Below are positions 1 through 64,000 of a stretch of 64,000 nt of DNA, piece by piece; positions within the stretch are counted from its first letter, which is position 1, and every line of letters starts with the position of its first letter. The DNA is taken from positions 680,452 through 744,451 of the forward strand of contig JAKPOP010000010.1 in NCBI GenBank assembly GCA_029547805.1. The letters are read 5' to 3'. The position numbers and the translations under genes were made by a program. The DNA comes from Deltaproteobacteria bacterium. GTDB lineage: Bacteria > Myxococcota_A > UBA9042 > DTJE01. Below the pieces are notes generated by a model, which saw only the letters and a program-made list of their open reading frames with translations, was not told the origin of the DNA and did no database searches.

Positions 1-318
1 TTCCTCCACACCCCCTACCGGGAACAGGTGGAGGCCGAGGGACGGGTGCTGCACAACGACTGGTCCCAGTACACCACCGGCAAGGTGGTCTTCCAGCCGA
101 AGCACATGACCCCGTCCGAACTGCAGGACCTCTACTACTGGGCCTGGGACCGCTTCTACGGCGCCGACGGGCGCCAGACCCGGATGGCCCGGTTGTTCCG
201 CAAGGTGGTCCAGCGGGAGAAGCAGGACGGCACCACGACGATGCCCGACGGCACGGTCCGGGGCTGGGTCCGCCCCGGACAGACGCCTCAGATCCCGGAC
301 TCGCCGGGCCATCCCTAG
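1..318 (+). CDS. C-terminal fragment of a B12-binding/radical-SAM-type enzyme (gene begins upstream of the window)
   Basis: ORF enters from the window edge in frame 1 and stops at 316-318. The tail ...GKVVFQPKHMTPSELQDLYYWAWDRFY... resembles the conserved C-terminal region of B12-binding radical SAM proteins. Confidence 0.4.
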   Translation, partial: FLHTPYREQVEAEGRVLHNDWSQYTTGKVVFQPKHMTPSELQDLYYWAWDRFYGADGRQTRMARLFRKVVQREKQDGTTTMPDGTVRGWVRPGQTPQIPDSPGHP

Positions 319-342
319 GCCCCTCAACGCGTCGGAGGTCCC

Positions 343-1386
343 ATGCGTATCGGCCCGGTTCCCCAGAACCCCTGGGAATGCCTGGGTCTCTGGACCGATC
401 GAGTCCCGACCCCGATCCTGGAGACGTTCCATGGTCTCCTGGTCGCCCGATCCCTGATGGCGGCCTGCCGGTTTGGTCTGCTGGATGCCCTGGCCGAGGC
501 GCCCCGGACACCGGAGGAGGTGGCCCAGGAATGCGGCTGCCAGCCGGAACCCACCCGCAGGCTCCTGGCGGTGCTGACCTCGTTGGGGTATTGCCGCTTC
601 GAGGCCGACCGGGTCCGTTTGACCCCCCTGGCCCGTCGGTGGTTGCTGGCCTCGTCCCCGACCTCGCTCCGGGACTATGTGATCTTCCGTTATCGGGAAT
701 GGGAGTTTGTCGAGGGGCTCGAGGAACACCTCCGAACCGGCCGACCGATGGTGGAATCCTCCCGGATGGACCGGGAGTCCTGGGGCCTCTACCAGCGCGG
801 CATGCGGGCGGTTTCACGCCTCGGGGCGCCGGAGGTCGCCCGGCGCACGCCGGTCCCGGCGTCCCCCCGGAGGCTGCTGGACATCGGAGGCGGCCACGGG
901 GCCCTGGCCGCGGCCTTCTGCCGGCGCCATCCCGGCCTGACCGCCCAGGTCCTCGACCTCCCCGAGGCGGTCGAACACGCCGCCCCCCTGCTGGCCGAGG
1001 AGGGACTCGGAGACCGGGTGTCCCACTGGCCTGGGGACGTCTTCCAGGAGGACCTGGGCGAGGACCGCTACGACGTGATCCTGATGGCGAACTTCCTGCA
1101 TCACTTCCCGGAGCCGACCTGCCGGGACCTGGTGGGCCGGGCGGCCCGGGCCCTGCGGCCCGGCGGCGTGCTGGCCTGCGTGGACTTCTTCCGCCCCGAA
1201 GACGGCCATTCGAACAACCAGATGGTCACGCTGATGCACCTGTATTTCGCGATGACCAGCGGATCGGCGACCTGGACCGCCCGCGAGGTCGCCGGGTGGC
1301 AGCGGGACGCGGCCCTCCTTCCCCACTGCCCGTCGCGGTTGCGCCGCGCACCCGGGGCATCGATCCAGGCGGCGACCAGGCTATAG
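343..1386 (+). CDS. Class I SAM-dependent O-methyltransferase (dimerisation domain + MTase fold)
   Basis: 347 aa with a GGAGG Shine-Dalgarno 5-8 nt upstream. SAM-binding motif LLDIGGGHGALAAAF and acidic D/E after beta-2 (VLDLPE). Overall plant/bacterial O-MT architecture (CrtF/COMT-like). Confidence 0.85.
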   Translation: MRIGPVPQNPWECLGLWTDRVPTPILETFHGLLVARSLMAACRFGLLDALAEAPRTPEEVAQECGCQPEPTRRLLAVLTSLGYCRFEADRVRLTPLARRWLLASSPTSLRDYVIFRYREWEFVEGLEEHLRTGRPMVESSRMDRESWGLYQRGMRAVSRLGAPEVARRTPVPASPRRLLDIGGGHGALAAAFCRRHPGLTAQVLDLPEAVEHAAPLLAEEGLGDRVSHWPGDVFQEDLGEDRYDVILMANFLHHFPEPTCRDLVGRAARALRPGGVLACVDFFRPEDGHSNNQMVTLMHLYFAMTSGSATWTAREVAGWQRDAALLPHCPSRLRRAPGASIQAATRL

Positions 1387-2148
1387 GAACGGATCGGCAT
1401 CTCTCCGGGTATGCAGCAACCGGGTCCAGTTCCGGAAGGGCGTGGTCTCGGTCGAGGCCAGAGTGGCCATTGCCAGCGAATCGAGGATCACCACCGCGTT
1501 GGCCGTGGTGTCCCCCCGCTGGCCCGGAATGGTTCCCAGCCGTTCCGCAAAGGCGCCGTTGAGCAGCGAGACCTCCTCCAGATAGGCCTGGATGGCCCGG
1601 GGATTCCACTCGAACGGAAGGCCCTGCCGTTCCCGGGCCCACTGCTCGAACAGGAACAGGGACAGGAACCGCTGGGTGCTCTCGAACTGGGACTGGAGCG
1701 GCAGGTGGGTCTGCACGAGGGGCCGCATCCGGTCCAGCACCGGGCAGCCCGCGGTGGTCATGTAGATCCCCGCGAGGCTCGATACGGCCTTCTGCAGGTT
1801 CGTCTGGCGCTGGTAGTTGCGATGCTCGGTCTCCACCCACAGGTCCACCGGAGTCCAGGAGACGGCATTCTTGAAGACGGCCGCGAGGTCCGCCAGGGCG
1901 ACGGCCGCCGGACAATGGGAGTGGAGCCGGGGGTCCAGCGGGCAGGGGCGACAGCGATGGTTCTCGAGCCGGGCCCAGTCCGGGGGTGGGTCCACGGGCC
2001 AGGACAGGAGGGCCAGGGTGACACGGTCCAGCACCACGCGAAAGGTCTGTTGCCGGCCGTCCTGGAAGGTCATTCGATACAGGATGATCAGGGGATGGGT
2101 GGACGGCTGGTCCGGAAGCACCTGGCCCGAATTCGGGTCGACATACAT
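1381..2148 (-). CDS. Hypothetical protein with conserved Cys/His cluster (HRCRPCPLDPRLHSHCP)
   Basis: 255-aa ORF with ordinary (not G/P/R-rich) composition. No family recognised. Sits between the O-MT and the kinase. Confidence 0.5.
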   Translation of the reverse strand: MYVDPNSGQVLPDQPSTHPLIILYRMTFQDGRQQTFRVVLDRVTLALLSWPVDPPPDWARLENHRCRPCPLDPRLHSHCPAAVALADLAAVFKNAVSWTPVDLWVETEHRNYQRQTNLQKAVSSLAGIYMTTAGCPVLDRMRPLVQTHLPLQSQFESTQRFLSLFLFEQWARERQGLPFEWNPRAIQAYLEEVSLLNGAFAERLGTIPGQRGDTTANAVVILDSLAMATLASTETTPFRNWTRLLHTRRDADPFL

Positions 2149-2284
2149 GCCTCGGCATCTCCCATGGTTCCTGGTCGGGATTCAGGATAGCGCAGGTCCC
2201 CGGGGGTTGTCGAGGGAGCGACGGCCCCCGGTCCCTGGCGCCCCAAGACGCCCGTCGTCGCGAAAGCCGCCCCTTCGAGGAGCG

Positions 2285-4903
2285 CTACGGACGGCGATGC
2301 CGGGAGGGTTCCCCGGGAACCGGTGGAACCTCCAGCCCCCACTCGGCCAGGGAGACCAACAGCGTCCCCAGGGGCCGGGCGTTCAGGATGCCCGAACTCG
2401 GGGTGGGCGTCGTCGGCCTCTCCCGGGAGAGTCCGTGGAACCACTCCACCCAGTCGTTGGACACCCGGAGGCTCCGGATGGCCAGGTCCACCAGGAAGGC
2501 CAGCGCCTCCATCGTGGGGCCATGGCCACTGTCCAGCAGCATCTGGAAGGTGGTCCGGTCCAGGTCCATCACCTCGCAGGGGCCCACCGCCTGGACCGAG
2601 CAGAGCCGCGGCCCCTGGTCCAGCAGCCCCATCAGGCCCACGACGTTCCCCTCCTCGATCCGACCCGCCTGCCGCGGTGCCCCCTCGTGCTGCAGGTGAA
2701 GGGTCAGGCTGCCCTGGAGGACCAGCGCGGCCCCCCAGGCCCCATCCCCCTCGTGCCAGAACCACTGCCCGGACTCCAGGACCCGCCGGGTCCCCAGGGT
2801 CCCAAAGACCTCCCGGACCTCCTCGGGAATCCGCCTCTCGAGGGTCCGGGGAAGGACCGGGAGGACGAGGCCGTCCCGCCGGGCGGACCGTTGCAGCGTG
2901 TCGAGGATCTCCGAGGCCTGGCGAATCCGCCGGACCAGCTGGGTTCCCACGGTTCGAAGCACCCCCATCCAGGAGAGGGGGTCGTGTTGCCGCAGTTCGT
3001 GCAGCAACACCCGGTCCAGCAGGCAGACCTCCGCATCGTTGTAGGCCTCCACGGTGGCGCTCCGAGGCGCCGGGTCGAGGCAGGCCATCTCGCCGATCAC
3101 GTCCCCGGGCTGGAACATGGCCAGGGCCAGGCGGGACTCCGGGGAACGTTCCACGTCCCGGTAGGCCTTCAACTGGCCCCGGACCACCACCACCATCGTG
3201 TCCCCCGCCTCCCCTTCCCGGAACAGCACCTCGCCGGACTGAACCCGCTGGACCGGAAGGAGTCCTGCCAACCGCATGTACAGGGAATGGAGACCCGCAC
3301 CCCGGGTCAGGCCCAGCAGCCGCAGCGAGGCCTCGTCGAGGATCGAGACGCGTTCCCGACAGCGCACGAGGCGCCGGGAGAAGAACTCCATGTCGGGTCC
3401 GCCGACGGCCCGCAGGGCCCAGCGCTCCCACTGCTCCCGGAGTTCCCGTTCCGCGCCGGAGACCTCTTCCAGGATTCCCTGGAGGTCCCGATCCGCCAGG
3501 ATCTCCTCGGGGCTCCGCCGAATCTCCACGTCGAACATGCCCGCCGGGTCCAGGGAATCGGGATCCTCGGGCCTCCGGGTCCACTGGGCGTCCCCCTGTT
3601 CCACCTCCGCGACAATCCGCGCCAGCCGCTGCCGCTCCCGCTGCACCATCTCCAGCAGGCCATTGATCAGGGCCCGGGCCCCCGGACTGCGCACACGGCC
3701 CATCGAGGACTGGTAGAGCCACCAGACCTTGCCCGTCCGGGGAATCCCCTCCTGGAGGGCCTCCCGAAGAACCTGCTGGATGGCGCTCGTCATCAGGAAC
3801 GGGACGTGGCGGGAGACCTGCCCCCGCTCCAACGGGTTCTCCAGTCCCATCGGGGAGGTCGTCGAGGGCGCCGGGAGGGGCGTCGGACGGCTCGGGATGT
3901 CGGGAATCGGCACGACGACGGTCGGGCCCACCCGGGATTCCCGGGCAGGAACCGCGGCGCCCAGAAGCCTCCGGGCCTCCGAGGCCGTCTGGGGTCGCCG
4001 GTTGGGATCGGTCGCCAGCAGGCTCGCCACCAGGGCGTCCAGCGCCGGGGGCACCTCCGACGCCGGAAGGAGGTCCCGGACCCGGGGTGCGGATCGATGG
4101 AATTTCTTCAACAGGATCGCCAACGAGGAACTGGCCTGGAACGGCAGCTGGCCCGTCAGCAACTCGAAGAGGATCACCCCCAGGGCATAGAGGTCCGACC
4201 GGTGATCCACGGCCTTGCCCTTCGCCTGTTCCGGGCTCATGTAGGCCGGCGTGCCGAAGAGCAGGTTCGGGTCCGACACCCGGGCCTCCAGGTCCAGGAT
4301 CCGGGCCAGCCCGAAGTCCAGTACCTTCACGAACCCCGGAGGTGAATCGAGGAGGAAGATGTTGTCCGGCTTCAGGTCCCGGTGGACCACCCCCTGGCAA
4401 TGGGCATTCTCGATGGCCTCCAGCACCTGATCGATGACCTCGACGACCTCCTCGGTCGGAAGCCGCCCCCCCCGGGAGATCCGATGGTCGGCCAGGCTGC
4501 GACCGACCAGCAACTCCATCACCAGGAAGAACTGGCCGTCGGCGGCCTGGCCGAAGTCGTGGAGCGTGATCACGTGGGGATTCGTGAGGCGGCTGGAGGC
4601 CCGGGCCTCCTGGAAGAAGCGCCGGATCGCATCGGGGTCGTTCATCCGCTCGGGTTTCAGGAGTTTCACCGCCACGTCCCGTTCCATCGACCGCTGGCGG
4701 GCCCGATAGACGGTCCCCATCCCTCCGGACCCCAGGACCTCCACCAGGGTGTAGCGATGGGCGAGCGTGCGGCCCAGGTTCCGATCCCGGTCGTCGATGC
4801 GAAAGGTCGCGGCGCCGTCGAAGGGACACGCCTCCGGTTCCCCCTCGAAGCGGGCGTCACACAGACTGCAATATCGGGCCACGACCGGACCTCCCACCTC
4901 CAT
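2285..4903 (-). CDS. Ser/Thr protein kinase fused to two C-terminal cyclic-nucleotide-binding (cNMP) domains, with an N-terminal Cys-rich zinc-ribbon-like segment
   Basis: 872 aa. Hanks kinase motifs GSGGMGTVY, VAVK, HRDLKPDN, DFG, TPAYMSPE. Two CAP/cNMP-like beta-roll regions (FREGEAGDTMVVVVRGQLKAY... and WHEGDGAWGAALVLQGSLTL...). N-terminus CSLCDARFEGEPEACPFDG. Confidence 0.9.
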   Translation of the reverse strand: MEVGGPVVARYCSLCDARFEGEPEACPFDGAATFRIDDRDRNLGRTLAHRYTLVEVLGSGGMGTVYRARQRSMERDVAVKLLKPERMNDPDAIRRFFQEARASSRLTNPHVITLHDFGQAADGQFFLVMELLVGRSLADHRISRGGRLPTEEVVEVIDQVLEAIENAHCQGVVHRDLKPDNIFLLDSPPGFVKVLDFGLARILDLEARVSDPNLLFGTPAYMSPEQAKGKAVDHRSDLYALGVILFELLTGQLPFQASSSLAILLKKFHRSAPRVRDLLPASEVPPALDALVASLLATDPNRRPQTASEARRLLGAAVPARESRVGPTVVVPIPDIPSRPTPLPAPSTTSPMGLENPLERGQVSRHVPFLMTSAIQQVLREALQEGIPRTGKVWWLYQSSMGRVRSPGARALINGLLEMVQRERQRLARIVAEVEQGDAQWTRRPEDPDSLDPAGMFDVEIRRSPEEILADRDLQGILEEVSGAERELREQWERWALRAVGGPDMEFFSRRLVRCRERVSILDEASLRLLGLTRGAGLHSLYMRLAGLLPVQRVQSGEVLFREGEAGDTMVVVVRGQLKAYRDVERSPESRLALAMFQPGDVIGEMACLDPAPRSATVEAYNDAEVCLLDRVLLHELRQHDPLSWMGVLRTVGTQLVRRIRQASEILDTLQRSARRDGLVLPVLPRTLERRIPEEVREVFGTLGTRRVLESGQWFWHEGDGAWGAALVLQGSLTLHLQHEGAPRQAGRIEEGNVVGLMGLLDQGPRLCSVQAVGPCEVMDLDRTTFQMLLDSGHGPTMEALAFLVDLAIRSLRVSNDWVEWFHGLSRERPTTPTPSSGILNARPLGTLLVSLAEWGLEVPPVPGEPSRHRRP

Positions 4904-5047
4904 GGAATGCTATCCCTTTCTACCGGGGTGGCAAGCGGGATCCCCCGCGTCGCCGGGGCTCCCACCGGGCCCTCCGGCGGCGGGGCCCCTGGAGCCGCCG
5001 GTCCTTGTCTTGCCCGGATCGCACGGGGACTTCCCAACGGCCGGCAC

Positions 5048-5076
5048 TTTCGCTAGCATCCATGCACCAGCATACT
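5048..5076 (+). promoter_or_regulatory. Candidate sigma70-like promoter (TTCGCT-N16-CATACT) for the MBL-fold gene in the divergent kinase/MBL intergenic region
   Basis: Hexamers seen in sequence about 40 nt upstream of ATG 5115. An SD-like GGGAGGAG lies between. Weak match, by eye only. Confidence 0.25.
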
Positions 5077-5114
5077 GGCAGGCTGCAGGGAGGAGTGGCC
5101 GTTCAGGGGGGGGC

Positions 5115-6074
5115 ATGCGCATTCGATTCTATGGTACCCGTGGGTCCTCCCCGGTCTGCAGGGACGGCACCCGGAGGCATGGGGGCAACACCACCTGCCT
5201 GCGGGTCCTGTCCGCCTGCCTGCCGAGGGACACGGCCCTGCTGATCGACGCTGGGAGCGGTCTCGTCGAGGCCGCCCGGGACCTCCGGGCCGAGGGCATC
5301 CGCAAGGTCCTGCTGCTGATGACCCATTACCACCACGATCACACGATGGGATTCCCGATCGCCGGGACGACCCTGGACCCTTCCGTCGAGGTCCATGTCT
5401 TCGGGCCCCGGGAGGATGGCACCGGGCCCCGGGAGGTGTTCGACGCCCTCATGCGCCCCCCTCACTTCCCGGTGCCCTTCTCCCGCATCGAGGGCCACGT
5501 CCGGGTCCACGGCATCGACCAGATGGAGACCCAGCGGCTGCTGGTGCACCGGGAGGCGGGGTTCGTCTGGCAAGCGGCCCCCGGGCCCGACGAGGAGTCG
5601 GGGCCCCGGACCGGACCGGACCAGGACCCCCGTTTCCCGCCGTCCGACTGCCTCCGGGTCCGGATGACCCGGACCGTCCACCCGGAGTACACCGTCAGTT
5701 ACCGACTGGAGGAAGGTCCCACTGGCCGGGTCGCGGCGCTGCTGACGGACCACGAGGCCTCCGATGAGGTCCCGGACCGCCTCCGGACCCATCTCCAGGG
5801 CGTGCACCTGCTGATCCAGGATGCCCAGTACAGCCACTCCCAGTGGAAGGGTTCCAAGGCGGGGTACGGTCATGGCACCGGGGCCTTCGCGGCCCAGGTC
5901 ATGCACGCCGTCGGAGCGGTCCGGCTGGGGCTGACCCACCACGACCCCGAGGCCGACGACCCTCAGGTGGACGCCATCCGCGAGGAGGCCCGCAGGACCC
6001 TGGTGGCCCTGGAAGGCCGGGACCCGGGGGACCTCCTCTTCAGTGCCCGGGACTACCAGGAGGAGGAGGTCTGA
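5115..6074 (+). CDS. MBL-fold metallo-hydrolase, class-II cyclic-nucleotide phosphodiesterase-like (THxHxDH motif)
   Basis: Real start is the internal ATG at 5115 (M117 of track ORF 4767..6074). The upstream part of that ORF is shadow. Motif LLLMTHYHHDHTMGFP is the beta-lactamase-fold zinc motif. 319 aa. Confidence 0.8.
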   Translation: MRIRFYGTRGSSPVCRDGTRRHGGNTTCLRVLSACLPRDTALLIDAGSGLVEAARDLRAEGIRKVLLLMTHYHHDHTMGFPIAGTTLDPSVEVHVFGPREDGTGPREVFDALMRPPHFPVPFSRIEGHVRVHGIDQMETQRLLVHREAGFVWQAAPGPDEESGPRTGPDQDPRFPPSDCLRVRMTRTVHPEYTVSYRLEEGPTGRVAALLTDHEASDEVPDRLRTHLQGVHLLIQDAQYSHSQWKGSKAGYGHGTGAFAAQVMHAVGAVRLGLTHHDPEADDPQVDAIREEARRTLVALEGRDPGDLLFSARDYQEEEV

Positions 6075-6076
6075 CC

Positions 6077-6790
6077 GTGAATCGGGTCGGTCGAGGGCCG
6101 CGGGATGTGCGGGAGGTCCGGATCCGGACCGGGGTCCAGCGGGACCCGGCGGGGTCCGTGGAGGTCACCTTCGGTCAGACCGTGGTGATCGTGGCGGCCA
6201 CCGTCGGGGCATCGGTGCCCCCCTGGCTCCAGGGCAAGAGCCAGGGGTGGGTCACGGCCGAGTACGCGATGCTGCCCGGGGCCACCCCCGAGCGCCAGGG
6301 GCGCGTCCAGAAGGGGCGATCCGAGGAGATCCAGCGCCTCGTGGGACGCTCCCTGCGGGCGGCGGTGGACCTGAAGGCCCTGGGCGAGCGCCTGGTCACG
6401 GTCGATTGCGACGTCCTGCAGGCCGACGGGGGCACCCGGTGCGCCTCCATCACCGGAGGCTGGGTCGCCCTGGCGATGGCCTGCCGTCGCCTGATGGATC
6501 GGGGCCTGTTGGCCGCGTCGCCCATCCGGCATCAGGTCTGCGCCCTCTCGGCGGCGATCGTGGACGGCGAGGTCCTGGTGGACCCGGACTACTCGGAGGA
6601 CCATCGGGCCCAGGCGGACCTGAACTTCGTGATGACCGCCGACGGCCGCCTGGTCGAGGTCCAGGGCACCGCCGAGGGGGACCCCTTCCCCGAGGACCTG
6701 CTCCGGGTCGCCCTCGCCCGGGTCCGGGAGGCCCTGCCGGGGGTCCTGGAGGCCCAGCGGAGGGCCCTTCAGGAAGGGCGGTTCCCCTGA
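6077..6790 (+). CDS. rph: Ribonuclease PH
   Basis: GTG start 2 nt after the MBL stop, with AGGAGGAGG 7 nt upstream. Sequence VNRVGRGPRDVREVRIRTGV...AEGSVEVTFGQTVVI...GGTRCASITGG matches RNase PH. About 237 aa. Confidence 0.85.
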   Translation: MNRVGRGPRDVREVRIRTGVQRDPAGSVEVTFGQTVVIVAATVGASVPPWLQGKSQGWVTAEYAMLPGATPERQGRVQKGRSEEIQRLVGRSLRAAVDLKALGERLVTVDCDVLQADGGTRCASITGGWVALAMACRRLMDRGLLAASPIRHQVCALSAAIVDGEVLVDPDYSEDHRAQADLNFVMTADGRLVEVQGTAEGDPFPEDLLRVALARVREALPGVLEAQRRALQEGRFP

Positions 6791-7449
6791 GGAGGAGGCC
6801 TCGGGCCCCGATCCGGGGAGGACTCGCCACCCCGTTGCACCAGGCGATTCACGGCGCGGTAGTAGTCCACCAGGGAGACCAGGGACCCCAGGGAGACGAG
6901 CACCCCGAGCCCCAGGGCGACGGGCCCCACGAAGGGCCGGAGCGCCTCGACCCAGTGGGAGACCACGAGCCACCCGACGATGGTGTTGGCCGCCACCGCC
7001 AGGGTCAGGGACTTGACCTTGCCCGTGGGCCGGGCCTGCACGACGAACCCTTCCTTCGCCGCCAGCACCCGGAGGGTGCCCACCACCGCCTCCCGGTAGT
7101 AGACCACCACCAGCACCCAGAAGGGGATCAGGCCCACCCACATCAGGCAGAGCAGGGCCCCCACGTGGGAGAGGGCATCGGCCAGGGGGTCCACCAGTTT
7201 GCCCAGGTCCGTGACGATCCCCTGGCGCCGGGCGATCCATCCGTCCACCAGATCCGAGGCCTCCTGGAGGAACATCAGGACCCATGCCGCCATCAGGTAG
7301 CCCACGTTGAGGTCCCGGACCAGTTCCTCGGGGCTGCTGCCGTAGCCGCTTCCCCGGAGCCCCATCCAGAACAGGAACACGAAGATGGGGCTCGCGACCA
7401 GCCGCGCGAAGGAGATCCCGTTGGGCAGATTCGTGGGAATCAGCAACAT
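6769..7449 (-). CDS. pgsA: CDP-alcohol phosphatidyltransferase (PgsA-like CDP-diacylglycerol-glycerol-3-phosphate phosphatidyltransferase)
   Basis: 226-aa polytopic membrane protein with the CDP-OH_P_transf motif DLVDGWIARRQGIVTDLGKLVDPLADAL. Converges on rph with a 22-nt 3' overlap. Confidence 0.8.
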   Translation of the reverse strand: MLLIPTNLPNGISFARLVASPIFVFLFWMGLRGSGYGSSPEELVRDLNVGYLMAAWVLMFLQEASDLVDGWIARRQGIVTDLGKLVDPLADALSHVGALLCLMWVGLIPFWVLVVVYYREAVVGTLRVLAAKEGFVVQARPTGKVKSLTLAVAANTIVGWLVVSHWVEALRPFVGPVALGLGVLVSLGSLVSLVDYYRAVNRLVQRGGESSPDRGPRPPPQGNRPS

Positions 7450-7491
7450 GGCGCGATCCTAGGCCAATCCCTCGGCCTTTTCCAGGCCCCG

Positions 7492-8340
7492 TCACATCGG
7501 AGGCGGGATCCACGCCGGGGGCCTTCCCGGCAGCGGAACCACCAGGGGCGTCACGAAGGGGGGCAGCGGAATGCCCTCGTCGTCCTCGTCGGGGCCTTCC
7601 GCCGACTCCTCCCGGGCCGTCCCAGGGGCCTCCGCCGCCACTTCCCCCGTCGCTTCCGCCTTCCCCGAAGCCGGAGCCTCGGGCCCGATCCCTGCCGGCT
7701 CCCCGCCGGGGGAGGCCCCTCCCGGAGACGTCCCGGAGCCCTCCGCCGCCGGAGGCGATTCCTCGCCAGCGGCCCTGGTCCCCCGCAGAGGCGACGCGGC
7801 CGGTTCCTTCCCTCCCGACGCCTGGAGGGCCGCCAGCAGTTCCTGGACCTCCCGGGGTTCCAGGCGACCGGACCCGACCCAGACCACCCGCTGCCGACCG
7901 TCCAGCAGCACCACCACCGCCGCTCCCGGACCCGAGACACCCAGGGCCCCGGCCGCCAGTCCGCTCCAGTCCGCCCAGAGGGGCTTCCCCAGTTCCCGGG
8001 ACCGGGCCTGCAACTGGGACTGGGCGATGGGTCTGGCCGGCCAGGACCGAAAGGCCCGGAGGTCCACGATGGGCAGCACCAGCAGGCGCGGGGGGAGTTC
8101 CTTCCGCCGGGCCATCGCGATCAGGCGGTCCTTCAGGGCGCGGTTCCAGGCCGCCGTGGAGCGGTCCTCGTAGAGGATCAGGACCGGACGACCCAGGAAG
8201 GACCGGATCCGGACCTCCCGACCTTCGAGGTCCTCGAAGGGGAAGTTGGGCATGCGGCTGCCGACGACCGGGGGCCTCTGACCCAGGACCGCCGGGGCCC
8301 ACAGCAGCACCAGGGCGGCCACCCAGGCCCGGCGTGTCAT
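7492..8340 (-). CDS. Secreted thioredoxin-fold (TlpA/redoxin-like) protein lacking the CxxC motif, with an acidic/Pro-rich C-terminal tail
   Basis: Start is at the signal peptide MTRRAWVAALVLLWAPAVLGQ (M79 of track ORF 7492..8574). The ATG at 8338-8340 overlaps the upstream gene's stop (ATGA). The fold-typical FWATWCxPC region is replaced by YEDRSTAAWN. Confidence 0.6.
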   Translation of the reverse strand: MTRRAWVAALVLLWAPAVLGQRPPVVGSRMPNFPFEDLEGREVRIRSFLGRPVLILYEDRSTAAWNRALKDRLIAMARRKELPPRLLVLPIVDLRAFRSWPARPIAQSQLQARSRELGKPLWADWSGLAAGALGVSGPGAAVVVLLDGRQRVVWVGSGRLEPREVQELLAALQASGGKEPAASPLRGTRAAGEESPPAAEGSGTSPGGASPGGEPAGIGPEAPASGKAEATGEVAAEAPGTAREESAEGPDEDDEGIPLPPFVTPLVVPLPGRPPAWIPPPM

Positions 8341-8825
8341 CCCTCGCTCCCCAATTCCACTGGTTCGGGGATCAGGGACTCCCCGACTCGCCAGACCCGG
8401 ACCAGGCCCGGAGTCATCCCGAATCGCCGGGGCCCGGCGCTGCCGGGATTCAACCACAGAATGCCGTCCTGTTGCCAGGTCTCGAAGCGGTGGGTGTGAC
8501 CGAAGACCACGACCCCGGTCCCAAAGACCCGGGGGTCCAGGTCCAGGTCCTCCCGGCGGTGGATCAGCAACCACGACTGGCCCGCCAGATCCGACGCCTG
8601 CCAGAGGGGCAGGCCCGAGAGGGGCGGCGATCGATCGACGTTCCCCCGGACTGCCGTCACCGGCGCAATCTCCCGGAGGGCCGCCAGAACGGCCGGGGAC
8701 CCGACATCGCCTGCATGGAGGATGTGGCTGGCGCCCCGAAGCGCATCAAGCGCCTCGGGACGCATCAGCCCATGGGTATCGGAGAGGACCCCGACGAACT
8801 CAGTAGCGCCGCGAACCGCGGTCAT
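8337..8825 (-). CDS. Metallophosphoesterase, YfcE/MJ0936-family phosphodiesterase
   Basis: Motifs VLSDTHG, HAGDVG, GNVD, GHTH. Start chosen at the MTAVRG ATG (8825). The ATG at 8849 is an alternative. Overlaps the 3' end of the RRM gene by about 26 nt in another frame. Confidence 0.8.
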   Translation of the reverse strand: MTAVRGATEFVGVLSDTHGLMRPEALDALRGASHILHAGDVGSPAVLAALREIAPVTAVRGNVDRSPPLSGLPLWQASDLAGQSWLLIHRREDLDLDPRVFGTGVVVFGHTHRFETWQQDGILWLNPGSAGPRRFGMTPGLVRVWRVGESLIPEPVELGSEG

Positions 8826-9123
8826 AGCCACCGCCGCCGAAGCCGCCACGGCCGCCGCCGCCCGCCCCGCGCTCCTCGCGCTCCCGGGGCCAGTCCGCCT
8901 TCACCGCCCGACCGTCGATGATCTGGCCGTCCAGCTGCTCCTTCGCCCGGGTCGCCTGCTCCTCGGTGGCGAACGTCACGAATCCGAAGCCCTTGGAACG
9001 ACCGGTGTCCCGATCGACCACCACACGACACTCGGTCACCTCGCCGAACGGCTCGCACGCCGCACGGAGAGAGGCCTCGGTCGTCGCCCATGCCAGACCA
9101 CCCAGGAACAGCTTGTTCTTCAT
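8800..9123 (-). CDS. RRM-domain RNA-binding protein with Gly/Arg-rich C-terminal tail
   Basis: 107 aa. RNP-2 (LFLGGL) and RNP-1 (KGFGFVTF) motifs. Tail RGAGGGGRGGFGGGGYDRGSRRY. SD CAAGGAG upstream of the ATG at 9123. Confidence 0.85.
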   Translation of the reverse strand: MKNKLFLGGLAWATTEASLRAACEPFGEVTECRVVVDRDTGRSKGFGFVTFATEEQATRAKEQLDGQIIDGRAVKADWPREREERGAGGGGRGGFGGGGYDRGSRRY

Positions 9124-9678
9124 CGATCACGCTCCTTGAACCAGGGGCCATGCCCCGACCACGCCCGAATGCCTCGGGCCTTCCGGCGCCCGCCCCACTG
9201 GCTGGCAACCGGTCCCTCCTGGATCAGGTCTGCCTCGACTCACGGTATCGATCTGATCCTGGGGTCATGAAGGCCGGTGGGACCACAGAACCCGGGAACG
9301 CGGATCGAACGTGGACAGGGTAGCCACCTCCAGAAGCAGGTCGATGATAACGCTTTGCCAGGAAAAGTCAACAAGCCCAAGGACAGCCATTGAACGACTC
9401 GACACAACCGACCGTTCTGACAGGGAATTCGCCGTCACGAGGGGGACGCTCGGGGGGAGGTCGGGGCCGGGTCGCTGCGGTCCCGGCGTGGCAGAATGGG
9501 GAGGCCGGACCCCCGGTTGGCCGACGCCGCCAGGGCGGAGTCGCCAGGGGGATCCGCTCCCAGGGCCGGATTTCGCATTGCACCGCCTCATGGGGATGCT
9601 ACAAGACACCGGAGGGCCGGCGGACATCCCCGGGACCGCCGGTGACGGAACTCCCGGGAAGACCAGGAGAGGACGCCC

Positions 9679-11907
9679 ATGTTCGACATCGAGAGGTCCC
9701 TGGAAACGCGGCTGCTGGAAATGGGGCGGGACCGGCCCACGGTGGTCTTCGTCGAGGCCCTGGATCCCCGGGTGCTGGAGGCCGTCTGCCACCTCACCCG
9801 CTTCTGTCGCCCGGTGCTGCTGGCCTCCCGGGAGGAGGTCCTGGAGTGCGTCCGGCAGCACCTCCAACACGTGGACCCGGCCCGGGTGGAGTACGCCCTC
9901 TCGGAGTGCGCCTTCATCCCGGTCCCGGAACAGGAGGACCTGCTCCGGGAGTTCGAGGAGGCCATTCGGGACCGCCCCGACTGCCGCTGGATCGCCCCGG
10001 AGGCGCAGGGAAGACGCAGCCGGGTGCTGGACCCGGGGATCTTCGGACTCTTCGCGGTCCGGCTGGGCCATGCGGACGTCGTGGTCGGCGGGGCGGCCCA
10101 TGCCCCGAAGGACTGGTTCCGGCCCATGCTCCGGCTCTTCGCCACCCGCCGTGACGTCTGCGAGGCCGGGATCTTCGTGCTGCCCGACGATCACCCCACG
10201 GAGATGTTCCCGAACAACATCGTGGTGTTCGGCGACGTGGCCGTGAACGCGACGATGACCCCCGACGTGCTGGCGGAGGTGGCGGTGGGGACCTGCGCCG
10301 TGGCCCGAGACATCATCCCCGAGGAGGTCCTGCCGACGATCCACGGGGCCATCGTCTCCTACTCGAACCGGGGATCCGACGAGGGCCCGTCCCCCATGCT
10401 GGTCCGGGCGGCGATGGAGAGGGTCCCGGAGGTGCTTGCCCGACGCATCACCCGTGGGGAGCGCTATCGGAGCATCCGGATCTCCGGGGAGGTGAAGATC
10501 AGCGCGGCCCTCTCCCAGCGATCGGCGGCCTACCACCTCCAGGGCGGCGAAGGGGGCCCTCTGGACCCCATCAACGTGGTGATCTGCCCGAACCTGGACA
10601 TGGGAAACCTGCTCTACAACCTCTACGCGGTCCGGTTCCCCCAGGCGCGGAAGTTCCCCCTCCTGACCGGCGTCGGGAGCCAGGCGGTGGACCTGGCGAT
10701 GGACACCGCGCCGGAGGATGTCCGGCTGGCCGTGAAGGCCACCCTGCTGCGCCTGCACCTCCACGGGGGATGGAACCGCACCCCGAAGGACACCTTCTTC
10801 CCACGCTACCGGGTGCTCGCAATCAATCCCGGAAGCACCTCGACCAAGATCGCCGTGTACGAGAACGATCGGGAGGTCTTCACCGAGGAGGTGCAGCACT
10901 CCCGCGAGGAGATGGCCCCCTTCGAGGGAAGACGCATCGTCGAGCAGTACGCCATGCGGCGCGACGCGGTGCTGGCGGCCCTGGCTCGCCACGGGCTGTG
11001 CCTCGCGGACATCGACGCCGTGTCGGCCCGGGGAGGCCTGGTGCGGCCGATTCCCCACGGGACCTACCGGGTGGACGAGGCGCTGATCCGGGACCTCCAG
11101 ACCGGGGTCCAGGGAGACCACGCCTCCAACCTCGGGGGGCTCATTGCGGACCAGTTGACCGCGGGTACCGGGAAGCCGGCCTTCATCGTGGACCCGGTGG
11201 TCGTGGACGAGGTCCCCTCCCGGGTCAAGATCACGGGCCTCCGGGAGATCCGGAGGCGGGTCATCAGCCATGCCCTGAACCAGGTCGCCACGGCCCGGCG
11301 CTTTGCCGAGGAGCAGGAGACCTTCTACGAGCGGGTCAACGTGGTGGTGGCGCACCTGGGGGGCGGAATCACGGTGGGAGCCCACCACCAGGGGCGCTAT
11401 GTGGACGTCAACAACGGCCTGGACGGGGAGGGCCCCTTCACCCCGGAGCGTTCGGGGTCCTTGCCGGTGGGCCAGCTGATCGACCTCTGCTTCAGCGGCC
11501 GGTACACCCGGGAGCACTTGAAGGCCCTCAACAAGGGCCGGGGAGGCCTGATGGACCTGCTCGGGACCAAGGACCTCCGGGAGGTGGAACGGCGCATCGC
11601 CGAGGGAGATGCCTGGGCCGCCGAGGTCTTCGAGGCCCTGGCCTACCAGGTCGCCAAGTGGGTCTGTTCGCTGCTGCCGGCCTTCGACGGGGAGCCCCTC
11701 GACGCGGTGATCCTGACCGGGGGCATGGCCCGGAGCCAGGCCCTGACCGGGCGCATCCGGGACTTCCTCCGGGCCCTGCCCTGTCCGGTGCGGGTCTACC
11801 CCGGGGAAAACGAGATGATGGCGCTGGTGAAGGGGGCCCTCCGGGTCCTCCATGGACGGGAACCGGCGCTCCTCTATCGTCCCGCCCCGCCCGTCGAGTC
11901 TCCCTGA
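9679..11907 (+). CDS. Fused phosphate acyl(butyryl/acetyl)transferase - butyrate/acetate kinase (Ptb/Pta-like N-terminal half + Buk-like C-terminal half)
   Basis: 742 aa. N-terminal roughly 340 aa has a phosphotransacylase fold. C-terminal half starts RVLAINPGSTSTKIAVYEND... (butyrate-kinase N-motif) and ends with the ASKHA-fold kinase region. SD GGAGAGGA upstream. Confidence 0.85.
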   Translation: MFDIERSLETRLLEMGRDRPTVVFVEALDPRVLEAVCHLTRFCRPVLLASREEVLECVRQHLQHVDPARVEYALSECAFIPVPEQEDLLREFEEAIRDRPDCRWIAPEAQGRRSRVLDPGIFGLFAVRLGHADVVVGGAAHAPKDWFRPMLRLFATRRDVCEAGIFVLPDDHPTEMFPNNIVVFGDVAVNATMTPDVLAEVAVGTCAVARDIIPEEVLPTIHGAIVSYSNRGSDEGPSPMLVRAAMERVPEVLARRITRGERYRSIRISGEVKISAALSQRSAAYHLQGGEGGPLDPINVVICPNLDMGNLLYNLYAVRFPQARKFPLLTGVGSQAVDLAMDTAPEDVRLAVKATLLRLHLHGGWNRTPKDTFFPRYRVLAINPGSTSTKIAVYENDREVFTEEVQHSREEMAPFEGRRIVEQYAMRRDAVLAALARHGLCLADIDAVSARGGLVRPIPHGTYRVDEALIRDLQTGVQGDHASNLGGLIADQLTAGTGKPAFIVDPVVVDEVPSRVKITGLREIRRRVISHALNQVATARRFAEEQETFYERVNVVVAHLGGGITVGAHHQGRYVDVNNGLDGEGPFTPERSGSLPVGQLIDLCFSGRYTREHLKALNKGRGGLMDLLGTKDLREVERRIAEGDAWAAEVFEALAYQVAKWVCSLLPAFDGEPLDAVILTGGMARSQALTGRIRDFLRALPCPVRVYPGENEMMALVKGALRVLHGREPALLYRPAPPVESP

Positions 11908-11920
11908 TCCCACCCGGGAA

Positions 11921-11967
11921 CGAAGACCCGGGGCCGCCCCGGGCGTTGGAAAGCCCCGGGCTTTTTC
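11921..11967 (+). terminator. Candidate intrinsic terminator after ptb-buk (GC hairpin CCCGGGG-CCG-CCCCGGG, then AAAGCC-CCG-GGCTTTTT)
   Basis: Inverted repeats read directly. The second hairpin is followed by a T5 run about 55 nt downstream of the stop codon. Confidence 0.45.
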
Positions 11968-12007
11968 CGATAATGGGGGTCGCCTGTTGATCGGGAGAGG
12001 GAACGAC

Positions 12008-14161
12008 ATGGAATCCCGTCGATGTCCGGGAAGTCGCCTGGTGGGGATCGTGCTGGTGATGGTCTGGACCTTCGCCTGTGGCGGGGGATCCGGGACCGGG
12101 GGGATCGACGTGCTGCCCGAGGACCTGTCCGGCGTGCCGGACGGATCCCTGCCCGACGAGGCGCTGCCGGACAACGCAGCCCCCGACGCCGAGGTCGCCG
12201 GGCCGGACCTCGCGCCCGATGCGCCGGCGGACCTCGGGTCCACCGAGGACGTCGGCGGCGGAACCGACGTCCAGGCCTTCTGCCAGACCGACCAGGAGTG
12301 CGACGACGAGAACGCCTGCACGACGGATCGGTGCGTGGCCGGTCGCTGCGTGCTGTCGCGTCTGGTCTGCAACGACCTGGACCCCTGCACGATCGACTTC
12401 TGCGACCCGGTCAAGGGATGTGGGACGCTGCCGGTGGAGGGGTGCGTCACCCCCGTCTGCGAGAAGGCCACGGACTGCAATGACTCGGACCCCTGCTCCG
12501 AGGACCTCTGCGATGCGACCACCGGGACCTGCTTCTACCGGCCCGTGACCTGCGATGACAACGACCCCTGCACGGTGGACTCCTGCACGCCGGGAGTGGG
12601 GTGCGTCTCCTGGAGGGACGGGTCCTGCTCCAGGTGCCTGCTGGACTCGGAGTGCGACGACCGGGATGTCTGCACCACCGATCGCTGCGTCGACGGGGCC
12701 TGCACGCACCTGCTCACGGTCTGCGACGACAAGAACCCCTGCACCCAGGATCGCTGCGACCCCCGGAAGGGTTGCCTGGCGGTGCCCCTTGCGGGATGCG
12801 GCCCGTGCCAGACCAACGACGAGTGCGACGACGGGGACGTCTGCACCCAGGACGCCTGCAAGGACGGCCAGTGCCTGCACCAGGACGTCCCCTGCGACGA
12901 TGGCAATGCCTGCACCGCCGATCGGTGCGTCCGGGGCCCGGGCTATCCCTACTGCGCCTATGACAGCCTCCCGGAGGGAACGGCCTGCGACGACCAGGAC
13001 CCCTGCACCGGACCCGACATCTGCTCCCAGAAGACCTGTGTCGGGACGCCGTTGTCCTGCGATGACGGAGACCCGTGCACCCAGGACTCCTGCGACCCGG
13101 CGGCCGGCGGATGCCTGCACGTCCGGATCCCGGGCTGCGGCACCGGGTGCACCGGCGATGCGGCCTGCGACGACCACGACCTCTGCACGACGGACCGGTG
13201 CGTGAAGGGCCTCTGCCAGAACACCCCGGTCTCCTGCGACGACGGCAATGCCTGCACCGCCGATTCCTGCGACCCGAAGACCGGGACCTGTGTCTTCGAG
13301 GCCATTCCCGGCTGCGGGACGAAGTGCCAGGTGGACGCCGACTGCAACGACAACGACGTCTGCACCCGGGACAAGTGCGTGAACGGGGCCTGCCAGTTCA
13401 CCGCCATCGTCTGCAACGACAACAACCCCTGCACGGTCAACGACCGGTGCGTCCGGGGACCGGGCTACCCCTACTGTGCCTACGACCCGGCCCCCGATGG
13501 GACCGCCTGCGACGACGGGAACCTGTGCACCCAGAAGGACCAGTGCCTCCAGAAGACCTGCACGGGCACCGCGGTCTCCTGTGATGACGGCGATCCCTGC
13601 ACGACCGACGCCTGCGACCCCGCCAAGGGCTGCACCCACACCGCGATCCCGAACTGCAATGTGAAGTGCCAGGCCGACGCCGACTGCAACGACAACGACG
13701 TCTGCACCCGGGACAGGTGCGTGAACGGCCTCTGCCAGTTCACGGCGATCATCTGCAACGACAACAATCCCTGCACGGTCAATGACCGGTGCGTCCGGGG
13801 ACCGGGCTACCCCTACTGCGCCTACGATCCGGCCCCCGACGGGACCGCCTGCGACGACGGGAACCTCTGTACCCAGAGGGACCAGTGCCTCCAGAAGACC
13901 TGCACGGGCACCGCGGTCTCCTGCGACGACGGGAATCCCTGCACCACGGATGCCTGCGACGCCACCAGCGGGAAGTGCAGCCACACGGCCATCCCCGACT
14001 GCGTGACCCCCTGCCGGACCTCCAGGCAGTGCGACGACGGCAATCCCTCCACCTGCGACTGCTGCTGTGCCCTGTCGGGGTCCGCCTACCAGTGCTACAA
14101 CGTCGCCTCCCCCGTGGGCGTGTGCCCCCCCTGCACCCAGGTCCCGGGCTGCGTCCAGTGA
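12008..14161 (+). CDS. Secreted Cys-rich repeat lipoprotein (myxobacterial-type CxDxxxCTxDxC...CDDxNxCTxDxCDPxxGxC modules)
   Basis: Start at ATG 12008 (M53 of the track ORF) gives signal peptide MESRRCPGSRLVGIVLVMVWTFACGGG with a lipobox-like FAC. SD GGGAGAGGG upstream. About 18 Cys-rich modules. 718 aa. Confidence 0.8.
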   Translation: MESRRCPGSRLVGIVLVMVWTFACGGGSGTGGIDVLPEDLSGVPDGSLPDEALPDNAAPDAEVAGPDLAPDAPADLGSTEDVGGGTDVQAFCQTDQECDDENACTTDRCVAGRCVLSRLVCNDLDPCTIDFCDPVKGCGTLPVEGCVTPVCEKATDCNDSDPCSEDLCDATTGTCFYRPVTCDDNDPCTVDSCTPGVGCVSWRDGSCSRCLLDSECDDRDVCTTDRCVDGACTHLLTVCDDKNPCTQDRCDPRKGCLAVPLAGCGPCQTNDECDDGDVCTQDACKDGQCLHQDVPCDDGNACTADRCVRGPGYPYCAYDSLPEGTACDDQDPCTGPDICSQKTCVGTPLSCDDGDPCTQDSCDPAAGGCLHVRIPGCGTGCTGDAACDDHDLCTTDRCVKGLCQNTPVSCDDGNACTADSCDPKTGTCVFEAIPGCGTKCQVDADCNDNDVCTRDKCVNGACQFTAIVCNDNNPCTVNDRCVRGPGYPYCAYDPAPDGTACDDGNLCTQKDQCLQKTCTGTAVSCDDGDPCTTDACDPAKGCTHTAIPNCNVKCQADADCNDNDVCTRDRCVNGLCQFTAIICNDNNPCTVNDRCVRGPGYPYCAYDPAPDGTACDDGNLCTQRDQCLQKTCTGTAVSCDDGNPCTTDACDATSGKCSHTAIPDCVTPCRTSRQCDDGNPSTCDCCCALSGSAYQCYNVASPVGVCPPCTQVPGCVQ
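13322..14001 (+). repeat. Near-perfect tandem duplication (2 x about 340 bp, about 93% identical) inside the Cys-rich lipoprotein gene
   Basis: Copy 1 is about 13322-13661 (GAAGTGCCAGGTGGACGCCGACTGCAACGACAACGACGTCTGCACCCGGGACAAGTGCGTGAACGG...). Copy 2 is about 13662-14001 (GAAGTGCCAGGCCGACGCCGACTGCAACGACAACGACGTCTGCACCCGGGACAGGTGCGTGAACGG...). Earlier modules are far more diverged. Confidence 0.8.
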
Positions 14162-14164
14162 CCG

Positions 14165-15943
14165 ATGCCGATGGGAAGCGCCGAACGGCCCCGGGCCGGC
14201 AGGGCCGGTACGATCCGGAGGCACGCCCCCGTGCGACGACGAATCGCCACCGCGATCGCCTGCTGGGTCTGGGCCACCGGCTGTGGGATCCCGGAGGGAA
14301 TCGGGCCGGATCCCAGAGTCCCGGGGACTCCGGACACGGCGGACCCGGCGGACCCCGGCTCGGAGACGCGAGACGACGGCGCCGGGGATGCGGCGATGAC
14401 CACCGACCGAGAGACAGACCCGGGCCAGTCCCAGGGAGAGGGGGTCGGTCGGGAGGTCCCGGAGGTGGACCCCCTGCACGACGGCGATCCCCCGGCCGAC
14501 GGCAGTCCCCCGGACCTGGGCCCCCGGACCGACCTCCCGGACCAGGACCCGATGCCAGACCCGGGGACTGGCCCGGCGCCCTGGCGGTCCTCGGTGTCTC
14601 GGGAGGAGATCCGTGCGTTGTTGCAGCACTGCGACAGGACCGCCCTGGAGGACCTCCTGGAGACTCGCTACGACGGGCCGGTCTGCGATGACCGGGGCTG
14701 CACGCTGATCACCGACCCGGGGCCCGGAGCCGTCTCGATCCGCGGGTCCTTCAACGGCTGGAGCGAGACGGCCATGACCCCCGTTCCCTGCGCCCCGGGG
14801 ACCTTCCTGGCGGAGGTGGGCCCGGTGCCCCCAGGGTCCGACGCCTGGGAATACCGGATCTTTCATGATGGCCAGTGGAGAGACGACCCCCGGAACCGCT
14901 ACATCCGGTTCAGCGACCTGGCCATCAACGGGGCCATGTACCGTCCCGGGGTACCCCGCCTGGCCCGGGTCCAGGGACTCCGGTCCGAGGCCCTCCCGCT
15001 CCCCAGAGACGTCTATGTCTTCGTGCCGGCAGAGGCCTATGAGGACCCCCTCCGGCGATTTCCGGTCCTGCTGCTCCAGGATGGCTGGAACGTCTTCGAC
15101 AACCCCCGGGCCCCCTTCGGGTCCTGGAGGGTGGACCGGTCGGCCCGGGCCCTGATCGAGGCCGGTGCCATCGAACCGGTCCTGCTGGTCGGCATCGCCA
15201 CCGCGGACCGGATCAACGAGTACCTCTACACGGACCTCTGGGTCAGCGGGTCGGGGCAGTCGTTCCAGGTCAAGCCCCGACTTCCCGACTATGCCGACCT
15301 GTTGATCCAGGTGGTCCTGCCGGCGATCCGGTCAGGGTTCCCGGCACGGACCGGACCGCGGAACACCGCCATCGGCGGGTCGTCCCTCGGGGGCATCTCG
15401 GCCTTCTGGATCGCCTGGCATCACCCGGAGGTCTTCGGCATGGTCGCCGCCCTCTCGCCCTCGTTCTGGGTCGGGGAGCCGGGCAGCGGGACCGAGGAAA
15501 AGCCCTCGATGCGGGAACTGATCGCGGCCCAGCCGCCGACTCCGGCCCAGCGTGCGTTGCAGATCTACCTGGACAGCGGGGACGGGGGCTATTCACCCGG
15601 CGGAGGTGATGACCCGCCCTATGCCTGGGATGGCCGGGCCTACACCGACTGGACCCGCAACCTGTTGATCCAGCTGGGTTGGCCCAATCGGCCCGAATGG
15701 GACACCGACGGAGACCCGGCGACGGCCCCCGAGGACCTTCCGCTGGAGACGGACCCTGACCGGGTCCCTGCGTTGCGATGGTCCGCCACGACCCCCGCCG
15801 GCTATCGCGACCTGGACGCCTACCTCCGGCCCGATCTGTCGCTGCTGAGCCTCCTGGGGGTCGGACATCCGCACAACGAGGCCGCCTGGGAGCAGCGCTT
15901 CCCCACAGCGCTGCGCTTCCTCTTTCCCGGCGAGTCACCGTAG
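14165..15943 (+). CDS. Putative esterase (esterase-D/enterochelin-esterase-like alpha/beta hydrolase) with an N-terminal Ig-like/early-set domain. Probable lipoprotein.
   Basis: GGSSLGG nucleophile elbow. N-terminal SIRGSFNGWSE...WEYRIFHDGQW resembles CBM48/E-set. An alternative GTG start at 14231 gives signal VRRRIATAIACWVWATGCG with a lipobox. Confidence 0.75.
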   Translation: MPMGSAERPRAGRAGTIRRHAPVRRRIATAIACWVWATGCGIPEGIGPDPRVPGTPDTADPADPGSETRDDGAGDAAMTTDRETDPGQSQGEGVGREVPEVDPLHDGDPPADGSPPDLGPRTDLPDQDPMPDPGTGPAPWRSSVSREEIRALLQHCDRTALEDLLETRYDGPVCDDRGCTLITDPGPGAVSIRGSFNGWSETAMTPVPCAPGTFLAEVGPVPPGSDAWEYRIFHDGQWRDDPRNRYIRFSDLAINGAMYRPGVPRLARVQGLRSEALPLPRDVYVFVPAEAYEDPLRRFPVLLLQDGWNVFDNPRAPFGSWRVDRSARALIEAGAIEPVLLVGIATADRINEYLYTDLWVSGSGQSFQVKPRLPDYADLLIQVVLPAIRSGFPARTGPRNTAIGGSSLGGISAFWIAWHHPEVFGMVAALSPSFWVGEPGSGTEEKPSMRELIAAQPPTPAQRALQIYLDSGDGGYSPGGGDDPPYAWDGRAYTDWTRNLLIQLGWPNRPEWDTDGDPATAPEDLPLETDPDRVPALRWSATTPAGYRDLDAYLRPDLSLLSLLGVGHPHNEAAWEQRFPTALRFLFPGESP

Positions 15944-16055
15944 ACCCCCAGGCCTTCCGCCCTCCGTCGCGACGGAGCCCGGGGATCCCATGGGGGCGAC
16001 ACTCCTGGCAGGTGGCCCTTGCTCCAGCGGCCTTGCGACGCCAGCGAGCGGGCCG

Positions 16056-16084
16056 CTTGACGAGGCGCAGGCAGCCCCCCACAA
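16056..16084 (+). promoter_or_regulatory. Candidate sigma70-like promoter TTGACG-N17-CACAAT upstream of the MoxR/Bat operon
   Basis: Hexamers read directly about 75 nt upstream of moxR start 16158. SD CAAGGAGGTGG precedes the ATG. Confidence 0.35.
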
Positions 16085-16157
16085 TGCCCCCGCCGGGAAT
16101 AGGAATCGCGTCCAGGGGGTTCCGTGCCCGGTGGACCGGCAAGGAGGTGGGGTCGCC

Positions 16158-17147
16158 ATGGAACAGGACGTCCGGGTGCTGACGGAGATGGTCCGCAAGG
16201 AAAGCGCCTTCGTGGACCGGGTGGTCGGGGAGATCGCCAAGGTGGTGGTGGGGCAGCGAGACCTGGTGGATCGGATCCTGATCGCCCTTCTCTGCCGGGG
16301 GCACGTGCTGCTGGAGGGGGTTCCGGGCCTCGCCAAGACCCTGACGGTGAAGACGGTGGCCCAGGTCCTCGACGCCTCCTTTGCCCGGATTCAGTTCACC
16401 CCGGACCTGCTCCCGGCGGACCTGACCGGGACCCAGGTCTTCAACCCCCAGACGGGGTCCTTCCACGTCAAGAAGGGCCCGATCTTCGCCGGGATCGTGC
16501 TGGCCGACGAGGTGAACCGCGCCCCGGCCAAGGTCCAGTCGGCGCTGCTGGAGGCGATGCAGGAGCGCCAGGTCACCATCGGGGACCAGACCTACCGACT
16601 TCCGGATCCCTTCCTGGTCCTGGCGACCCAGAATCCCATCGAGCAGGAGGGCACCTATCCCCTCCCCGAGGCCCAGATCGATCGATTCATGCTGATGGTG
16701 CGGGTCACCTACCCCTCCCGGGACGAGGAACTCCAGGTCATGGAGCGCATGGCGCTCTCGGAGCCTCCCCGGGTGGACCGGGTCCTGACGCTCGGGGAAC
16801 TGGACCGGGCCCGGTCGGTCCTCGGCGAGATCTACATGGACCCCAAGGTGAAGGAGTACATCGTGGATCTGGTGCTGGCGACCCGCCGGCCCGAGGACTA
16901 CGGGGCGGCCTCCCTGAAGCCCTACATCCGCTACGGGGCGTCGCCGCGAGCCACGATCTACTGGAACGAGGCCGCCCGGGCCCACGCCTTCCTCCGACAC
17001 CGGGGCTACGTGATTCCCGAGGACGTGAAGGCGGTGGGGCTGGACGTGCTCCGGCACCGGGTCATCCTCTCCTACGAGGCGGAGGCGGACAACGTGACGG
17101 CCGAGGACCTGCTGAAGCGGGTCTTCGATTCGGTGGCGGTCCCGTGA
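16158..17147 (+). CDS. MoxR-family AAA+ ATPase
   Basis: Start at MEQDVRVL (M57 of the track ORF). Walker A GVPGLAKT, Walker B LADEVNR, and typical MoxR length of 329 aa. Confidence 0.9.
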   Translation: MEQDVRVLTEMVRKESAFVDRVVGEIAKVVVGQRDLVDRILIALLCRGHVLLEGVPGLAKTLTVKTVAQVLDASFARIQFTPDLLPADLTGTQVFNPQTGSFHVKKGPIFAGIVLADEVNRAPAKVQSALLEAMQERQVTIGDQTYRLPDPFLVLATQNPIEQEGTYPLPEAQIDRFMLMVRVTYPSRDEELQVMERMALSEPPRVDRVLTLGELDRARSVLGEIYMDPKVKEYIVDLVLATRRPEDYGAASLKPYIRYGASPRATIYWNEAARAHAFLRHRGYVIPEDVKAVGLDVLRHRVILSYEAEADNVTAEDLLKRVFDSVAVP

Positions 17148-17178
17148 CCGGGGCCGGCTCCCGGAGACGGGGGATCCC

Positions 17179-18156
17179 ATGATGGGATGGTTCGGACAGG
17201 ACCGGCGACCCGCCATCGACCAGGAAGACCCCGGAGACGAGCAGGCCCTTCGGGGCGTGCTGGCACGGGTGCGACGCATCGAGGTGGTGGCCCAGCGGCT
17301 GGTCAACGAGCAGCTGGGCGGGCGCTACCACAGCATCTTCAAGGGGCGGGGCATGTCCTTCGACGAGGTGCGCCCCTACGCCCCGGGGGACGAGGTGCGC
17401 CTGATCGACTGGAACGTCTCGGCCCGCACCGGGCAGTTGCACGTGAAGCGCTTCGTCGAGGAACGGGAGCTCACGGTGATGCTGGTCGCCGATGCGAGCC
17501 TCTCGATGGACTTCGGCCTCTCGGCCGCCCGGTGGTCCGGGCGGGAGGGGATCCAGATCGCCGAGGACCGCAAGCGGGAGGTGGCGGCGCAGATCGCCGC
17601 GGCGGTGGCCCTCTCGGCCCAGATCAACGGCGACCGGGTCGGCCTGCTGGTGTTCGGGGACCAGGTGGTGCGGTTCATCCCCCCGAAGAAGGGACGCCGC
17701 CATGCCCTCCGGGTGATCCGGGAGGTCCTGACGATGCGCCACGGGGGCTCCCCGACGGACCTGGCCGGGGCCCTGTCCTACCTGGGTCGCGTGCTCAAGC
17801 GCCGGGCGGCCCTCTTCCTGATCTCCGACTTCCACGTGGGGGACTTCGAGCGGGAACTGCGAGTGGCGGTGCGCCGACACGACGTCCACGCCTTCCTGGT
17901 CCGGGACCCGGTGGAGGGGGACCTGCCCGAGGCGGGCCTTGTGACGCTGCGGGACCTGGAGTCGGGGGAACGGGTCGTGGTCCCGACGGACCGGAAGACC
18001 CGGGAGCGCTATCGCCAGCTGGTCCGGGCGGAGGAGGACCGCTGCCGGCAGGTCTGGGACCGCTACCGGGTTCCCTGGACCCGGTTCTCGACCGACGAGT
18101 CCTACGAGCGGGCGCTGACCAGGCACTTCGCCCGACTGAAGGGGAAGACGCTGTGA
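17179..18156 (+). CDS. DUF58 protein (MoxR-associated, VWA-like)
   Basis: 325 aa. Conserved DUF58 core (FKGRGMSFDEVRPYAPGDEVRLIDWNVSART...VMLVADASLSM). Immediately downstream of moxR. Confidence 0.85.
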   Translation: MMGWFGQDRRPAIDQEDPGDEQALRGVLARVRRIEVVAQRLVNEQLGGRYHSIFKGRGMSFDEVRPYAPGDEVRLIDWNVSARTGQLHVKRFVEERELTVMLVADASLSMDFGLSAARWSGREGIQIAEDRKREVAAQIAAAVALSAQINGDRVGLLVFGDQVVRFIPPKKGRRHALRVIREVLTMRHGGSPTDLAGALSYLGRVLKRRAALFLISDFHVGDFERELRVAVRRHDVHAFLVRDPVEGDLPEAGLVTLRDLESGERVVVPTDRKTRERYRQLVRAEEDRCRQVWDRYRVPWTRFSTDESYERALTRHFARLKGKTL

Positions 18157-19214
18157 GGAGGAGTCCCCAGTACCACCCCCGGCGACACCCGTCCTCCCCC
18201 GCGGTAGGCTGGGGGCCCGGCCCGCTCCGGGAGGCGCTGTTGGCAGGCTTGTTGCTCCTGGGGGGACTGGTCTCCCCGGCGCTGCAGGCCCAGTCCCCAG
18301 AGGACCCCGGTCCGCCGGCAGCCGCCCCGGAGCCCGGGGAGGTCCGCATCGCCGTGGAGGGTCCCTCGGGACCAGTTCCCATCGGGTCCCCCGTCGAGGT
18401 GCGGTTCCACCTGGAGTACCCGGTCGGGACCCGGGTCTTCTTCCCCGAGAAGCCCGAGGTGGCGCCCCTGGTGCTGGTCGATGCCCGACACCAGGTCTCC
18501 CCGGTGCTGGGGATTTCCAGTTCCGAGGACCATGTCCTGAGGCTGCTGCCCGTCCGCCGGGGCGCGGCCCACGTACCTTCCTTCGAGGTTCCGTATGTCA
18601 CGGCCGCCGGGGAGGCCCGGACCGGCCGCACCCCCGAGGCGACCTTCGAGGTCGCCTCGGGGCTCGACGACACCGAGGCCCCGGAACTGGCCCCGGCGGG
18701 CAAGACCGTGCCGGTCCGGGTGCCGAACCTCCCACTGCTGATCGTGGCGGGCGTCCTGGCGGTCTCCCTGGTCGCCGCCGGGGGAGCCATCTGGGCCTGG
18801 AGGCGCTATCAGGCCTGGAAGGAGGCCCACCGGCCGCCGCCTCCCCCTCGGCCGGCCCACGAGGTGGCCCTGGAGAAACTGCGGGACCTGGAGGCCCGGG
18901 GCCTGGCCGAGGCCGGGGAGTTCCAGGCCCTGGCACTCGGAGTCTCGGAGGTCCTCCGAGAGTTCCTGGGAAACCTCCACGGGTTCCAGGGGGTGGACCT
19001 GACGACCTGGGAGGTCCTCCGGGCGGTCCAGGGCCGGGACCTGGGACGGGCCAATGCGATGGACCTGGAGGACTTTCTGTCCTTCTGCGACCTGGTGAAG
19101 TTTGCGAAGTACCAGCCTGCCCCCTCGGAGGGACAGGGAATCGTTCCCAGGGCCCGGGACATCGTGATGCGGGTGATGGAGGGGCGACCCGGGGGACCGG
19201 CCGCCGGGGCCTGA
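18153..19214 (+). CDS. Bat-operon membrane protein (signal peptide + central TM helix, DUF4381-like position)
   Basis: GTG start overlapping the DUF58 stop (GTGA). N-terminal ...LREALLAGLLLLGGLVSPALQAQ signal. TM LPLLIVAGVLAVSLVAAGGAIWAW. Not G/P/R-rich after the first 30 aa. Confidence 0.55.
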   Translation: MRRSPQYHPRRHPSSPAVGWGPGPLREALLAGLLLLGGLVSPALQAQSPEDPGPPAAAPEPGEVRIAVEGPSGPVPIGSPVEVRFHLEYPVGTRVFFPEKPEVAPLVLVDARHQVSPVLGISSSEDHVLRLLPVRRGAAHVPSFEVPYVTAAGEARTGRTPEATFEVASGLDDTEAPELAPAGKTVPVRVPNLPLLIVAGVLAVSLVAAGGAIWAWRRYQAWKEAHRPPPPPRPAHEVALEKLRDLEARGLAEAGEFQALALGVSEVLREFLGNLHGFQGVDLTTWEVLRAVQGRDLGRANAMDLEDFLSFCDLVKFAKYQPAPSEGQGIVPRARDIVMRVMEGRPGGPAAGA

Positions 19215-19226
19215 GGGAGGGGCGAC

Positions 19227-20339
19227 GTGCGATTCGAAAGCCCTTGGTTCCTGCTGCTGATCCTCCCTGCGGGTCTCCTCGTCGTCCTGGGCCTGCGACG
19301 GCAGCGCCGGGTGCCCCCGGCCCTCCTCTTTCCCTCGATCCGGGAGGTGAAGGCCCTGGGAAGGTCCTTCCGGGCCGCCTGGGCCGACCTTCCCCGGATG
19401 ATCCAGGGCGTCGCGGCGCTGCTGGCGGTGGTGGCCCTGGCACGCCCCCAGTTGCCCGAGGCCGACCAGATGGCCGGGGAAGGAGCGGACTACGCCATTG
19501 CCCTGGACATGTCGGGGTCCATGAACGCCGTGGACCGGAAGGCCGAAGAGATCCTGGAGTGGCACCGGAAGGGCCAGGAACCCCCGAATCGCTTCGAGAC
19601 GGCCCGCCAGGTCCTCCGGGAGTTCATGAAGGACCGGGTGGGGGACCGGGTGGCGATGGTGATCTTCAGCAGCAAGGCCTGGGTCAAGTTCCCCCTGACC
19701 ATGGACCGGGACGCGATGCTGCCCATCCTGGACTCCCTCGTGCTGGACGACCGCACCCGGGGCGGGGCCGGCCAGGAGACCTGCACGAACGGATGCACCA
19801 TCACCGGCGAGGCGACGGCCATCGGCGACGCCCTGGCCCGGGCCTACCGGAGGCTGCAGGACTCCCCGGCAAGGTCTCGGAACATCATCCTGATCACCGA
19901 CGGGGACAACAACGCGGGCAAGGCCGACCCCCTGGAGGTGGCCCGGTTCATCGCCCAGCAGTCGCCGGACCGGCCGGTGCGGGTCTGGACCTTCCTGGTG
20001 GGGACCGGGCGGGAGACCTGGCTCCCGGCGGTCCACGAGTTCACCGGCCAGCCCCTGCGGACCCCCGAGGGCCTCCGGGTCTACGAGCGGCCCAACCAGC
20101 CCTTCCCGGTGAACCCGGACCTCCTGCGGTCCATCGCCGAGGCGACGGGGGGAAAGGCCTTCGAGTCGACCAGCGCCGAGGAGTTCCGGAAGGCCTTCGA
20201 GAACCTGGAGCGGACCGAGTTCACCTCGGTTCCCCTGCGGCAATGGCGGGACATCTTCCTGTGGCCCCTGGTCCTGGCCCTGGTCCTGCTGGGACTGGGA
20301 GAGGTCCTGAGCCTGACGGCGTGGCGCCGGTGGCCTTGA
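19227..20339 (+). CDS. batA: BatA-like VWA-domain membrane protein
   Basis: GTG start with SD GAGGGAGGGG upstream. N-terminal TM. VWA MIDAS DMSGSM...ITDGDNN. C-terminal TM. Confidence 0.85.
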   Translation: MRFESPWFLLLILPAGLLVVLGLRRQRRVPPALLFPSIREVKALGRSFRAAWADLPRMIQGVAALLAVVALARPQLPEADQMAGEGADYAIALDMSGSMNAVDRKAEEILEWHRKGQEPPNRFETARQVLREFMKDRVGDRVAMVIFSSKAWVKFPLTMDRDAMLPILDSLVLDDRTRGGAGQETCTNGCTITGEATAIGDALARAYRRLQDSPARSRNIILITDGDNNAGKADPLEVARFIAQQSPDRPVRVWTFLVGTGRETWLPAVHEFTGQPLRTPEGLRVYERPNQPFPVNPDLLRSIAEATGGKAFESTSAEEFRKAFENLERTEFTSVPLRQWRDIFLWPLVLALVLLGLGEVLSLTAWRRWP

Positions 20340-20358
20340 GGAGCCCGGGGGCGGAGAG

Positions 20359-22848
20359 GTGCAGATGTGGCGCATCGAGGACATCCGCTGGGGCAACGGG
20401 GACTGGTGGCCTCTGCTGCTGCTTCCCCTGCTGCTGATCCCGCTCTACGTCGCCCTGGGGGTCTTCCGGCGTCGGGTGGAACGGGGCTTCAGCGGCCGTT
20501 CGCTGGTGCCGGCGATGCTCGAGGGGATGGCACCCTGGCGGCGCTTCCTGTCGGGCCTGGCGGTGATCCTGGCCCTGGAGGCCCTGACCGTCGCCTGCCT
20601 GCGGCCCCGCTGGGGCCTCAAGGAGGTGACGATCCAGGGTACCGGACTGGACGTCTGCCTGGTCCTCGACGCCAGCCGCTCAATGAAGACCCCCGACGTC
20701 TCCCCGGACCGCCTGACCGCCGCGACGGTGGAGATCTCGCGGTTGATGGAGGCTGCGCCGGGCCATCGGTGGGCGCTGGTGCCCTTTGCGGGACTCGCCT
20801 TCATCCAGAGTCCCTTGACGGTGGACACCGCGGTGGTCCGTCAGTACCTGGCCGACCTCCAGGTGACCGATATCCCGGTTCCGGGAACCGCCATCGGACG
20901 GGCCCTGGCCGTGGCCGCCTCGGCCCTTGGAGTGGACCGGGAGGACCCCACCGGCGCCGCGAAGGTGGTGGTCCTGTTCACCGACGGGGAGAACCACGAG
21001 GGGGACCCCCAGAAGGTCGCCGACGCCCTGAAAGAGAAGGGGGTGCGAATCTACACCGTCGGTGTCGGGACCCCCGCCGGACAGCCGCTGCCGATCCTGG
21101 ACGACCAGGGGGCCGTGACCGGCACCGCCCGTGAGGCCGACGGCACGACCCCGATCCTGTCGAAACTGAACGAGGACCTCCTCCGGGACATGGCCACTCG
21201 GACCGGGGGGACCTACCTCGCCCTCACGCCCGGATCCGACGTCGCCGGCGCCCTCGCCCAGGCCTTCCTGGGGCTCCAGAAGGCCGACTATCAGGCCCGG
21301 GTCTCCCGGCTGCTGGAGGAGCGCTACGGCTGGCCGCTCGGGGTGGCGCTGGTGCTCATGATGGTCCCCTTCCTGCTGGCTGGCGGAGCGGCCCGCCGGA
21401 AGGGGGCGCTGCTGCTGGTGGCGGGGTGGACCCTGGGTCTGGCGCCGTCACCCGCCACGGCCCGTCCGCTGGAGTGGCCAGGCTTCCTGCTCCGGGAGCA
21501 CCCGGACGTGCGGAAGGCCCGAAAGGACCTGGAGGAGGGACGCACCGCCGATGCGGTGCAGGCCCTGAAGGCCCTCACGGAGGAGATGCCGGGCCGGGCG
21601 GACCTCTGGTACGACCTGGCCCTGGCCCAGGAGGCGGCCGGGGACCTGGACCCGGCGATCGACAGCGCCCGGAAGGCCCTCGCAACGCTCCAGGCCGCCC
21701 GGCAGGTCCCCCGGGACTGGCCCTCGGAGGCCCGGATGCAGCACCTGTTGGGGACGCTGCTGGGGCGCAAGGCGATGGCCCGGTCCGAGGCCAAGGATCC
21801 CCCCCGCAAGGTCCGGGAGACCTGGCGGGAAGCGGTGGCGGCACTGACCCGGGCGGTGCTGCTGGACCCCTCCGCCCAGGACTCCCGTCGGAACCTGGAA
21901 CTGGCCTCCGACGCCGCCTGGCCCCCCTGCTCCCGGCTCGACGACTCCTACGAGCCGAACCCCGATGCGGCCCATGCCCAGTTCCTGCCCGTGGATCCGA
22001 ACACCCAGCAGGCCCGGGAGGACCTGTGGCTCTGCCCGGGGGACGAGGACTGGTTCCGGTTCCCGATGCGCGCCGGGGAGACGATCTTCGTGTCGGCGGT
22101 GGAGCCTCCCGAGGAGGGAGGGGGGGACGGAAACGGCGGAGGAGGCAACGGCAACCAGCCCTCGCCGGCCCGGGTGGACCTGACGATCCGATCGGCCGAC
22201 GGAACGGCCCTCTCCGCTCCGGGGAAGCAGGCCCGGTTCCGGGCCGACGGGCCAGACCCGGTGCTGGTCCAGGTGACGGGCCCCCGGGAGGAGGACGGCC
22301 TCCCCTACCGCCTGGAGGTCCGCCTGGTGCCGCCCTGCCCCGCCGGAGACGACGGGATGGAGCCCAACGACACCGAGGACCAGGCCCGGCCGGTGGAGGA
22401 CGGGGACCACGGCCTGCGGGCCTGCCCGGGCAACGAGGACTGGTTCCAGTACACCGAGAAGCAGGGCACCCGAAAGGACGTCTCGGTGTCCTGGGAGTCC
22501 GGCGAGGGCCCTCTGGAGGTGGAGGTTGTCAGCGCCGACGGCGCCCGGCTCGAGGTCGCCTCGGCGTCCCGGGAGGGTCGGGAGGTCCGCACCGCGAGCC
22601 TCCCGAAGGCGGAGCAGGAGGCCCCCTTCCGGATCCACGTCCGGTCCGGCCGGGGCGAGGCCTTCTACCAGTTGTCGATCCGGGACGGCAAGGGCGGCGG
22701 AAACGACTCGTCCCCGACGCCCCAGGCCGGATCCCAGGCCCTCCGGGACCTGCTTGAGTCCGTGGACCGGAACGAGCAGAATCTGGAGGCCCAGGAGGCG
22801 ACCCGGAAGTCCCCCTGGAAGGACCGGGTGCCCGACAAGGACTGGTAG
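20359..22848 (+). CDS. BatB/BatC-like fusion: TM + VWA domain + TPR region + C-terminal bacterial pre-peptidase-like beta domains
   Basis: 829 aa. VWA DASRSM...FTDGENH. TPR-like helices around LWYDLALAQEAAGDLDPAI. Two repeated C-terminal segments with CPGDEDWFRF / CPGNEDWFQY (PPC-like). Start is GTG 20359 or ATG 20365. Confidence 0.8.
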   Translation: MQMWRIEDIRWGNGDWWPLLLLPLLLIPLYVALGVFRRRVERGFSGRSLVPAMLEGMAPWRRFLSGLAVILALEALTVACLRPRWGLKEVTIQGTGLDVCLVLDASRSMKTPDVSPDRLTAATVEISRLMEAAPGHRWALVPFAGLAFIQSPLTVDTAVVRQYLADLQVTDIPVPGTAIGRALAVAASALGVDREDPTGAAKVVVLFTDGENHEGDPQKVADALKEKGVRIYTVGVGTPAGQPLPILDDQGAVTGTAREADGTTPILSKLNEDLLRDMATRTGGTYLALTPGSDVAGALAQAFLGLQKADYQARVSRLLEERYGWPLGVALVLMMVPFLLAGGAARRKGALLLVAGWTLGLAPSPATARPLEWPGFLLREHPDVRKARKDLEEGRTADAVQALKALTEEMPGRADLWYDLALAQEAAGDLDPAIDSARKALATLQAARQVPRDWPSEARMQHLLGTLLGRKAMARSEAKDPPRKVRETWREAVAALTRAVLLDPSAQDSRRNLELASDAAWPPCSRLDDSYEPNPDAAHAQFLPVDPNTQQAREDLWLCPGDEDWFRFPMRAGETIFVSAVEPPEEGGGDGNGGGGNGNQPSPARVDLTIRSADGTALSAPGKQARFRADGPDPVLVQVTGPREEDGLPYRLEVRLVPPCPAGDDGMEPNDTEDQARPVEDGDHGLRACPGNEDWFQYTEKQGTRKDVSVSWESGEGPLEVEVVSADGARLEVASASREGREVRTASLPKAEQEAPFRIHVRSGRGEAFYQLSIRDGKGGGNDSSPTPQAGSQALRDLLESVDRNEQNLEAQEATRKSPWKDRVPDKDW

Positions 22849-22863
22849 CGGCGGGGTGGGCCC

Positions 22864-24687
22864 ATGCGACGGACCTGGTGCCTGTGGGCAATCCTGGCCT
22901 GCCCGGTGCTGGCCCGGGCCCAGTCCGTCGAGGTGACCCTGGACCCGCCGACGATCACCCTGGAGGACACCGCGACCCTGACCGTGATCCTCGAGGGTTC
23001 CTTCGACGACGTCCGGGGGCCCGAGATGCCGGACCTTCAGGTGGTCGGGCGGTCCTCCGGGACCTCGGTGACGGTGATCAACGGCCGCATGAGCCAGCAG
23101 CAGCGCATCGTCCTGCGGATCGCCCCGCAGCGCACGGGGCAGCTCACCATCGGGCCCGTGCAACTGGTCCAGCGAGGACGGGTGATCGCCGAGTCCCGTC
23201 GGCTCACGCTCCGGGTCTTGCCCCGGGGATCCCCCCTGCCCGCGTCGCCCCCGAGCCCGGCGCCTCCGGCCCCTGGCAACGGGACGCCGGAGGCCGCCCC
23301 GGAGGAGCCCCAGGCCGATCCTCCCCGGGACGTCGGAGGCCGGTCGCCCGGTCGCGAGATCGGAAGGCCCGCCTTCCTGTGGGTTCGGACCCTGGACCGG
23401 CCGGTCTACCTGGGCGAGCCCATTCCGGTGGAGTATCTGCTCTACGTGCGGTCGGACTGGCCCCTCTCGGCCCTGTCGATGGACTCGAACCCGTCCCTTC
23501 GGGGCTTCGTGGCGGAGCAGGCCCAGACGGACCCCCAACAGGTGCGCCGGGAGCGCCCGGGGAACGGGCCCACCTACGACGTCCGGACCCTCTGGAAGGG
23601 TGCCGTGACCCCCCTGCAGGCGGGTCGGGTGGTGCTGGACCCCATGCGGGTGACATTGACGGTCGGGGACCTCTTCAGCCGTCGGCGCGTCCCCATCGCC
23701 TCAGATCCGGTGACCTTGACGGTGCTTCCGGTCCCCAAAGAGGGGCGGCCGGCGGACTGGGTCGAGGGCCTGGTGGGGACCTTCGGCCTCCGGGCCCGGG
23801 TCGATCGGCAGGCCCTCCAGGTCGGGGAGTCGGCGTTGCTGACCGTGGAGGTCACCGGCAGCGGAAACCTCGCCGCCCTGAAACCTCCCGATCTCCGGCT
23901 GCCAGATCGGGTTCGGGTGAGTCGGGTGCCCTCCCAGGACCTGGACGAGCGAGTGGTGGACCAGGCCGGGGTCTCGGGGCGCCGGACGTTCCAGTTCCTG
24001 CTGGCCCCAAGGGAACCAGGTGAGGTGGAGATCCCCCGGATCGACCTGGCCTTCTTCAACCCGGTGACCGGGAAGTTCGAGCGGGCCCGCACCGACCCGA
24101 TTCGCCTCCAGGTGACCGGGAGCGGCGACCGTCCGGACGCCGTGGCGAGGAGCCACGAGCCCCGGCTGATCCTGGTGGACCGTTTCCCCGAATCGCCGGC
24201 CCAGGACCTTCCCGTGGCTCCGTCCTCCGGCATTCCCTGGGGCCTCCTGGGATTCCCGGTGGCCCTCTGGGTCGGGCTCGAGGGCTGGGCATGGCGGAGG
24301 CGATCCCTGCAGCGGGATCCTCGGGCGGCGGTCCGACGAGCCGCCCTCCGAACGGCCCTTCGGGGACTGGCGGAGGCCCGGCGAGCCGACCTGCCACCCG
24401 CGGCATTCTGGGCCGCCCTGGAGACCCTCCTGCGGGACTTCCTGCGGGCCCGCCTGGACCTGCCGCCGGGACTGTCGCCCACGGAGGTGGCCCGATCCCT
24501 GGCCGAACGGGGCGTCCGGCCGCCCCTCGCAGCGGCGGTGCAGCAGGAACTGGAGGCCTGCGCCTTCGGCCGCTTCGCGCCCTCGGCGGTGCAGGACGGC
24601 GACCGACAGGCCGCCCTGGTCCGGGTGGAGCAGGCCCTGCGGGAACTGGACGCCGCCCGTCCCGATCGAGCGGGAGGACCCCGATGA
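22864..24687 (+). CDS. batD: BatD-like protein
   Basis: 607 aa with signal peptide MRRTWCLWAILACPVLARAQ. N-terminal beta-rich region, central Pro/Ala-rich linker, C-terminal TM plus cytoplasmic tail, as in BatD/oxygen-tolerance proteins. Confidence 0.8.
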   Translation: MRRTWCLWAILACPVLARAQSVEVTLDPPTITLEDTATLTVILEGSFDDVRGPEMPDLQVVGRSSGTSVTVINGRMSQQQRIVLRIAPQRTGQLTIGPVQLVQRGRVIAESRRLTLRVLPRGSPLPASPPSPAPPAPGNGTPEAAPEEPQADPPRDVGGRSPGREIGRPAFLWVRTLDRPVYLGEPIPVEYLLYVRSDWPLSALSMDSNPSLRGFVAEQAQTDPQQVRRERPGNGPTYDVRTLWKGAVTPLQAGRVVLDPMRVTLTVGDLFSRRRVPIASDPVTLTVLPVPKEGRPADWVEGLVGTFGLRARVDRQALQVGESALLTVEVTGSGNLAALKPPDLRLPDRVRVSRVPSQDLDERVVDQAGVSGRRTFQFLLAPREPGEVEIPRIDLAFFNPVTGKFERARTDPIRLQVTGSGDRPDAVARSHEPRLILVDRFPESPAQDLPVAPSSGIPWGLLGFPVALWVGLEGWAWRRRSLQRDPRAAVRRAALRTALRGLAEARRADLPPAAFWAALETLLRDFLRARLDLPPGLSPTEVARSLAERGVRPPLAAAVQQELEACAFGRFAPSAVQDGDRQAALVRVEQALRELDAARPDRAGGPR

Positions 24688-25460
24688 GGGTCGCGCCCCT
24701 CTTCCTGCTGCTGGGCCTCGCGGCCTCGACGACGGCCCGGGCCGGGACCCTGGAGGACCGCTTCCGGGAAGGCGTCGATGCCCTGCGGACGGGACGGCCC
24801 GAGGAGGCGGCGGGGGTCTTCCGGGAACTGGCGACCCGGTACGGATTGGACGCCCCGGAGGTCCTGCTGGACCTCGCCGTGGCCGAGTTCGAGGCGGGGC
24901 GCCCGGGACCCGCCATCGCCGCCCTGCATCGCGTGATTCGCCGGGACCCCCGGGGCCCCCTGGCCGAAACGGCACGCATCAACCTGTCCCGGGCCCGGGC
25001 CCTCCTGTCCGAGGAGGCCGGCAAGGGGCCCAAGGCCTTCGTCTTCAGCCCCTACACCGATGCCTGGACCCTGCTGGCCGGGTGGATCTCCCCCAGGATC
25101 GCACTCGGCATCTTCGTGGGGCTCTGGTGGGCCTTCCTGCTGGGCCTCGCCGCGTTTCGCTGGCCTGGGTCCGGGGCCTGGAGGCGCTTCCTGGCAGGAC
25201 CCGTCGTGGCCCTGGGCATCGCGTGCCTCCTGGCCGGAGGCCTCGCCTGGGCCTCGGATCGGGTCTCCCGCTACACCGTGGGCGTGATCATCGGTTCCCG
25301 AACCGCACTGCTTCCGGACCCGGCGGCCCTGGAACCGACCCTCGTGCTCCCGGAGGGGCTGGAGGTCCGGGTGCTGGAGGTCCGGGGGGGCCTCGCCCGG
25401 GTCCGGCTCTCCTCGGGGGGCGAGGGCTACGTGCCCGAGCAGTCCATCGAGATTCCGTGA
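24684..25460 (+). CDS. BatE-like TPR / SH3-like domain membrane protein
   Basis: ATG overlaps the batD stop (ATGA). Signal peptide, TPR-like helices, two TM helices, C-terminal SH3b-like RVLEVRGGLARVRLSSGGEGYVPEQSIE. Confidence 0.65.
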   Translation: MRVAPLFLLLGLAASTTARAGTLEDRFREGVDALRTGRPEEAAGVFRELATRYGLDAPEVLLDLAVAEFEAGRPGPAIAALHRVIRRDPRGPLAETARINLSRARALLSEEAGKGPKAFVFSPYTDAWTLLAGWISPRIALGIFVGLWWAFLLGLAAFRWPGSGAWRRFLAGPVVALGIACLLAGGLAWASDRVSRYTVGVIIGSRTALLPDPAALEPTLVLPEGLEVRVLEVRGGLARVRLSSGGEGYVPEQSIEIP

Positions 25461-25470
25461 GGTCCTCCCC

Positions 25471-26565
25471 ATGCGCGTCTTGGCCCTGGGAAACTTCGAC
25501 ACGGGACGACGGGAGGTCCGGCCTCAGATCGAGGCCCTCGCCCGGCACTTCGAGTCCGAGGGAATCGAGGTGATCCGGGCCTCCTTCGCCCCCTCGAAGG
25601 TCGGCAAGGCCCTGGACGTGGCCCGGGTGCTGGCACGTCCTCCGGGGGGCGTCGCGAGCCTGGACGCGGTGGTGGCCCAGGTCCTCACGGACCTGAACCT
25701 GGCCGTCGCGGCGATGGCGGTCCCCTGGGGACGGGTCCGGGGCGTGCCCGTCATCCTGCTCTACCACGGGGGATGGTCCCGATTCGGGTCCGCCGAGGCC
25801 CTGTTCCACCACCTGGGGTGGGCCCTGGCGCCCCTGTTCCGGAGCGCCTTCGAGGTGCAGGTGGCCTCCCCGTTCCTGGGCAACGTGCTGGCGGGGCACC
25901 GGGTCCCCTGCTCCATCGTCCCCCACGTGTTGGCGGGGGAATGGCAGCAGTGGCGAATCCGTGACCGGATGCAACCGCGGATCCTGTGGCTCCGGGCCTT
26001 CCACCCGATCTATGACCCCCACCTGGCCCTGGACGTGTTCCGGGAGGTCCGTCGGGCCCTGCCCCGGGCCTCGATGACCATGGTGGCCGAGGGGATGCTG
26101 GAACAGGAGATCCGGCAGCGCGTGGCCCGGGAAGGCATTCCCGACGTGACGTTCCGCAAGGGGCTCTCGCTCCCGGAACTCATGGCGACGGTGCTGGAAC
26201 ACGACCTCTTCCTCCACACGAACCGGGTGGACAACCAGCCCCTGTCGTTGATCGAGGCCTTTTCCACGGGGATGCCGGCGGTGACGACCTCGGGCGGGGG
26301 AATGCCATTCCTGTTCCATGACGGCGAGGCGGGGTTCCAGCGGCCTCCCGGCGATGTCCAGGGGCTCGCCGAGGCGGTCATCCGGATGGCCACCGAGGAG
26401 GGGCTGGCCAGGCGCCTCAGCGAGGGGGCGCTGGAAGTGGCCCGACGCCACCGTTGGGAGACGCTCCGGGCCCCCTGGATGGACCTCCTGGAACGGGCCC
26501 GGGAGGCCCGTCACCGGGGACCGGGCCGGTCAGGGCGAACATCGAGGCCAGCACCGAGGTTGTGA
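25471..26565 (+). CDS. Glycosyltransferase family 4 (GT-B, group 1)
   Basis: 364 aa. C-terminal GT1 motif region EAFSTGMPAVTTSGGGMPFLFHDGEAGF. Its 3' end overlaps the convergent Wzy-like gene. Confidence 0.8.
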   Translation: MRVLALGNFDTGRREVRPQIEALARHFESEGIEVIRASFAPSKVGKALDVARVLARPPGGVASLDAVVAQVLTDLNLAVAAMAVPWGRVRGVPVILLYHGGWSRFGSAEALFHHLGWALAPLFRSAFEVQVASPFLGNVLAGHRVPCSIVPHVLAGEWQQWRIRDRMQPRILWLRAFHPIYDPHLALDVFREVRRALPRASMTMVAEGMLEQEIRQRVAREGIPDVTFRKGLSLPELMATVLEHDLFLHTNRVDNQPLSLIEAFSTGMPAVTTSGGGMPFLFHDGEAGFQRPPGDVQGLAEAVIRMATEEGLARRLSEGALEVARRHRWETLRAPWMDLLERAREARHRGPGRSGRTSRPAPRL

Positions 26566-27841
26566 GCCCGCTGATCAGGAACTCGCTGGTGATCATGCCC
26601 CCGAGGATGGTCCCCCACATCACGAACCCCTCGGGGCTCCGGGCCACGTCGGGGTCCCGGAGGGACGCGAGGACCGCCAGCAGCAGGAACAGGTGGAGGG
26701 CCGTCGCGGCGGGGATCCCGTAGTAGAGGAAGGGGGCGATGTAGCCGTTGTGACCGGTGGCCTCGAAGGCGACGGCCATGCCCTCGATGCCCCCCATCCC
26801 GAACACCAGTTCGTCCCAGCGCAACAGGCCATCCTGGTAGTAGCGGATCTGGTCCTGCCACAGGCGCACCCGGATGGCTGCGGACCCCTTCAGGGCCCCC
26901 TCCTCGTAGGCCTTCTCGACCCCTTCCTCGATCAGGCCGGGGATCGTCACGGGGGCATCCCCCTGAGGCACCCGGACCTGGAGCATCGCCAGCACCACCG
27001 CGGCGGTGATCAGCAGGCCCGCCACGCCGACCTTGGACCCCTGGCGGGCGAACAACAGCACCCCCACGAGCCCGATGGCACTGGCAACGAAGCCCGCTCG
27101 GGACAGGGCGAAGACCACCGAGACCACCGAGAGGGTCAGCAACAGCAGCCCCGAGAGTCGCCCCAGGGCCCGGCGATTCACCACCGCGGTGGTGGCCCAG
27201 ACGATGCCCAGAGACCCGATGCCCCCGACCTCCCAGGGGCCTGAATAGGCCCCGACCGCCCGGACCTGGTGCATCTCCCAGGTGGACTCGTAGGCCGTGT
27301 GGTTGAACAGGTCGAAGATCAGGGGAGAGAAGCGGTCCAGGGCCACCAGCGACGCAGCCAGAAACAGGCTCAGGGAGAGGGATCGGATGGCCAGGACCTG
27401 GTCCCGCCGGGTCCGGACCCAGGACAGCAGGATCACCGGCGGCGCCAGGTACCGGAGGTCCGAAAAGACCTGCTCCGCGACCTTGGCCCAGCCCAGGCCC
27501 GGCAGCCAGGGGTGCCGGTACCACAGCACGAGCAGGCCGTAGAGGTGCAACACCGCCAGGAGGACCAGCAGGCGGAGGGTCCACCGCAGCGTCGGCGTGG
27601 CGTCCCGGATCCCCTCCCGGAACGGACGCCAGGCCCAGACCGTCCGGAACAGGCACAGCAGGAGGTACCAGTTCTGGAGGCCCATGCGCTGCCAGGGCAG
27701 CAGGTCCCGCACCAGGGGATGGGGATGGAGCATCACCAGGGGCCACATCATCGCCAGGGCGACCCGGGGTCGCAGCAGCGTCGCGACGCAGGCCACGGCC
27801 CAGCACCCGATGTAGGCGGCCAGGTAGATCGTCGGGATCAT
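26417..27841 (-). CDS. O-antigen ligase/polymerase (Wzy_C / WaaL-like) polytopic membrane protein
   Basis: 474 aa with about 10-12 TM helices and a large periplasmic loop with Wzy_C-like content. Gly/Pro-rich C-terminal tail. Confidence 0.7.
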   Translation of the reverse strand: MIPTIYLAAYIGCWAVACVATLLRPRVALAMMWPLVMLHPHPLVRDLLPWQRMGLQNWYLLLCLFRTVWAWRPFREGIRDATPTLRWTLRLLVLLAVLHLYGLLVLWYRHPWLPGLGWAKVAEQVFSDLRYLAPPVILLSWVRTRRDQVLAIRSLSLSLFLAASLVALDRFSPLIFDLFNHTAYESTWEMHQVRAVGAYSGPWEVGGIGSLGIVWATTAVVNRRALGRLSGLLLLTLSVVSVVFALSRAGFVASAIGLVGVLLFARQGSKVGVAGLLITAAVVLAMLQVRVPQGDAPVTIPGLIEEGVEKAYEEGALKGSAAIRVRLWQDQIRYYQDGLLRWDELVFGMGGIEGMAVAFEATGHNGYIAPFLYYGIPAATALHLFLLLAVLASLRDPDVARSPEGFVMWGTILGGMITSEFLISGLTTSVLASMFALTGPVPGDGPPGPVPGGPSRGPGASPNGGVGPLPAPPR

Positions 27842-27985
27842 GGGTGCCTTCCCCGCTGGCGGATCCTACCACCCCCGGGGGGGATCGGCTTCTCGCGCCA
27901 GAATGCATGCGCCCGGGACCGGGCGAAGGGTGGACGACAACCGCCCTCTTGTAGGATGATCCGGCCACTCGACCGGAGAGGATCC

Positions 27986-30900
27986 ATGTCGTACCTGGAC
28001 CTTCAGAGAGACCTGCCGGTGTTCGTGGCCCAGCCGTTCCGACAGGCCGCCGACGCCTCCGAGGGATGGGAGGAGGGGGCGTCTCTGCTCTACGGGGCCT
28101 GGCGCCTGCTGCGCCTGCTGGCCCTGGCGGTCCGGGAGGACGAGGCCCGGGACCTCCCGGAAGACCTTCCCCGCCTGGCCCACGACCTGGACCTCCGGTC
28201 GGGATCCGACGAGATCGCCCGAGAGGTGGCGGGTCGCCTGCAAGGGGAGGCGGTCCGGGAGGCCCGCGAGGAACTGGCCCTCCTGGCGGCGAAGTTCCTG
28301 GACATGCGGGTGCTTCCCTCCCGGGAGGATCGGGAGAGCCGGGGGATCGCGGCGCGCATCGCCGGTGTCCTGGCGCCCCTGGGACGGACGCTGGCGGGAC
28401 TGGAGGTCCGGACCGCCGCCGGTGGACGGACCTTTGCCTGGGTGGGCCCCGAGGGATGCCTGGTGGCTCCCGAGGCGGGTCCCGAGGGCACGGTGCTGGT
28501 CTGGCGGGAGACGGGCGCCATGCGGCGACTGGCCCCCTCCCTCGGAGGAGAGCGGCGGCCGCGGCCGATGATCCCCTTTCCGGGGCCGGGACGGGCACCG
28601 GCCCTGGAACGGGACGACGGGCACCTGGTGGAGGCCGACGGGAGTGCGGGGGTCCTGGGGCGGCTGACGCCGGGCCGGGCCCTGGGTCGCCTGGTGGCCT
28701 GGCACCTCGCCCCGGAAGAGGACCCCCTGGCCGCGGCCCGGACGTTGGCCGACGCGGGCCTCCCGGAGGCCGCCGGGGAACTGCTGGTCCTGCAGCTGGT
28801 GCACCGGTTGGGCGAGCGGTCCCAGGGGGTCCTGCGGACCGTGATCGAGTTCCTCCACGAGCACGAACAGGCCGAGACCGCCGCGGGAGTCGAGATCGCC
28901 TTGCGACGGGACCTGGAAGCCCAGGAGGCGAGGCATCGGGCCGCCGGGGACCCCGGGGGTCTGATCCAGGCGCTGCTGGCACGACAGGAACTGGAGCGGG
29001 GCCCCACGCGCGTCCGGATCCTGACGGAACTGGCCGACCTGATTCGCGATCACCAGGGAGACCCCTCGGGGGAGGCGGACTGCCTGGTGTCGGCCATCCA
29101 GGAACAGCCGGACCTGGGGGACCTGGGGGATCGCCTGTTCGATGCCGCGGTGCGGGCCGGGAAGGCCGGAGAGGTCGCCGAGGAGGTCCGCCGGATCACC
29201 CGGCGCCCGGCGGGACCGTCGACCCGGGGGGCGCTGCTGCACCTGGCTGCCCGCCTGTACCGGGCCGCGGGCCGGCTGCCCGAGGCGCTGGATCTGCTTT
29301 CCGAGGCGATGGAGGCGAATCCTGGAAACCTCGGCTGGATGGAGGATGCGGTGGCCTGGGCCTCGGAGGCCCGGGACCCGGACCGGGTCATCGAGGCCCT
29401 CCGGAGGCGGATCGGGGCCTCCCGGGGTGGGGAGGAGCAGGTCCGATGGGTCGAGCGGCTGGCCCGGGCCCTGGAGGACGCGGGACGGGTCGAGGAGGCC
29501 CTGGCGGAGCACGAGCAGGTCTTCCTGTGGGACCCCTCCTCGGCGGAACGGTTCGCGCTGCTGGCGGACCGCTACCGGAGGGCCGGCGACCTCCAGGGCC
29601 TGCGGAAGTTCTGCGACGACACCCTGGCCCGGGCATCGGAACCCCCGGTCCTGGCCCTGGCGCTCCGGACCCGGGGCGAATTGCAGGCCCAGGCCGGAAG
29701 GGACCGGGAGGCCCTGCGGGACCTGGGTCAGGCGGTCGCCCTGGGTCTGCAGGAAGAGGCCTGCGGGACCCTGATGGAAGACCTCTCGGAACGCCTCGAG
29801 GACTGGGACCGGCTGCTGATGCTGCTGCACCGGAAGGTCGGCGGCCCGGACGACCGGAAGACCTGGCTGCGGATGGCCGAGATCGCCTGGATCCGGAAGC
29901 GGGATCCCGAAACGGCCCTGGGCCTGCTGCAGGAGGCCCGGACGCGCCATCCGGGGGACCCGGAAATCGAACGGTCCCTGCAGGAACTCCACGAGGCCCT
30001 GGGGATGTGGGGCGAGGTGGCCCGGGACCTCGCCCGCCAGGCCGAGGCCGCGGGACCTGCCGAGGTGGACCTGTGGGTCCGGCTGGCGGACGTGCAGGCC
30101 CGGCGACTGGGGCGGATGGACCTGGCTCGGGAGAGCCTGCAGCGGGCGGCCCGGGCCGCCATCGGTGATCGGGCCCGATCCATCGCCCTGCGCCTGGCGG
30201 AGATCGCCCGGGACGGCCGGGAACGGGTCGCCGAGTGGGAGGCCCTGGAGCAGGCGGCCCGCTTCGCCCCGACGCCCGAGGAACAGGCGGACCACTGGGT
30301 GGACCTGGCCCGCCGGGCCCTCGAACCCCCGACGCCGGACCCCACACTGGCCCGCCGGGCCCTCAACGAGGCCATCGCCGCGAATCCCCTGCACCGGGAG
30401 GCCGTCGAGCGACTGGCAGGGCTGCACCTGGAGGAGGGCTCGCCCGAGACGGCCCTGGCCCTCACCGAGCCCCTGATCCGGAAGGCCCGGGAGACCCGGG
30501 ACGCGGACCTGGAGCGGCGCCTGTCCCGCCTGGCCGGTCAGGCGGCGCGCAAGATGGGTGCCACGGAGGTCGCCGAGGCCCACCTCCGAAGGGTGATCGA
30601 ACTGGCCCCGGACGACCACAAGACACGGCTGGCCCTGGCGCGCGTGCTGGCGGGGGCCGGCCGGGACCTGGAGGCCATCCCGCTGCTGGAGGCGGTCCTG
30701 CAACTGCCGGAACCGCCCGCCGGCGAGCGGGCCGAGGACCTGCACCTGATCCTGGCCCGGTGCGCGGCCCGGGCCGGGGACGCCCCCCGGGCCGTCGCGG
30801 AGTTCGAGGCGAACTGGAAGACCCGAGGCGCGCCACCGGACCTGCTTCGGGAGATGATCGCGGCGGCCGAGAAGGCCCAGGACTGGCACCGAATGGCCCA

Positions 30901-32551
30901 GTGGCTGATCCCCTGGATCGAGTCCGAACCGCCCGGCGTGAAGCGGTTCAACGCCCAGATCCGCCTGGGGGACCTCTACCGGGACGCCCTCCAGGCTCCC
31001 CTGGAGGCCCTGCGGTGGTACCGGGCGGCCGCCTCCGAGGGAGTCTCGACGAAGGCGGCCCTCCACAAGGCCCTGGAGGCGGCCGTGGCCGCCGGGGAGT
31101 TCCAGGAGGCCAAGGGCATCCTGCTGGAACTGGTGGGCGAGGAGCAGGACGTCCTCAAGAAGGCCCAGTTCCACTACGCCGCGGCCCTGCTGGCCCGGGA
31201 CAACCTGGGAGACCCGGACCTGACCCGGGAGCACCTCTGGAAGGCCGTGGAACTGAATCCGGACATGACCGAGGCCGTCGAGGCCCTGGAGCACCTGCTC
31301 CTGGGGGCCTCGGATTTCGATGGGCTCTCGCGCCTCCACCAGGCCCTGGTGCGCCACACCCGCCTGACGGGCCAGGAGGATCGGCTGTTGCAGTCGCTGC
31401 GGCGACTGGCCTCGATCCAGGTCGAGCAACTGCACAACCTGCCGCTGGCGGCCGAGACGCTCCGGCAGGTGCTGGAGGCCGCGCCCCGGGACGCCGAAAG
31501 CGCCGTGCGGCTGGCGGAGGTCCTGACCCGGATCCCCGGACGGGAGGCCGAGGCCATCGAGGCCCATCGCCGGGCGCTCCAACTGGACCCGACCCGCCAG
31601 GACTCCTACCGGGCCCTCCGGGACCTCCACGGGGCGCTGCACCAGGAAGACGGCGCCTGGCTGGCCAGTGCGGCCCTGATCGTCCTGGGGTGCGAGACCG
31701 AGGCCGACCGGACCCGCTTCGAGGCCCGGCGTCAGCCCGCCCTGAAACTCCGGCGGGACGCGATGCCCCCCGAGGGTTTCTCCCAGTGGTTCGTGGACGA
31801 GGCGGTGGACCCGAACCTGGTCCGGGTGCTGCACCTGCTCTACAAGCCCCTCATCGGGGTGGTGCCCTTCAAGAGCCCCGGCGACCTGGGACTCTCGGAG
31901 GGGGACCGGGTGGACATGACCCAGGGGGCCACGTTCCAGAACATGGCCCGGGCGTGCAGCAAGGTCTTCGGCATCCCCCTGCCGCCCGTCTACCATGCCC
32001 GGGGACGACTCGGAATCACCAAGATCCCCCTGCGCCCGGTGGCCCTGGCGGTCGGCGACGACGTGCTGACCTCCTGGCGGGGAAAGGAACTGCGCTTCGG
32101 CCTCGGGAGGGCCCTCACGACCTTCCTGCCGGGCCTGGATCTGGCGGGCCTGGTGGACGCCCGGACCCTCCGATTCTTCCTGCTGGCCGCCCTCCGGATG
32201 GCCTTCCCCGAGTGGCCCCTGAAGGAGGAGGACGAGGTGGCGGCTCACCTGGCCGAAGACCTGGCGAGGGGCATGGACCCTGGGAGCCTGCAGAAGGTGC
32301 GGGAGGTGTTGACGGGCTTCCGTCAGAGCCGGAAGGCCCTGGACCCCAGCGCCTTCCTGGAGGGCATCGACCACACGGCGAGCCGGGTGGGCCTCTTCAT
32401 GGCCAATGACCTGGAGGTGGCCGGACGCCAGCTGAAGCAGGACGCCCTCTTCCTCTCGGACCTGGAGTTCGGCGATCGCCTCGTGGACCTGTGTGCCTGG
32501 GCCGTCTCGGCCCGTTACGCCGAGGCCCGCCGCGTGATGATCCAGGAGTGA
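27986..32551 (+). CDS. Giant TPR/alpha-solenoid repeat protein (1521 aa) with a distinct C-terminal domain of about 280 aa
   Basis: Start at MSYLDLQRDLP (ATG 27986, SD GGAGAGGA upstream). The upstream 5' part of the track ORF is antisense shadow of the Wzy gene. Helical repeat content throughout. The last 280 aa (from about 31700) are non-repetitive. Confidence 0.75.
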   Translation: MSYLDLQRDLPVFVAQPFRQAADASEGWEEGASLLYGAWRLLRLLALAVREDEARDLPEDLPRLAHDLDLRSGSDEIAREVAGRLQGEAVREAREELALLAAKFLDMRVLPSREDRESRGIAARIAGVLAPLGRTLAGLEVRTAAGGRTFAWVGPEGCLVAPEAGPEGTVLVWRETGAMRRLAPSLGGERRPRPMIPFPGPGRAPALERDDGHLVEADGSAGVLGRLTPGRALGRLVAWHLAPEEDPLAAARTLADAGLPEAAGELLVLQLVHRLGERSQGVLRTVIEFLHEHEQAETAAGVEIALRRDLEAQEARHRAAGDPGGLIQALLARQELERGPTRVRILTELADLIRDHQGDPSGEADCLVSAIQEQPDLGDLGDRLFDAAVRAGKAGEVAEEVRRITRRPAGPSTRGALLHLAARLYRAAGRLPEALDLLSEAMEANPGNLGWMEDAVAWASEARDPDRVIEALRRRIGASRGGEEQVRWVERLARALEDAGRVEEALAEHEQVFLWDPSSAERFALLADRYRRAGDLQGLRKFCDDTLARASEPPVLALALRTRGELQAQAGRDREALRDLGQAVALGLQEEACGTLMEDLSERLEDWDRLLMLLHRKVGGPDDRKTWLRMAEIAWIRKRDPETALGLLQEARTRHPGDPEIERSLQELHEALGMWGEVARDLARQAEAAGPAEVDLWVRLADVQARRLGRMDLARESLQRAARAAIGDRARSIALRLAEIARDGRERVAEWEALEQAARFAPTPEEQADHWVDLARRALEPPTPDPTLARRALNEAIAANPLHREAVERLAGLHLEEGSPETALALTEPLIRKARETRDADLERRLSRLAGQAARKMGATEVAEAHLRRVIELAPDDHKTRLALARVLAGAGRDLEAIPLLEAVLQLPEPPAGERAEDLHLILARCAARAGDAPRAVAEFEANWKTRGAPPDLLREMIAAAEKAQDWHRMAQWLIPWIESEPPGVKRFNAQIRLGDLYRDALQAPLEALRWYRAAASEGVSTKAALHKALEAAVAAGEFQEAKGILLELVGEEQDVLKKAQFHYAAALLARDNLGDPDLTREHLWKAVELNPDMTEAVEALEHLLLGASDFDGLSRLHQALVRHTRLTGQEDRLLQSLRRLASIQVEQLHNLPLAAETLRQVLEAAPRDAESAVRLAEVLTRIPGREAEAIEAHRRALQLDPTRQDSYRALRDLHGALHQEDGAWLASAALIVLGCETEADRTRFEARRQPALKLRRDAMPPEGFSQWFVDEAVDPNLVRVLHLLYKPLIGVVPFKSPGDLGLSEGDRVDMTQGATFQNMARACSKVFGIPLPPVYHARGRLGITKIPLRPVALAVGDDVLTSWRGKELRFGLGRALTTFLPGLDLAGLVDARTLRFFLLAALRMAFPEWPLKEEDEVAAHLAEDLARGMDPGSLQKVREVLTGFRQSRKALDPSAFLEGIDHTASRVGLFMANDLEVAGRQLKQDALFLSDLEFGDRLVDLCAWAVSARYAEARRVMIQE

Positions 32552-32562
32552 GTCCCTCGAAC

Positions 32563-34779
32563 CTAGAAGTCCACGTCCGTGCCGATGCCGTAGTCCACCT
32601 CTCGCGGGAACAGGGCCTCGTAGAGGGGAACCCGCTCCTCGGGCGACAGGTAGAGGTAGGCGTATCGAACCAGGTGCTCCGCGACCTTCCGGGCGTAGTT
32701 GCGACCCTCGTTGTAGGCGATGGACTCGACCATCTCGTCGAAGGGCAGGCCCTGCCGATCGCGCAGGAACCTCCGGATGGCCGGGGCCCCGCTGTTGTAG
32801 GCCGCCGAGGCAAAGAGGACCTGGTTCCGGAACTCCGGGAGCAGCATCGCCAGGTACCGGGTGCAGAACAAGAGGTTCCGGCCCGAATCGAAGAAGCCCT
32901 GAACGTCGAAGGGGACTCCCAGCAGGGCCGAGATGCGCCGGGCCGTCGAAGGGATCATCTGCATGATGCCCAGGGCGGCGGTGTGGGAGACCTGGCGGTC
33001 GTCATAGCGAGACTCCTGGCGCATGATGGCGTAGGCCCAGACCTCGGGGAAGGCGAAACGCCGGGCAAGACTCACCACCAGCGGCCGTCGGGCACGGGGG
33101 TAGAGGGCCTTCCAGGCCGCCGCGCCGTCCCGGGTGGGCACCGGGCCCAGACGGCCCCCCGCTTCCCGTCGGGCCGCCTGATAGAGATCATGGTCCAGTT
33201 CCAGGGCCCCGAGCACGGTGGACAGCAGTCGCAGGCGGTCCGCCCCCTGGACGTGCCGCAGGACCGCCCTGGCCACCGGAGCCCATTCCCGTCGGGCGCG
33301 GGCGACCTCCCCCAGGTCCGAGAGGTCCCGGACCCGCCGCATCGCCTCGACCAGGGCCTTCGGCAGGCGCCCCTCTCCCCAGAAGGGCCCCGGGTCCGGC
33401 AGGCCGGGAGAGGGCCCCGTGACCCACTCGGGCAGGGGCTCGCCCCACCACTCCTGTCGTCGCTGGGCAGCCAGCACGGCGTAGTAGGACAACGGGTACC
33501 GATCCACCAGGCGTCGCAAGGCCTCCCGGGCCTCCCGGTCCTGGCCCAGCAGGTGATGGATGCGGCCCATCCAGTAGAGGGCCTTCCCCGCCACCAGGTT
33601 GTTGCCCATCGGGATCATGGCCTGAAGGGCCTGCAGGGCCTCCGGGTACCGCCGCAACCGATAGAGGGACCAGGCCTTGAACCAGGCCACGTAGGACCGG
33701 TCCGGGGACCGCCGGGCCTCCCGCAGGAACCGGTCGAACTGGGGCAGGGCCTCCTCGTAGCGCCCGTGATCATAGGGAAGCCAGCCCAGGTAGTAGAGGG
33801 CCCGGGCCCGGTCCTTCCGGCCGCCTTCCTTCCGGTAGGCCCGGTAGTGGGCCACGGCCTCGTCATACCGCTCCAGGCGAGCCAGGGCCCGGGCGAACCA
33901 GAGGTGGCGGTCCGGTCCCCGGAGAACGCCTCCGGCCTCGGCCACGCGCAGCAGTTCCAGGGCCCGGGCCGGGTCGTCCCGGACCAGCACCAGGTGCGAC
34001 CGCGCCAGGACCATCGCCAGTCCCGGCGAACCCCGTCCCTGCCTCCAGAGGTCCTCGCGGATCCGCTGGGCCTCCCGGTACTCGAGCGCCGCGTCGAACC
34101 CCCGGGCCCGCCGTTCCAGTTCCCCGGGCGACAGGTCCGATTCCCGGAGCCCCGTGGCGGCCGCCGCGGGAGTCTCCGGCAGGTCCAGGAACAGCCCTCG
34201 AAGCACCGCCGCCCGTTCCCGGGCCTCCATCGCCATCGCCTGGATGCGCAGCGCCTCGCCCCGGAGCGGCCGGTGCGGCCGGGACCGGATCACCTCCTCG
34301 GCCTCCCGCCGGGCCCCTTCCCGATCCCCGCGAGCCAGCAGGCCCCGGGCCAGGGCCAGGCGCAGGTCCGTGGCGAGGGGGGACCGGGGATGGGCCGCCA
34401 GGAAGGCCCGGATCCGCTCGGGTCCGTCGGGTGCCCCCTCGGCAGCCCGGGCCCGCTGCTCCTCCAGCACCTCCCGGAGGTGACCGGGCAGCCCCGGGGC
34501 CAGGTCCCGCAGCAGCGCCCGAGCCTCCTCCCTCCGTCCCAGGTCGTTGAGGGCCCTCGCCCGGATCCAGAGGGCCTGGGCCTGTTCCCGGGGGTCCACC
34601 GGGGTCGCTGCGGCCTCCACCAGCGCCAGGGCCCCTGCCGGGTCCGCGGTCCGGACCCGGGCCACGGCCTCCTCCCGCACCTCCGGAAACGTGGCGGGCC
34701 CCTGGGCCAGGGCCGTTCCGGCCCCGAGAACCACCCACGGCACCCACAGCCACCGCGCCTGTTGAAACGGTCGAGTCAT
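32563..34779 (-). CDS. Soluble lytic murein transglycosylase (Slt70-like: superhelical N-domain + C-terminal SLT domain)
   Basis: Signal peptide MTRPFQQARWLWVPWVVLGAGTALAQG. SLT catalytic region ...IMRQESRYD...AALGIMQMIPSTA...AAYNSG. Confidence 0.85.
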   Translation of the reverse strand: MTRPFQQARWLWVPWVVLGAGTALAQGPATFPEVREEAVARVRTADPAGALALVEAAATPVDPREQAQALWIRARALNDLGRREEARALLRDLAPGLPGHLREVLEEQRARAAEGAPDGPERIRAFLAAHPRSPLATDLRLALARGLLARGDREGARREAEEVIRSRPHRPLRGEALRIQAMAMEARERAAVLRGLFLDLPETPAAAATGLRESDLSPGELERRARGFDAALEYREAQRIREDLWRQGRGSPGLAMVLARSHLVLVRDDPARALELLRVAEAGGVLRGPDRHLWFARALARLERYDEAVAHYRAYRKEGGRKDRARALYYLGWLPYDHGRYEEALPQFDRFLREARRSPDRSYVAWFKAWSLYRLRRYPEALQALQAMIPMGNNLVAGKALYWMGRIHHLLGQDREAREALRRLVDRYPLSYYAVLAAQRRQEWWGEPLPEWVTGPSPGLPDPGPFWGEGRLPKALVEAMRRVRDLSDLGEVARARREWAPVARAVLRHVQGADRLRLLSTVLGALELDHDLYQAARREAGGRLGPVPTRDGAAAWKALYPRARRPLVVSLARRFAFPEVWAYAIMRQESRYDDRQVSHTAALGIMQMIPSTARRISALLGVPFDVQGFFDSGRNLLFCTRYLAMLLPEFRNQVLFASAAYNSGAPAIRRFLRDRQGLPFDEMVESIAYNEGRNYARKVAEHLVRYAYLYLSPEERVPLYEALFPREVDYGIGTDVDF

Positions 34780-34786
34780 GGGACGA

Positions 34787-37700
34787 TCACCGTGCTCGCC
34801 TCCTCCGAATCAGCCACCAGGCCCCGATCCAGGCCATCCCTCCCGGGGAGCCGACCCGTCCTCCGTGGCATCCCCGGGAGGTTCCTCGGCCACCGAAATC
34901 GCCCGTTTCATCGGCCCCCGATCCCTCGTCGGCCTCCCAGGACAGGACGTCCCCAGGGAGGGCCTCCCCATCCCGGGAATCCACCGGGGCGACTCCTGGG
35001 TCCGCCTGCCCCGGGACATCGGCCCCCGAGGGCCTGGGTACCCGGTCCTCGGCCCACGCCAGGGCTCCCAGCAGCCTGACTCCCCCGGGCGTCCAATCCC
35101 GGGGCTCCGGTCGGGGCGCCTCGACGCACCGACCCTCCCGGCACCCGAGGTCCCGGAACTCGCCGGAGAGCGGGTCCCGGCAGAGGCCGCAGGCACCCCC
35201 GCAGCCGTCATCCCCGCACTCCCGCTCCCCACAGTCCCGGAGGCACCCCGGCAGGCAACGGCCCTCCGGGGAGCAGGTCTGACCAGGGGGGCATCCGCCA
35301 CAGGTTCCCCCGCAGCCGTTGTCGCCGCATTCCCGCCCCTCGCACTCGGGGACGCACCCGGTCCCGCAGCCCCCGCAGAGGGCCTCGCAACGCCAGGAGC
35401 AGGCATCGTCCCACCGGTCCGTGCAACAGTAGGGGGCCCCCTGGCACACGCAATCCTCGCACCGGGCCCCACTGCCCGGGAGATACCACCAGGCGCAGCC
35501 CGCCCCTCCGGAGCACCTCCCTTCCCGACAGGACTGCCCCGCCTCGCATCCCGGCCCACAGGTCCCGCCGCAGCCATCGTCCCCGCAGGTCCGCCCGGTG
35601 CAGTCCGGGGTGCAGGGGGGCGTCCGGAAGGACCACTCGGGCCCCACCACCAGCCGCTGATTGCCGGCTCGGTCCCGGAGGCGCAGGGTCACGAAGGCCT
35701 CCGGCCCCGGTTCCAGGTCCCCGAACACGAACCGCAACCACGTCCCATGGTCCCGGCGACGGCGTGTCTCGACTCCCGGTGCCGGTCCCACTCCGGCCTC
35801 CCCCGCCGCCGGCTCGTCGAGGGTCACCGTCCACTCGACCCGCCGGGCATCGAGCATCCGCCACTGCGTCCCGATCACCCGGGGGGCCTCGCAATCCCTG
35901 GGAAACTCCTGCTCCGACCCGGGACATCCCATCGGCGCCAGTCGGATCGGGCCCGACGAATCGAAGGCCCCAGGGCCCAGGGCCAGCACCCCGGTCCACT
36001 CCCCCTCCTCTCCAGGCACCATCGTCACGAACCAGTCCCCCCCGTCGCCCCGGGCCGTCACCACCGGCGGTACCGGCTCCGACCACCCCCAGAGTCGCAG
36101 CAGGACCGCTCCCAGACACGGCAGCACGGGCGGATCCACCTCCAGGACCCCACAAGGGTCGGCATCGAGGGATACCGTTCCCTCCAGGGGCGCCCGGTCG
36201 GGCCCCCAGGCGGACCATGCGAGGGATCCCGCCTCGGCTCTCACCAGGACCGAGGCCTTTCCCTCGGCGTCACAGGTCCTCCGCTCCGGAAGGCCCCCGG
36301 GGGAGACGACGCCCAGCGTGGTCCCCGGCAAGGGCCAGGCGCCCTGGCGGACCCGAACCGTCCAGGCCTCCCCGGGGACCGCCCGGTCCGGGGCCTGGAC
36401 CTCCATCGTGGATGGGGCCCGGCTGCGAAACGGGGTCCCCAGGTCCCCCAGCAGCACCGTCTTTTCCAGCACCTCCCGGACCTCGGGGGTCGGGCCCCGG
36501 TCGGCCACCAGGGCGACCCTGGCCTGCTCCAGGGCCTCCCCGAACCGGGGCCGCCCTGGAGAGGTCATGGCCAGCAGGATCCGGCGCGCCAGGTCCGCCG
36601 GTTCGTCCCAGGGGGTGTCCCCGGTGGCCGAGACCACCGCGACGGCCCCGGCCGGCGCCTCGGGGCTCCCCAGGTGCAGCAGCGTCTCGGCCAGGCACTC
36701 GTCCAGGTCGAAGCGCCCATTCGCGCAGGAGACGTCCAGCACCAGCGGCGTGCGACCGACGTTGGCCAGGGTCGCCGCCGCCTCCCGGTCGAAGGGCGGC
36801 TCCATCGTGGCCCAGGAGGTGCCGTTCCCATGGCCCAGATAGGCCACGAGGCCCCGGCCCTCGTCGAGGGCCTGGATCAGCCGGTCCGGCTGGTCGGTGC
36901 CCAGGGACCGGAAGAGGCGATCGGGTCGCTCCTGGTCCACCCCCAGCAGCAGCAAGGCCAGGAGGTCGCTCACCTGGTCGTCGTCGAGTCCCCCGGCGCC
37001 CTCGGAGGACGACACCAGCACCGACCGGGCGGTCCACTGCCCCGAAGGTCCCGAGGCGACCTCCTGCTCCCAGGCCCGGATCCGGGCCACCATCACGCTC
37101 ACGTCGTCGGCATTTCGGGCAGGCAGGCGAGACACCGGAAAGGCGGCGACCCAGGCCCCGTCCTCGGGCAATGCCAGGAGCCAGTCCGAGGCGCTGCCGT
37201 CGGCGGTCCTGGCCGGAGGCAGGCCCGGGGCATCCCCCACGAGCAAGACCCCCATCGGGGGGACTTCCGACCGGGCCAGGGATCGCAACCAGGCCTGGAT
37301 TGCCGCCTCGTGGGCCCCGACGGAGGAGACCGGGACGACGTCCACCTCGTACCCCTGGCGCCGCCGCAGGTCCACCAGGGGGTCCAGGGCCGGGAGGAGC
37401 CCGTCCTCGGCCAGAATCACCTGCCGTTCCGGGACCTCCTGGACCGGGGCCTGGGCCTCCAGCAGCCCCTGGCGGACCAGCCGGGCCCCCCAGGGGCTCC
37501 GCAACGAGGCCCGGGGGGTCGTCACGAGGGCTCCCGAGGCGACGTCTGTACCCCAGGGAACCCACCAGACCCGTCCCGACCCCAGGGAACCCAGGTCCTT
37601 CGGCGCCTCCGGGCGCCCCAGGCGGTGCCAGGGCCGCTTCCGGCGGGTCCAGGTCCGGACCTCGATCGGCCCGTTCCCCGCTTCCCGGGGAGGCCCGACG

Positions 37701-37840
37701 GCCGGCAGGACCTCCCGAGGCATCCAGACCAGCCGACCACCCGCCGGGGAGGACTCCGGCCCCTCAGGTCCCGCCAGGCAGGGAGCGGCCCAGGCCGGCA
37801 GCACCATCGCCCCCCACAGGATCCCGACGAAGACCCGCAT
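34787..37840 (-). CDS. Peptidase C25 (gingipain-like cysteine protease) with C-terminal myxobacterial Cys-rich repeats and MYXO-CTERM-type sorting tail
   Basis: Start at MRVFVGILWGAMVLPAWAAPC (M25 of the track ORF). C25 catalytic His (YLGHGNGTSW) and Cys (VLDVSCANGRFD). Repeats ECGDDGCGGTCGxC. Tail ...RGCHGGRVGSPGGMAWIGAWWLIRRRRAR. Confidence 0.8.
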   Translation of the reverse strand: MRVFVGILWGAMVLPAWAAPCLAGPEGPESSPAGGRLVWMPREVLPAVGPPREAGNGPIEVRTWTRRKRPWHRLGRPEAPKDLGSLGSGRVWWVPWGTDVASGALVTTPRASLRSPWGARLVRQGLLEAQAPVQEVPERQVILAEDGLLPALDPLVDLRRRQGYEVDVVPVSSVGAHEAAIQAWLRSLARSEVPPMGVLLVGDAPGLPPARTADGSASDWLLALPEDGAWVAAFPVSRLPARNADDVSVMVARIRAWEQEVASGPSGQWTARSVLVSSSEGAGGLDDDQVSDLLALLLLGVDQERPDRLFRSLGTDQPDRLIQALDEGRGLVAYLGHGNGTSWATMEPPFDREAAATLANVGRTPLVLDVSCANGRFDLDECLAETLLHLGSPEAPAGAVAVVSATGDTPWDEPADLARRILLAMTSPGRPRFGEALEQARVALVADRGPTPEVREVLEKTVLLGDLGTPFRSRAPSTMEVQAPDRAVPGEAWTVRVRQGAWPLPGTTLGVVSPGGLPERRTCDAEGKASVLVRAEAGSLAWSAWGPDRAPLEGTVSLDADPCGVLEVDPPVLPCLGAVLLRLWGWSEPVPPVVTARGDGGDWFVTMVPGEEGEWTGVLALGPGAFDSSGPIRLAPMGCPGSEQEFPRDCEAPRVIGTQWRMLDARRVEWTVTLDEPAAGEAGVGPAPGVETRRRRDHGTWLRFVFGDLEPGPEAFVTLRLRDRAGNQRLVVGPEWSFRTPPCTPDCTGRTCGDDGCGGTCGPGCEAGQSCREGRCSGGAGCAWWYLPGSGARCEDCVCQGAPYCCTDRWDDACSWRCEALCGGCGTGCVPECEGRECGDNGCGGTCGGCPPGQTCSPEGRCLPGCLRDCGERECGDDGCGGACGLCRDPLSGEFRDLGCREGRCVEAPRPEPRDWTPGGVRLLGALAWAEDRVPRPSGADVPGQADPGVAPVDSRDGEALPGDVLSWEADEGSGADETGDFGGRGTSRGCHGGRVGSPGGMAWIGAWWLIRRRRAR

Positions 37841-37929
37841 CGCAGCCCCCGGTCCTCGATAGGATACGACAACCTCGATCCGGTCCGACCGATTCGACGG
37901 GCCCAGGCCCATTGTCGGAGGAACACCGT

Positions 37930-38637
37930 TCAGGAGGGATCGGCCTCCACCGGGATCGCCCGGGGGTCGCCCACGCCCTCGTGAGTCACCCGGAAGGCCC
38001 AGGCCTGGACGCGAAGGCCTGCAGCGATGGCCCGCCGGAGGGTCGCCGCAAAGCAGGGGTCGATGGACTCCGCCGGGCGAAAGACCCGGGCCGAGCCCCG
38101 CTGGGCCACGAACAGCACATGGGGCTCATGGCCCTCCCGGGCGAGTTCCATCAGGCGTTCCAGGTGACGGCTGGCCCGATCGCTCACCGCGTCGGGAAAC
38201 AGGGCCACGCCGTCCAGGACCAGACTGGCGGACTTCACCTCGATCAGGGCCCGCCGGGCCCCGGCCTCCCAGGAGAGGTCGAACCGCTCGTGGCCCATCG
38301 AGACCTCCGAGCGAATGCGCCCGGTCCCGAGCCCAGGAATCCACCCGTCCGCCAGCAGTCGCCGTCCCAGGAGATTCGCATCGGTGGGTCGCAGGCTCAC
38401 CCATTCCTGACCCACCTGGGCCGCCACGGCCCGCCAGGGCAGCCGTGGAGCAGGCCAGGGGCCCTGCACCAGCAGGGTCCAGCCCCTGCGACCCAGTTCC
38501 GACAGGCGGCCCGGGTCCGCCAGGTGGGCCCGGCTGCAGGTGCCATCTCCCAGTCGGATGGACAGCACGAACCGGTTCGGGCGGTCCAGCACCTCCGCCC
38601 GCTGGAGGTCCGGAGGATAGGTCAGCCAGGGGGTCAT
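37930..38637 (-). CDS. sfsA: Sugar fermentation stimulation protein A (SfsA, nuclease-fold DNA-binding protein)
   Basis: Start at MTPWLTYPPDLQRAEVLDRPNRFV (M27 of the track ORF). ATG overlaps the stop of the upstream gene. 235 aa, which matches SfsA length, and the N-terminal region is SfsA-like. Confidence 0.85.
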   Translation of the reverse strand: MTPWLTYPPDLQRAEVLDRPNRFVLSIRLGDGTCSRAHLADPGRLSELGRRGWTLLVQGPWPAPRLPWRAVAAQVGQEWVSLRPTDANLLGRRLLADGWIPGLGTGRIRSEVSMGHERFDLSWEAGARRALIEVKSASLVLDGVALFPDAVSDRASRHLERLMELAREGHEPHVLFVAQRGSARVFRPAESIDPCFAATLRRAIAAGLRVQAWAFRVTHEGVGDPRAIPVEADPS

Positions 38638-41204
38638 GGCGCATCCCCCGGCCCCTGGACGGGAGCCCCGGGCCAGGGGTCGTCGTAGAGCCGCACCACC
38701 TCTCCCGGCAGCCACTCCCGGCCCAGGCGTTCCGACAGGACCTCGTGGGGCCGCCCGGCGGGCCGTTCCGGAACCCAGTGCAGCACGCAGGGCGTCCCCA
38801 GGCCCCGGATCACCGGAGGGGCCAGGCCCGCCGCCCGGATCTCCCGTTCCGAGTCGCCGTCCAGGGCCTCAACGGGCAGGGGCGCGAGGCGCGCCCGGGT
38901 CTCCTCCAGGGGGAAGGGGCTCTCGAAGGCCAGGCGGGCCGGGGCGGGCGGCGCCCGGCGTCCCTGGACAGGACGGGCCGACAAGAACCACAGGCCGTCC
39001 ACCGAGGCCCGTTGCAGGCGCTGCAGATCCGGGACCTCCCCCGGAGCCAGGGCGATCTCGGCGTCAATCCACTCCCCCACGCTCTGGTAGCCCACCGGCA
39101 GGGGGTCCCGATAGGTGACTCGCGGCAGGGGATGAAACCCCTGGGACATCCGCGGCACCAGTCCTCCCCGGCGGAGGATCCGGGGCAGGTGCCGCAGCCA
39201 CTCCGACTGGGCGATGAAGGCCGCCCGTCCCCGCCGCACATACCGGAAATGCCATTTCTGGAACAAGGCCTCCCCGGTGACGCCCACCTCCGGGACCGCC
39301 ATCGCGAGGGCCTCGGAGGCCACCTGGGAGCGACGAGCCCGCAGGGCACCCAGGTCGCAGTCGCTCCCGCAACGAAGACAGACCAGCGACCGGGCCTCGG
39401 GGTAGTCCTCGGGGAGCGGCCGCGGGCGGTCCGGGGGCTTCTCGCAGGGAGGGGTCGTCCGTTCCGCCAGGGCCCGCTCCCGTTCCCGCAGCAGGAAGTC
39501 CCGATCGACCCCCACGTCGATCACCTCCCAGGGCAGGGATCCCTCCCGGGGCAACGGCCGCAGGTAGGACTCCGGATCCACCCCGCAGGCCGCAAAGGCC
39601 TCGTCCCAGACCTCGGGCCGCGCATGCTCCCCCCACTGGTCGAAGCGGGCCCCCCGCCGCCAGGCCTCCTCGATCACTGCCGCCAGGGACCGGTCCCCCC
39701 GAGCAAAGACCCCTTCCAGTCGACTGGACCGGCCCTCGGAGAGCCGCAGGACGACCCCCGTTCCCCGGGCCGCCTGCCGCAGGGCCTCCAGGCGATCCCT
39801 CAGCACCTCGGCAGGAGCCATCCCCTCCCACTGGAAGGGCGTATGCGGCCTGGGAACAAAGACCCCCACCGAGGCGGTGACCTCGGCCCGACCCATGCCC
39901 CGGCCCAGACGAAGCACCTTCCGGGAGGTCTCGACGATGCCCAGGACGTCGTCCATCGTCTCGGTGGGAAGCCCCACCATGAAGTAGAGTTTCAGCCGCT
40001 GCCAGCGGTTCTGGAAGGCCTTCCGGGCCGCCTCCAGCAGGTCCTCTTCCCGAACGTTCTTGTTGATCACGTCCCGCAGGCGCTGGCTCCCGGCCTCGGG
40101 GGCCAGCGTGAGCCCCGTGGCCCGGAGAGCCCGGAGGTCCTGGAGCACCGACTCGGAGAGGCCGTAGGCCCGCAGCGACGACACCGACAGGGTCACGCCC
40201 CGGGGGGTCAGGGCCCGGGAGAGCACCGCCACGAGCCCCGGCAGGGCCGGGGAGTCCGCCGGCGACAGGCCTCCCAGGGAGACCTCGTCGTGACCGCAGA
40301 GGTCCACCGCCTCGATGGCCTGCCGGACCAGGCCCTCGGGAGAGCGATCCCGGAGGGGTCGATAGGTGTACCCCGCCTCGCAGAACCGGCACCCCTCGGT
40401 GCATCCCCGGGCGATCTCCAGCGACACCCGGTCGAAGACGGCACGGCTCCAGGGGATCGGCGTCCGGGTGGGCAAGGGGTGGGCATCCAGGTCCTGGATG
40501 ACCACCCGCCGCACCCGGACCGGGGCCTCCGGGACCCGGGGCACCGGCACCAGCAGCCCCGTGACCGGGTCCCGACGGGCATCGTACAGGGCCGGGACAT
40601 AGACCCCGGGCATCCGGGCCAGGGCCTTCCAGACCTCCATGCGGGGGGCCCCCTGGCGGCGCATCCGCCCCACCAGCCGCACCAGGTCCGGCAGGGCCTC
40701 CTCCGCCTCGCCCACGAAGGCCGCATCCAGGAAGGGACTCACCGGCTCCGGGTGCAGGGTCCCCGGCCCCCCGGCCAGCACCAGGGGGTCCCGGTCCGAA
40801 CGCCGGTCCGCATGGAGGGGAATCCCCCCCAGGTCCAGCATCTGAAGCACGTTCGTGAAGCAGAGTTCGTGCTGCAGCGAAAACCCCACCACGTCGAAGT
40901 CCCGGAGGGGGCGAAACGACTCCAGGGAGACCAGCGGCAGCCCCCGGCGGCGCAGTTCCTCTTCCAGGTCCAGGAACGGGGCGAAGCAGCGCTCCACCAC
41001 CAGGTCCGGTTCCCGGACCACCCGGTCGTAGAGGATCTGGCTGCCCAGGTGGGACATCCCGACCTCGTAGACGTCCGGAAAGGCCAGGCAGAGGGTCCCG
41101 GCGGCCCCGTCGAAGGGCCGCAGGACCTGTCCGAACTCCCCGCCGATGTAGCGGGAGGGAGTCTTCACCTGGTGCAGGAAGTCCAACCAGGGATGCCAGG
41201 TCAT
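38634..41204 (-). CDS. B12-binding-like radical SAM protein (TIGR03960-type) fused to a DUF2344 'radical SAM-linked' domain
   Basis: 856 aa. Radical SAM Cys triad ARGCTEGCRFCEAGY. The C-terminal roughly 250 aa (FQKWHFRYVRRGRAAFIAQSEWLRHLPRILRRGGLVP...) matches DUF2344, which is usually a separate adjacent gene. Confidence 0.8.
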   Translation of the reverse strand: MTWHPWLDFLHQVKTPSRYIGGEFGQVLRPFDGAAGTLCLAFPDVYEVGMSHLGSQILYDRVVREPDLVVERCFAPFLDLEEELRRRGLPLVSLESFRPLRDFDVVGFSLQHELCFTNVLQMLDLGGIPLHADRRSDRDPLVLAGGPGTLHPEPVSPFLDAAFVGEAEEALPDLVRLVGRMRRQGAPRMEVWKALARMPGVYVPALYDARRDPVTGLLVPVPRVPEAPVRVRRVVIQDLDAHPLPTRTPIPWSRAVFDRVSLEIARGCTEGCRFCEAGYTYRPLRDRSPEGLVRQAIEAVDLCGHDEVSLGGLSPADSPALPGLVAVLSRALTPRGVTLSVSSLRAYGLSESVLQDLRALRATGLTLAPEAGSQRLRDVINKNVREEDLLEAARKAFQNRWQRLKLYFMVGLPTETMDDVLGIVETSRKVLRLGRGMGRAEVTASVGVFVPRPHTPFQWEGMAPAEVLRDRLEALRQAARGTGVVLRLSEGRSSRLEGVFARGDRSLAAVIEEAWRRGARFDQWGEHARPEVWDEAFAACGVDPESYLRPLPREGSLPWEVIDVGVDRDFLLRERERALAERTTPPCEKPPDRPRPLPEDYPEARSLVCLRCGSDCDLGALRARRSQVASEALAMAVPEVGVTGEALFQKWHFRYVRRGRAAFIAQSEWLRHLPRILRRGGLVPRMSQGFHPLPRVTYRDPLPVGYQSVGEWIDAEIALAPGEVPDLQRLQRASVDGLWFLSARPVQGRRAPPAPARLAFESPFPLEETRARLAPLPVEALDGDSEREIRAAGLAPPVIRGLGTPCVLHWVPERPAGRPHEVLSERLGREWLPGEVVRLYDDPWPGAPVQGPGDAP

Positions 41205-41220
41205 CGTCCGGGCCTCCGGA

Positions 41221-43242
41221 TCAGGCGGGAGCCAGTACCAGGCGATCCCCCCGTGGGTCCACCTCCCGCACCCGCACCTGGACCGGGGAACCGAGGGGCA
41301 GGTGCCCCAGGCCCGGCACCGGGGCGACCAGCATCGTCTCCACCAGTTCCACCAGCGCCCGGGACCCCTGCCGTCCCACCACCTCCGCCTCCACCATCTG
41401 CCCCGCGAAGGCCTCCAGGTAGCGCAACAGCCAGTAACGCCGGCCCTCCCGCTCGACCTGGGTCAGGGCGTCCCCCTGGCCCTCCAGGTCTCCGAATCGC
41501 CGGAGCAGGTCCTCGGTGGTCAGCGGAGCCTTTCCCTCCAGCAGCCATCCCCTCAACTGCCGGTGGGTCAGGAAGTCCTGGAAGCGCCGCAGCGGCGACG
41601 TGACCTGGGCATAGCCCACCACGCCCAGGCCATAGTGGAATTCCGGCCGGCTGGTCCACTCGGCCCGCCGCAACGTCCGCAGGCGCTGCCAGAACCAGGC
41701 CCTCGTCCCCGGGGGAGCCTCCTCGTCGCGGTTGGCCCGTTCCTCCGGGGCCTCCTGGCGCCGGTACACGACTGGAATCCCCTCGTCCCGGGCCAGCCGC
41801 CCCGCCAGCGTGCAGGCCAGCACCATGAACTCCTGCACCAGCCGCCGGGACGCCGAGGCCGAAGACTGGCGCTTCAACACGATCCGTCCCTCCAGGACCC
41901 GCACCGTCACGTCATCCCGGTCCAGCGGCATCGCCCCGGCCTCCAGGCGTCGTCGTCTCATGGCATCGGCCAGCCGGGACAGGACCCGCAAGGGATGCCC
42001 TGGGGACGTCGCCGGGTCCTCGATCACCCGGTTTCCCTCCTCGTAGGTCCACCGTTCGGTCCGCGGGACCCGCACCGATCGGACCTCGAAGCGATCCGCC
42101 GCCCCATCCTGCGAAATGTCCACCTGGAAATCCAGCGCCGGGCGATCCGGGCCGCCATCGAGCGACAGCAGTCCCTCCGACAGGACCTCCGGCAGCATCG
42201 GGATCTTCCCCGTCGGCAGGTAGAGGGACCCGGCACGAAGGGCCGCCTCCCGCGCCACCACGCCATCGAGGGGAAGAAAGGAGGTGGGATCGGCGATCAG
42301 CACGTGGACCCGGAGGCGATCGCCCCCCAGGTCCTCGACCGCCAGGGCATCGTCGACGTCCGTGGTCCAGGGGTCATCGATGGCCAGCACGGGCACGCCG
42401 TCCGGCACCGCCGGGGGCCGCTGCTCCACGCCGGGGAGTCCCCGTTCCACCAGGTGCCGGGCCTCCTCCAGGACCTCCTCGGGGAAGGCGGCTCGGATCC
42501 GCTGGCGGTGCAGCCCCAGCACCTCGTCCTCGTGGAACACCCCCAGGCAGACCAGCAGGTCGAAGGCCCGCCGGGGCGCGTCCCCGGAGGCCCCCCCGGT
42601 CAGGGCGGCCAGCAAGGACACCCCCCGCTGGCCCTCCTTGCCCTCCTCCCCGAAGACCGCCAGGGCCTTCAGCCACTCGATGCCCTGCCGCAGCGCCGCC
42701 CCCTGGTCCTCCCCGCCGTCCAGGGCTGCCTGCACGGCCCTCCGGGCCTCCTCCAGGCGCTGCTGATCCTGGGTCTGGCGGAATCGTCGGACCCGGGCCT
42801 CCTGGACCGCCACGGCGCTGAGGGGACGGACTCGACCCGGCACCGTGGCCCGAAAATGGATGTCGTCCAGGGCCAGGGCCCAGGCGAGGGCGGCCCGATC
42901 CTCCGGACGTCCCTCGGGGAAGGCCAGCCCCGCCAGGTCCTCCACGGCCACGTCGCCCTCGTCCCGGCACAGTTCCCAGAGCACCTGGAGGTCCACCTCG
43001 GGCAACCGGGCCTCGACCCGGCGCCGGAACTCCCCCAGGGCGGCCTGGACGGCCCGGGAGTCCCCGGGCGGGACCCGGTGCCCCGAGACGTGAACGACCC
43101 GGGCGTCCGTCCAGGTCTCCCGGCTGCCCGACTCGGTGACCACGGCCCACCGGTCCCCGGATCGGGAGACTGCGGCGCCCAGCACGACCCGACCCCCGGC
43201 CAGGGCCAGCAACACCGGTCCCGTCTCTCGATCCTGGGGCAT
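41221..43242 (-). CDS. RNB-domain 3'-5' exoribonuclease (RNase II/R family)
   Basis: 673 aa. RNB catalytic region VLAIDDPWTTDVDDALAV... with C-terminal S1-like segment. Confidence 0.85.
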   Translation of the reverse strand: MPQDRETGPVLLALAGGRVVLGAAVSRSGDRWAVVTESGSRETWTDARVVHVSGHRVPPGDSRAVQAALGEFRRRVEARLPEVDLQVLWELCRDEGDVAVEDLAGLAFPEGRPEDRAALAWALALDDIHFRATVPGRVRPLSAVAVQEARVRRFRQTQDQQRLEEARRAVQAALDGGEDQGAALRQGIEWLKALAVFGEEGKEGQRGVSLLAALTGGASGDAPRRAFDLLVCLGVFHEDEVLGLHRQRIRAAFPEEVLEEARHLVERGLPGVEQRPPAVPDGVPVLAIDDPWTTDVDDALAVEDLGGDRLRVHVLIADPTSFLPLDGVVAREAALRAGSLYLPTGKIPMLPEVLSEGLLSLDGGPDRPALDFQVDISQDGAADRFEVRSVRVPRTERWTYEEGNRVIEDPATSPGHPLRVLSRLADAMRRRRLEAGAMPLDRDDVTVRVLEGRIVLKRQSSASASRRLVQEFMVLACTLAGRLARDEGIPVVYRRQEAPEERANRDEEAPPGTRAWFWQRLRTLRRAEWTSRPEFHYGLGVVGYAQVTSPLRRFQDFLTHRQLRGWLLEGKAPLTTEDLLRRFGDLEGQGDALTQVEREGRRYWLLRYLEAFAGQMVEAEVVGRQGSRALVELVETMLVAPVPGLGHLPLGSPVQVRVREVDPRGDRLVLAPA

Positions 43243-43252
43243 GGGCGAATCC

Positions 43253-44611
43253 TCAGAGGGCCTCGACCAGGGACCGGAAGACCTCGCCTCGCTCCTCGAA
43301 GGAGGAAAAGCGATCGAAGGAGGAGGCTGCCGGGGAGAACAGCACGACCCCGTCGGGTCGGGCCTTCTCGTAGGCCTGGACCACCGCCTCCTCCAGGGTC
43401 GGCACCACGTCGGTGGGCACCGTCCGGGGGAACTCCTGCCGCATGCGCTCGGCGCTGTCTCCGGTGAGCACGACGGCCCGGCAACGCCACTCGACCTCCA
43501 GGGCCAGTTCCGTCAGCGGCAGCCCCTTCTCGAATCCCCCGGCGATCAGCACGACCTTGCGATCGAAGGCCCGGAGGGCCGTGATCGCCGCGTGGGGGTT
43601 CGTGGCCTTGCTGTCGTTGAAGAACGAGACGCCATCCACCCGCCGCACGAACTCGAGCCGGTGCGGCAGCCCCCGGTAGGTGGCGATGCCCTGCCGCAGC
43701 CCCTCGGGGTCCCCCACCAGCGAGGATGCGGCGGCGACGGCCAGCAGGAGGTCCTCCGTGTTGTGCTCCCCCGGGAGGGGGAACTCCCCCCGATCGGCGA
43801 TGCGCACCTCGCTCCCGTGCTGGGCCATGTGGATCGCATGGTCCAGCAGGAAGGCCCCGTCCTTCACCGGTCCCGTCCGGGAGACGTCCCGGACCCGCTG
43901 GCCGTTGTCCCGGGCCCACCGGTTGCCCGGCCGGACCCACTCGGCAAGCAACCGGTCGTCCAGATTGCGCACGAAGACGTCCCCGTGGGCCTGCTCCTGG
44001 AGGATCCGGGACTTCGCGGCGACGTAGGCCTCGAAGGACCCGTGGTGGTCCAGGTGGTCCTCCGCCAGATTGGTCACCACCGCCACCTCTGGCCGGAAGC
44101 GGTCCGTGGACAACAACTGGTAGCAGGAGACCTCGGCCACGACCACGTCCTGGTCCGACAGGCTCGGAAACAGGTCACAGAGGGGGTTGCCCAGGTTCCC
44201 GGCGGCATGGGCCCGGACCCCGCAGGCATTGAGCAGGTGGGCGATCAGCGTCGTGGTGGTGCTCTTCCCGTCGGTGCCCGTCACCGCCAGGATCCGCCCC
44301 GGAAACAGGCGGTAGAAGAGTTCCACGTCCCCCATCACCTGGGACCCCAGGCGGTGGGCCATGCGGTAGGCCGGCGCCGCCGGGGGAATCCCCGGCGAGA
44401 GGATCACCACGTCGCCGGGCCGCACCTCCTCCCGGCCCAGGACCAGGCGCACCCGGTAGTCCAGCCGGTCCTCGGCCCGCTGGCGCAGTTCCTCCGTGTC
44501 CCGGCCGTCGGACAGCAGCACGTCCCCCCCAAGAGAGGCCAGCAGGTTGGCCGTCGCCAGGCCGCTCTTGCCCATGCCCAGCACGCTGAACGCGGTCCCC
44601 TCGATCCTCAT
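43253..44611 (-). CDS. murD: UDP-N-acetylmuramoyl-L-alanine--D-glutamate ligase
   Basis: Start at MRIEGTAFSVLGMGKSG (M263 of the track ORF). The upstream part of that ORF is shadow. Mur ligase P-loop GTDGKSTTT. 453 aa. Confidence 0.9.
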   Translation of the reverse strand: MRIEGTAFSVLGMGKSGLATANLLASLGGDVLLSDGRDTEELRQRAEDRLDYRVRLVLGREEVRPGDVVILSPGIPPAAPAYRMAHRLGSQVMGDVELFYRLFPGRILAVTGTDGKSTTTTLIAHLLNACGVRAHAAGNLGNPLCDLFPSLSDQDVVVAEVSCYQLLSTDRFRPEVAVVTNLAEDHLDHHGSFEAYVAAKSRILQEQAHGDVFVRNLDDRLLAEWVRPGNRWARDNGQRVRDVSRTGPVKDGAFLLDHAIHMAQHGSEVRIADRGEFPLPGEHNTEDLLLAVAAASSLVGDPEGLRQGIATYRGLPHRLEFVRRVDGVSFFNDSKATNPHAAITALRAFDRKVVLIAGGFEKGLPLTELALEVEWRCRAVVLTGDSAERMRQEFPRTVPTDVVPTLEEAVVQAYEKARPDGVVLFSPAASSFDRFSSFEERGEVFRSLVEAL

Positions 44612-46008
44612 GGCACTCCTTTCAGGCGGATTGCCGGGGGACCCAGATCCGCCGCCAGGGCATCGGCCCGGGCAAAGAGGTCGTCCCCGCCGAAGAAGAT
44701 CACCGTGTCGTCGGGGCGGATCACCTGCCTCAACTGCGGGAGCAACTGCTCCTCGTCCGGCACGAACAGGACCGTCCGCCCCGTCTCCCCGATCTTGGCC
44801 ACAAGCCAGGGGGCGTCCACCCCCGGGATCGGCACCTCCCCGGCAGTATAGAGTTCGGTCACCAGGACCAGGTCCGCCTCCCGGAAGGCCTCCCGGTACT
44901 CGTCGCCCAGGTAGTGGATCATCGTGAACCGGTAGGGCTTGAAGACCGCCACCAGGCGCCCCGGGGCAAAGACCCGGGCCCCCTGGAGCACGCTGCGGAT
45001 GCCCGAGGGATGGCTGATGTAGTCCTTCACCAGCAGGCAGGGACCTGCCGGGACCAGCGTGAAGCGGTTCTCCAGTCCCCGGAAGGCCGGCAGGGCCTCC
45101 CGGAGCACCTCGGGGGGAACTCCCTCCTCCCGGGCCACCGACAGCGCCGCCAGGGCATTGTGGGCATTGTGGGCCCCCGGCAGCGCCACCCGGAACTCCC
45201 CCAGGTCCCCTTCCGGGGCAATCAGACGGAACCGCGATCCCAGCCCCTCCAGGCGCAGGTCCACCATCCGGTAGTCGCAGGCGGGCCCCTGGCCGAAGGT
45301 CAGGCCGTGGCGGCCGCTGCGCCGAAGCACCTCCCGGCAGTTGGCGTCGTCCCCGGCGACGTGGAGCAGGGGCGGCGAGTCCGGCCGGGCAAGCCACCGG
45401 GAGAAGTGGTCCAGGAGTCCCTGGAGGTCCTTGTAGTGGTTCAGGTGATCCGCCTCGAGATTGTTCACCACGAGGCGCCGAGGACGGGTGTTTGCGCAGG
45501 ACCCGTCCGATTCATCGAGTTCGCAGACCAGGTGGGGGGCCCCGGTCTCCCGGGCATTGGTGCCGTAGTCCAGCAGCATCGCCCCGATGGCGAAGGCCGG
45601 CCGCAGTCCGCCGCGGTCCAGCAGGAAGGTGGTCAGCGCCGACACGGACCCCTTGCCGTTGGTCCCGGTGACCCCGATGGCCTGTCGGCCTTGCATCAGC
45701 GCCCCCAGGACCACGGACCGGTGGACCACCGGCAGCCCCATCCGCCGGGCCGCCTGCAGTTCGGGATTGGACTCGGGGATCGCCGTCGAGACCACCACCA
45801 GGTCGGCCCCGTGCAGGTTCTGCTCCCGGTGCCCGATGTGGACGACGGCCCCCTGCTGCCGCAGGGACCGGGTGATCGACGACTCCCGGACGTCGGACCC
45901 CGACACCGGCACGCCCCGGCCCAGCAGCAGCCGCGCGACCGCACTGACGCCGACGCCCCCGATGCCCAGCAGGTGGACCTTGCGGTCCGGCGACAGGTCC
46001 AGGTGCAT
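44608..46008 (-). CDS. murC: UDP-N-acetylmuramate--L-alanine ligase
   Basis: 466 aa. KVHLLGIGGVGVSAVA N-term, GTNGKGS P-loop, NALAA motif. Its stop overlaps the murD ATG (ATGA). Confidence 0.9.
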   Translation of the reverse strand: MHLDLSPDRKVHLLGIGGVGVSAVARLLLGRGVPVSGSDVRESSITRSLRQQGAVVHIGHREQNLHGADLVVVSTAIPESNPELQAARRMGLPVVHRSVVLGALMQGRQAIGVTGTNGKGSVSALTTFLLDRGGLRPAFAIGAMLLDYGTNARETGAPHLVCELDESDGSCANTRPRRLVVNNLEADHLNHYKDLQGLLDHFSRWLARPDSPPLLHVAGDDANCREVLRRSGRHGLTFGQGPACDYRMVDLRLEGLGSRFRLIAPEGDLGEFRVALPGAHNAHNALAALSVAREEGVPPEVLREALPAFRGLENRFTLVPAGPCLLVKDYISHPSGIRSVLQGARVFAPGRLVAVFKPYRFTMIHYLGDEYREAFREADLVLVTELYTAGEVPIPGVDAPWLVAKIGETGRTVLFVPDEEQLLPQLRQVIRPDDTVIFFGGDDLFARADALAADLGPPAIRLKGVP

Positions 46009-46246
46009 CGTTCGATTCCCGATCCGGCCCCCGGGGGAGAATCGCGCGCTTTGCGGGCCGGATCAAGTTTCCCGAGGAGCACGTGCGAGGCCCCGCGACC
46101 GCCCGGTGGTTGGGGGCCTGGACGCACGTTCGAGCCCCGGGGTGGTTCCAGGACGGCCCCGGCAGGTCCCGCCGAGGCCCACTTGCCGGGAAACCACTTT
46201 CCATACAGGCAGTTGATGGCGACAACGAGGTGACTGTCCCCGGGAT

Positions 46247-47065
46247 TCAGTCCCCTTCCCGCTCGGGGCCCCGGCCCAGGTACCAGAGGGCCCGCATCCG
46301 GACCAGGGCCCGGCCGCTCTGCCCGGCCACCAGTTCCAGGGCCCGCTCGGCCTCTTCCGGTGGGAGGTCCCCCAGGGCGCCCACGGCCGCCAGGGCCACG
46401 TCCGGGCCCCCCTCCACCGCCACCCGCCCCAGGGCCGCCGCCCCGTCCCGGCCCCCGATCCGGCTCAGGGCCCCGACGGCCCGGAAGGCGACCTCGTCGT
46501 CCGGCCCCTTCGCCAGGCGCACCAACGCCTGGATCGACTCCCGGTCGGCCCGATCGAGAAGCGCCAGAAGCACCGGCCGCGAGGGCGGCGGGTCCCGATC
46601 CAGCCACTGGGCCACCATGGAACCCGACAAGCCGTAGACCTCGACCTGGGCCAGGGCCTCCTCCAGGGCCTCGGCGACCACCCGGGCCAGGGCCAGGGCC
46701 CGATCCCACTCCGTCATCTCCGGGGACGGGGCCGGCCCCTGGGCGGCACCTTCCACCCGCATGTCGGGTTCGTTGGGGATCGTGATCGTCCACCGGGCGG
46801 TGGCCTGCATCGAAGGCCCGTCCTCCCCCTCGCAGGATGCATCGAGGGCCAGCGTGGCGGCCCCCTGCCGCCCCGGCAGCACCGGGGTCGCCAGCAGGGC
46901 CATCCCCAGGGCCAGCACCACCGGGCAGTCCTCGGCCGGCGCCTCCTCCAGCGGCAGGACCCGCAGGTCGATTCCCGCCGCCCCCGCCCCGGTTCCGGGG
47001 GGTCCCGAGGCGCAGGCCATCCCCACGAGCCCGACGATCCACGCTGTCCGTCGATGGCATCTCAT
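46247..47065 (-). CDS. HEAT/PBS-lyase-repeat lipoprotein
   Basis: Signal + lipobox MRCHRRTAWIVGLVGMACASG. C-terminal repeats AFRAVGALSRIGG... AAVGALGDL. Confidence 0.6.
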   Translation of the reverse strand: MRCHRRTAWIVGLVGMACASGPPGTGAGAAGIDLRVLPLEEAPAEDCPVVLALGMALLATPVLPGRQGAATLALDASCEGEDGPSMQATARWTITIPNEPDMRVEGAAQGPAPSPEMTEWDRALALARVVAEALEEALAQVEVYGLSGSMVAQWLDRDPPPSRPVLLALLDRADRESIQALVRLAKGPDDEVAFRAVGALSRIGGRDGAAALGRVAVEGGPDVALAAVGALGDLPPEEAERALELVAGQSGRALVRMRALWYLGRGPEREGD

Positions 47066-47157
47066 GGCCTCCTTCTACCTCCCAGGGGCCGACTCTTCAA
47101 GGCCACCGGCGGTTTCCGGTCGGCCTGCCGGGGCGTACACTGCCTGAAGGTCGCTGC

Positions 47158-48132
47158 ATGGAGGTCTGGATGGACGCCGATGCCATTCCCGTGGGAATCA
47201 GCGCCTGTCTGCTGGGCGAGGCGGTGCGCTACGACGGCGGTCACCGACGGGACTCCTACATCGTCGGGACGCTGGGCCGCTTCTTCCGATTCGTGCCCTG
47301 CTGTCCGGAGGTCTCGGCGGGCCTCGGCGTCCCTCGCCCGACGATCCGGCTGGTCCGGGTCGGCGATGACCTCCGGGCGATGGGCACCCGGGACCCCCAT
47401 CCCGACGTCACCGACGCCCTGCAGGCCCTGGCCGACCGGGTGATCCGGGACCACCCGGACCTCTGCGGCTTCCTGCTGAAGGCCCGGTCCCCCAGTTGCG
47501 GCATGGAGCGGGTCCCGGTGTACCGATCGGTGGAGGACCAGGGACGACCCGAGAAGCGAGGCGTGGGGGCCTTCGCCCGCCGGCTGATGGCGCTGGCCCC
47601 CGAGATCCCTCTGGAGGAGGAGGGAAGGCTCGGAGACCCGGTGATCCGGGACCACTTCGTGACCCGGGTCTTCACGCTGTGGCGCTTTCGCCGGATGCGG
47701 GATCAAGGCCTGTCGCCGGCGGCCCTGCTGGACTTCCATGCCCGCCACAAACTGCTGTTGCTGGCTCACCACCGTCCCGGATACGTCGCCCTGGGACGCC
47801 TGCTGGCCGCCCGGGCCGGGGACCGGGACCTGGAGGCGGTGGCCCGGGACTACCTGGCCGGGCTCACCGAGACCCTCCGTCACCCCGCCACCCGGGGCAG
47901 GAACACCGACGTGCTCCAGCACCTTGCAGGCTTCCTGAAGCGGGACCTCGACGCCGCGGACCGTGCGGAGATCGCCGAGGTCATCGATGCCTATCGCCGG
48001 GGCCAGGTCCCCCTGATTGTCCCGATCACGCTGCTCCGGCACCACTTCCGCCGCCACCCCCACCCCTACGTCGCCGGTCAGGTGTATCTGGAGCCCCATC
48101 CCCCGGAACTGGCGCTCCGCAACGGCGTCTGA
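47158..48132 (+). CDS. DUF523 + DUF1722 two-domain protein (YbgA-like)
   Basis: Start at MEVWMDADAIPVGISACLLGEAVRYDGGH (ATG 47158). N-terminal DUF523 Cys motif. C-terminal DUF1722 helical region. Confidence 0.75.
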   Translation: MEVWMDADAIPVGISACLLGEAVRYDGGHRRDSYIVGTLGRFFRFVPCCPEVSAGLGVPRPTIRLVRVGDDLRAMGTRDPHPDVTDALQALADRVIRDHPDLCGFLLKARSPSCGMERVPVYRSVEDQGRPEKRGVGAFARRLMALAPEIPLEEEGRLGDPVIRDHFVTRVFTLWRFRRMRDQGLSPAALLDFHARHKLLLLAHHRPGYVALGRLLAARAGDRDLEAVARDYLAGLTETLRHPATRGRNTDVLQHLAGFLKRDLDAADRAEIAEVIDAYRRGQVPLIVPITLLRHHFRRHPHPYVAGQVYLEPHPPELALRNGV

Positions 48133-48308
48133 CCCCGGTATCGGAACGGAATGGCAACGGTCGCGCGGCGACGACCGGTTTGACGCCCCCCCCGCCGGCG
48201 GTCCATACTGCCCCCATGAGGACGTCATGTGGTCTGGCAGGGACACGGCCCCGGGTGTCCCCTGCGCCCCTCGGCCGCCAACAGGCCTGTCGGCCGAGCG
48301 TTGCTGGC

Positions 48309-50363
48309 ATGGCCCCGTGGGGCCTCGTTGCAATGCTGGCGACGGGCCTGATGGCCTCCCCCGCCGGCGCCGACACCCCGCCGGACCCCTCGCCCCGCAC
48401 GGTCCGCGTCGGCGTCTATCAGAACAAGCCCAAGGTGTTCCAGGATCCGAAGGGGCGGCCCGCCGGGCTCTTCATCGAACTGCTGGAGGAGATCGCCCGC
48501 CGGGAGGGCTGGGCCCTGCAGTTCGTGCCCTGCCGCTGGTCCGAGTGCCTGGAGGCCGTCACCCAGGGCCGGATCGACCTGATGCCCGACGTCGCCTACA
48601 GCCGCGAGCGGGACCGCCTGTTCCACTTCCACCAGACGCCGGTCATCGAGAGCTGGTCCCAGGTGTTCGCCCGGTCCACCGCCGACATCCGGACCCTGTC
48701 GGACCTGGACGGCCTGCGGATCGCCGCGCTTCGGGACTCGATCCAGGAGGCCTCCTTCCGGCAGATGATCGCCGGCTTCGGGATCCGGGCGACCCTCGTG
48801 CCCACCGAGACGCTGGAAGAGGCCTTCGAGGCGGTCCGGGAGGGTGTCGCCGACGCCGCCATCGCGAACCACATGTTCGGGGAGTACTTCCATCGCCAGT
48901 ACGGCCTGGTCCGCACGGCCATCGTGTTCGAGGTCGCGGAACTGTACTTCGTCACGGCCAGGGACCAGAACGGCGACCTGCTGGAGGCCATCGATCGCCA
49001 CCTGTCGGCCTGGGTCCGGGAGCCGAACTCGCGGTACTACGCCACCCTGTCCCGGTGGATGGACCGTCCCCCCGTCCGGCTGGTCCCCCGGCGGGTTCTG
49101 TGGGTCCTGGGCGTCGTGATGGGTCTGCTGGTCCTGGCGATCGGCGTCATCCTGGTGCTGCGCATGCAGGTCCGGTCCCGCACCCGGCGGCTGGTCCAGG
49201 TCCACGAGGAACTGCGGCAGGCCCAGAAGATGGAGGCCATCGGCAAACTGGCCGGCGGCGTCGCCCATGACTTCAACAACCAGCTGACGGTCATCCTCAG
49301 TTACGCCGAACTGGCCCTGGGCCAGATGCAAGAGTCCGATCCCGGTCACTCGGAGATTCGCGGGATCATGGAGGCGGCGGAACGGGCCGCGGCGCTGACG
49401 CACCAGTTGCTGGCCTTCAGCCGCAAGCAGGTGATGGAGATCCGTCCCCTGGACCTGAACCGGGTCATCCGCGACCTGGAGCCGATGGTCCGCCGGATCC
49501 TGGGGGAGGACATCGTGATCACCCTGGACCTGGCATCAGGCCTGGGGCAGGTCCTGGCCGATCCCAGCCAGATGGAACAGGTGCTGATGAACCTGGTCGT
49601 GAACGCCCGGGACGCGATGCCCTCGGGAGGGAGGCTGACCATCCGCACCAGCGCCGTTCGCATGGAGGACGTCGTTCCCCGGGGCCAGGCCGACATGAGA
49701 CCGGGGCCCGGCATCCTGTTGACCGTGTCGGACACCGGCATCGGGATGGACGAGGCGACCCGCCTCCGCGTCTTCGAGCCGTTCTTCACCACCAAGGAGC
49801 CCGGCAAGGGGACCGGCCTGGGCCTCTCGACGGTCTATGGCATCGTCCGGCAGAGCGGCGGCCACATCTGGGTCCAGAGCAGGCCCGGGGAGGGCACCAC
49901 GTTCCACATCTGCCTCCCGGAGGCCCCCGAGGCGCCAGCGGCCAGCGACGGCCCGCCCCGACCGGAGGCTGCTCCGTCCACCGGCCCCCACGGCACCGAG
50001 ACGGTCCTGCTGGTCGAGGACGAGGCGTCGATCCGGGCCCTGGAGCAACAGGCGCTGCGTGCCGCCGGCTTCACGGTCCTGGCAGCGGCCGACAGCGACG
50101 AGGCCCTCCGGCTGGCCCGGCAGCACCCGGGCGAGATCCACCTGCTCCTGACGGACCTGGTCCTGCCGGGCGACAGCGGTGCCGCCCTGGCCCGCGAGGT
50201 GGTCACGGCGCGACCCCGGATCCGCGTGCTGTACATGTCCGGCTACACCGACGACATGGCGGTCCGCCAGGGGATGCTGGACCCCGGCGCCCGGTTCATC
50301 GCCAAGCCCTTCACCACCGAGTCCCTGGTCCGGAAGGTCCGGGAGACGCTGGACCGCCCCTGA
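48309..50363 (+). CDS. Hybrid sensor histidine kinase with periplasmic solute-binding (SBP_bac_3-like) sensor, TM, HisKA, HATPase_c and C-terminal receiver
   Basis: Start at signal peptide [21 protein letters not shown] (alternative ATG at about 48216). H-box [12 protein letters not shown]-boxes DTGIGMD / GTGLGLS. REC with LVEDE...D...K. Confidence 0.8.
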
Positions 50364-50433
50364 CCCGATGCCTGGATCGGGAAATCAAGGACTCTCGCAG
50401 ATGCCCAGGCGATCCAGGGGAGTCAGTGTCCGG

Positions 50434-50862
50434 TCAGGCACTGACCATGGGGGGATGCTGTTTTGAGAAGGTGGAGACACCATCAAGCGATCGCTGCGCC
50501 GGAGGACGCAGCAACCCTGCGGCGCAGGAGCCTGGCATCGGTGGTGAGACAGATCCAACCGGCAGAGACGTCGATTCTGCGGCCGTGATCCTGGTTGAGC
50601 CTTCGGGGCTTGTCCCTACCTGGCCGGACCATGCTCGACGACTGGGGCGGCACCGTCGCGGTCCTGGATGTCGGCGGGCTGAATGACGACGACCAGGCGC
50701 AGGCCCAGCAGGTCCACCAGCCGGTGGCTCTTGCGGCCCTGGACCTTCTTGCCATCGTCGAATCCCTTGGGGCCGCCCTGCGGCGAGGTCTTCACGGACG
50801 AACGCGCTCCAGGCCTGTCGGGAAGGCCGTCCAGGAGGTCGCATGATGGCATCCGCCCTCAC
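50434..50862 (-). mobile_element. IS5-family (DDE) transposase remnant (internal fragment, frameshifted/truncated pseudogene)
   Basis: Minus-strand ORF 50616..50852 encodes ...GFDDGKKVQGRKSHRLVDLLGLRLVVVIQPADIQDRDGA..., the conserved IS5/IS4 DDE core (GKKxKGRKRHxxVDxxGL...DxQDRDGA). Flanking frames are broken. Local GC is lower than the surroundings. Confidence 0.6.
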
Positions 50863-51023
50863 GCGGACCTCCGCAACGGACAGGACGAAGACGCCTTCAT
50901 TGACTCGCGGGCGTCGTCAGGTACAGTGTCCAGCAAACCGGGTGCGATACGAACTCAACCAGCCGCGTAAAGAACTCATGTCTCGCAAGTCTCGCAGCGG
51001 GAGAGCCAGAAGGGGGAAGCGCG

Positions 51024-52433
51024 ATGACAAGCAGCCTCTACCGGTACCAGCAGGAAGGCGTCGCGTTCCTCGCTGACAGGAGATACGCCCTCTTGGCCGA
51101 TGAAATGGGCCTGGGCAAAACGGTCCAGGCCATCAAAGCGGCAGACGCCATCGGCGCCAGGCATATCCTGGTCGTCTGCCCGCTCTCCCTTGCTGCCAAC
51201 TGGCAGAAGGAAATCGAGAGGTGGTCCGACAACCCCCAGTCCGCCCTCTGCCGTCAACCGACGGACTTCACGTTCATGCGCCCGCGCTGGTCCATCGTGA
51301 ACTACGAAATGCTCAAGAAGGTCCCGCCGAATATCACTTACGACCTGATGATTCTCGACGAGGCCCACTACATCAAGAATCCCAAGTCACAACGCACGGT
51401 CGCGGTTTTTGGGAAGGACCGGAAGGGAGACCCGCCGTCCCTGTTCCAGCGATGCGCCCGCGTCTGGTTCCTGACAGGAACGCCTGTCCTCAACCGCCCC
51501 ATCGACCTCTGGCCGTTCGTTCATTTTGTCATGCGGCACCGCTCCTGGTGGTTCTACGTCCGGGACTTCTGCAATGCCAAGAAAACCCCGTTCGGCCTCG
51601 ACGTTTCCGGTGCCTCCAACACCGACCAACTTCATACCATGCTCAAACCCTACCTGCTTCGGCGCCGAAAGGCCGAGGTTCTCAAGGAACTCCCCCCGAA
51701 GGTCGTCCAGGTCTTGCCCCTGGAACCAGAACAGGCAATGTCCCGCCTGGCGTCCAGGCTTGCGTCCATCGTCGCCACGTCCGCGTCCGGAGCATTGCAG
51801 CGATACATCGACAGCGGCCTGGCTGGACCATTGCCACCGGGAACCGGGGAACTCGCCACCATCCGCCGGGAACTCGGCCTGGCCAAGGTCAAGCAGGTCA
51901 CGGAAATCGTCAACAACATTCTGGAATCAGAGCAGAAATGCGTCGTCTTCGCCATTCACAAGGACGTTGTGTCCCTTCTCCGGGATGCACTGAAACAACA
52001 TGGGGTAGTCACCATCACAGGGGATACCCCGGTGGAGGAACGCAACGTGGCGGTGGACAGGTTCCAGAACTCCAAGAACGTCCGCGTCATCATTGGTACC
52101 ATCGGCGCGATGGGTGTCGGCCTGACCCTGACCGCATCCTCCACCGTCGTCTTCGCAGAAATCGACTGGTCACCAGCCCTCATGCAGCAGGCAGAAGACC
52201 GCTGCCACCGCATCGGGCAGCAGAACGTCGTCTGCGTCCAACTACCCGTCGCCCCAGGCTCCATCGAGGAACGCATTGCCAGCCTCGTTGCCTGGAAATC
52301 ACGCGTGGCTGCTTGCATCGTCGATGGAGTGGAGCATGCCCAAACGCAGGGCGGTCCGAAGTGGACCCGATTTTTCAGACGGATATGGACCCGGCTTTTT
52401 GGGCAACGTGCCAAGAGAAACCCTCGTCCATGA
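51024..52433 (+). CDS. Compact SNF2-family helicase (phage-type: SNF2_N + Helicase_C only)
   Basis: 469 aa. YRYQQEGVAFL...LADEMGLGKTVQ (motif I). DEAH box MILDEAHYIKN. Helicase C motifs ...GVGLTLTASSTVVFAEIDWSPALMQQAEDRCHRIGQ. SD AGAAGGGGGAAG upstream. Codon usage and GC visibly lower than neighbouring genes. Confidence 0.85.
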   Translation: MTSSLYRYQQEGVAFLADRRYALLADEMGLGKTVQAIKAADAIGARHILVVCPLSLAANWQKEIERWSDNPQSALCRQPTDFTFMRPRWSIVNYEMLKKVPPNITYDLMILDEAHYIKNPKSQRTVAVFGKDRKGDPPSLFQRCARVWFLTGTPVLNRPIDLWPFVHFVMRHRSWWFYVRDFCNAKKTPFGLDVSGASNTDQLHTMLKPYLLRRRKAEVLKELPPKVVQVLPLEPEQAMSRLASRLASIVATSASGALQRYIDSGLAGPLPPGTGELATIRRELGLAKVKQVTEIVNNILESEQKCVVFAIHKDVVSLLRDALKQHGVVTITGDTPVEERNVAVDRFQNSKNVRVIIGTIGAMGVGLTLTASSTVVFAEIDWSPALMQQAEDRCHRIGQQNVVCVQLPVAPGSIEERIASLVAWKSRVAACIVDGVEHAQTQGGPKWTRFFRRIWTRLFGQRAKRNPRP

Positions 52434-52760
52434 AGGCCCGGTAAGACCAAGGAGGGGAGTACGGAATCGACGCGAAGAAAGCACACTGCAGGGTTCAAGG
52501 CGGAGGTGGCTTTGGGGGCGTTGCAGTAGGACGCGACCGTGGTGCGGCCTGAAGTACGAGGAGATGTCCTTGAAGGCCCACTCCACAGGTCAGTCGGGCA
52601 TCCATGACGCTTCGATACCTCCATGACATCGCTGGCTCCTGTCGCCAGTCCATACCCCAACGGGTCACCCATCTGCCCGGTCTGGCCTGTCACGGATTGA
52701 CCCGGTCTGGACGCATTTCTGGCTCCAAGGCGAATGAGTGAAAATCCGTCCTGGCACCCC

Positions 52761-53732
52761 TCACGGGGGAGACAGGGGCTGGAGGAGGCGCTGGAGGGCC
52801 AGGGGGACGGAGGGGCTGTAGGCCCAGTCCCGGTCCCAGGCCAGCAGGGCCTCGGCCATCTCCAGCACGCCGTCGATCCCGATCCGATCGACCAGGGCCT
52901 GCATCGGCCTGATCAGGTCCGGGTGGGCGCACTCGGACTCGGGCAGCCCCAGGGCCACCCGCAACAGGTCCCGGACCAGGGACTCGATCCAGACCATCCG
53001 GGCCAGATTCTGCTCCCGGCCCCGACCGAGGCCCTCGAACCACTGGAAGCGGGCGGTGACATGAGGCACGTCCAGCAGGGCCCTCAAGAGGTCCTCCCCC
53101 TCGGCCAGGTCCTCGGCCTGGGCCAGGCGCATCGCGCTCCCCGGACTGCCCCGGGCCACCAGTGCGGCGACCTGCGCCGTCTCGCCGGGAATGCCCCGGG
53201 CCACCAGCAGGGAGCGGACCTCGTCGGTGGAGAGGCGGCCGAAGGCGACGGGGAAGCACCGGGAGACCACGGTCCGGGGCAGGAGGTCCGGGGCCGAGGT
53301 GACCAGGATGAAGATCACGCCGGGCGGGGGCTCCTCCAGGGTCTTGAGGGCCGCGTTGGCCGCCTCGATCTTCAGTCGGTGGGCGTCGTCCAGCACCAGT
53401 CCCTTCACCGGACCGACCACCGGGGGAAAGTACAGGCGCGGCATCGCGTTGCGGACCTGCTCGATCTTCAGGAAGACCCCGTCGGGCACGAGCACCTCGA
53501 TGTCCGGGAAGAGACCCTGGTCCACCTGCCGGCAGGAGAGGCACTCCCCGCAGGAGTCCTCCTCCGTCCGGTTCCGGCAGACCAGGAAGGACAGGAAGGC
53601 CATCGCAACGGTCCGCTTGCCAACCCCCTCGGGTCCATGGAACAGCCAGGCATGGCCCAGGTGGTCCCGAATGGCCATCTGCCGCAGCACCTCGATGACG
53701 GAGCGATGGCCGACGACGTCCCGGAAGCGCAT
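52761..53732 (-). CDS. holB: DNA polymerase III delta-prime subunit
   Basis: Start at MRFRDVVGHRSVIEVL (M12 of the track ORF). AAA+ P-loop-like GPEGVGKRT. Zn-module CGECLSC. SRC motif VVSRC. Confidence 0.8.
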   Translation of the reverse strand: MRFRDVVGHRSVIEVLRQMAIRDHLGHAWLFHGPEGVGKRTVAMAFLSFLVCRNRTEEDSCGECLSCRQVDQGLFPDIEVLVPDGVFLKIEQVRNAMPRLYFPPVVGPVKGLVLDDAHRLKIEAANAALKTLEEPPPGVIFILVTSAPDLLPRTVVSRCFPVAFGRLSTDEVRSLLVARGIPGETAQVAALVARGSPGSAMRLAQAEDLAEGEDLLRALLDVPHVTARFQWFEGLGRGREQNLARMVWIESLVRDLLRVALGLPESECAHPDLIRPMQALVDRIGIDGVLEMAEALLAWDRDWAYSPSVPLALQRLLQPLSPP

Positions 53733-53956
53733 GGCTCCCTCCCCAGACCGCCCTGAGATTACCACGAAGCGTCAGGGCCGCACGGGCCTCGCACCGGCCG
53801 CGCAGTCGGCCTCCCTGACGCCCTGGGCGCCCGCCAGCACGAAGACCCGCGCGGGATCGGCGTTGATCAGAGCCACCGGGCCCAGGTGCAGCGTGCGCCC
53901 CTGGACCATGAGGGGGTGGTTCACGAGCAGAGCCTCCGTCCGGATCGGCGCCGAGG

Positions 53957-56506
53957 TCACCGGGAGGACCGGGCCCGGGACGGAGGCCGGGACTCGTCGG
54001 GGACCGGCACGGATCGCCGGCGGCCCAGGACCAGCAGGAGGCCCAGGCCCAGGAGCCCCCACACACCCGAGGCCGTCCCTTCCGAGGCCGCGGTTCCGCA
54101 CCCGCTGGAAGTGCGTCGGCCACCAGGACCCACGTCCTCGCCGGCAGGGTCCCCCTGGGGCCCCGGCGTCTCGGCCACGGCATCCTGTCCAGGACCAGGC
54201 TCCCGCAGGTCCCGGGCCTCGCCGTCGGGTCCAGCCTCGCCTGCGTCCGATCCACCCGACAGGTCGGAGGGTCCCTGGTCGGGCAGGTCTACGGTCCCGA
54301 CGTCCGACGGGGTGTCGGGGGCCTCGGGACCGGGGGCCTCGGGGGTGGGTTCGGGGTCACAGGCCGGGTCATGGACGCCGACACAGAGGCCCCGGCCGTC
54401 GCAGGAATCCTCCCGGGTGCAGGGATCCCCGTCGTCGCACTCGGTGCCCTCCTCGGCGAAGGGGCTGGTGCAGGTCCCGGTCCCGGGGTCGCAGGTCCCG
54501 GCGACGTGGCAGGGCGAGGCCGGAAGACACATCACCAGATCCTCGCCCACACAGATCCCGTCCCGGCAGGCATCGGATCGGGTACAGGGGTTCCCGTCGT
54601 CGCACCCCGTCCCGTCGGTGGCCGGAGGATTCGTGCAGGTCCCGGTCGCCGGGTCGCACCGCCCGGCCACGTGGCACGCGTCCTGGGCCATGCACGTCAC
54701 CGGGTTCCCGCCGGTGCAGACCCCCGCCACACACCGGTCCGTCCGGGTGCAGGCATTCCCGTCGTCGCACCCCGTCCCGTCGGCCGCCGGGGTCTTCCGG
54801 CAGGTCCCATCCACGCAACTCTCCACCGTGCAGGGGTTCCCGTCGTCCGGGCACGCGCCACAATCGACGCACCCGTCGAACCCGCAGGATCCTGCATCAC
54901 AGGCCGCCCCGATCGTGCAGACCCGGAACGAGATCGTGGTTCCGGTAGCCCCGATGTCGAAGACGCGAATGCCTCCCGGGGCCCCTGACGACAGGAACGG
55001 ATAGGGGTTCCGGCCGGCGCTGAAGTCGGTCCGGCCGTAGTCCTGGGCCATCACCGCATTCTCGATGGTCCCCTCGGCAGAGGGCGTCCCGCCGGGCCGG
55101 AAGACATACACCTCGTCGGGCGGTCCCTCGGAGTTCCCCGACAGGGAGGGGTTGACGCGATAGGCCAGCAGGCCGGTCCCCGGCAGGGACGTCTCGTACG
55201 ACCCGGTCCGCCTTCGGTACTCCAGGAAGAAGTACTCGGTGGACGACCCGGGCGCCGCCACCAGCAGGTGGTTGTCCACGGGGCTGGTGACGTCGTTGAG
55301 GGTGAACCGCCCGCGCACCACTTGCCTGAGCGCCGGGATCCACCCGCCGTAGCGATACTTCATGTAGGCGCCCATGTGCTGGGGCGTCGGAAAGGTCCCC
55401 TCCATCAGGTCCCAGGGCCCCACCGGCGTCCGGCCATCCAGGCTGTAGTGATAGAGGTCCGGCGCGCCCAGCGTGTGGAACATCTCGTGGCACAGCACCC
55501 CCAGCTCGATCCAGGAGGACAGTTGGAGGTTGAAGTCCCACACCCGCTTGCCCCGAATGTCGGCCTCGTACAGGTAGAGGGACCACCGATGGGGCCACAG
55601 CAGTTCGGCCCAGGAACCGTAGGCCCCCTGGACCACCAGCACGACGCTGTCCACGTAGCCGTCGGCATCGGCGTCGATGTTCAGTTCCGCTGGGACCTGG
55701 CCGGCAATGGCGGTCACCGCCCGGGCCACCAGGGCCTGTTCCCGTTCGATCCGCTGGGAACCGTCAGCCCCCCCCTGGTAGCCACCCGGATTGAACCAGG
55801 GGTCGTAGGGCTCGTAGTAGGACCTCGGATAGGGGTCCTGGTAGGAGACGACGTACCCCCCGGAGGGCACCGGGAAGAAGGAGGACTGGATGGCCAGTTG
55901 CTGGTAGGAGACCTCCCGGAAGTAGGACCACATCGAGAGGCCAGGGCCGTTCATGAGCCCGTCATAGACCCCGATGGGCTGGCCGAACTCGGCCTGGTCG
56001 CTGAACCGGACGAAGACCACCAGATTGTTCAGGACCCCTCGACGGGGGGCGGGATTCAGCGGTGCGGGGGACAGGGATGGCGTCGTCGGGGTTCCGGAAT
56101 CCGGGGCCCGGGAGGGCGACGGGACCCGGGGTGGCCGGGGCACCGCGCCCAGCCAGGGGACCAGCGTCTGTGGCGCATCGGCGGCCTGCGGCGACAGTCC
56201 CATCCGCTCCGGGTCGGCCTGGCCGACGGCCAGCACTGTGGGGACCAGCCGCCCGCCCACCTCCGCCCCGTACACCCACCAGCCCGTCGGGTCCCGGACC
56301 ACGGTGAATCCCCGGGCGTCGTGGACCCGCTGGCGGTACTCGTCGCCGCTGACCAGGAGCCACCACTCGGTGCCGTCAGGCTGCACGACCCGGACCGGCC
56401 TGTCCCGCAGCGGCGCCCCTGCCGCCGGACCACCGGCGAGGACTCCCAGCAGCATCGCGACTGCCAGCCGTCGAAACCTGCCACCGATCCCCAACCACCG
56501 GGCCAT
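53957..56506 (-). CDS. M6-family (immune-inhibitor-A-like) zinc metalloprotease with C-terminal Cys-rich repeats and MYXO-CTERM-type tail
   Basis: Signal MARWLGIGGRFRRLAVAMLLGVLAGGPAAGA. HExxH CHEMFHTLG. Repeats CDDGNACTRTDRC... (same module as the gene at 12008). Tail ...SSGCGTAASEGTASGVWGLLGLGLLLVLGRRR, followed by 18 extra residues before the stop. Confidence 0.85.
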   Translation of the reverse strand: MARWLGIGGRFRRLAVAMLLGVLAGGPAAGAPLRDRPVRVVQPDGTEWWLLVSGDEYRQRVHDARGFTVVRDPTGWWVYGAEVGGRLVPTVLAVGQADPERMGLSPQAADAPQTLVPWLGAVPRPPRVPSPSRAPDSGTPTTPSLSPAPLNPAPRRGVLNNLVVFVRFSDQAEFGQPIGVYDGLMNGPGLSMWSYFREVSYQQLAIQSSFFPVPSGGYVVSYQDPYPRSYYEPYDPWFNPGGYQGGADGSQRIEREQALVARAVTAIAGQVPAELNIDADADGYVDSVVLVVQGAYGSWAELLWPHRWSLYLYEADIRGKRVWDFNLQLSSWIELGVLCHEMFHTLGAPDLYHYSLDGRTPVGPWDLMEGTFPTPQHMGAYMKYRYGGWIPALRQVVRGRFTLNDVTSPVDNHLLVAAPGSSTEYFFLEYRRRTGSYETSLPGTGLLAYRVNPSLSGNSEGPPDEVYVFRPGGTPSAEGTIENAVMAQDYGRTDFSAGRNPYPFLSSGAPGGIRVFDIGATGTTISFRVCTIGAACDAGSCGFDGCVDCGACPDDGNPCTVESCVDGTCRKTPAADGTGCDDGNACTRTDRCVAGVCTGGNPVTCMAQDACHVAGRCDPATGTCTNPPATDGTGCDDGNPCTRSDACRDGICVGEDLVMCLPASPCHVAGTCDPGTGTCTSPFAEEGTECDDGDPCTREDSCDGRGLCVGVHDPACDPEPTPEAPGPEAPDTPSDVGTVDLPDQGPSDLSGGSDAGEAGPDGEARDLREPGPGQDAVAETPGPQGDPAGEDVGPGGRRTSSGCGTAASEGTASGVWGLLGLGLLLVLGRRRSVPVPDESRPPSRARSSR

Positions 56507-56626
56507 GGGCGCCTCCGCGACAGCGACGCCTCCCGAACACCCCAGAGGCGCCCGGGCGGCGCTGCATGGTCCCGGATCGACTCCGGGGTGTCAATCGGAC
56601 CGGAATCCGACGTCCAGGGGTTGCCC

Positions 56627-58387
56627 TCATCGCCCGCAGTTACGACCGGGACCATCGTCGAACACCTGGGGGTCGGCCCCGCCGGGGACCGGGGTCGAGG
56701 ACTCGGGGGCGGCGATGCTCCAGGCCTCCCCGACCAGCAGCATGTTGTCCAGGGGATAACTGGACAGGAAGGTCTTCAGGAATCGGAGCGAGTAGCCCCC
56801 GATCAGGACGTCGCACTCCTCGGGAATCCCGTCGGGGTCCACCTGGGGGGGATCGCCCCCGCAGGGGGGCATCGTCCCGGAGGATCCCGGCATGCAGCCG
56901 GAGATTGCCCCGCGGCAGTATTCGCCAACCAGGATGCCGTCCAGATCGTCCAGGGCCTTCCGCCCGGTGGCGTGGATCTCCAGCAGGCCCTCGGCCACCT
57001 GCGGCACTCCCCCCGAGTCGTCGAACCGGGCCTGCAGGGTCAGTTCCTGGACCTCCAGGCGGACATGCCATGCCGGGTCCAGCGGAACGCCCAGCAGGGC
57101 CCGCAGCAGGGGCGCCAGGTCCATCTCCATCCGGGTCGGCCCTCCCGTGGCGCAGGGGCCGTCCATCTGGACCGGGAAGTCCACGCAGGACACCTCGTCC
57201 AGGGAACCGTAGTAGTCCCCCTGCCGCCGGGCGAAGGTCATCCGGCCCTCGAAGCGACGGGTCCCGGGATCCCAGGAGTCCAGCCGGAACACGAAGGGCA
57301 TGTCGTCCAGGCCGTCCCCCTCGAAGCCCGTCAGGCCCGGGAGGTTCGTGGAGATGGTCCCCAGGTGCAGGACCTGGACCGTGCCGACGGCCGCGGAGGG
57401 GTCCTCCAGGGGCTCCCCGGCCGGGTCGCACCGAAATTCCGGGAGGCTCCCGAAGGGGATCTCCGACTCGTTGACGATGGTGAGACGACGGGCCTCGGGG
57501 TCGAACTCCACCAGGTAGTAGAACACCCCCGAGGGGTCCACGTTGCGCACCAGGTAGTAGGGAAGCCCGCAGAAGGTCCCCTTCCAGAAGCCGTGGAGAT
57601 GGCCGGCGAAGACCCCCTGGAACACGCCCGGGTGATCGGTGATGACCTGGCACAGGGTGTCCTCGCCGCCGCTGGCCAGTTCCTCGGTGGGGGGATGATG
57701 GAAGAAGAGGATCGTGGGCATCCCATCGGCCACCTGGGTCCGCAGCCAGGCCAGTTGCGCACCGGTGAAGGACCCCACCAGGCCGCTGGACGAGAGCCAC
57801 TGGCTGCCCGCCATCGAGTTCATCATCACGAGGCGCACCCCGTCCTGGACCACCGCGTCGTCCAGGTCCCTGCCCAGCACCGAGGACAGCCACGCATCCC
57901 GGGCCGCCTTGTCGGCGGTGATCCGAAGCATCTCGTCCCGGTAGTACTCGTGGTTGCCGACCCCGATGTGGACCGGCCACTTCAGGCCCCCGAGCGTCCG
58001 GATCGCGATCCGGAAGGTGGACTCGTCCTCTGGCTGGAGGTCGTCGGAGAGGTAGTCCACCAGGTCGCCGGTGACGACGACCAGGTCTGCCGGGAAATCG
58101 ATCCCGTTCAGGTGATCCACCGCCTTCACGACGTGGGCCGGGTCCGGGTGGGCCGCGTCGCCCCAGACATGGACGTCCGAGATGTGGATGAACCGCAGCA
58201 CCCGCGGTGGCGAAGCGACCTCTGGTGCCTCATCCCACCCATCGGTCCCGGCGGCCATGTCGTCCAGCGAGATGTCCCGCCCCGAGTCGGTGAGGCCCCC
58301 GTCCTCGGCCAGGTCCCTGCCGCCGTCACCCCCGGGATCGACGTCCCGGACGTCTGCATCGCCCGGAGACCCTCCCCCCCCCTCCAC
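56627..58387 (-). CDS. Calcineurin-like metallophosphoesterase, probably a lipoprotein whose signal peptide lies in another frame upstream of a G9 homopolymer
   Basis: Motifs HISDVH, VTGDLVD, GNHE, HHP, GHLHG. The annotated frame begins at GTG 58387 with a Gly/Asp-rich linker. An ATG at about 58430 in the adjacent frame encodes MKRGIPILACLVLACGGGG (signal + lipobox) and runs into the G-run. Confidence 0.75.
   Translation of the reverse strand: MEGGGGSPGDADVRDVDPGGDGGRDLAEDGGLTDSGRDISLDDMAAGTDGWDEAPEVASPPRVLRFIHISDVHVWGDAAHPDPAHVVKAVDHLNGIDFPADLVVVTGDLVDYLSDDLQPEDESTFRIAIRTLGGLKWPVHIGVGNHEYYRDEMLRITADKAARDAWLSSVLGRDLDDAVVQDGVRLVMMNSMAGSQWLSSSGLVGSFTGAQLAWLRTQVADGMPTILFFHHPPTEELASGGEDTLCQVITDHPGVFQGVFAGHLHGFWKGTFCGLPYYLVRNVDPSGVFYYLVEFDPEARRLTIVNESEIPFGSLPEFRCDPAGEPLEDPSAAVGTVQVLHLGTISTNLPGLTGFEGDGLDDMPFVFRLDSWDPGTRRFEGRMTFARRQGDYYGSLDEVSCVDFPVQMDGPCATGGPTRMEMDLAPLLRALLGVPLDPAWHVRLEVQELTLQARFDDSGGVPQVAEGLLEIHATGRKALDDLDGILVGEYCRGAISGCMPGSSGTMPPCGGDPPQVDPDGIPEECDVLIGGYSLRFLKTFLSSYPLDNMLLVGEAWSIAAPESSTPVPGGADPQVFDDGPGRNCGR
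58372..58381 (-). repeat. Homopolymeric G9 (C9 on top strand) tract at the signal-peptide/mature-domain junction of the metallophosphoesterase gene
   Basis: Read directly. The track translations of both overlapping frames (..LACGGGGRVSG.. and MEGGGGSPGD..) require a nine-G run. Removing one G fuses the lipoprotein signal to the enzyme body in frame. Confidence 0.7.
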
Positions 58388-58558
58388 AGGCCAGCACCAG
58401 GCACGCCAGGATCGGGATGCCTCTCTTCATGACGCCTCCAGCGGTGTCTGGACCCGTGCCCTGCCGCGTCCCAGGAGCCGCGGACATCCCGGGCCGGGAG
58501 GCAGTGTAGCCCGGCCGTGGCCAATGCTCCAGCGGCACTCCTGGCCAAAAACGACCTG

Positions 58559-59437
58559 CTAGGGAGCGAGGATGCGTCCTGGGGCGCCGTTTCGCCCCTC
58601 CCGGGTATGGCAGTCCATGCAGTTCATGTTGTCCTGGGGGGTGGCCATCATCCGCTCCCGGCCGCCCAGGGCGAGTCGGACGGTGTAGGGCCGGGCGGGC
58701 TGGAAGGCCCCGGAGGCCATGAAGTTCCCCGAGGCATTGGTCACAAACGTCGTGCGGCTGCCGTTGGCGTCGGTGATCTCGACGGTCACGCCGGAAACCC
58801 CGAGGCAGTCGTCCACGTCCCGGAGGGCGCCCATCACGGTCCCGGCCATCGGGAACAGGGGGGCATCGTCTTCGCCCGCGGCCCGCTGCTGCTGGTGGCA
58901 GGCGATGCAGTTCCGGCCGGGATGCATCTCGGGCTTCCCGTCGTCCCCCTTCAGCCAGTAGGCCCCCGAGGAACAGGCCACCTCGGGGACCTCGGGACCC
59001 GTGTCCACACCCCCCGGGTCCCCGCCGGCCGGCAGGTCGTCGCCACCGGGAACCGGGGGACAGTCGGCCTTGCCGTCGGCGATCCACTGGGCCACGGTCC
59101 GGACGTCCCCCGGAGGCACCGAACCACCCGGGGGCATGCTCCCGGCCTGCATCCGGGCCAGGCCCCGGTCGGCATTGGCCGATGCCAGCGCGTAGGTGTC
59201 GTAGTCCACCCCCGCCGGGGCGCCACTCCGGGCCGCGCCGCTCCGGGTGCTGGCATGGCACCCGGTGCACCACCGCTCCAGGACCGGCCGGACGTCCCGG
59301 CACCACGAGACGACGGTCCCCGCCGGCAGGTCCGGCGCCGGGGCCAGATCGATGGCCCGCACCGGGTCGATCTTCTGGCCGCAGGCCCAGAGGCCCAGCA
59401 TCGCTGCGCACATCACCACCAGGCGATTCCGATCCAT
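58559..59437 (-). CDS. Triheme c-type cytochrome lipoprotein with an embedded CarboxypepD_reg-like beta-sandwich
   Basis: Signal + lipobox MDRNRLVVMCAAMLGLWACGQ. Three CxxCH motifs (CTGCH, CIACH, CMDCH). Segment VTVEITDANGSRTTFVTNASGNF between hemes 2 and 3. Confidence 0.8.
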   Translation of the reverse strand: MDRNRLVVMCAAMLGLWACGQKIDPVRAIDLAPAPDLPAGTVVSWCRDVRPVLERWCTGCHASTRSGAARSGAPAGVDYDTYALASANADRGLARMQAGSMPPGGSVPPGDVRTVAQWIADGKADCPPVPGGDDLPAGGDPGGVDTGPEVPEVACSSGAYWLKGDDGKPEMHPGRNCIACHQQQRAAGEDDAPLFPMAGTVMGALRDVDDCLGVSGVTVEITDANGSRTTFVTNASGNFMASGAFQPARPYTVRLALGGRERMMATPQDNMNCMDCHTREGRNGAPGRILAP

Positions 59438-59456
59438 GGTTCTCCTCCTGGCCGGC

Positions 59457-59861
59457 TCAGTCGTCCAGCGTCAGGATCACCCGGTCCCCGTCCAGTTGGG
59501 CCGGAATGGTCTTCAGGGGCCTCGGGGCGGGGCCCTCCAGCACCGTGCCGTCCAGCCCGAACCCCGAGGCATGACACGGGCATCGGACCTTCTTCGCCGC
59601 CGCGTCCCACTGGACGATGCACTCCTGGTGCGTGCAGACCGGGTGGAGGGCCTTCACGGTGGTCTCCGAGTCCCGGACCACCAGGACCTGCCGGTCCTTG
59701 AGCCGGAGCAGCGTCCCCTGCCCCACGGTCTTGAGCGCCTCGGCCTTGTCCAGCCCCACCGCCACCTTCTTCGCCAGCGCCGGCCGGACCGGCAGCAAGG
59801 TCGCCGTGACCCCCGCCGCCGCCCCGATGGCCAGCCCCTTCAGGAACTCTCGCCGTTTCAT
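59457..59861 (-). CDS. Tat-exported Rieske [2Fe-2S] protein
   Basis: Start at MKRREFLKGLAIGAAAGVTA (twin-arginine motif, M176 of the track ORF). Rieske boxes CTHQEC and CPCHAS. 134 aa. Confidence 0.85.
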   Translation of the reverse strand: MKRREFLKGLAIGAAAGVTATLLPVRPALAKKVAVGLDKAEALKTVGQGTLLRLKDRQVLVVRDSETTVKALHPVCTHQECIVQWDAAAKKVRCPCHASGFGLDGTVLEGPAPRPLKTIPAQLDGDRVILTLDD

Positions 59862-59899
59862 GACCGCCTCCTGCTTCTTGCCACCAGGTTCCTCGCCCC

Positions 59900-60823
59900 C
59901 TACCGCCGTCCCAGGCCCCACTCCCGGACCACCTGGAACCCGACGATCAGCCTCTTGTAGTCCCGCGAACTGTTGGCCACCACCCCGTCGGCCCCGATGT
60001 ACTGGGTGTTGCTGAGCACCAGCGCAAAGACGTGCCGCGGGGTCAGAAATTTCACCGCCGACGAGAAGGAGGGCCACTTCGCCCCGTAGCCGGCGACCCG
60101 GAAGGAGGCCTCGACGTTCCAGGCCAGCCAGGGCAGGATCCGGACCTCCACCGCCCCGGGAACCGCCAGAGACCAGTTCGTGTCGGCGGTGCTCTTCACG
60201 TCGCTGGAGGAGTCGCTGTGGAACAGCAGGCCCGTGCCCAGGGTCAGGCGCTTCCAGAGGGTCCCGCTGACCAGCAGCTGGCCGAACCCCCCGACGGCGT
60301 CCCGGGCATGGCGCTGGCTGAACCACGACAGGCCCCCGCGAACCGCCAGGTCCAGATAATGCCGTTCCTGTCGCAGGAAGCACCACTTCGCGTCGAACTG
60401 GTAGGTGTCGAAGGCGTCGGTGGCGTTGCTCATCCGGTAAACCCCGACGTCCAGGCCATCCAGGATGCCGAACCGCAGCCCCAGGCCGACCCGGAGCCCG
60501 CCGCCGTCGAACCCGAACAGGTCATGCCAGGTGTCCTTGTTGAAGGCCGGTGAGAAGGTCCGGTGGTCCACCACCAGCACGAGGGCCATCTTCCGGACGG
60601 TCCGGGCCCACATCAGGTTCACGGCCCGGTCCATCTGGACGACCTGGGAGGGGTCCCAGCGGGGGTCCTCCTGGACCACCTCCACCTCCTCCACCTCCTC
60701 GACGGGCTCCTCGACACTGGCGGAGCCCTGGCTGCCGGGGGCCCCGGTCTCCCCCAGCGCGACGCCCGACCATGCGATGAGAATGGGCAGCAGCCACCAC
60801 GCGACCACGGTCCGCGCCGGCAT
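59900..60823 (-). CDS. Secreted hypothetical protein, beta-rich, possible outer-membrane protein, with an acidic N-terminal EEV repeat
   Basis: Signal MPARTVVAWWLLPILIAWSGVALG. EEPVEEVEEVEVVQED linker. Alternating hydrophobic pattern through the C-terminal 230 aa. No terminal aromatic residue, so the OMP assignment is tentative. Confidence 0.55.
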   Translation of the reverse strand: MPARTVVAWWLLPILIAWSGVALGETGAPGSQGSASVEEPVEEVEEVEVVQEDPRWDPSQVVQMDRAVNLMWARTVRKMALVLVVDHRTFSPAFNKDTWHDLFGFDGGGLRVGLGLRFGILDGLDVGVYRMSNATDAFDTYQFDAKWCFLRQERHYLDLAVRGGLSWFSQRHARDAVGGFGQLLVSGTLWKRLTLGTGLLFHSDSSSDVKSTADTNWSLAVPGAVEVRILPWLAWNVEASFRVAGYGAKWPSFSSAVKFLTPRHVFALVLSNTQYIGADGVVANSSRDYKRLIVGFQVVREWGLGRR

Positions 60824-60958
60824 CGGTCACCTCCCCCGACCATTTCTGCGAGGCTTGAGGGAAGGATACTCCGGGCATGACGCCACGGGCAAGGACTTTT
60901 GGACTTTTCGGAGAAGGCTTCTCTGGGTATCATCGGACGTCCCTGGAGGGAGTCATCG

Positions 60959-61411
60959 ATGCGTGCCCAGACGTGCCTGACGCTGCTGCTGGTCCCCTCG
61001 GCCCTGGCCTGCTACGACACGGGTCCCCTGATGCGCCCCGGCGAGAACTGCATGGGGTGCCACACCGGCGGCCGGGCGCCCCGGTGGGAGGTCGCCGGCA
61101 CGGTCTTCGAGTGCGCCCAGGCCGATCGCCACGAGGGGGTGGCCGGCGTGGACGTGGTGTTCCGGGACGCGAACGGCACCGAGGTGCTGCGCCTGACGAC
61201 CAACGAGGCCGGCAACTTCTACTCGAAGACGGACCTGCCCGAGGGATACCGGGTCTCCCTGGTCCGGGGCGAGACGGTGCGGGAGATGCCCTTCACGCCC
61301 ACCAAGGGGGCCTGCAACTCGTGTCACACCATGCCGCCGGAGAACGGGGCCCCGGGGCGGCTGTACATCGGGACCATCCCGTGCAGCGCTCCGGCCCCGT
61401 CGGACTCCTGA
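60959..61411 (+). CDS. Diheme c-type cytochrome lipoprotein, paralogous to the 58559..59437 cytochrome
   Basis: Start at MRAQTCLTLLLVPSALAC (lipobox, M21 of the track ORF). SD GGAGGGA upstream. CMGCH and CNSCH. Same inter-heme CarboxypepD_reg-like segment (VDVVFRDANGTEVLRLTTNEAGNF). Confidence 0.75.
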   Translation: MRAQTCLTLLLVPSALACYDTGPLMRPGENCMGCHTGGRAPRWEVAGTVFECAQADRHEGVAGVDVVFRDANGTEVLRLTTNEAGNFYSKTDLPEGYRVSLVRGETVREMPFTPTKGACNSCHTMPPENGAPGRLYIGTIPCSAPAPSDS

Positions 61412-61577
61412 GAGGTCCCGCCATCCCCCCGATCGGCCGAACGTTCGGTCGGGCCCCTTCCTGGGTGACCGGAAGGGCCCTCCCGATTCCGGAGGCGATC
61501 GGTCCTCGACAGGCTTGCCGAAGTCAACGGCCTCCGTGTAGGATCCATGTACCGACAATCAGGACGTCGACGGGCCG

Positions 61578-63899
61578 ATGAACGACCGGCAACCACAGTT
61601 CATGATGGACGACTCGGTCCCCTGGACCGAACCCCTCTGGGTCGCCCTGGACCGCAGTGGCCGGATCCTGCGGCGGACGGGACGTCTCGACGACCTCCTG
61701 CGAACAGGGACCCCGATCGAGACGCTGGCCGACCTCCCCGTCCCTGCGGAGGAACGGGCCTGTCTCCACCGGGAACTGGGCCATGTCTTCCAGGGGGAGC
61801 CCACCGCCCCGGTGACGCTGCACGTCCGGGTCGGGGACGCCCAGGAGCGATGCGTGGAGGCCCGTTTCTGCCCCTGGATTGTCGCCGATCCCGTTCCGAC
61901 CGCGGCGTACCTCTTCCGGTCCATCGACCGCCTCGTCGCCACGCAGCGACAACTGGAGGACTTGGCGGAGAAGTTCCGGATGATGACCGAGGCCTCGGGT
62001 GACGTGATCTGGATGAGCGAGCCCACCCACCGGATGACCTACATCTCGCCCGCCATCGTGCCCCACCTGGGATTCACGCCCGAGGAGTACATGGCGTTGC
62101 CCCCGGAGGGACGGTTCCCGCCGGAGGAGTTGCGGATGCTCGCAGACGCCTTCCGGCGGGAGTATCAGGTTGCCCGGCAGAAGGCGGCCCGGGGCGAGCG
62201 ACATTCCTACGTGCTGGAACTGCGCCACTATCACAAGGACGGATCGCTGCGGTGGGGAGAGGTCCACGTCGGGTTCCTGTTCGACCGGGACGGGAGGCTG
62301 ACGGGCCTCCAGGGGATCACCCGCAACATCCATGCCCGGAAGCATGCCGAGGAGGCCCTCGCCCGGAGCGAGGAGCACTACCGCCGCCTCTTCGAGGAGC
62401 ATCGACTCGGCCTGGCCGTCTGCGAGGTGATCCGGAACGACCAGGGCGTTCCCGTCGATGCACGGTATCTCCAGGTGAACCCGGCCTACCAGGTCCACGT
62501 GGGCCTGGACCCCCAGGCGGTGATCGGCCGGAAGGCCTCGGAGATCTTCACTCCCGAGGAACTCTCGCGGGGGCTGGCGACGTTGGAGAAGGTCCTGTCG
62601 GGGGTCACCTGCCGGGAGGACACCTACCTCCCCTCCCTGGACCGGTGGTTCGACGCGACCACCTGGGCCCTCTCACCAGACCGCTACGTCGTGATGGTCG
62701 AGGACATCACCCAGCGCCGGCGACTGGAGCAGACCGCGGAGCGGGCTCACCGGCTGGAGTCCCTGGGGGTCCTGGCCGGTGGCATCGCCCATGACTTCAA
62801 CAACCTGCTGACCGGCATCCTGGGCAGCCTGTCCCTGATCGCGATGGAGACCGCCCACCTGGACCCCGTGGCGGACCTGGTACGCACGGCACGGGAGGCC
62901 TGCGACCGGGCCCAGGGACTCACGCGCCAGTTGCTGGCCTTCAGCCGGGGCGGCGAGCCCGTCCGGGAACGGGCGGACCTGGGGCGGCTGATCCAGCAGG
63001 CAGCCGGTTTCGCGCTGGCAGGAACCGGGGTGTCCTGCGACTACCGGTTCCCCGGCCAGCCCGTCTTCACGGCGGTGGACGCCGGGCAGATCGGCCAGGT
63101 GATCCAGAACCTGGTGATCAATGCCGTCCAGGCCATGGAGGGCCACGGTCGCCTGGTGATCCGGATGGAGCCGACCGGGAGCCCCAGGACCGTCCCCCAG
63201 GGCCTCGGCCCCGGACCCCGGGTCCGGATCGATGTCGAGGACTCGGGGCCTGGCATCGCGCCGGAGCACCTCTCGCGGATCTTCGAGCCCTACTACACGA
63301 CCCGCGCCGACGGCACGGGACTGGGACTGGCCATCGCCTTCCGGATTGTGCAGCGCCACGGGGGCACGCTGACCGTCGAGTCCCGACCGGGCCAGGGGGC
63401 CTGCTTCTCGATCTGGCTCCCCGGCGAGGACCAGGGTCCCGCATCCCGGCCCGTCGCCCCGGCAGGCACGCCTCCAGGGGCGACCCTCTCCCGGAAGGTG
63501 CTGGTGCTGGAGGACCACCCGTCGGTGCAGCGGATGATCCGGGCCATGCTGGAGCGGATGGGACACCGGGTGGACCTCTTCGAGGACGGGGACCAGGCCA
63601 TTGCCGCCTGGCGGGAGGCCCGTGCCCGGGGAGCCCCCTACGACCTGGGCATCCTGGACCTCGTCGTGCCGGGCCGCACCGGAGGCCGAGAGACGGCCGC
63701 GGCCATCCTCCAGGACGACCCCGAGGCGTGCCTGGTGGTGAGCAGCGGCTACTCCCAGGACGGCGTGCTGGCCGACCACGACCGCCACGGGTTTCGAGAC
63801 CGCTTGCCAAAGCCCTTTCACTACGATACGGTCCGAGCCTTGATGGACCGCCTGTTTCCCCGTGTCCCGTCGGATGCGGACGCCGGAGAGAACCCCTGA
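61578..63899 (+). CDS. Hybrid sensor histidine kinase (PAS/PAC sensor domains + HisKA + HATPase_c + receiver)
   Basis: 773 aa. H-box GGIAHDFNNLL. G-boxes DSGPGIA / GTGLGLA. REC VLVLEDHP...D...K. Two PAS-like regions. Confidence 0.85.
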   Translation: MNDRQPQFMMDDSVPWTEPLWVALDRSGRILRRTGRLDDLLRTGTPIETLADLPVPAEERACLHRELGHVFQGEPTAPVTLHVRVGDAQERCVEARFCPWIVADPVPTAAYLFRSIDRLVATQRQLEDLAEKFRMMTEASGDVIWMSEPTHRMTYISPAIVPHLGFTPEEYMALPPEGRFPPEELRMLADAFRREYQVARQKAARGERHSYVLELRHYHKDGSLRWGEVHVGFLFDRDGRLTGLQGITRNIHARKHAEEALARSEEHYRRLFEEHRLGLAVCEVIRNDQGVPVDARYLQVNPAYQVHVGLDPQAVIGRKASEIFTPEELSRGLATLEKVLSGVTCREDTYLPSLDRWFDATTWALSPDRYVVMVEDITQRRRLEQTAERAHRLESLGVLAGGIAHDFNNLLTGILGSLSLIAMETAHLDPVADLVRTAREACDRAQGLTRQLLAFSRGGEPVRERADLGRLIQQAAGFALAGTGVSCDYRFPGQPVFTAVDAGQIGQVIQNLVINAVQAMEGHGRLVIRMEPTGSPRTVPQGLGPGPRVRIDVEDSGPGIAPEHLSRIFEPYYTTRADGTGLGLAIAFRIVQRHGGTLTVESRPGQGACFSIWLPGEDQGPASRPVAPAGTPPGATLSRKVLVLEDHPSVQRMIRAMLERMGHRVDLFEDGDQAIAAWREARARGAPYDLGILDLVVPGRTGGRETAAAILQDDPEACLVVSSGYSQDGVLADHDRHGFRDRLPKPFHYDTVRALMDRLFPRVPSDADAGENP

Positions 63900-64000
63900 T
63901 GTCCCGAAGATTCTGGTGGGTCCCGCTGCTGGGGTTGACCTGGGGCTGCGGCGCCGGGACGACTCCAGGCCCCGATGCCACGACCGACCCGGGGGATGCC
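63900..64000 (+). CDS. 5' end of a lipoprotein gene (runs off the window)
   Basis: ATG overlaps the HK stop (TGATG). N-terminal MSRRFWWVPLLGLTWGCGAG has a lipobox. Confidence 0.4.

Follow-up and report, generated by a model that had tools for sequence, protein, structure and literature searches.

A conserved protein fusion of a butyrate kinase with a Pta-like domain in which the Ser-Arg dyad of phosphotransacylases is replaced

The window, by which we mean the whole 64,000-nucleotide stretch of DNA that was analysed, contains a gene that runs from its ATG to its stop codon in a single frame, as earlier described, and encodes 742 amino acids (Table 1). The frame has coding-type codon bias (GC3 0.92, GC2 0.45), and the MFDIE N-terminus is kept in orthologues. 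One uninterrupted ORF joining a PTA_PTB-family domain to a butyrate kinase domain had been proposed in the preliminary description, and the ORF itself, Pfam and NCBIfam all confirm it. The neighbours in the window are a CDP-alcohol phosphatidyltransferase, a metallophosphoesterase, an RRM protein, a Cys-rich repeat protein, an esterase and a MoxR/Bat cluster. Operon partners for the fusion gene were sought among them and rejected, the genes being unrelated, and no stand-alone ptb lies within the 64 kb. Rfam and tRNA scans of the window gave no matches; a promoter and terminator scan found no + strand promoter-like site 5' of the fusion gene and no terminator, which is uninformative in a non-model phylum. 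The closest genome carries the label Myxococcota, and the contig encoding a 91%-identical relative of the fusion protein aligns collinearly with the window, the nucleotide identity being 84-87%.

Table 1. Positions of the fusion gene and its features in the window
Feature	Coordinates	Strand	Basis or remark
Shine-Dalgarno-like AGGAGAGG	9665..9672	+	6-9 nt 5' of the ATG; read straight from the sequence
Complete fusion ORF, 742 aa, stop included	9679..11907	+	Pta-like domain, conserved linker and butyrate kinase
N-terminal PTA_PTB-fold domain, residues 17-348	9727..10722	+	Pta lineage, divergent, with family-specific insertions
Arg148	10120..10122	+	Retained, invariant in the clade; equivalent of the CoA 3'-phosphate-binding Arg133 of M. 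thermophila Pta
Ala340-Met341	10696..10701	+	At the site of the Pta Ser309-Arg310 dyad; HMMER to five solved Pta structures, MAFFT with Pta, EutD, Ptb and MaeB
Asp347	10717..10719	+	Retained, invariant; corresponds to Asp316 of Pta, a proposed general base
Inter-domain linker with conserved WxRTPKDTFF, residues 349-376	10723..10806	+	Invariant or near-invariant columns, pLDDT 81-91, dN/dS 0.13-0.23
Butyrate kinase (ASKHA) domain, residues 377-733	10807..11877	+	TIGR02707, 1saz/1x9j, Foldseek, invariant motifs
INPGSTSTK phosphate loop of the kinase domain	10822-10848	+	

Judged by its sequence, the C-terminal half is a genuine butyrate kinase. On the TIGR02707 butyrate kinase equivalog of NCBIfam it reaches 444.3 bits, against a cutoff of 289.1, with residues 378-729 covering positions 1-348 of the 351 in the model; the Pfam Acetate_kinase family also matches. 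It aligns end to end with T. maritima Buk2 (1saz, 1x9j) at ~46% identity and an E value of 1e-101, and Foldseek gives TM scores of 0.84-0.89 to 1saz, 1x9j and 9a71. The motifs INPGSTSTK, RGG, DPVVVDE, SHALN, HxGGG, PERSG and GENE are all present and are invariant in 30 orthologues; by comparison with acetate kinase, we take them to be the ASKHA phosphate, adenosine and catalytic motifs. T. maritima Buk2 and the proteins of the TIGR02707 model are stand-alone enzymes of ~350-375 amino acids, whereas the window protein has a 376-amino acid N-terminal extension.

Might the fusion be an artefact of assembly or sequencing, in which a hidden frameshift or a lost stop codon joins two adjacent genes? 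Beyond a G5 run close to the junction, nothing speaks for this. Full-length proteins with both domains form at least 120 clusters (732-782 aa, 62-100% identity, 98-100% coverage), and tblastn alignments at 80 genome loci and ~30 metagenome loci show the two halves sharing a frame, separated by 16-76 nt. Over 100 independent assemblies have one and the same in-frame fusion, among them isolate genomes of ~10 Geothrix species. The linker is also conserved at the protein level, with G363, D371, T372, F373 and R376 invariant and W365, T368, P369 and F374 nearly so. Conservation of the fusion and of its linker rules out the artefact, which we regard as practically certain to be wrong. The fusion is a genuine gene, conserved in bacterial genomes and metagenome contigs that together number well over a hundred. 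More than 120 full-length orthologues, at 54-91% identity, come from phyla such as Acidobacteriota (cultured Geothrix among them), Spirochaetota and Myxococcota, the family being found mainly in anaerobic Acidobacteriota, Spirochaetota and Fibrobacterota. This distribution, together with the unrelated neighbours, lends no support to the suggested link with the isovaleryl-CoA starter units of myxobacteria.

By profile comparison the N-terminal half is Pta-like, not Ptb-like, and is far under the Pta equivalog cutoffs. Pfam PTA_PTB (PF01515) matches it with 79.8 bits against a gathering cutoff of 24, whereas on the Pta equivalogs it stops far short of the cutoffs, with 78.9 bits of 311 for TIGR00651 and 90.3 of 310 for NF007233. 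The NCBIfam Ptb models TIGR02706 and NF004472 do not match the fusion protein at E≤0.01. A Pta profile detects this half with E 1.7e-40, but a Ptb profile built in this analysis gives only E 0.25, so that of the "Ptb/Pta" label given earlier, membership of the PTA_PTB family stands, in the Pta lineage, and Ptb does not. The half shares the two-domain alpha/beta fold of Pta and EutD (1qzt, 1r5j, 1td9, 6iow, 1vmi), from which it differs in an identity of 20-32%, in scores at about a quarter of the equivalog cutoffs, and in extra insertions around residues 80-115 and 257-270. Against both Pta and the PTA domains of MaeB, Foldseek gives TM scores of 0.74-0.83. The dN/dS of this domain, 0.18-0.32, indicates purifying selection.

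The N-terminal half also differs from active phosphotransacylases in the active site. The catalytic dyad of M. thermophila Pta is Ser309-Arg310, and the corresponding pair in C. acetobutylicum Ptb is Ser279-Arg280. At this place Pta reads NDL-SR-G, EutD DL-SR-G and Ptb (S/T)-SR, whereas the window protein reads VDL-AM-D. A Ser-Arg dyad is present in every Pta, EutD and Ptb that was compared; in 120/120 orthologues of the fusion the two sites are Ala or Pro followed by Met, Ile or Leu, and in none are they Ser-Arg. PMC9706017 describes the Ser and Arg as shared by PTB and PTA enzymes alike, and PMC6461089 reports that kcat falls greatly when they are replaced. The equivalents of Arg133, Asn279, Tyr282 and Asp316 of Pta/EutD are common to the window protein: the CoA-site residues R148, N310 and Y313 are retained alongside D347. 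Arg133 of M. thermophila Pta is described as binding the CoA 3'-phosphate in PMC6461089, and Asp316 is the putative general base in the mechanism given in PMC9706017. Two further residues, K325 and D342, are invariant in the fusion clade, D342 directly following the Ala-Met site, and these could constitute an alternative catalytic arrangement.

Not every fusion of this architecture has lost the dyad. Deeper-branching members retain Ser-Arg or Ala-Arg/Lys, and in a neighbour-joining tree of the N-domains, computed without bootstrap support, the dyad-less clade is a derived crown inside first the SR and then the AR/AK lineages. The dyad-retaining fusions (P0127, P0133, P0142; L087, L088, L098, L111) have the same architecture and linker position as the window protein, and the N-domain phylogeny places them in its family. 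Unlike it, they keep Ser-Arg, do not have the Arg148 equivalent, have no adjacent ptb, and score 118-154 bits on Pta models, against 79 for the window protein. They are more plausible candidates for true bifunctional enzymes than the window protein. The basal members keep Ser-Arg and have no ptb beside them, which makes it probable that the fusion began as a bifunctional enzyme.

The distribution of separate ptb genes differs between the two kinds of fusion. Flanking gene content was taken from curated gene calls and targeted tblastn; six-frame ORF clustering of the flanks was also tried and set aside as uninformative, since high-GC DNA gives many spurious ORFs. A canonical stand-alone ptb with an intact dyad lies ≤5 kb away in 77/91 dyad-less fusion loci with informative flanks, and in 38 of the 77 it is on the same strand, ≤300 bp downstream of the fusion. 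Where the fusion keeps Arg or Lys at the dyad, a linked ptb is found in only 1/9. Since the dyad-less group amounts in essence to a single crown clade, the loci behind this association are not phylogenetically independent. Adjacent Ptb proteins from differing arrangements are only 35-49% identical, against 57-74% for their partner fusions, which suggests that linkage to ptb has been maintained or established repeatedly. In the remaining 14 informative dyad-less loci, which include the window (64 kb), its 91% relative and its whole subclade, no ptb is nearby, and in those organisms the fused domain might consequently be the sole phosphotransacylase.

How does this arrangement compare with known systems? 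In the two-gene Ptb-Buk pathway the enzymes are encoded separately, as in the ptb-buk operon of C. acetobutylicum and the bkd operon of B. subtilis (ptb...buk). The same two protein families are involved here, and most relatives of the fusion keep a canonical ptb adjoining, often as an operon; the buk gene of the window differs in bearing its own dyad-less Pta-like domain, without an adjacent ptb. Literature searches for a Ptb/Pta-Buk fusion found no description, and a Geobacter paper describes only separate genes. A PTA-fold domain fused to an unrelated metabolic enzyme is known from the hybrid malic enzymes MaeB, DME and TME (6zn*, 9kr*), and the PTA domain of MaeB, which is without the catalytic residues, is an acetyl-CoA sensor (PMC7902834). 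Like the window protein, MaeB has lost the dyad, E. coli MaeB reading HVL-TP-I (Thr-Pro) where the window protein has AM. In MaeB, however, the PTA domain is C-terminal, the partner is a malic enzyme and the general-base Asp is lost, whereas in the window protein the domain is N-terminal, it is joined to a kinase from its own pathway and the general-base Asp is kept. The N-terminal half is as similar structurally to MaeB PTA domains as to active Pta, with equal Foldseek scores, and its E values are 1e-13 to 1e-17 against Pta structures and 1e-10 to 1e-11 against MaeB. As it is no closer to MaeB than to Pta, the resemblance to MaeB is one of convergence, not of membership.

The reading that we prefer, and judge modestly probable, is that the protein is a butyrate or branched-chain acyl kinase with a pseudo-Pta domain that, like that of MaeB, serves as a CoA or acyl-CoA sensor or as a Ptb-docking module. 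The gene would then encode a functional kinase for butyrate (short or branched-chain acyl) substrates, and the N-terminal Pta-derived domain would have lost phosphotransacylase catalysis and be kept by selection as a non-catalytic module. For this domain we infer a loss of catalysis, ligand binding, and an allosteric or scaffolding action. Its most likely role would be to bind CoA or acyl-CoA and so couple kinase activity to the acyl-CoA pool, a sensing step patterned on the appended PTA domain of the hybrid malic enzymes; as a secondary possibility, it may dock a separately encoded Ptb. In the structure model of the fusion protein (pTM 0.79) the linker is well ordered, consistent with rigid coupling between the domains. 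In the lineage of the window, acyl-phosphate would have to be made by a Ptb or Pta whose gene lies at another place in the genome. The invariance of Asp347 counts against a pure sensor, which would not need a general base; MaeB has lost this Asp.

The channelling enzyme originally proposed, sufficient in itself for both steps, is the main competitor. In such a true bifunctional phosphotransacylase-butyrate kinase, a rearranged site (e.g. K325, D342, D347, R148) would make acyl-phosphate and pass it to the fused kinase. In its favour, neither domain is truncated and purifying selection acts on both, Asp347 and the CoA-site residues are retained, the ancestor was probably bifunctional, and no separate ptb is found near the fusion in the window or at L001, L082, L003 and L038. 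Two-step channelling is nevertheless disfavoured because the N-terminal half has lost both residues used by all active enzymes of the family, with Ala/Pro and Met/Leu/Ile in their place across the clade, and the invariant Asp beside the dyad site puts a negative charge at the phosphate-binding place. The Pta score, 79 bits, is under those of the dyad-retaining fusions (118-154). Self-sufficient channelling is also unlikely for the clade because most relatives (~85% of the informative ones) encode a separate canonical ptb beside the fusion. We therefore consider a bifunctional window protein unlikely, while still a serious contender. It is more improbable that the N-terminal domain uses its CoA site and Asp347 for some other acyl-CoA reaction, such as thioester hydrolysis or acyl transfer to a non-phosphate acceptor, so that two non-canonical steps are coupled. 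Retention of the CoA site and general base, specific loss of the phosphate-binding Arg and the new invariant Asp342 would all fit, but the searches made found no precedent in the PTA_PTB family, no conserved partner gene points to another acceptor, and linkage to ptb suits the ordinary Ptb-Buk pathway.

The pseudo-Pta reading can be extended into an evolutionary scenario, which we put forward tentatively. In a widespread clade of butyrate kinases from anaerobes, a bifunctional Pta-Buk ancestor would have lost its transferase activity stepwise (SR to AR/AK to AM) once a separate ptb was linked, and the dead domain would now act as a gate on the kinase that senses CoA or acyl-CoA, or would tether Ptb in a channelling complex, as a second, independent PTA-fold pseudoenzyme. 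Should the N-domain prove to be a sensor or adaptor, it would join MaeB as the second example of a PTA fold turned into a regulatory pseudoenzyme. Forms that retain the dyad, half-degenerate forms and fully degenerate ones coexist, so that the conversion of a fused enzyme domain into a regulator is tractable in this family and, if the pseudoenzyme reading is true, living intermediates of enzyme-to-sensor evolution would be found inside one pathway. In public genomes the fusion proteins are annotated simply as 'butyrate kinase', and pipelines relying on ptb and buk domain hits could therefore count a probably inactive phosphotransacylase, or miss the real one. The finding bears on the control of substrate-level phosphorylation from short- and branched-chain acyl-CoAs in anaerobic Acidobacteriota (Geothrix, Holophaga, Thermoanaerobaculia), Spirochaetota and uncultured Myxococcota.

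The 742-aa reading frame at 9679-11907 (+) holds both domains in one frame with zero internal stops, much as the preliminary description had read it; Pfam assigns residues 17-348 to PTA_PTB and has Acetate_kinase within the C-terminal half. Its codon-position GC (GC3 0.92, GC2 0.45) is typical of a real gene in a genome of about 70% GC, and the N-terminus MFDIE is kept in orthologues. Among 5.8 billion proteins searched, at least 120 clusters of full-length sequences have both domains (732-782 aa, 62-100% identity, 98-100% coverage), and a scan taking one genome per species gave 80 fused loci. The fusion occurs in isolate genomes of Geothrix fermentans, G. rubra, G. limicola and further Geothrix species, and in MAGs of Holophagaceae, Thermoanaerobaculaceae, Terriglobia, Spirochaetales, Fibrobacteraceae, Gemmatimonadales, Oligoflexales and Anaeromyxobacteraceae. 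In the interdomain linker, G363, D371, T372, F373 and R376 are invariant among orthologues, and because these residues are conserved as protein, a hidden frameshift joining two genes is ruled out; the fusion is real and not an artefact. The best genome hit (91% identity) is a contig from a Myxococcota MAG. Contig and window are collinear over 18 kb at 84-87% nucleotide identity, which makes the window's source a close relative of the Myxococcota organism. The nearest database protein (P0001) has a listed identity of 100% and two differing residues, P375R (linker) and Q571R; P375 of the window protein stands where most family members have Arg. Proteins of this architecture are plentiful in public databases, labelled only "butyrate kinase", and full-text literature searches turned up no account of the fusion or of its degenerate domain.

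The C-terminal half is, judged by its sequence and predicted fold, a bona fide butyrate kinase (Buk). The NCBIfam butyrate-kinase equivalog TIGR02707 scores 444 bits on residues 378-729 (cutoff 289), PDB entries 1saz and 1x9j match at E 1e-101, all kinase motifs are invariant among the orthologues compared, and the half opens with RVLAINPGSTSTK at the same point as the start of stand-alone T. maritima Buk2. An AlphaFold2 model from 30 family sequences (mean pLDDT 81, pTM 0.79) has an ordered linker. With Foldseek, its C-terminal half matches Buk2 (TM 0.84-0.89 to Buk structures), its N-terminal half is as close to active Pta as to the sensor PTA domains of MaeB, and no solved chain among the matches spans both halves.

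The transferase half had been described as Ptb or Pta, and the profiles place it in the Pta lineage, not with Ptb. Every transferase model that NCBIfam lists for it is a Pta model, scoring 79-90 bits where the cutoffs call for about 310, and Ptb models are absent; profiles built here give E 1.7e-40 for Pta versus 0.25 for Ptb. When this half alone was searched exhaustively with HMMER against 1.84 billion representatives, its relatives formed a discrete clade at about 100 bits or more, with ordinary Pta at 83 bits or less; the clade is made up of fusions of 720-753 aa (to 34% identity) and a small number of unfused proteins, 335-395 aa long. Stand-alone relatives of about 375-395 aa (loci L119, L121 and L122, match at 6001-7131; proteins P0130 and P0160) have Ser-Arg intact and lack a Buk within 6 kb, and may represent an unfused, ancestor-like form or secondary splits.

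Ser and Arg of the catalytic dyad are among the few residues common to PTA and PTB enzymes (PMC9706017), and replacing dyad residues greatly affects kcat (PMC6461089). HMMER alignments with five solved Pta structures set VDL-AM-D...EDV of the window protein opposite NDL-SR-G...ED(I/V), and MAFFT alignments with classical Pta, E. coli EutD and Ptb likewise have SR replaced by AM; because the two agree, Ala340-Met341 is placed at Ser309-Arg310 of M. thermophila Pta and Ser279-Arg280 of C. acetobutylicum Ptb. Across 120 orthologues these sites hold A or P, then M, I or L, and S or R in none. Kept as invariant or nearly so are R148 (Arg133 equivalent, CoA 3'-phosphate), N310 (Asn279), Y313 (Tyr282) and D347 (Asp316, the proposed general base). 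The N-domain is not decaying: dN/dS against the 91% relative is 0.18, with the linker at 0.23 and Buk at 0.10. Position 148 of the fused family runs inverse to the dyad, members with Ser-Arg lacking the Arg133 equivalent (FFLPC, FLAPC) and members without Ser-Arg having it (FRPM).

In a crude neighbor-joining tree of N-domains, without bootstrap, classical Pta (SR) comes first, followed by a basal clade of fused and stand-alone proteins (SR), next by intermediates with SK, AR, AS and AK (spirochaetes; L110), and last by a single crown clade (A/P-M/L), window included. Dyad-retaining fusions score 118-154 bits with Pta models, versus 79 for the window protein. L110, on metagenome contig Ga0265297_10000316, is a possible transitional form; its fusion (6001-8145) has Ala-Arg at the dyad site, branches beside the dyad-less crown clade and follows a canonical ptb (5072-5974) on the same strand 27 bp upstream.

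Among all non-redundant fused loci fetched, with "no ptb" requiring flanks of at least 1.3 kb, dyad-less fusions (A/P then M/L/I) have ptb within 5 kb at 77 loci and no ptb at 14 (10 uninformative), and fusions with a basic residue (SR or A-R/K) have it at 1 and not at 8 (2 uninformative). The dyad-less fusions make up essentially one clade, so their association with ptb is not a series of independent events. At 38 of the 77, ptb lies on the same strand at most 300 bp downstream. In Geothrix rubra, a stand-alone 300-aa PTA_PTB gene lies downstream of the fusion at a distance of 783 bp; its product is Ptb-like, scoring 304 bits on TIGR02706, with its VLS-SR-GD motif intact, and Ser-Arg is intact in all linked Ptb proteins. 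Across differing arrangements these are only 35-49% identical, versus 57-74% for their partner fusions, which suggests that the linkage has been maintained or was established more than once. Upstream of the G. rubra fusion (L081) is a divergent AcetylCoA_hydro/AcetylCoA_hyd_C CoA-transferase or hydrolase gene at 6560-7834 (-), and about 10 other fetched Geothrix/Holophagae loci hold an AcetylCoA_hydro-type homologue somewhere within them; these genes suggest a local island of short-chain acyl-CoA metabolism.

The window's crown subclade (the window, L001, L082, L003 and L038) has no adjacent ptb at any locus, and profiles run over all six-frame segments detect no second PTA_PTB homologue in the 64-kb window, where the fusion's neighbours are unrelated genes. 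The Dicty_CTDC gene directly downstream, internally repetitive in its DNA and with at least seven matched stretches of the Cys-rich Dictyostelium (slime mold) repeat in its protein, keeps the same order in L001 and L082. GC of the upstream intergenic region is locally low (0.63-0.65 versus about 0.70); its sole promoter-like site lies at 9371-9344 (-), and it has no Rfam match.

Features in and around the fusion locus of the window
Feature	Position	Strand	Remark
Ser/Thr protein kinase	2285-4903	-	871 aa, two cyclic-nucleotide-binding domains
Intergenic region	9124-9678		555 bp, between divergent RRM-protein and fusion genes
Ribosome-binding site AGGAGAGG	just upstream of fusion ATG	+	read from sequence
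RRM protein			neighbour, transcribed divergently from fusion
CDP-alcohol phosphatidyltransferase			neighbour of fusion
Metallophosphoesterase			neighbour of fusion
Esterase			neighbour of fusion
Dicty_CTDC Cys-rich protein	12008-14161	+	~717 aa, secreted or lipoprotein-like, Pfam 236 bits
MoxR AAA ATPase, DUF58, BatA-, VWA/TPR-, BatD-like cluster	15990-24687	+	Bat aerotolerance-type operon
Long ORF	27269-32551	+	1760 aa, coding-type GC3

What could a Pta-lineage domain without its dyad contribute to a butyrate kinase? The best-supported reading, which we hold with modest confidence, is that the fusion would be an active butyrate or branched-chain acyl kinase with a pseudo-Pta domain, its CoA-site residues kept and its acyl-phosphate-site dyad lost. 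That domain would most likely be a CoA or acyl-CoA sensor tying kinase activity to acyl-CoA supply. The PTA domain of E. coli MaeB, a hybrid malic enzyme, lacks catalytic residues and is an acetyl-CoA sensor (PMC7902834); its dyad site reads HVL-TP-I, Ser-Arg being absent as in the window protein. Alternatively, the pseudo-Pta domain may be a docking module for a true Ptb. The bifunctional channelling enzyme proposed earlier is rather unlikely, although conserved Asp347 and the lack of a nearby ptb in the window's lineage keep it in consideration; it is more plausible for the basal Ser-Arg members than for the window's clade. Different chemistry on acyl-CoA by the N-domain is a minor and improbable alternative. 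The fusion is of moderate interest for enzymologists and for annotators of anaerobic metabolism.

Follow-up and report, generated by a model that had tools for sequence, protein, structure and literature searches.

A tandem pair of cysteine-rich modules in the gene for a predicted lipoprotein from an uncultured Myxococcota bacterium, and its probable origin as an old array homogenised by recombination

Related cysteine-rich and repeat-containing surface proteins

The Dicty_CTDC repeat marks proteins of the extracellular matrix in Dictyostelium (PMC4931340). The bacterial protein described here is built from the same 24-residue cysteine-rich Pfam repeat as the Dictyostelium family that includes ecmA, ecmB, pdiA, and psiA. 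Like the Dictyostelium matrix proteins, which are secreted, extracellular, and made up almost entirely of tandem repeats (PMC4931340), it is predicted to be a secreted, extracellular protein consisting of little else than such repeats. Unlike them, it is bacterial, is predicted to be anchored as a lipoprotein, and is without a PA14 domain. Its repeats are also arranged differently from those of the Dictyostelium proteins, in modules of 114 amino acids with a CVRGPGYPYCAYD insert, and the protein ends in a CDCCC cap that was found in a small clade only.

The TraA protein of Myxococcus xanthus has an architecture of a variable domain, cysteine-rich repeats, and MYXO-CTERM (PMC13184517). It resembles the protein studied here in being a myxobacterial envelope protein in which cysteine-rich tandem repeats lie beside a functional end (PMC13184517). 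In contrast to TraA, the predicted anchor here is an N-terminal lipobox rather than MYXO-CTERM, and a PA14-like variable domain is absent. Neither the TraA-type cysteine repeat nor MYXO-CTERM was detected in an NCBIfam search (E ≤ 0.1), and the C-terminus, …CPPCTQVPGCVQ, is without a hydrophobic helix or Arg cluster, so it has no MYXO-CTERM-like tail. Elsewhere in the window, by which we mean the whole 64,000-nucleotide stretch of DNA that was analyzed, the M6 protease encoded at 53957-56506 does match MYXO-CTERM, with 18.1 bits.

A third comparison is with the heavy chain of the Entamoeba lectin, the arm of which is elongated, is rigidified by inter-domain disulfides, and does not bind sugar (PMC12948311). 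The cysteine-rich arm of this Gal/GalNAc lectin heavy chain was the best Foldseek match to our predicted structure (local 3Di, E 9e-9). Both the lectin arm and, as predicted, the present protein are chains of disulfide-linked hairpin pseudo-domains of about 20 residues that make up a rigid arm.

Concerted evolution is well known for the tandem repeats of surface proteins, for example streptococcal alpha C/Rib and, reportedly, the yeast FLO adhesins. The gene described here is like those for alpha C/Rib and FLO in that repeats within a gene are more similar to each other than to the orthologous repeats, and in that the copy number changes in frame through recombination. It is unlike them in that the copies are 8% diverged rather than nearly identical and number only two or three. 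Given this divergence, the small number of copies, and the fact that no strain-level variation was observed, turnover appears to be slow here compared to alpha C/Rib and FLO.

The gene and its predicted product

The source of the window, which has a GC content of 71%, is an uncultured Myxococcota bacterium. The closest species-representative genome is that of Myxococcota bacterium Go_SlDig_bin_299 (L007), and going by the isolate name of this relative, the habitat of the organism appears to be an anaerobic digester. The gene at 12008-14161 was called identically in two public assemblies, and its start codon is backed by a GGAG ribosome-binding site that is conserved in the orthologues. The upstream neighbor encodes a PTA-butyrate kinase fusion (pta-buk) and is separated from the gene by a 100-nt gap. 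A consensus scan of this gap gave two overlapping promoter-like matches at a single site, where 0.1 were expected. L007 has the conserved motif, and a nearly matching one is present in contig L003, which carries one of the other orthologues. No functional link to the neighboring genes was established: only the upstream pta-buk gene is positionally conserved, and the downstream neighbors differ among the orthologues. An Rfam scan of the window found no RNA. An antisense open reading frame of 1112 amino acids (11528-14866, - strand) was rejected as a by-product of the 71% GC content; the support from the protein family and from homologues, in searches made with the + frame product, is all in the + frame. 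The features of the locus, all on the + strand, are listed below.

about 11936-11966, + strand: GC-rich hairpin followed by a T5 run (minimum free energy fold), 3' of the pta-buk gene and overlapping the promoter-like site
11946-11974, + strand: candidate promoter-like TTGGAA-17-GATAAT (consensus scan of the 100-nt intergenic region)
12008-14161, + strand: gene for a predicted lipoprotein with Dicty_CTDC repeats, 717 amino acids, stop codon included (open reading frame; Pfam PF00526)
12008-12079, + strand: predicted signal peptide with a lipobox-type cysteine, MESRRCPGSRLVGIVLVMVWTFA followed by C24 (match to a lipobox-type expression; AlphaFold2 helix at residues 9-22)
12080-12268, + strand: acidic Pro/Asp-rich linker, amino acids 25-87, predicted to be disordered (composition; pLDDT)
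12800-13141, + strand: diverged older module copy, m1, amino acids 265-378 (68% nucleotide and 58-62% amino acid identity to the tandem pair)
13142-13321, + strand: spacer of 60 amino acids between m1 and the tandem pair, with two CTDC repeats and 10 cysteines
13322-13663, + strand: first tandem module copy (W2), amino acids 439-552, with 18 cysteines and four beta-hairpins
13664-14005, + strand: second tandem module copy (W3), amino acids 553-666, with 18 cysteines and one extra codon in its tail
14006-14158, + strand: C-terminal cysteine-rich cap, …CDDGNPSTCDCCCALSGSAYQCYNV…PGCVQ (cap motif comparison)

The 717-amino-acid protein contains 106 cysteines, 104 of them beyond Cys24, and its cysteine-rich repeats fill about 580 residues. 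The N-terminus (MESRR…IVLVMVWTFA-C24) has a positively charged n-region, a hydrophobic h-region, and a lipobox-type cysteine, which was recognized with a regular expression modeled on PROSITE PS51257. The -3 position of the lipobox is Thr, where the canonical residue is Leu. A scan with the same type of expression showed that an N-terminus of this kind is kept in the orthologues and in most of the full-length homologues. Judging from its sequence, the protein is probably exported and lipid-anchored at Cys24, in agreement with the original prediction of a secreted, disulfide-rich lipoprotein.

The protein belongs to the Dicty_CTDC family (Pfam PF00526), which it matched in 13 stretches with an E-value of 2e-71 and a score of 235.7 bits, where the gathering threshold is 27. 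The periodic motif C-x-D-x(2-4)-C-T-x-x-D-x-C was found as a 42-nt motif present 18 times and as 20 in-frame matches to a regular expression. In an alignment of 43 sequences the cysteine columns were invariant, as were many Asp and Thr positions across the family. The cap motif was present in the seven closest of these 43 sequences, the query included. A search of the 58-amino-acid cap against 1.84 billion representative proteins returned eight matches at E ≤ 0.001, which were essentially the orthologues and partial matches to repeats, indicating that the cap does not represent a domain of wide distribution. For the full-length protein, an NCBIfam scan returned no family at E ≤ 0.1, a sequence search of the PDB returned no match at E ≤ 1, and a Foldseek comparison to viral models gave nothing informative. 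There was no recognizable binding domain in the Pfam, NCBIfam, or PDB sequence searches.

An AlphaFold2 model based on the 43-sequence alignment had a mean pLDDT of 76.8, with values of 75-93 across most of the repeat region and below 50 at residues 24-87, and a pTM of 0.34, as expected of a long flexible object. In the model, an N-terminal helix and a disordered stretch are followed by an uninterrupted chain of beta-hairpins, four per 114-amino-acid module. This suggests a lipid-anchored, disulfide-stapled rod or spacer of beta-hairpins, the length of which would depend on the number of modules. The acidic disordered linker would hold the rod away from the membrane, and the rigid rod of about 25 disulfide-stapled hairpins would end in a small cysteine-rich cap at its distal end. 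With such a design, it is the module number that would set rod length.

Orthologues, copy number, and possible functions

Four orthologues of the protein were found, in addition to the one in the genome of the window (referred to as WIN). The L007 protein has 681 amino acids and about 85% identity to that of WIN (580 of 681 aligned positions are identical). The others are P0001 (825 amino acids, 75% identity), P0003 (713 amino acids, 53% identity), and P0002 (832 amino acids, 48% identity). The PTA-butyrate kinase fusion gene was found upstream in L007, in L003 (which encodes P0001), and in L004/L005 (P0003), indicating that the genes in these contigs are positional orthologues. P0002 is outside the synteny comparison, as its contig, L006, ends before the upstream neighbor.

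Tandem modules were found at the same place in all four orthologues, with synteny confirmed for three of them. There are two module copies in WIN, L007, and P0003, three in P0001, and two or three in P0002. A scan of metagenome contigs with a degenerate pattern for the junction between the copies yielded one contig only, L020, which is from the same species as L007 and also has two copies, so both L007-type assemblies have the same number. Modules m2 and m3 of P0001 are 96% identical at the nucleotide level in a codon alignment; the three-copy state of this gene is known from one short-read contig, which stops about 0.6 kb away from the gene. L007 lacks exactly 36 amino acids, corresponding to WIN residues 355-390 with 6 cysteines, in frame and between two repeats. 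The three modules of P0001 and the 36-amino-acid deletion of L007 indicate that length variation between species by repeat recombination is real. The length variability that had been proposed for this protein is therefore seen among its orthologues, at 681, 713, 717, 825, and 832 amino acids.

Variation in copy number was seen between species only; all WIN-species contigs encode the identical 717-amino-acid protein, as found by an exact-sequence look-up that is blind to variant lengths. All length changes that were observed involve even numbers of cysteines, 18 with each module and 6 with the segment missing from L007, as would fit a structure in which the disulfide register has to be maintained. 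Near-identical internal modules were also found in other members of the family (87% in P0030, 95% in P0072, and 98% in P0114, over 60 amino acids), indicating that such behavior is common in the family.

Polysaccharide binding has been reported for some Dictyostelium cysteine-rich repeat proteins. The protein could be an adhesin or a matrix-binding protein, such as a polysaccharide binder, in which case the number of modules would tune valency and not reach. This is possible but on balance doubtful. Dicty_CTDC repeats are indeed a component of ecmA, ecmB, and other extracellular-matrix proteins of Dictyostelium (PMC4931340), the layout is that of a secreted repeat protein, and the lengths of the orthologues vary. 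However, no binding domain was detected, the cysteine-rich arm of the only solved analogue is not the ligand-binding part (PMC12948311), and no copy-number variation was seen within this species among the contigs with the exact protein, a comparison in which variant lengths are invisible.

Bacterial homologues join CTDC arrays to a variety of head domains, including FGE-sulfatase, C-type lectin, MAM, and NosD, and as far as sequence can tell this diversity fits a scaffold role. A more far-reaching proposal is that the group of orthologues with 114-amino-acid modules and the CDCCC cap are Myxococcota-specific, disulfide-stapled molecular rulers with an N-terminal lipid anchor, in which module recombination would be selected because it tunes the reach of the cap from the membrane. 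The fold would then link bacterial CTDC rods to the cysteine-rich arms and matrices of amoebozoans, such as the Entamoeba lectin heavy chain and the matrix proteins of Dictyostelium, implying an old transfer between kingdoms. We regard this proposal as improbable.

History of the tandem pair

An in-frame tandem duplication of a cysteine-rich module within this gene had been predicted at 13322-14001, and it was found there, with codon-registered bounds of 13322-13663 and 13664-14005. The unit is 114 amino acids rather than the 113 first given, and the original figure of about 93% identity was slightly high, since the first 300 nt of the copies are 91-92% identical. Tandem Repeats Finder reported 13321-13967 with a period of 342, 1.9 copies, 91% matches, 0% indels, and a score of 1112, and a repeat search found 13321-13620 to be 92% identical to 13663-13962 over 300 nt. 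When the gene was compared to itself at all offsets, the sole strong signal was at 342 nt. At this offset the best 300-nt identity was 0.917 and at every other offset in the gene it was 0.617 or less (mean 0.33, sd 0.05); the tandem repeat is therefore real and stands well above the background of short repeats. As the period of 342 nt is equal to 114 codons, the reading frame is kept. The upstream modules had been described as far more diverged, and this was the case for m1, at the identities listed above.

Over the first 303 nt, which form a gap-free core, W2 and W3 are 91.4% identical. Ungapped identity over the full 342 nt is only 85% because of an additional codon close to the 3' end of the second copy. 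Of the differences between the two copies, 17 are synonymous and 9 non-synonymous (dS 0.316, dN 0.039, ratio 0.12), and the longest run of identity between them is 45 bp. From this pattern of substitution, both copies are judged to be under purifying selection.

The history that best accounts for these copies, a genuine pair in the gene for a putative disulfide-rod lipoprotein, is that of an old tandem array, the core of which has been homogenized by recombination. We assign this explanation as a whole a probability of roughly 0.65. A tandem array would already have been in place at this position in the common ancestor of WIN and its relatives, and since the species split, recombination between misaligned or paired copies would have repeatedly overwritten the core of the module. 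Such repeated overwriting would leave the copies resembling each other more than their positional counterparts in other genomes. Gene conversion would homogenize the core, while unequal crossing-over would also add or remove whole modules, and would have added the module in P0001 and deleted the segment in L007.

Several features of the pair are shared with L007. The junction between the copies, PNCNV/KCQ, is common to both genomes, and the first copies of both have a one-codon deletion (A[KT]G-CTH) that is absent in their second copies and in all three P0001 modules. This first-copy deletion is derived. The shared layout, junction, and first-copy deletion indicate that the pair predates the split between the WIN and L007 species. 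The informative sites in the 303-nt core were then sorted by the grouping that they support: 19 unite the copies of one genome, 4 follow position, and 2 do neither. The four sites that follow position are non-synonymous and lie at the edges of the module, so the case for an array older than the split, which comes from these four sites and one indel, is thin. Two observations weaken the case for this history. The signal of positional orthology consists of four non-synonymous edge sites and one codon deletion, and the inserted codon of the second copies differs between the genomes (AAG versus GGA).

The larger class of sites follows the pattern expected of concerted evolution, in which copies within a genome are closer to each other than to their positional orthologues, and this holds with synonymous sites included. 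Ten of the 19 sites that group by genome are synonymous third positions. Nearly all of the 19 fall within one putative gene-conversion tract, which has a counterpart in each copy.

13433-13573, + strand: putative gene-conversion tract, the core of copy 1 at unit codons 38-84, where all informative sites group by genome
13775-13915, + strand: partner tract in copy 2 (pattern of informative sites)

Of the 19 concerted sites, 18 lie in the tract at unit codons 38-84, and all 4 orthology sites lie outside it. Synonymous divergence showed the same pattern, with a dS of 0.316 for W2-W3 versus 0.46-0.50 for W2-L2 and W3-L3 and 0.49 for the single-copy part in the WIN-L007 comparison. Because W2-W3 dS is lower than the single-copy dS between WIN and L007, homogenization came after the split. 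In a neighbor-joining tree of all modules, the tandem modules of any one of the five genomes formed a clade of their own (bootstrap 86-100), and the isolated module m1 grouped by orthology with the m1 modules of the orthologues (bootstrap 100).

The original prediction favored a recent expansion. A single duplication in the WIN lineage after the split, starting from an ancestor with one copy, would account for the clustering of each genome's copies and for a W2-W3 dS (0.316) below the between-species value (0.49). Such an event is nevertheless quite unlikely. Synonymous divergence between the copies already amounts to about two thirds of that between WIN and L007. In all four orthologues, two or more tandem modules occupy this position and have this junction, and the derived codon deletion and certain edge residues are common to the first copies in WIN and L007 but missing from the second. 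The scenario would call for five separate duplications, each with the same boundaries. For the same pair, an origin by independent duplications combined with parallel selection is likewise unlikely.

An old pair could in principle have stayed alike with no homogenization, through strong constraint on the module core. The low dN/dS (0.12) is in keeping with such constraint, as is the invariance across the family of the cysteines and of many Asp and Thr positions. However, constraint of this kind is a highly unlikely cause of the similarity, since synonymous third positions make up 10 of the 19 within-genome sites, W2-W3 dS is below the 0.46-0.50 of W2-L2 and W3-L3, and the isolated module m1 evolves by orthology.

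The possibility of a repeat wrongly expanded or collapsed in assembly, with a true copy number other than two, had also been raised. In this gene family, assemblies are in fact broken by repeats: one contig, L020, begins inside the orthologous gene, and that of P0001 stops 0.6 kb past its gene. The window is identical, base for base over 22,154 nt, to both L001 (NCBI GCA_035372385.1) and L002 (JGI 3300025720), two contigs of different length, although the samples may not be independent, and the exact 717-amino-acid protein is carried by 7 contigs in the index. An artefact is very unlikely, with the slimmest prospects of these alternatives, given this agreement between two different assemblies, the difference of the copies at about 8% of core positions, a longest identical run (45 bp) that is shorter than a typical short read so that ordinary reads span the sites distinguishing W2 from W3, and a skew toward synonymous differences that indicates divergence under purifying selection and not mis-assembly.

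More than 5,700 Dicty_CTDC homologues were matched, and the best 120 all carry PF00526. A limited literature search turned up no functional work on the bacterial proteins, which make up a very large and apparently uncharacterized family. The history proposed here, an old array with a homogenized core, is an ordinary one for repeat proteins and does not challenge current understanding. It does provide a worked example of a pair of copies that, looked at in a single genome, has the appearance of a recent duplication or an assembly error, and that four orthologues reveal as an old array probably kept alike by gene conversion, in which whole modules have been gained and lost between species.

Length changes in the orthologues

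The CTDC gene, which encodes a predicted lipoprotein of Dicty_CTDC repeats, varied in length among its orthologues. The closest orthologue (contig L007, 3001-5046) had a clean in-frame deletion of 36 amino acids, corresponding to residues 355-390 of the window's protein and including six cysteines, that sits between two CTDC repeats. This deletion is a second type of repeat-mediated length change within the gene. The orthologue P0001 (contig L003, 8001-10478; 75% identity) contained three of the tandem modules, a state that is seen in a single short-read contig ending 0.6 kb past the gene. Because the first two of these modules are 96% identical at the nucleotide level, the extra copy is truly recent.

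A second assembly of the species of L007 (L020, 1-953; JGI contig Ga0302250_1000181) started inside the orthologous gene, in the repeat region, and differed from L007 at 2 of 933 nucleotides. Assemblies therefore do break in the CTDC gene.

The genome encoding the orthologue P0003 contained another Dicty_CTDC protein, of far greater length (>1,769 amino acids; L004, 15955-18142), about 6 kb downstream of the CTDC orthologue.

Genes and signals flanking the CTDC gene

The following features surround the gene in the window:

9679-11907, + strand: fusion of a PTA_PTB (phosphotransacetylase-like) domain with butyrate kinase (pta-buk), 742 amino acids (TIGR02707, E 3e-133)
11936-11974: imperfect GC-rich hairpin followed by TTTTT, overlapping a conserved promoter-like TTGGAA-17-GATAAT
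14165-15943, + strand: PF00756 esterase, downstream of the CTDC gene
16158 to about 24161, + strand: Bat/MoxR operon-style cluster
11528-14866, - strand: very long antisense open reading frame, 1112 amino acids, overlapping real genes
9265-12522, - strand: very long antisense open reading frame, 1085 amino acids, overlapping real genes

The pta-buk fusion was found immediately 5' of the CTDC gene in the window, L003, L004/L005, and L007, and was the only neighbor conserved in position. The short intergenic region between them may have a double role, terminating the pta-buk gene and starting the CTDC gene. The two antisense open reading frames are interpreted as artefacts of a GC content of 71%.

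Like the CTDC protein, the esterase had a lipobox-like signal at its N-terminus (…WVWATG-C) and a similar long, acidic Pro/Asp-rich linker. L003 carried an equally sized esterase on the opposite side of the pta-buk gene. Members of the cluster further downstream were a MoxR AAA ATPase, DUF58, VWA-domain proteins, a VWA-TPR protein, and BatD.

A metalloprotease with other cysteine-rich repeats

53957-56506, - strand: M6-family metalloprotease protein, 849 amino acids, with a TIGR03296 match and an HEMFH motif

The TIGR03296 score (122.6 bits) exceeded the cut-off of 110.8. The protein contained three 55-amino-acid Cys-rich repeats (GTGCDDGNPCT…) of a type unlike those of the CTDC protein, and ended in a GCG-hydrophobic-RRR tail that scored slightly below the MYXO-CTERM cut-off (18.1 bits versus 20). 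It is the window's second predicted Cys-repeat envelope protein, with a putative anchor different from that of the CTDC protein.

Follow-up and report, generated by a model that had tools for sequence, protein, structure and literature searches.

A DUF2800-SSB-polymerase-SNF2 module is known from phages (PMC7996906), and in Achromobacter phage AchV4 an SNF2/RAD54 helicase lies beside DUF2800, a DUF2815/Enc34-type SSB and a DNA polymerase. SNF2 ATPases of such replication modules make up PHROG 62, with further examples in Thermus phage phiLo and in the Ralstonia phages DU_RP_II and RpY1; the family has been little studied biochemically. The same ATPase core is found in the anti-phage proteins DrmD, ZorD, DpdE and HmaA, which are 850-1300 aa long and have extra domains (Mrr-like or PD-(D/E)XK nuclease, others) as well as partner genes. 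HmaA needs its C-terminal PD-(D/E)XK nickase (nuclease) domain for defence (PMC11232893).

Here we report a small islet in the high-GC chromosome of a member of the Myxococcota in which a lone SNF2 gene of the phage type lies among fragments of insertion sequences. The stretch of DNA analysed, 64 kb in length, is referred to as the window, and the islet and its two flanking genes are located in it as follows:

48309-50363, plus strand: hybrid sensor histidine kinase, left flank (684 aa in the public assemblies; SBP_bac_3, HisKA, HATPase_c and Response_reg by Pfam)
50378-52745, no strand: lineage-specific islet of 2368 bp, GC 0.615, its ends set by the sister-lineage alignment
52761-53732, minus strand: holB (DNA polymerase III delta' subunit), right flank, convergent with the helicase gene (PF13177, 5.5e-43; TIGR00678, 1e-51, 175 bits)

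The original prediction of about 2.4 kb of lower-GC DNA with less GC-biased codon usage between the kinase and holB is borne out by composition. The islet is the only stretch below 0.66 GC in the 64-kb window, where GC averages 0.711 (sd 0.027 for 1-kb windows) and falls here to a minimum of 0.599; 1-kb windows below 0.66 start only at 50501-52001 and range from 0.599 to 0.635. The strongest tetranucleotide outlier is the 2-kb window starting at 50501 (z 4.7), and GC3 is 0.757 in the SNF2 gene against 0.936 in the kinase and 0.932 in holB.

Comparison with a sister lineage, represented by two contigs (L045 and L056) from two samples, places the limits of the islet at single junctions. In the flanks nucleotide identity to the window is 93-96%, with flanks shared by L045 and L056 at 93-99%, and holB is 95% identical in amino acids. 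By blastn and alignment, homology stops at 50377 and restarts at 52746, and between these points each sister contig holds an unrelated 833-bp segment carrying a lipobox protein gene of native composition (GC3 0.875). The helicase, which had it been shared would have spoken against acquisition, is missing from both contigs, as is the IS5 fragment described below; no homology was found between the 833-bp allele and the window, tblastx giving GC-rich low-complexity noise only. Since the sister lineage has unrelated DNA at exactly the same junctions, the islet is lineage-specific. The kinase and holB, whose direct adjacency in relatives had been proposed as the sign of an empty site, are not directly adjacent in the sister lineage, and the event is therefore a replacement and not a clean insertion. 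Deviant composition, combined with a presence/absence polymorphism at fixed junctions among close relatives, is the operational definition of a horizontally acquired islet, and both are found here.

The region was compared in six copies (the window and L001-L005, representing 12 contigs), which are 100% identical over 13.7 kb, and the same arrangement recurs across 12 contigs that come from several metagenomes. Relatives at a greater distance (holB 76-78%) have still other genes downstream of holB, and in the more distant L042 and L044 the helicase is missing as well. A holB search of one-genome-per-species contigs gave, among the matches listed, distant ones only (up to 42%; Magnetococcales, Bacteroidota). 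The site downstream of holB is different in every relative examined, which shows this intergenic space to be a hot spot of rearrangement within the Myxococcota clade studied.

The islet does not resemble a classical integrative island or prophage. As had been noted from the sequence, there is no integrase among the neighbouring gene calls and no tRNA anywhere in the 64-kb window by tRNA search; Rfam families are likewise absent from the islet and the whole window. A proposed search for short flanking direct repeats, extended to inverted repeats, gave nothing beyond chance, and neither a target-site duplication nor terminal inverted repeats were found at the islet.

At its left end the islet contains parts of a transposase:

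50634-50849, minus strand: fragment of an IS5-family DDE transposase, corresponding to residues ~111-175 of the ~270 aa of such an enzyme (tblastn, Pfam, NCBIfam, blastn)
50483-50605, minus strand: tentative match to the C-terminal part of that IS5 transposase, about residues 242-272 plus stop, frame-shifted (weak collinear tblastn)

The first fragment is 60% identical over 55 aa to residues 121-175 of a Mesorhizobium IS5 transposase. With real IS5 transposases as tblastn queries it is the sole match in the whole window (E 1.7e-14), and it is recognised by Pfam DDE_Tnp_1 (E 1.7e-5, 25.1 bits, cutoff 23) and by the NCBIfam IS5 profile at positions 101-166 of 258 only (E 5e-7). The 60% match, together with blastn matches of the fragment to annotated IS5 transposase genes, rules out chance similarity. 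A degraded IS5/IS4-type transposase had been placed at 50434-50862; its IS5 identity stands but its position does not, as the similarity sits in a 78-aa ORF (50616-50852, minus strand) and not in the overlapping 142-aa ORF at 50434-50862. The tentative C-terminal piece, which falls in an ORF at 50483-50755, has an E of 0.058 against the islet alone and was not recovered at E up to 1 against the whole window; if genuine, it would imply an internal deletion of about 170 bp. A functional IS5 would need a transposase of about 260-275 aa, and what is left here is incomplete (NF033580, 29 bits against 110). No IS5 inverted repeats were found, including by a search with the terminal inverted repeats of reference IS5 copies. 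A further IS5-like match at 52645-52764 (minus strand) was rejected; it is not collinear and extends into sequence common with the sister lineage.

The DNA to the right of the helicase, about 325 bp, had been described as non-coding with only broken ORFs. The ORFs are indeed broken, but the segment is not featureless, and this right-hand 0.3 kb is best read, from its similarities, as what is left of an IS3-family element after internal deletion:

52473-52541, plus strand: N-terminal part of an IS3-family OrfA (RRKHTAGFKAEVALGALQ*DATV), interrupted by an in-frame stop (tblastn, blastn)
52533-52584, plus strand: IS3-family OrfB C-terminal fragment (RPWCGLKYEEMSLKAHS, cf. ERLWRSLKYE..YLK) (blastn, OrfB tblastn)
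52591-52653, minus strand: tentative further IS3 OrfB fragment (MDWRQEPAMSWRYRSVMDARL), in opposite orientation (weak tblastn)

OrfA proteins of Geobacter and Variovorax have their best whole-window match at 52473-52541 (E 0.010 and 0.089), and blastn pairs 52479-52523 with the 5' end of a Variovorax IS3 orfA. The OrfB piece and a Variovorax IS3 transposase gene agree at 82% over 49 nt (blastn E 7e-3 when all plasmids are searched, 1e-8 when only five reference loci are), and OrfB proteins find their best or second-best whole-window match there (E 0.4-1.1). The opposite-strand fragment is matched by Geobacter OrfB (tblastn E 0.16), and a Hymenobacter IS3 points to the same place. The fragments are weak one by one (E 0.01 to 1); separate OrfA and OrfB queries place their top or second whole-window matches within the same 0.3 kb, in collinear order. 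Because the OrfB piece directly follows the OrfA piece, about 0.9 kb would have been deleted internally. Only about 23 codons of orfA (with the stop) and about 17 codons of the C-terminal region of orfB are left, far from a functional IS3, which has orfA and orfB joined by a frameshift, a DDE core and TG...CA ends, and neither the translated frames nor a stitched peptide of this gap had a Pfam or NCBIfam match. In the stitched peptide four stop codons had been swapped for guessed residues, which biased its IS3 tblastn, and that search was not relied on. With the right gap read as IS3 debris, the helicase is flanked on its two sides by what remains of insertion sequences from distinct families.

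Between these fragments lies an intact gene:

51024-52433, plus strand: SNF2-family ATPase/translocase of 469 aa, compact and of the type found in phage replication modules (Pfam, phrog_62, motifs, AlphaFold)
50900-50927, plus strand: TTGACT-16-TACAGT, a match to a sigma-70-like promoter lying 97 nt 5' of the helicase start codon (consensus match only)

The predicted combination of SNF2_N and Helicase_C in a 469-aa protein is confirmed by Pfam (SNF2-rel_dom 8e-34, 117 bits; Helicase_C 8e-16, 59 bits; both above cutoffs). The protein belongs to the SNF2 family (SF2), with DEMGLGKT, DEAH, LTGTP, GVGLTLT and QAEDRCHRIGQ present and motifs Q, I, Ia, II, III, V and VI recognisable. It retains 63 of the 68 columns invariant across 10 homologues, with conservative changes only, and 85% of the near-invariant family columns, fewer than nine of the ten homologues retain. 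It is full length relative to homologues of 424-463 aa. N-terminal truncation by the IS5 element was rejected, since these homologues start at the same position and there is no upstream in-frame start. The AlphaFold model (pLDDT 86, pTM 0.80) shows a canonical two-lobe SNF2 core followed by a basic, low-confidence C-terminal tail (residues ~437-469) that is unique among the homologues compared. The promoter match (1 found, 0.3 expected) and a Shine-Dalgarno-like run, GGGGGA, 6-11 nt 5' of the ATG make a plausible promoter and ribosome-binding site, and the gene product is probably still an ATP-driven translocase on double-stranded DNA or an enzyme that remodels forks.

The affinities of this protein are with phages. 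It matches phrog_62 over residues 2-437 (E 2.3e-104, 351 bits), its tblastn search matches 1448 phage records, and at least 579 viral contigs hold homologues, the best of them 41-43% identical and equal to the best found anywhere. No homologue exceeds 44% identity, and no orthologue at 45-99% identity was found in 5.8 billion proteins. All five homologue neighbourhoods examined are phage or mobile-element replication regions. Two of them (P0011, P0083) have SNF2 - DUF2800 - Enc34-type SSB - PolA modules, and Prim-Pol, integrase and holin occur in their vicinity; the others have integrase and ArdC (P0004), MT-A70, Toprim and DUF1376 (P0052), or RusA, SSB and DnaA_C (P0022) as neighbours. On its sequence, the helicase is a divergent member (up to 44% identity) of a very large family of phage replication-module SNF2 ATPases. 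Its location is not that of such a module, its neighbours being the kinase and holB. No remnants of module neighbours (small ORFs, DUF2800, SSB, PolA) were found in the window, so the helicase is the one element that points to a prophage remnant.

Based on these observations, we suggest that the islet is likely to be what remains of a mobile element, acquired by horizontal transfer and scarred by insertion sequences, and that it has kept one probably functional phage-type SNF2 gene. The original view of a decayed mobile-element stump with a lone compact SNF2 helicase is supported by the sister lineage without the helicase and by the IS5 fragment; with a native lipoprotein gene at the same spot in that lineage, the islet can be understood as a scar of ordinary horizontal gene transfer. 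In the proposed sequence of events, a phage replication-module-type compact SNF2 ATPase gene would have entered the space between the convergent kinase and holB, with IS5-family and IS3-family elements arriving with it or after it, and would have taken the place held in the sister lineage by the small native lipoprotein gene. Deletions would then have cut both insertion sequences to fragments, with no other phage gene left and the helicase ORF alone intact. We infer the direction of the event as a gain here and not a loss in the sister lineage, and the insertion sequences presumably had a role in the rearrangement. The sister allele could itself be derived, because distant relatives differ downstream of holB and a 70% homologue of the lipoprotein lies at another locus, in a metagenome also holding a 76% relative. 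Today the helicase may be an unselected passenger or a co-opted accessory replication/repair factor.

It is possible, though doubtful, that the lone ATPase has been domesticated as a host factor that acts on its own and is under selection (a translocase for annealing or fork remodelling, or a RapA-like transcription-coupled remodeller), with the islet merely its route of arrival. Its ORF is undamaged and encodes every motif, whereas the insertion sequences on either side are reduced to fragments, promoter-like and SD-like consensus matches precede it, the arrangement is identical in the 12 contigs, and some longer homologues have HARP-type domains or bear the JGI name SMARCAL1-like. However, the missing 45-99% orthologues mean that nothing points to vertical retention outside a single clonal population; the sister lineage lacks the gene, its GC3 is still far from native, its near-invariant columns are less well kept than in nine of ten homologues, and it is no RapA/HepA protein by NCBIfam (PRK04914, 43.5 bits against 576). 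A quite unlikely variant is that a phage-captured minimal SNF2 motor is kept as an effector-less stand-alone factor that protects or remodels forks or hinders the replication of related phages. If true, such a nuclease- and partner-free factor would be a single-gene use of the SNF2 core not yet described in bacteria.

We think it very improbable that the islet is a native chromosomal segment of unusual composition, lost from the sister lineage when a translocated lipoprotein gene replaced it. The homologue of that lipoprotein at a different locus and the variability of the site downstream of holB would fit such a history, but the GC3 and tetranucleotide deviations, the two IS remnants inside the segment, the phage-borne homologues at 44% identity or less and the lack of the helicase in the more distant L042 and L044 stand against it.

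PADLOC models of ZorD, DpdE, DrmD, BrxHI and HmaA match the helicase at E 1e-17 to 3e-50, and the site varies among relatives as defence hot spots do; these matches, however, span the shared helicase core alone, which lies towards the C-terminus of profiles far longer than this protein. ZorD, a ~1000-aa SNF2 protein with an Mrr-like nuclease next to zorABC, is matched at PADLOC profile positions ~440-885 only, and HmaA over residues 287-403, the protein ending ~35 residues past the helicase core with no nuclease or other effector domain. Against the NCBIfam cutoffs of the defence SNF2 families the helicase scores 5-16 times too low (ZorD NF041790, 94 bits against 1500; DpdE NF041062, 70 against 500; DrmD NF038317, 68 against 610, and NF038318, 58.5 against 950), and gene calls show no defence partner within 10 kb, including drmA, drmB, drmC, drmMI, zorABC and dpd genes. 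With the phage family as its strongest match, a remnant or minimal single-gene form of an anti-phage system with an SNF2 helicase (DrmD, ZorD, DpdE, BREX BrxH, HmaA) is hardly tenable, the least probable of these readings. Thus, of the compact type first attributed to phage replication modules and defence islands alike, the phage part holds (phrog_62; phage or mobile-element replication regions in five of five contexts) and the defence part, with the idea of a decayed defence island, finds no support in scores or partners. Helicase-core matches to ZorD, DrmD and DpdE models are insufficient to call lone SNF2 genes defence genes.

The remnant of a mobile element that we prefer to see here is a clean, junction-resolved example of a high-GC chromosome acquiring and then eroding mobile DNA, of little importance beyond annotation. 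It resembles IS-bounded islets and composite-transposon-like cargo in having a foreign gene of deviant composition between IS remnants and absent from a sister lineage. It cannot be a functional composite transposon, because its remnants come from different families (IS5, IS3), each of them has suffered internal deletion, and neither terminal repeats nor target duplications can be recognised.

The helicase is 36-38% identical to those of the named PHROG 62 phages over 90% of the protein, and shares with the 424-463-aa forms the same compact architecture from the Q motif and the same two-lobe SNF2 fold. Unlike them, it is encoded by a solitary gene on a bacterial chromosome, where DUF2800, SSB, polymerase, primase and integrase are all missing from the neighbourhood, and it differs in its low identity to any known sequence and its unique C-terminal tail. 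Should it prove to be expressed and under selection, it would offer a convenient “minimal” member, supplied by nature, for studies of the family. With the defence proteins DrmD, ZorD, DpdE and HmaA it has only the ATPase core in common, having neither their extra domains nor their partner genes. Its residues 23-433 align to the isolated ATPase core of the Sulfolobus SsoRad54-like protein (PDB 1Z63; E 6e-35), and Foldseek gives TM 0.6-0.7 to this core and to eukaryotic remodeller motors (INO80, ISWI, CHD1, Mot1), at just 22-26% identity and without their accessory domains or nucleosome-related functions. As the whole protein corresponds to such an isolated core, double-stranded-DNA translocation is implied as its basic activity.

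Between the hybrid sensor kinase gene and holB lies a remnant of horizontally acquired DNA, scarred by insertion sequences, whose sole surviving gene encodes a divergent, apparently intact SNF2 ATPase of the phage replication-module type. Foreign composition, fragments of IS5 and IS3 elements and a lineage-specific distribution bear out the original prediction of a decayed mobile-element stump.

50363: end of the hybrid sensor kinase gene, left flank (SBP_bac_3, HisKA, HATPase_c, Response_reg)
50378-52745: the islet, 2368 bp, starting 14 nt past the kinase stop and ending 15 nt before the holB stop, bounded by the junctions with two sister-lineage contigs
51024-52433 (+): SNF2 helicase ORF, with no earlier in-frame start
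52761 (-): end of holB, right flank (PF13177, 5.5e-43; TIGR00678, 175 bits)

The Pfam and TIGR00678 matches confirm the identities first given to the two flanking genes, and the predicted drop in GC is equally clear. Mean GC across the window is 0.711 (sd 0.027, 1-kb windows) and falls below 0.66, over the 64 kb, only in 1-kb windows starting at 50501-52001 (minimum 0.599). Among 2-kb windows, the one beginning at 50501 deviates most in tetranucleotides across the 64 kb (z 4.7), and GC3 is 0.757 in the helicase gene versus 0.936 in the kinase and 0.932 in holB. Searches of the window for tRNAs and Rfam families returned none of either, as had been claimed for tRNA. Elsewhere, the region at ~12000-14500 ranks second in tetranucleotide deviation within the window (z 4.3) at normal GC, and a 342-bp tandem repeat at 13321-13967 (1.9 copies, 91% matches) codes for modules rich in Cys (KCQADADCNDNDVCTRDKCVNGPC...).

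A search with holB led to a short Logan contig (L045, run DRR438506) whose holB is 95% identical. This contig aligns with the window at 93% over holB as far as 52746 and, over the 3' end of the kinase gene, at 96% as far as 50377; between the two junctions lie 833 bp matching nothing in the window. The same layout, with both junctions, recurs on a contig from a different run (L056, DRR438503). The 833 bp encode a 159-aa lipobox protein (LLLSSGC) with native-like GC3 (0.875). With an unrelated segment at the same junctions, the islet is, on these alignments, lineage-specific and the event a replacement, not a clean insertion. Relatives were expected to reveal an empty site: the helicase-bearing islet is missing from both contigs, but kinase and holB are not directly adjacent there. 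The short direct repeats that might have marked the flanks did not materialise: neither direct nor inverted repeats flank the islet more than expected by chance.

The transposase peptide quoted in the original prediction sits in a 78-aa ORF at 50616-50852(-), and its assignment to a degraded IS5-type element holds. This ORF matches Pfam DDE_Tnp_1 (25.1 bits, cutoff 23; E 1.7e-5) and positions 101-166 of the 258-position NCBIfam IS5 profile, and bona fide IS5 transposases carried on plasmids of Mesorhizobium and Methylobacterium align with it at 60% identity (55 aa) and 50% identity (72 aa). IS5 transposase queries (E ~1e-14) matched nothing else in the whole window, and annotated IS5 genes were also matched with blastn. 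The N-terminal 110 residues are gone. A weak collinear piece in another frame at 50605-50510, resembling residues 242-272 and not recovered at E<=1 across the whole window, is tentatively assigned to the transposase C-terminus, and suggests an internal deletion of ~170 bp.

The 0.3 kb to the right, predicted to be non-coding with only broken ORFs, carries IS3-family debris as well. The best match of both Geobacter and Variovorax OrfA proteins in six frames of the 64-kb window is 52473-52541(+) (E 0.010 and 0.089; RRKHTAGFKAEVALGALQ*DATV). For OrfB proteins, an ERLWRSLKYE..YLK motif at 52534-52584(+) is the best or second-best match (E 0.4-1.1), and a further OrfB-like fragment lies on the opposite strand (52653-52591, E 0.16). 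At the DNA level, 52479-52523 aligns with the 5' end of orfA of the Variovorax element, and 52533-52581 with its orfB 3' region (82% over 49 nt, E 7e-3 in 7.3 Gb of plasmids). These pieces are collinear and 9 bp apart, implying that ~0.9 kb of IS3 was deleted. Each match is weak individually, and profile libraries returned none in this part of the islet; we read it as IS3 debris because independent IS3 query segments all converge on the same 0.5% of the window. The IS3 right end, extrapolated from Variovorax coordinates, would fall near 52750, close to the islet junction; no terminal repeat was identified.

The helicase start is preceded by a GGGGGA run at 6-11 nt and by a promoter-like TTGACT-16-TACAGT at 50900-50927. 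As predicted, the 469-aa protein comprises both SNF2-rel_dom and Helicase_C, and no canonical motif is missing. Of the 68 columns invariant in ten homologues it retains 63, the five changes being conservative; for near-invariant columns the figure is 85%, below nine of the ten homologues and above one. Its AlphaFold model is a confident two-lobe SNF2 core (pLDDT 86, pTM 0.80) that matches PDB remodeller motors at TM 0.6-0.7 and, with stronger E-values, phage helicases in the viral structure library. The helicase has most likely remained functional, as an ATP-driven dsDNA translocase. The basic tail (KWTRFFRRIWTRLFGQRAKRNPRP, residues ~437-469, window 52332-52433) is modelled with low confidence and has no counterpart in homologues; one possibility is that the reading frame continues here into DNA attached by the IS3 insertion. 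The coding sequence of the tail contains a terminator-like hairpin with a T-run after it (52353-52367).

The protein recurs unchanged in the Myxococcota MAG GCA_035372385.1 and in 12 contigs drawn from several ENA, JGI and NCBI assemblies. Five contigs from several independent metagenomes in those sources (L001-L005) are 100% identical to window 41024-54754 over 13.7 kb and depart from it only further right, where a repeat varies in copy number; this identity indicates one clonal population spread across samples. It also leaves no polymorphism for a selection test. That the host has truly domesticated the helicase seems to us rather doubtful. The variable repeat (165 bp, in frame, 54414-54808; up to five more copies in L001-L005) encodes Cys-rich GNPCT/DG.C modules within an 849-aa ORF, 53957-56506(-), that also has an HExxH-type motif (LCHEMFHTLGAPDLYH).

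More distant relatives show, by gene content, that the holB neighbourhood is generally unstable. In one (L042, holB 76%), the genes after holB encode a thioredoxin-reductase-like protein, Cpn10, glutaredoxin, thioredoxin and an ArsR-type regulator, and beyond them lies the conserved block of HEAT, Mur ligase, Mur ligase and RNase II genes; this neighbourhood lacks the DUF1722 gene, kinase and helicase. In another (L044, holB 78%), a different unrelated gene follows holB. The whole interval from the HEAT-repeat gene to holB differs in content between the window (~46250-53800: a DUF1722/2-thiouracil-desulfurase-like gene, the hybrid kinase and the islet) and L042 (6592-11972: the genes listed for it plus a hypothetical gene), so the islet sits inside a larger variable region. 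L042 also lacks the 849-aa ORF gene between holB and the metallophosphatase gene. The only other homologue of the sister-lineage lipoprotein (70%; L055 3658-4158, from the same metagenome as L042) lies between B12-binding radical-SAM and alpha-2-macroglobulin genes, a different locus, so the lipoprotein gene has itself moved within the clade. Given this mobility and the varied genes after holB, the polarity of the replacement falls short of strict proof; composition and content favour the window allele as the acquired one. Most likely, the rearrangement-prone space downstream of holB received the helicase gene together with or alongside IS5 and IS3 elements, the gene's arrival would have displaced the small lipoprotein gene, and later deletions would have eroded both elements.

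The predicted affinity with phage replication is well supported. Among 5.8 billion proteins, the best homologue besides identical copies has 44% identity; at the family level, the phage DNA helicases of PHROG 62 give the strongest match (2.3e-104). Homologues occur in 1448 phage genomes (best 36-38%, Thermus phages phiLo and MN1 and Ralstonia phages) and in at least 579 viral contigs (best 41-43%), making viral versions as close as anything known. All five homologue neighbourhoods inspected are phage or mobile-element replication regions:

P0011 (450 aa) and P0083 (439 aa), compact forms: SNF2, small ORF, DUF2800/PD-(D/E)XK, Enc34-type SSB, family A polymerase; Prim-Pol, integrase and holin genes near
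P0004: integrase, ArdC, M23 peptidase
P0052: MT-A70, DUF1376, Toprim, DNA methylase
P0022: DnaA_C, RusA, SSB

The alternative of a defence island fared poorly: PADLOC models ZorD, DpdE, DrmD, BrxH and HmaA match the helicase, but only over the ATPase core shared by these much longer profiles, NCBIfam equivalogs score 5-16-fold under their cutoffs, the locus holds no partner defence genes (as originally noted) and the protein has no nuclease domain, so that we assign it to no defence system and consider a role in anti-phage defence very improbable. In HmaA, a one-protein Snf2 defence, such a nuclease domain is essential (PMC11232893). The DUF2800, DUF2815-SSB, polymerase and SNF2 cluster is known from cultured phages (PMC7996906); there the partners stand beside the SNF2 gene, whereas the window holds neither DUF2800, SSB, polymerase, integrase or other module partners nor traces of them, in agreement with the earlier statement that no integrase accompanies the helicase. 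By sequence, the whole helicase aligns to the isolated SNF2 core from Sulfolobus (1Z63).

Follow-up and report, generated by a model that had tools for sequence, protein, structure and literature searches.

Organisation of the phosphoesterase locus

The window (the whole stretch of DNA that was analysed, 64 kb) carries on its minus strand a metallophosphoesterase gene in which a lipoprotein signal peptide and the body of the enzyme lie in different reading frames on either side of a run of nine G residues (Table 1). The ATG at 58430-58428 opens a frame that translates as MKRGIPILACLVLAC-GGGG, in which Cys15 is encoded by TGT (58388-58386), the residues LVLAC fit a PROSITE-type lipobox and the G9 run occupies codons 16-19. 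Past the run this frame continues for 15 codons (RVSGRCRRPGRRSRG) before ending at a TGA (58328-58326). The body frame translates at its 5' end as MEGGGGSPGDADV... and begins at a GTG that overlaps the Cys15 codon; no Shine-Dalgarno-like motif was seen ahead of this GTG (58387) on reading the sequence. The initial annotation had described a signal peptide starting near 58430, the nine-G run and a stop 15 codons later, all of which were found on the minus strand, but had placed the start of the body inside the run, while the GTG in fact lies 2 nt 5' of it.

Removal of one G restores a continuous 600-aa lipoprotein (MKRGIPILACLVLACGGGGGSPGDADV...), as that annotation had proposed, with a junction matching that of the sister-lineage protein P0030. 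When alleles from G5 to G12 were enumerated, G8 or G11 placed the two parts in frame, and G9 and G10 left them out of frame; no G5-G12 variant proteins of the window strain were found by homology search or among the members of the 90% protein cluster.

Table 1. Features of the phosphoesterase locus and the downstream gene
Feature	Position	Strand	Remarks
Candidate -10/promoter element GGGCTACACTG	58501..58511	(-)	TACACT at 58508-58503; ~73 nt upstream of ATG
Shine-Dalgarno GGAGG	58435..58439	(-)	4 nt 5' of ATG; invariant in 5/5 aligned loci
Predicted lipoprotein signal peptide Met1-Cys15, MKRGIPILACLVLAC	58386..58430	(-)	lipobox LVLA|C; from translation
Truncated 34-codon ORF	58326..58430	(-)	signal peptide, GGGG, 15 out-of-frame codons and TGA
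G9 homopolymer (C9 on + strand)	58374..58382	(-)	frameshift site; one G more than in-frame G8 of sister lineage
Metallophosphoesterase body ORF, P0001	56627..58387	(-)	GTG start, 586 aa and stop; +1 frame relative to ATG
Disordered Gly/Asp/Pro linker	58387-58217	(-)	part 1 of body ORF
Metallophos domain	about 58198-57476	(-)	part 2 of body ORF
Cys-rich C-terminal beta-barrel region	57475-56630	(-)	part 3 of body ORF
M6-family metalloprotease with MYXO-CTERM sorting signal	53957..56506	(-)	TIGR03296 122.6 bits; TIGR03901 weak match

The upstream element GGGCTACACTG is found 5' of the orthologous ATG in the window and in loci L004, L002, L006, L007 and L003, and is kept in L003 despite a different upstream neighbour. 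Because a scan for consensus sigma-70 sequences upstream of the phosphoesterase gene returned no promoter, we treat the element and its TACACT hexamer as a candidate only. A search of the whole window against Rfam at gathering thresholds gave no match. Synteny between the phosphoesterase and the downstream M6 protease is kept in L002, L004 and L001, and if the two genes are co-transcribed the protease could suffer polarity from 1.7 kb of untranslated phosphoesterase mRNA.

The encoded protein

The body has the hallmarks of a dimetal phosphoesterase fold. It matches the calcineurin-like metallophosphoesterase family PF00149 with 48 bits (gathering cut-off 21.5) and contains all of the metal-binding motifs DxH, GD, GNHE, H and GHxH, with every residue that is invariant among 27 sequences (D71, H73, G107-D108, G144-N145-H146-E147, H230, G262-H263 and H265) kept in the window copy. 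All ten invariant cysteines (10/10) are likewise retained, which suggests an extracytoplasmic, disulfide-bonded protein. The SpdA 2',3'-cNMP phosphodiesterase equivalog NF050112 was not reached (61.3 bits, cut-off 400), a match that backs the predicted domain only and does not mark the protein as an orthologue of SpdA.

The restored N-terminus consists of an MKR n-region, a GIPILACLVLA h-region and a lipobox ending in Cys15 (pattern [LIVMFWSTAG]{2}[LIVMFYSTAGCQ][AGS]C), so that the restored protein is a predicted bacterial lipoprotein and Lgt/LspA substrate. The Gly/Asp-rich linker which the initial annotation had expected after the lipobox cysteine is present as the disordered segment at the start of the body. 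The catalytic fold and motifs are common to class III phosphodiesterases and glycerophosphodiesterases of the PF00149 type (Rv0805, Icc/CpdA, GpdQ), to which the window protein adds the lipoprotein signal, ~60 aa of disordered linker and, at the C-terminus, a Cys-rich beta-barrel region that is ~280 aa long and belongs to no Pfam family.

Orthologues and the G8 sister lineage

All full-length homologues have an N-terminal signal peptide that ends in Cys and is fused to the body, 22 of the 24 matching the lipobox pattern and the other 2/24 carrying a near-lipobox signal ending in Cys. Orthologues that start at an internal GTG with no signal peptide, which would have spoken for the annotated start, were thus not encountered when the orthologous locus was compared. 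The sister-lineage protein P0030 (95% amino acid identity) reads MRRGIPVLACLVLACGGGGGSPGDA..., in frame through G8, which bears out the earlier view that the G run parts a lipoprotein signal from its phosphoesterase body. The signal peptides of the two proteins are identical at 13/15 residues, and the 15 upstream codons of the window can be aligned with the orthologues' signal peptides, both as protein and as DNA. A junction of the form signal-Cys-GGG(G/S)G(S/T)P is found in P0030 (95%), P0002/P0032 (77%) and P0003 (75%).

At the DNA level the closest relative, L004, has the same flanks, 95.7% nucleotide identity and a G8 tract in frame; at the junction the window differs from the sister lineage by one extra G only, and over 7.7 kb of alignment with L004 no indel but this one breaks a coding frame. 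Alignments with all of the other orthologues likewise show a single-base gap at G9. The more distant loci L002, L006, L007 and L003 encode the linker in mixed codons (e.g. GGC GGA GGG TCC GGA) with no long run, and at 75–78% identity orthologues lack an uninterrupted G tract. The loci can be arranged as a series, from interrupted Gly codons in the outgroups to G8 in the sister lineage and G9 in the window strain.

Tract length differs between the two close lineages, with one state seen in each (five contig records per lineage). Within the 90% protein cluster the window strain has only G9-type N-termini (P0001 on 2 contigs, P0028 on 3), and the sister lineage has only the G8-type protein (P0030 on 5 Logan contigs). 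A protein-based scan of JGI data recovered one 78% orthologue, L007, with an interrupted tract, and L008, a C-terminal piece recovered from activated sludge, which matches the window at 99.5% identity and does not extend to the tract; searching JGI metagenome contigs with the tract-flank DNA pattern GCTGGCCTGTGGA N{5,14} AGGGTCTCCGGGCGA gave 0 matches. Among GTDB species representatives only a 77% orthologue, JAGOKF010000072, was matched, with neither the window genome nor the G8 lineage among the matches. The organism's habitat is activated sludge or a digester, not a host.

Selection on the body and origin of the tract

Pairwise dN/dS between the window and L004 is 0.30, within the range of intact orthologue pairs (0.26–0.34). 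Although polarised counts are small (28 changes on the window branch and 17 on the L004 branch), those on the window branch divide into 13 nonsynonymous and 15 synonymous against a neutral expectation of ~74% nonsynonymous (binomial p = 0.0016), a proportion no different from that of the L004 branch with its 7 nonsynonymous and 10 synonymous changes (Fisher p = 0.77). The body thus shows no apparent sign of decay or relaxed selection. Such an absence is equally expected for a frequently reverting switch or for a gene expressed by another route.

GGG is the commonest Gly codon in the window (43% of Gly codons), so the tract can be accounted for without selection; codon usage gives a probability of ~0.18 for a pair of GGG codons with any Gly codon after it, an arrangement that makes G8 or more. 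G/C runs of lengths 5 to 9 number 311, 63, 10, 4 and 1 in the 64-kb window (71% GC), and the single 9-base run, which is also the only run of at least 9 bases, fits the decay of this distribution. One G9 run in 64 kb at such GC is not improbable by itself; its position and effect are not chance. The 8-base runs lie at 4466, 5106, 48186 and 55768. The C8 run at 48186-48193, near a switch of coding frame, was considered as a second homopolymer frameshift and rejected, since the upstream ORF stops at 48132, before the run.

A probable recent frameshift by slipped-strand insertion

The data establish how the locus is built, that the sister lineage has G8 in frame, that all homologues have a signal peptide and that G9 is reproducible; from them we infer that the ninth G arose by slippage, that it is recent and reversible and that expression is lost. 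We propose, as the most probable account, a genuine and recent slipped-strand insertion from G8 to G9 by which the gene is turned off, reversibly in principle, in a tract that is no evolved device. The tract encodes the poly-Gly linker directly after the lipobox Cys of a conserved Myxococcota lipoprotein metallophosphoesterase, and the ninth G was most likely gained by slipped-strand mispairing during replication. Ribosomes would initiate at the SD-ATG of 58430, where both elements are invariant across the aligned loci, make the signal peptide, cross the run in the wrong frame and terminate 15 codons on. The gene would then be effectively off, because the body is severed from its only good translation start and its export/lipidation signal; loss of one G or gain of two should regain the frame. 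The insertion is probably recent, given a body with no sign of relaxed selection, and the tract itself would be a side effect of encoding a Gly-Gly-Gly linker in a GGG-preferring genome.

The initial annotation had left three alternatives side by side: an inactivating frameshift, a homopolymer error and an ON/OFF switch. The first is now the best reading and an assembly error is unlikely; an evolved phase-variation switch is possible but has gained no positive support.

Alternative explanations

A phase-variable (contingency) locus, with the poly-G tract kept as a reversible switch for production of the exported lipoprotein phosphoesterase, seems to us unlikely. Under this explanation ON cells (G8) and OFF cells (G9) would coexist in the population, with only the majority OFF state captured by the assemblies. 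A slippage-prone homopolymer does lie within the ORF, where a change of one base switches the frame, and the layout, with G8/G9 at the 5' end of a gene for a surface protein, is classic for such loci; the tract differs by one G between lineages that are ~96% identical in DNA, and the OFF allele is undecayed, as expected under regular return to ON. Near-identical architecture in pilus genes of Bifidobacterium breve has been shown experimentally to act as a replication-slippage switch (PMC9187656), and homopolymer phase variants are known in high-GC Mycobacterium tuberculosis (PMC10334774, PMC6667613). However, there is no length variation within either lineage (G9 in 5/5 contig records of the window strain, G8 in 5/5 of its sister), and the tract is neither conserved, the orthologues at 75–78% identity using interrupted codons for the same linker, nor more frequent than composition and codon usage lead one to expect for Gly-Gly-Gly. 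A further, weak argument against the switch is that a non-host organism of sludge or digesters offers no evident selective rationale.

It is not possible to distinguish, from the present data, between recent accidental loss and a maintained ON/OFF locus. The fuller proposal, that the tract is a working slipped-strand switch in an uncultured, free-living Myxococcota of wastewater sludge, which gates export of a surface phosphodiesterase and perhaps, via polarity, the downstream M6 protease, is more doubtful still. If true, it would represent bet-hedging of a nutrient-scavenging surface enzyme outside the host-pathogen setting, caught just after arising in two sister lineages.

It is improbable that the true genome has G8 and that the extra G is a homopolymer miscall kept in the consensus. 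No other homopolymer in the window is as long as G9, a return to G8 reproduces the protein junction of the sister lineage exactly, and the length of the window contig (888,893 nt) presumably reflects long-read sequencing, a technology prone to homopolymer errors. However, G9 is base-identical in the window and in two ENA contigs, one with MEGAHIT-style naming (ERZ27257438, k141_339407) and one with SPAdes-style naming at 61x coverage (ERZ761562, NODE_2424), each otherwise 100% identical to the window; L001 and L005 carry the identical G9. The three assemblies represent the same strain, may stem from the same or related samples and could then share a systematic error. Assembly error is unlikely since the three assemblies agree and no other homopolymer breaks an ORF (0/14 for the other runs of at least 7 bases). 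A general homopolymer error in the assembly was likewise rejected, as these 14 runs are clean and the alignment to L004 contains no further frame-disrupting indel.

Least probable is continued expression of the G9 gene, whether by ribosomal +1 slippage on the GGG codons ahead of an AGG codon, by RNA-polymerase slippage (a process documented mostly at A/T runs), or by initiation at the GTG of 58387 or at an internal ATG (Met44 of P0001) to give a cytoplasmic enzyme: tRNA-Gly re-pairing would be perfect inside the run, a GGAGG motif lies just 5' of it, the body ORF is intact and gene callers annotate the GTG start, but the frameshift is not conserved and all orthologues are in frame, which rules against programmed recoding, and the GTG, rejected as the native start, has no SD and, like Met44, would yield a product that lacks the signal peptide of every homologue and leaves ten invariant cysteines in the cytoplasm.

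Implications for annotation

The main value of the G9 finding lies in annotation. The deposited 586-aa GTG-start 'metallophosphoesterase' (P0001; partial HOU55251.1 and HQK52553.1) is the decapitated body of a lipoprotein gene; these entries call for a frameshift or pseudogene flag, and their annotated start is unfit for inferring cellular location. The locus may also serve as a natural example of how a poly-Gly linker and a preference for GGG create a slippage-prone site, and hence a gene knock-out, in a high-GC genome. If reads showed mixed tract lengths, environmental Myxococcota would join the groups with homopolymer phase variation, although with a mechanism so well known the conceptual gain would be modest.

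Comparison with known systems

A G8-to-G9 frameshift is an event of an already known kind. The closest likeness is to the bbr_0113a/b and bbr_1889a/b pilus genes of Bifidobacterium breve UCC2003, in which an intragenic G tract acts as a replication-slippage switch (Penno et al. 2022, PMC9187656). Common to both are a short 5' ORF with promoter (a candidate one in the window) and SD, a G tract and a long body ORF in another frame, an annotated body start without SD or signal, a reference genome in the OFF state and fusion of the two ORFs by a change in G count, all in a high-GC genome that is not a classical pathogen. The upstream ORF encodes a Sec signal in the pilus genes and a lipoprotein signal in the window. 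For the B. breve genes, such tracts are known from several Bifidobacterium species and their slippage has been quantified by maximum-depth sequencing (PMC9187656), whereas the window concerns a lipoprotein phosphoesterase of Myxococcota with a tract in two close lineages only, each with one state seen.

Poly-G tracts also lie within the ORFs of hpuA and hmbR in Neisseria meningitidis (PMC3786947; Neisseria phasome, PMC5953494). These genes share with the window a coding-region poly-G in a surface-protein gene, where one-G changes set the ON or OFF frame; tract lengths that vary widely among isolates, documented switching and many loci per genome are known for Neisseria. HpuA is itself a lipoprotein.

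In the high-GC genome of M. tuberculosis, as in the window, G/C homopolymers of 7–9 nt gain one-base frameshifts that inactivate otherwise intact genes, e.g. at the 7C tract of glpK (PMC6667613; bioRxiv 10.1101/717272; PMC10334774). Those frameshifts can revert, as is known from thousands of isolates and reversion experiments, and glpK is cytoplasmic, whereas the two tract states in two lineages described here were read from assembled contigs. Finally, the 5' poly(A) tract of Listeria monocytogenes inlA (Orsi et al. 2010, PMC2831843) lies, like the G9 run, at the extreme 5' end of an exported surface-protein gene, and its one-base frameshift leaves only a very short N-terminal peptide, which has been read as efficient, potentially reversible gene inactivation. 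It differs in being poly(A), in a low-GC Firmicute, with a frameshift frequency that was measured experimentally (Orsi et al. 2010, PMC2831843).

Structure of the interrupted phosphoesterase gene

The minus strand was read directly from 58700 to 58200 and its translations were recomputed. Translation from the ATG yields MKRGIPILACLVLAC, ending in Cys15, after which four glycine codons (GGA GGG GGG GGG) run through the G9 tract and a further 15 codons (RVSGRCRRPGRRSRG) lead up to the TGA. The initial annotation, which described a signal peptide at this ATG, a nine-G run and a stop 15 codons on, is real and was read correctly: each element is present, and removal of a single G in silico joins signal and body, as it had proposed, into one unbroken 600-aa protein (MKRGIPILACLVLACGGGGGSPGDADV...). 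It also placed the GTG of the body ORF inside the G run, but this codon in fact shares bases with the Cys codon and lies 2 nt 5' of the run. No other homopolymer in the window reaches 9 bases, and G/C runs there number 311 (length 5), 63 (6), 10 (7), 4 (8) and 1 (9); by itself the G9 is not improbable, and its location is what counts.

Coordinates of the phosphoesterase gene and neighbouring features in the window
Feature	Position	Strand	Basis or remark
Conserved 11-nt element GGGCTACACTG, contains TACACT	58501-58511	-	~70 nt upstream of phosphoesterase start
Shine-Dalgarno GGAGG	58439-58435	-	sequence reading
Start ATG	58430-58428	-	sequence reading
Cys15 (TGT)	58388-58386	-	ATG-frame translation
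Body ORF, 586 aa, +1 frame, GTG start	58387-56627	-	translation
G9 tract	58382-58374	-	sequence reading
TGA stop of ATG frame	58328-58326	-	translation
M6-family metalloprotease, 849 aa, several Cys-rich repeats, MYXO-CTERM-like tail	53957-56506	-	notably around 54600-54710
292-aa cytochrome c adjoining phosphoesterase	58559-59437	-	
170-aa protein, divergent, lipobox-like signal (SALAC), two CxxCH motifs	60899-61411	+	

The body belongs to the calcineurin-like metallophosphoesterases (PF00149, 48 bits); among solved structures, Rv0805, Icc and the glycerophosphodiesterase GpdQ are nearest to it in sequence. Its AlphaFold model (27 homologues as input) has a mean pLDDT of 83.7, with residues 1-57 disordered and therefore regarded as a linker. 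The family alignment contains the invariant motifs DxH, GD, GNHE, H and GHxH together with ten invariant cysteines, all of which are kept in the window copy.

Orthologues and origin of the tract

A homology search with the repaired 600-aa protein returned 27 proteins at E <= 0.001. P0001, the 586-aa product of the window itself, is alone among full-length forms in starting with MEGGGG. Orthologues starting at the internal GTG, which would have spoken against the initial annotation, were looked for, and full-length homologues instead carry a signal ending in Cys: 22 of 24 have a PROSITE-style lipobox and in the remaining two the signal closes with WGC or AGC, while homologues with no signal at all are contig-end fragments only. 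Two more distant orthologues, P0002 (77%) and P0003 (74%), begin with MRVGFLCLACLVVAC and MRCIPLALVCLALAC, each followed by GGGSGSP. The sister-lineage orthologue P0030 (602 aa, 95% identical), which shares the 90% cluster of P0001, begins with MRRGIPVLACLVLAC followed by GGGGGSPGDA, exactly the junction made by deleting one G in the window. Cluster members are named at NCBI as 'Myxococcota bacterium' MAG proteins, and a sludge digester and activated sludge are the sources of related contigs.

At the DNA level, the locus encoding P0030 (L004, Logan DRR438505) reads GCCTGTGGA-GGGGGGGG-AGGGTCTCC in frame with G8, and the window has the same sequence at the junction apart from G9 instead of G8. 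Over 7.7 kb the two are 95.7% identical and the G run is the only frame-disrupting indel, the further gaps being paired alignment gaps at codons 2 and 3, an in-frame indel of 6 nt and two gaps between genes. In a five-locus alignment the Shine-Dalgarno and ATG are invariant, with a one-column gap at the run in every locus other than the window. The linker codons are interrupted in the more distant loci L002 and L007 (GGC GGA GGG TCC GGA), L006 (GGC GGA GGG GGC GGA) and L003 (GGC GGC GGC AGC GGT), which places the birth of the tract in the ancestor shared by the window strain and L004, with the extra G then gained in the window strain.

Recent lesion, switch or assembly error

On balance we favour a genuine, recent slipped-strand insertion from G8 to G9 that switched off a conserved lipoprotein phosphoesterase in the window strain. 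Pairwise dN/dS is 0.30 for the window against L004 (dS 0.084) and 0.26-0.34 for every other pair, intact versus intact included. When changes were polarised with three outgroups, the window branch carried 13 nonsynonymous and 15 synonymous changes and the L004 branch 7 and 10 (no difference, Fisher p = 0.77), the former deviating strongly from the 74% nonsynonymous changes expected under neutrality (binomial p = 0.0016). Given these counts and the intact invariant residues, either the frameshift is young compared with a branch length of ~0.03 substitutions per synonymous site, or periodic selection still acts on the gene.

Periodic selection would fit a maintained ON/OFF switch, since the body has not decayed, but we think such a switch unlikely. 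The tract is not conserved outside the two sister lineages, nor over-represented as in contingency loci, and the contig records of each lineage show one state with no length variation. Between the two lineages the tract differs, G8 versus G9. Codon usage also suffices to create the tract: GGG is the commonest of the 1,464 glycine codons in the window (43%; GGC next, 33%), making Gly-rich linkers a general source of long G runs in this genome, and GGG GGG plus any glycine codon, equivalent to G8 or more, is expected with p ~0.18, so no selection is needed for it to arise.

An assembly artefact appears quite improbable. The G9 recurs in L001 (ENA ERZ27257438, contig k141_339407, 94 kb; 6,676 nt identical to the window) and L005 (ENA ERZ761562, NODE_2424_length_20536_cov_61.4; 5,275 nt identical; also at NCBI as HOU55251.1 and HQK52553.1), as well as in the window's own contig of 888,893 nt, although these three assemblies represent one strain and may share samples. 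From their names, L001 and L005 are presumably MEGAHIT and SPAdes short-read assemblies. All 14 other runs of at least 7 bases in the window lie within uninterrupted ORFs or between genes, and no G7-, G8-, G10- or G11-type product of the strain was found in the protein collection. There, the five-member cluster comprises the G9-type P0001 (2 contigs) and P0028 (3 contigs), two C-terminal fragments, and P0030 for the G8 lineage (5 Logan contigs).

Separately, L001 departs from the window from ~54710 to its end, within the Cys-rich repeat region of the downstream protease gene, pointing to collapsed repeats or to strain variation in one assembly. In SPAdes-derived MAGs the phosphoesterase gene is split over two contigs at ~57110-57165 (minus strand, codons 408-425), where P0028 ends and P0029 starts with an 18-aa overlap; this assembly-graph break is unrelated to the G run.

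Under the favoured G9 frameshift, ribosomes loading at the conserved Shine-Dalgarno and ATG would stop after 34 codons. The GTG picked by gene callers has no Shine-Dalgarno-like motif in the 20 nt upstream, and the next in-frame ATG is Met44 of P0001; a product from either would lack the signal peptide common to every homologue and would have its ten conserved cysteines in the cytoplasm. Polarity from the 1.7 kb of untranslated mRNA could, in addition, lower expression of the downstream M6 protease, and a comparable effect has been reported in the Bifidobacterium breve case (PMC9187656). Programmed recoding was rejected because the orthologues are in frame, and residual expression from an alternative start or from low-level +1 ribosomal or polymerase slippage on the run is very improbable.

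Neighbourhood and other window features

Synteny in the closest relatives covers the upstream genes for a DUF5777 barrel, a TAT-Rieske protein and a multihaem cytochrome c, as well as the downstream gene for the M6/MYXO-CTERM protease. The GGGCTACACTG element also precedes the orthologous ATG at all orthologous loci (L002, L003, L004, L006 and L007), including L003, in which uvrC takes the place of the cytochrome gene as upstream neighbour. The element may serve as a -10/promoter element of the phosphoesterase gene or as a regulator site; a sigma-70 consensus scan made no call there. The 170-aa protein is paralogous to the 292-aa cytochrome c over the latter's C-terminal half (37% identity, 126 aa, E 6e-17), with a common layout of haem motif, beta-sandwich-like segment, haem motif and GAPGR.

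Elsewhere, a G8 run (5106-5113, plus strand) ends 1 nt before the ATG at 5115 of a coding-biased ORF (MRIRFYGTRGS...), where a length change would shift the 5' UTR and Shine-Dalgarno spacing, not the reading frame. At 46837-50363 (plus strand), codon-position GC indicates two successive coding segments whose frames differ, with the changeover near 48150-48200, next to a C8 run (48186-48193). A second homopolymer frameshift was rejected there because the upstream ORF already stops at 48132, and the segments look like two genes. No Rfam family reached gathering score across the whole 64 kb.

Relation to known systems

The closest described architecture is that of the Bifidobacterium breve UCC2003 pilus genes, in which an intragenic G-tract lies between a short Sec-signal ORF and the long ORF of the body. 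The reference genome there has the out-of-frame state, the annotated body start lacks both Shine-Dalgarno and signal, and maximum-depth sequencing demonstrated replication slippage (PMC9187656). Neisseria hpuA and hmbR, with poly-G tracts within their ORFs, work in the same way (PMC3786947), and further examples are the G/C homopolymer frameshifts of Mycobacterium tuberculosis, such as in glpK (PMC6667613, PMC10334774), and the 5' poly(A) frameshift of Listeria inlA (PMC2831843). The phosphoesterase locus resembles these cases in anatomy but differs from a contingency locus in tract conservation and over-representation. It is a fresh instance of a well-known type of event, the practical value of which concerns annotation, since what was deposited as a GTG-start protein is a decapitated lipoprotein.
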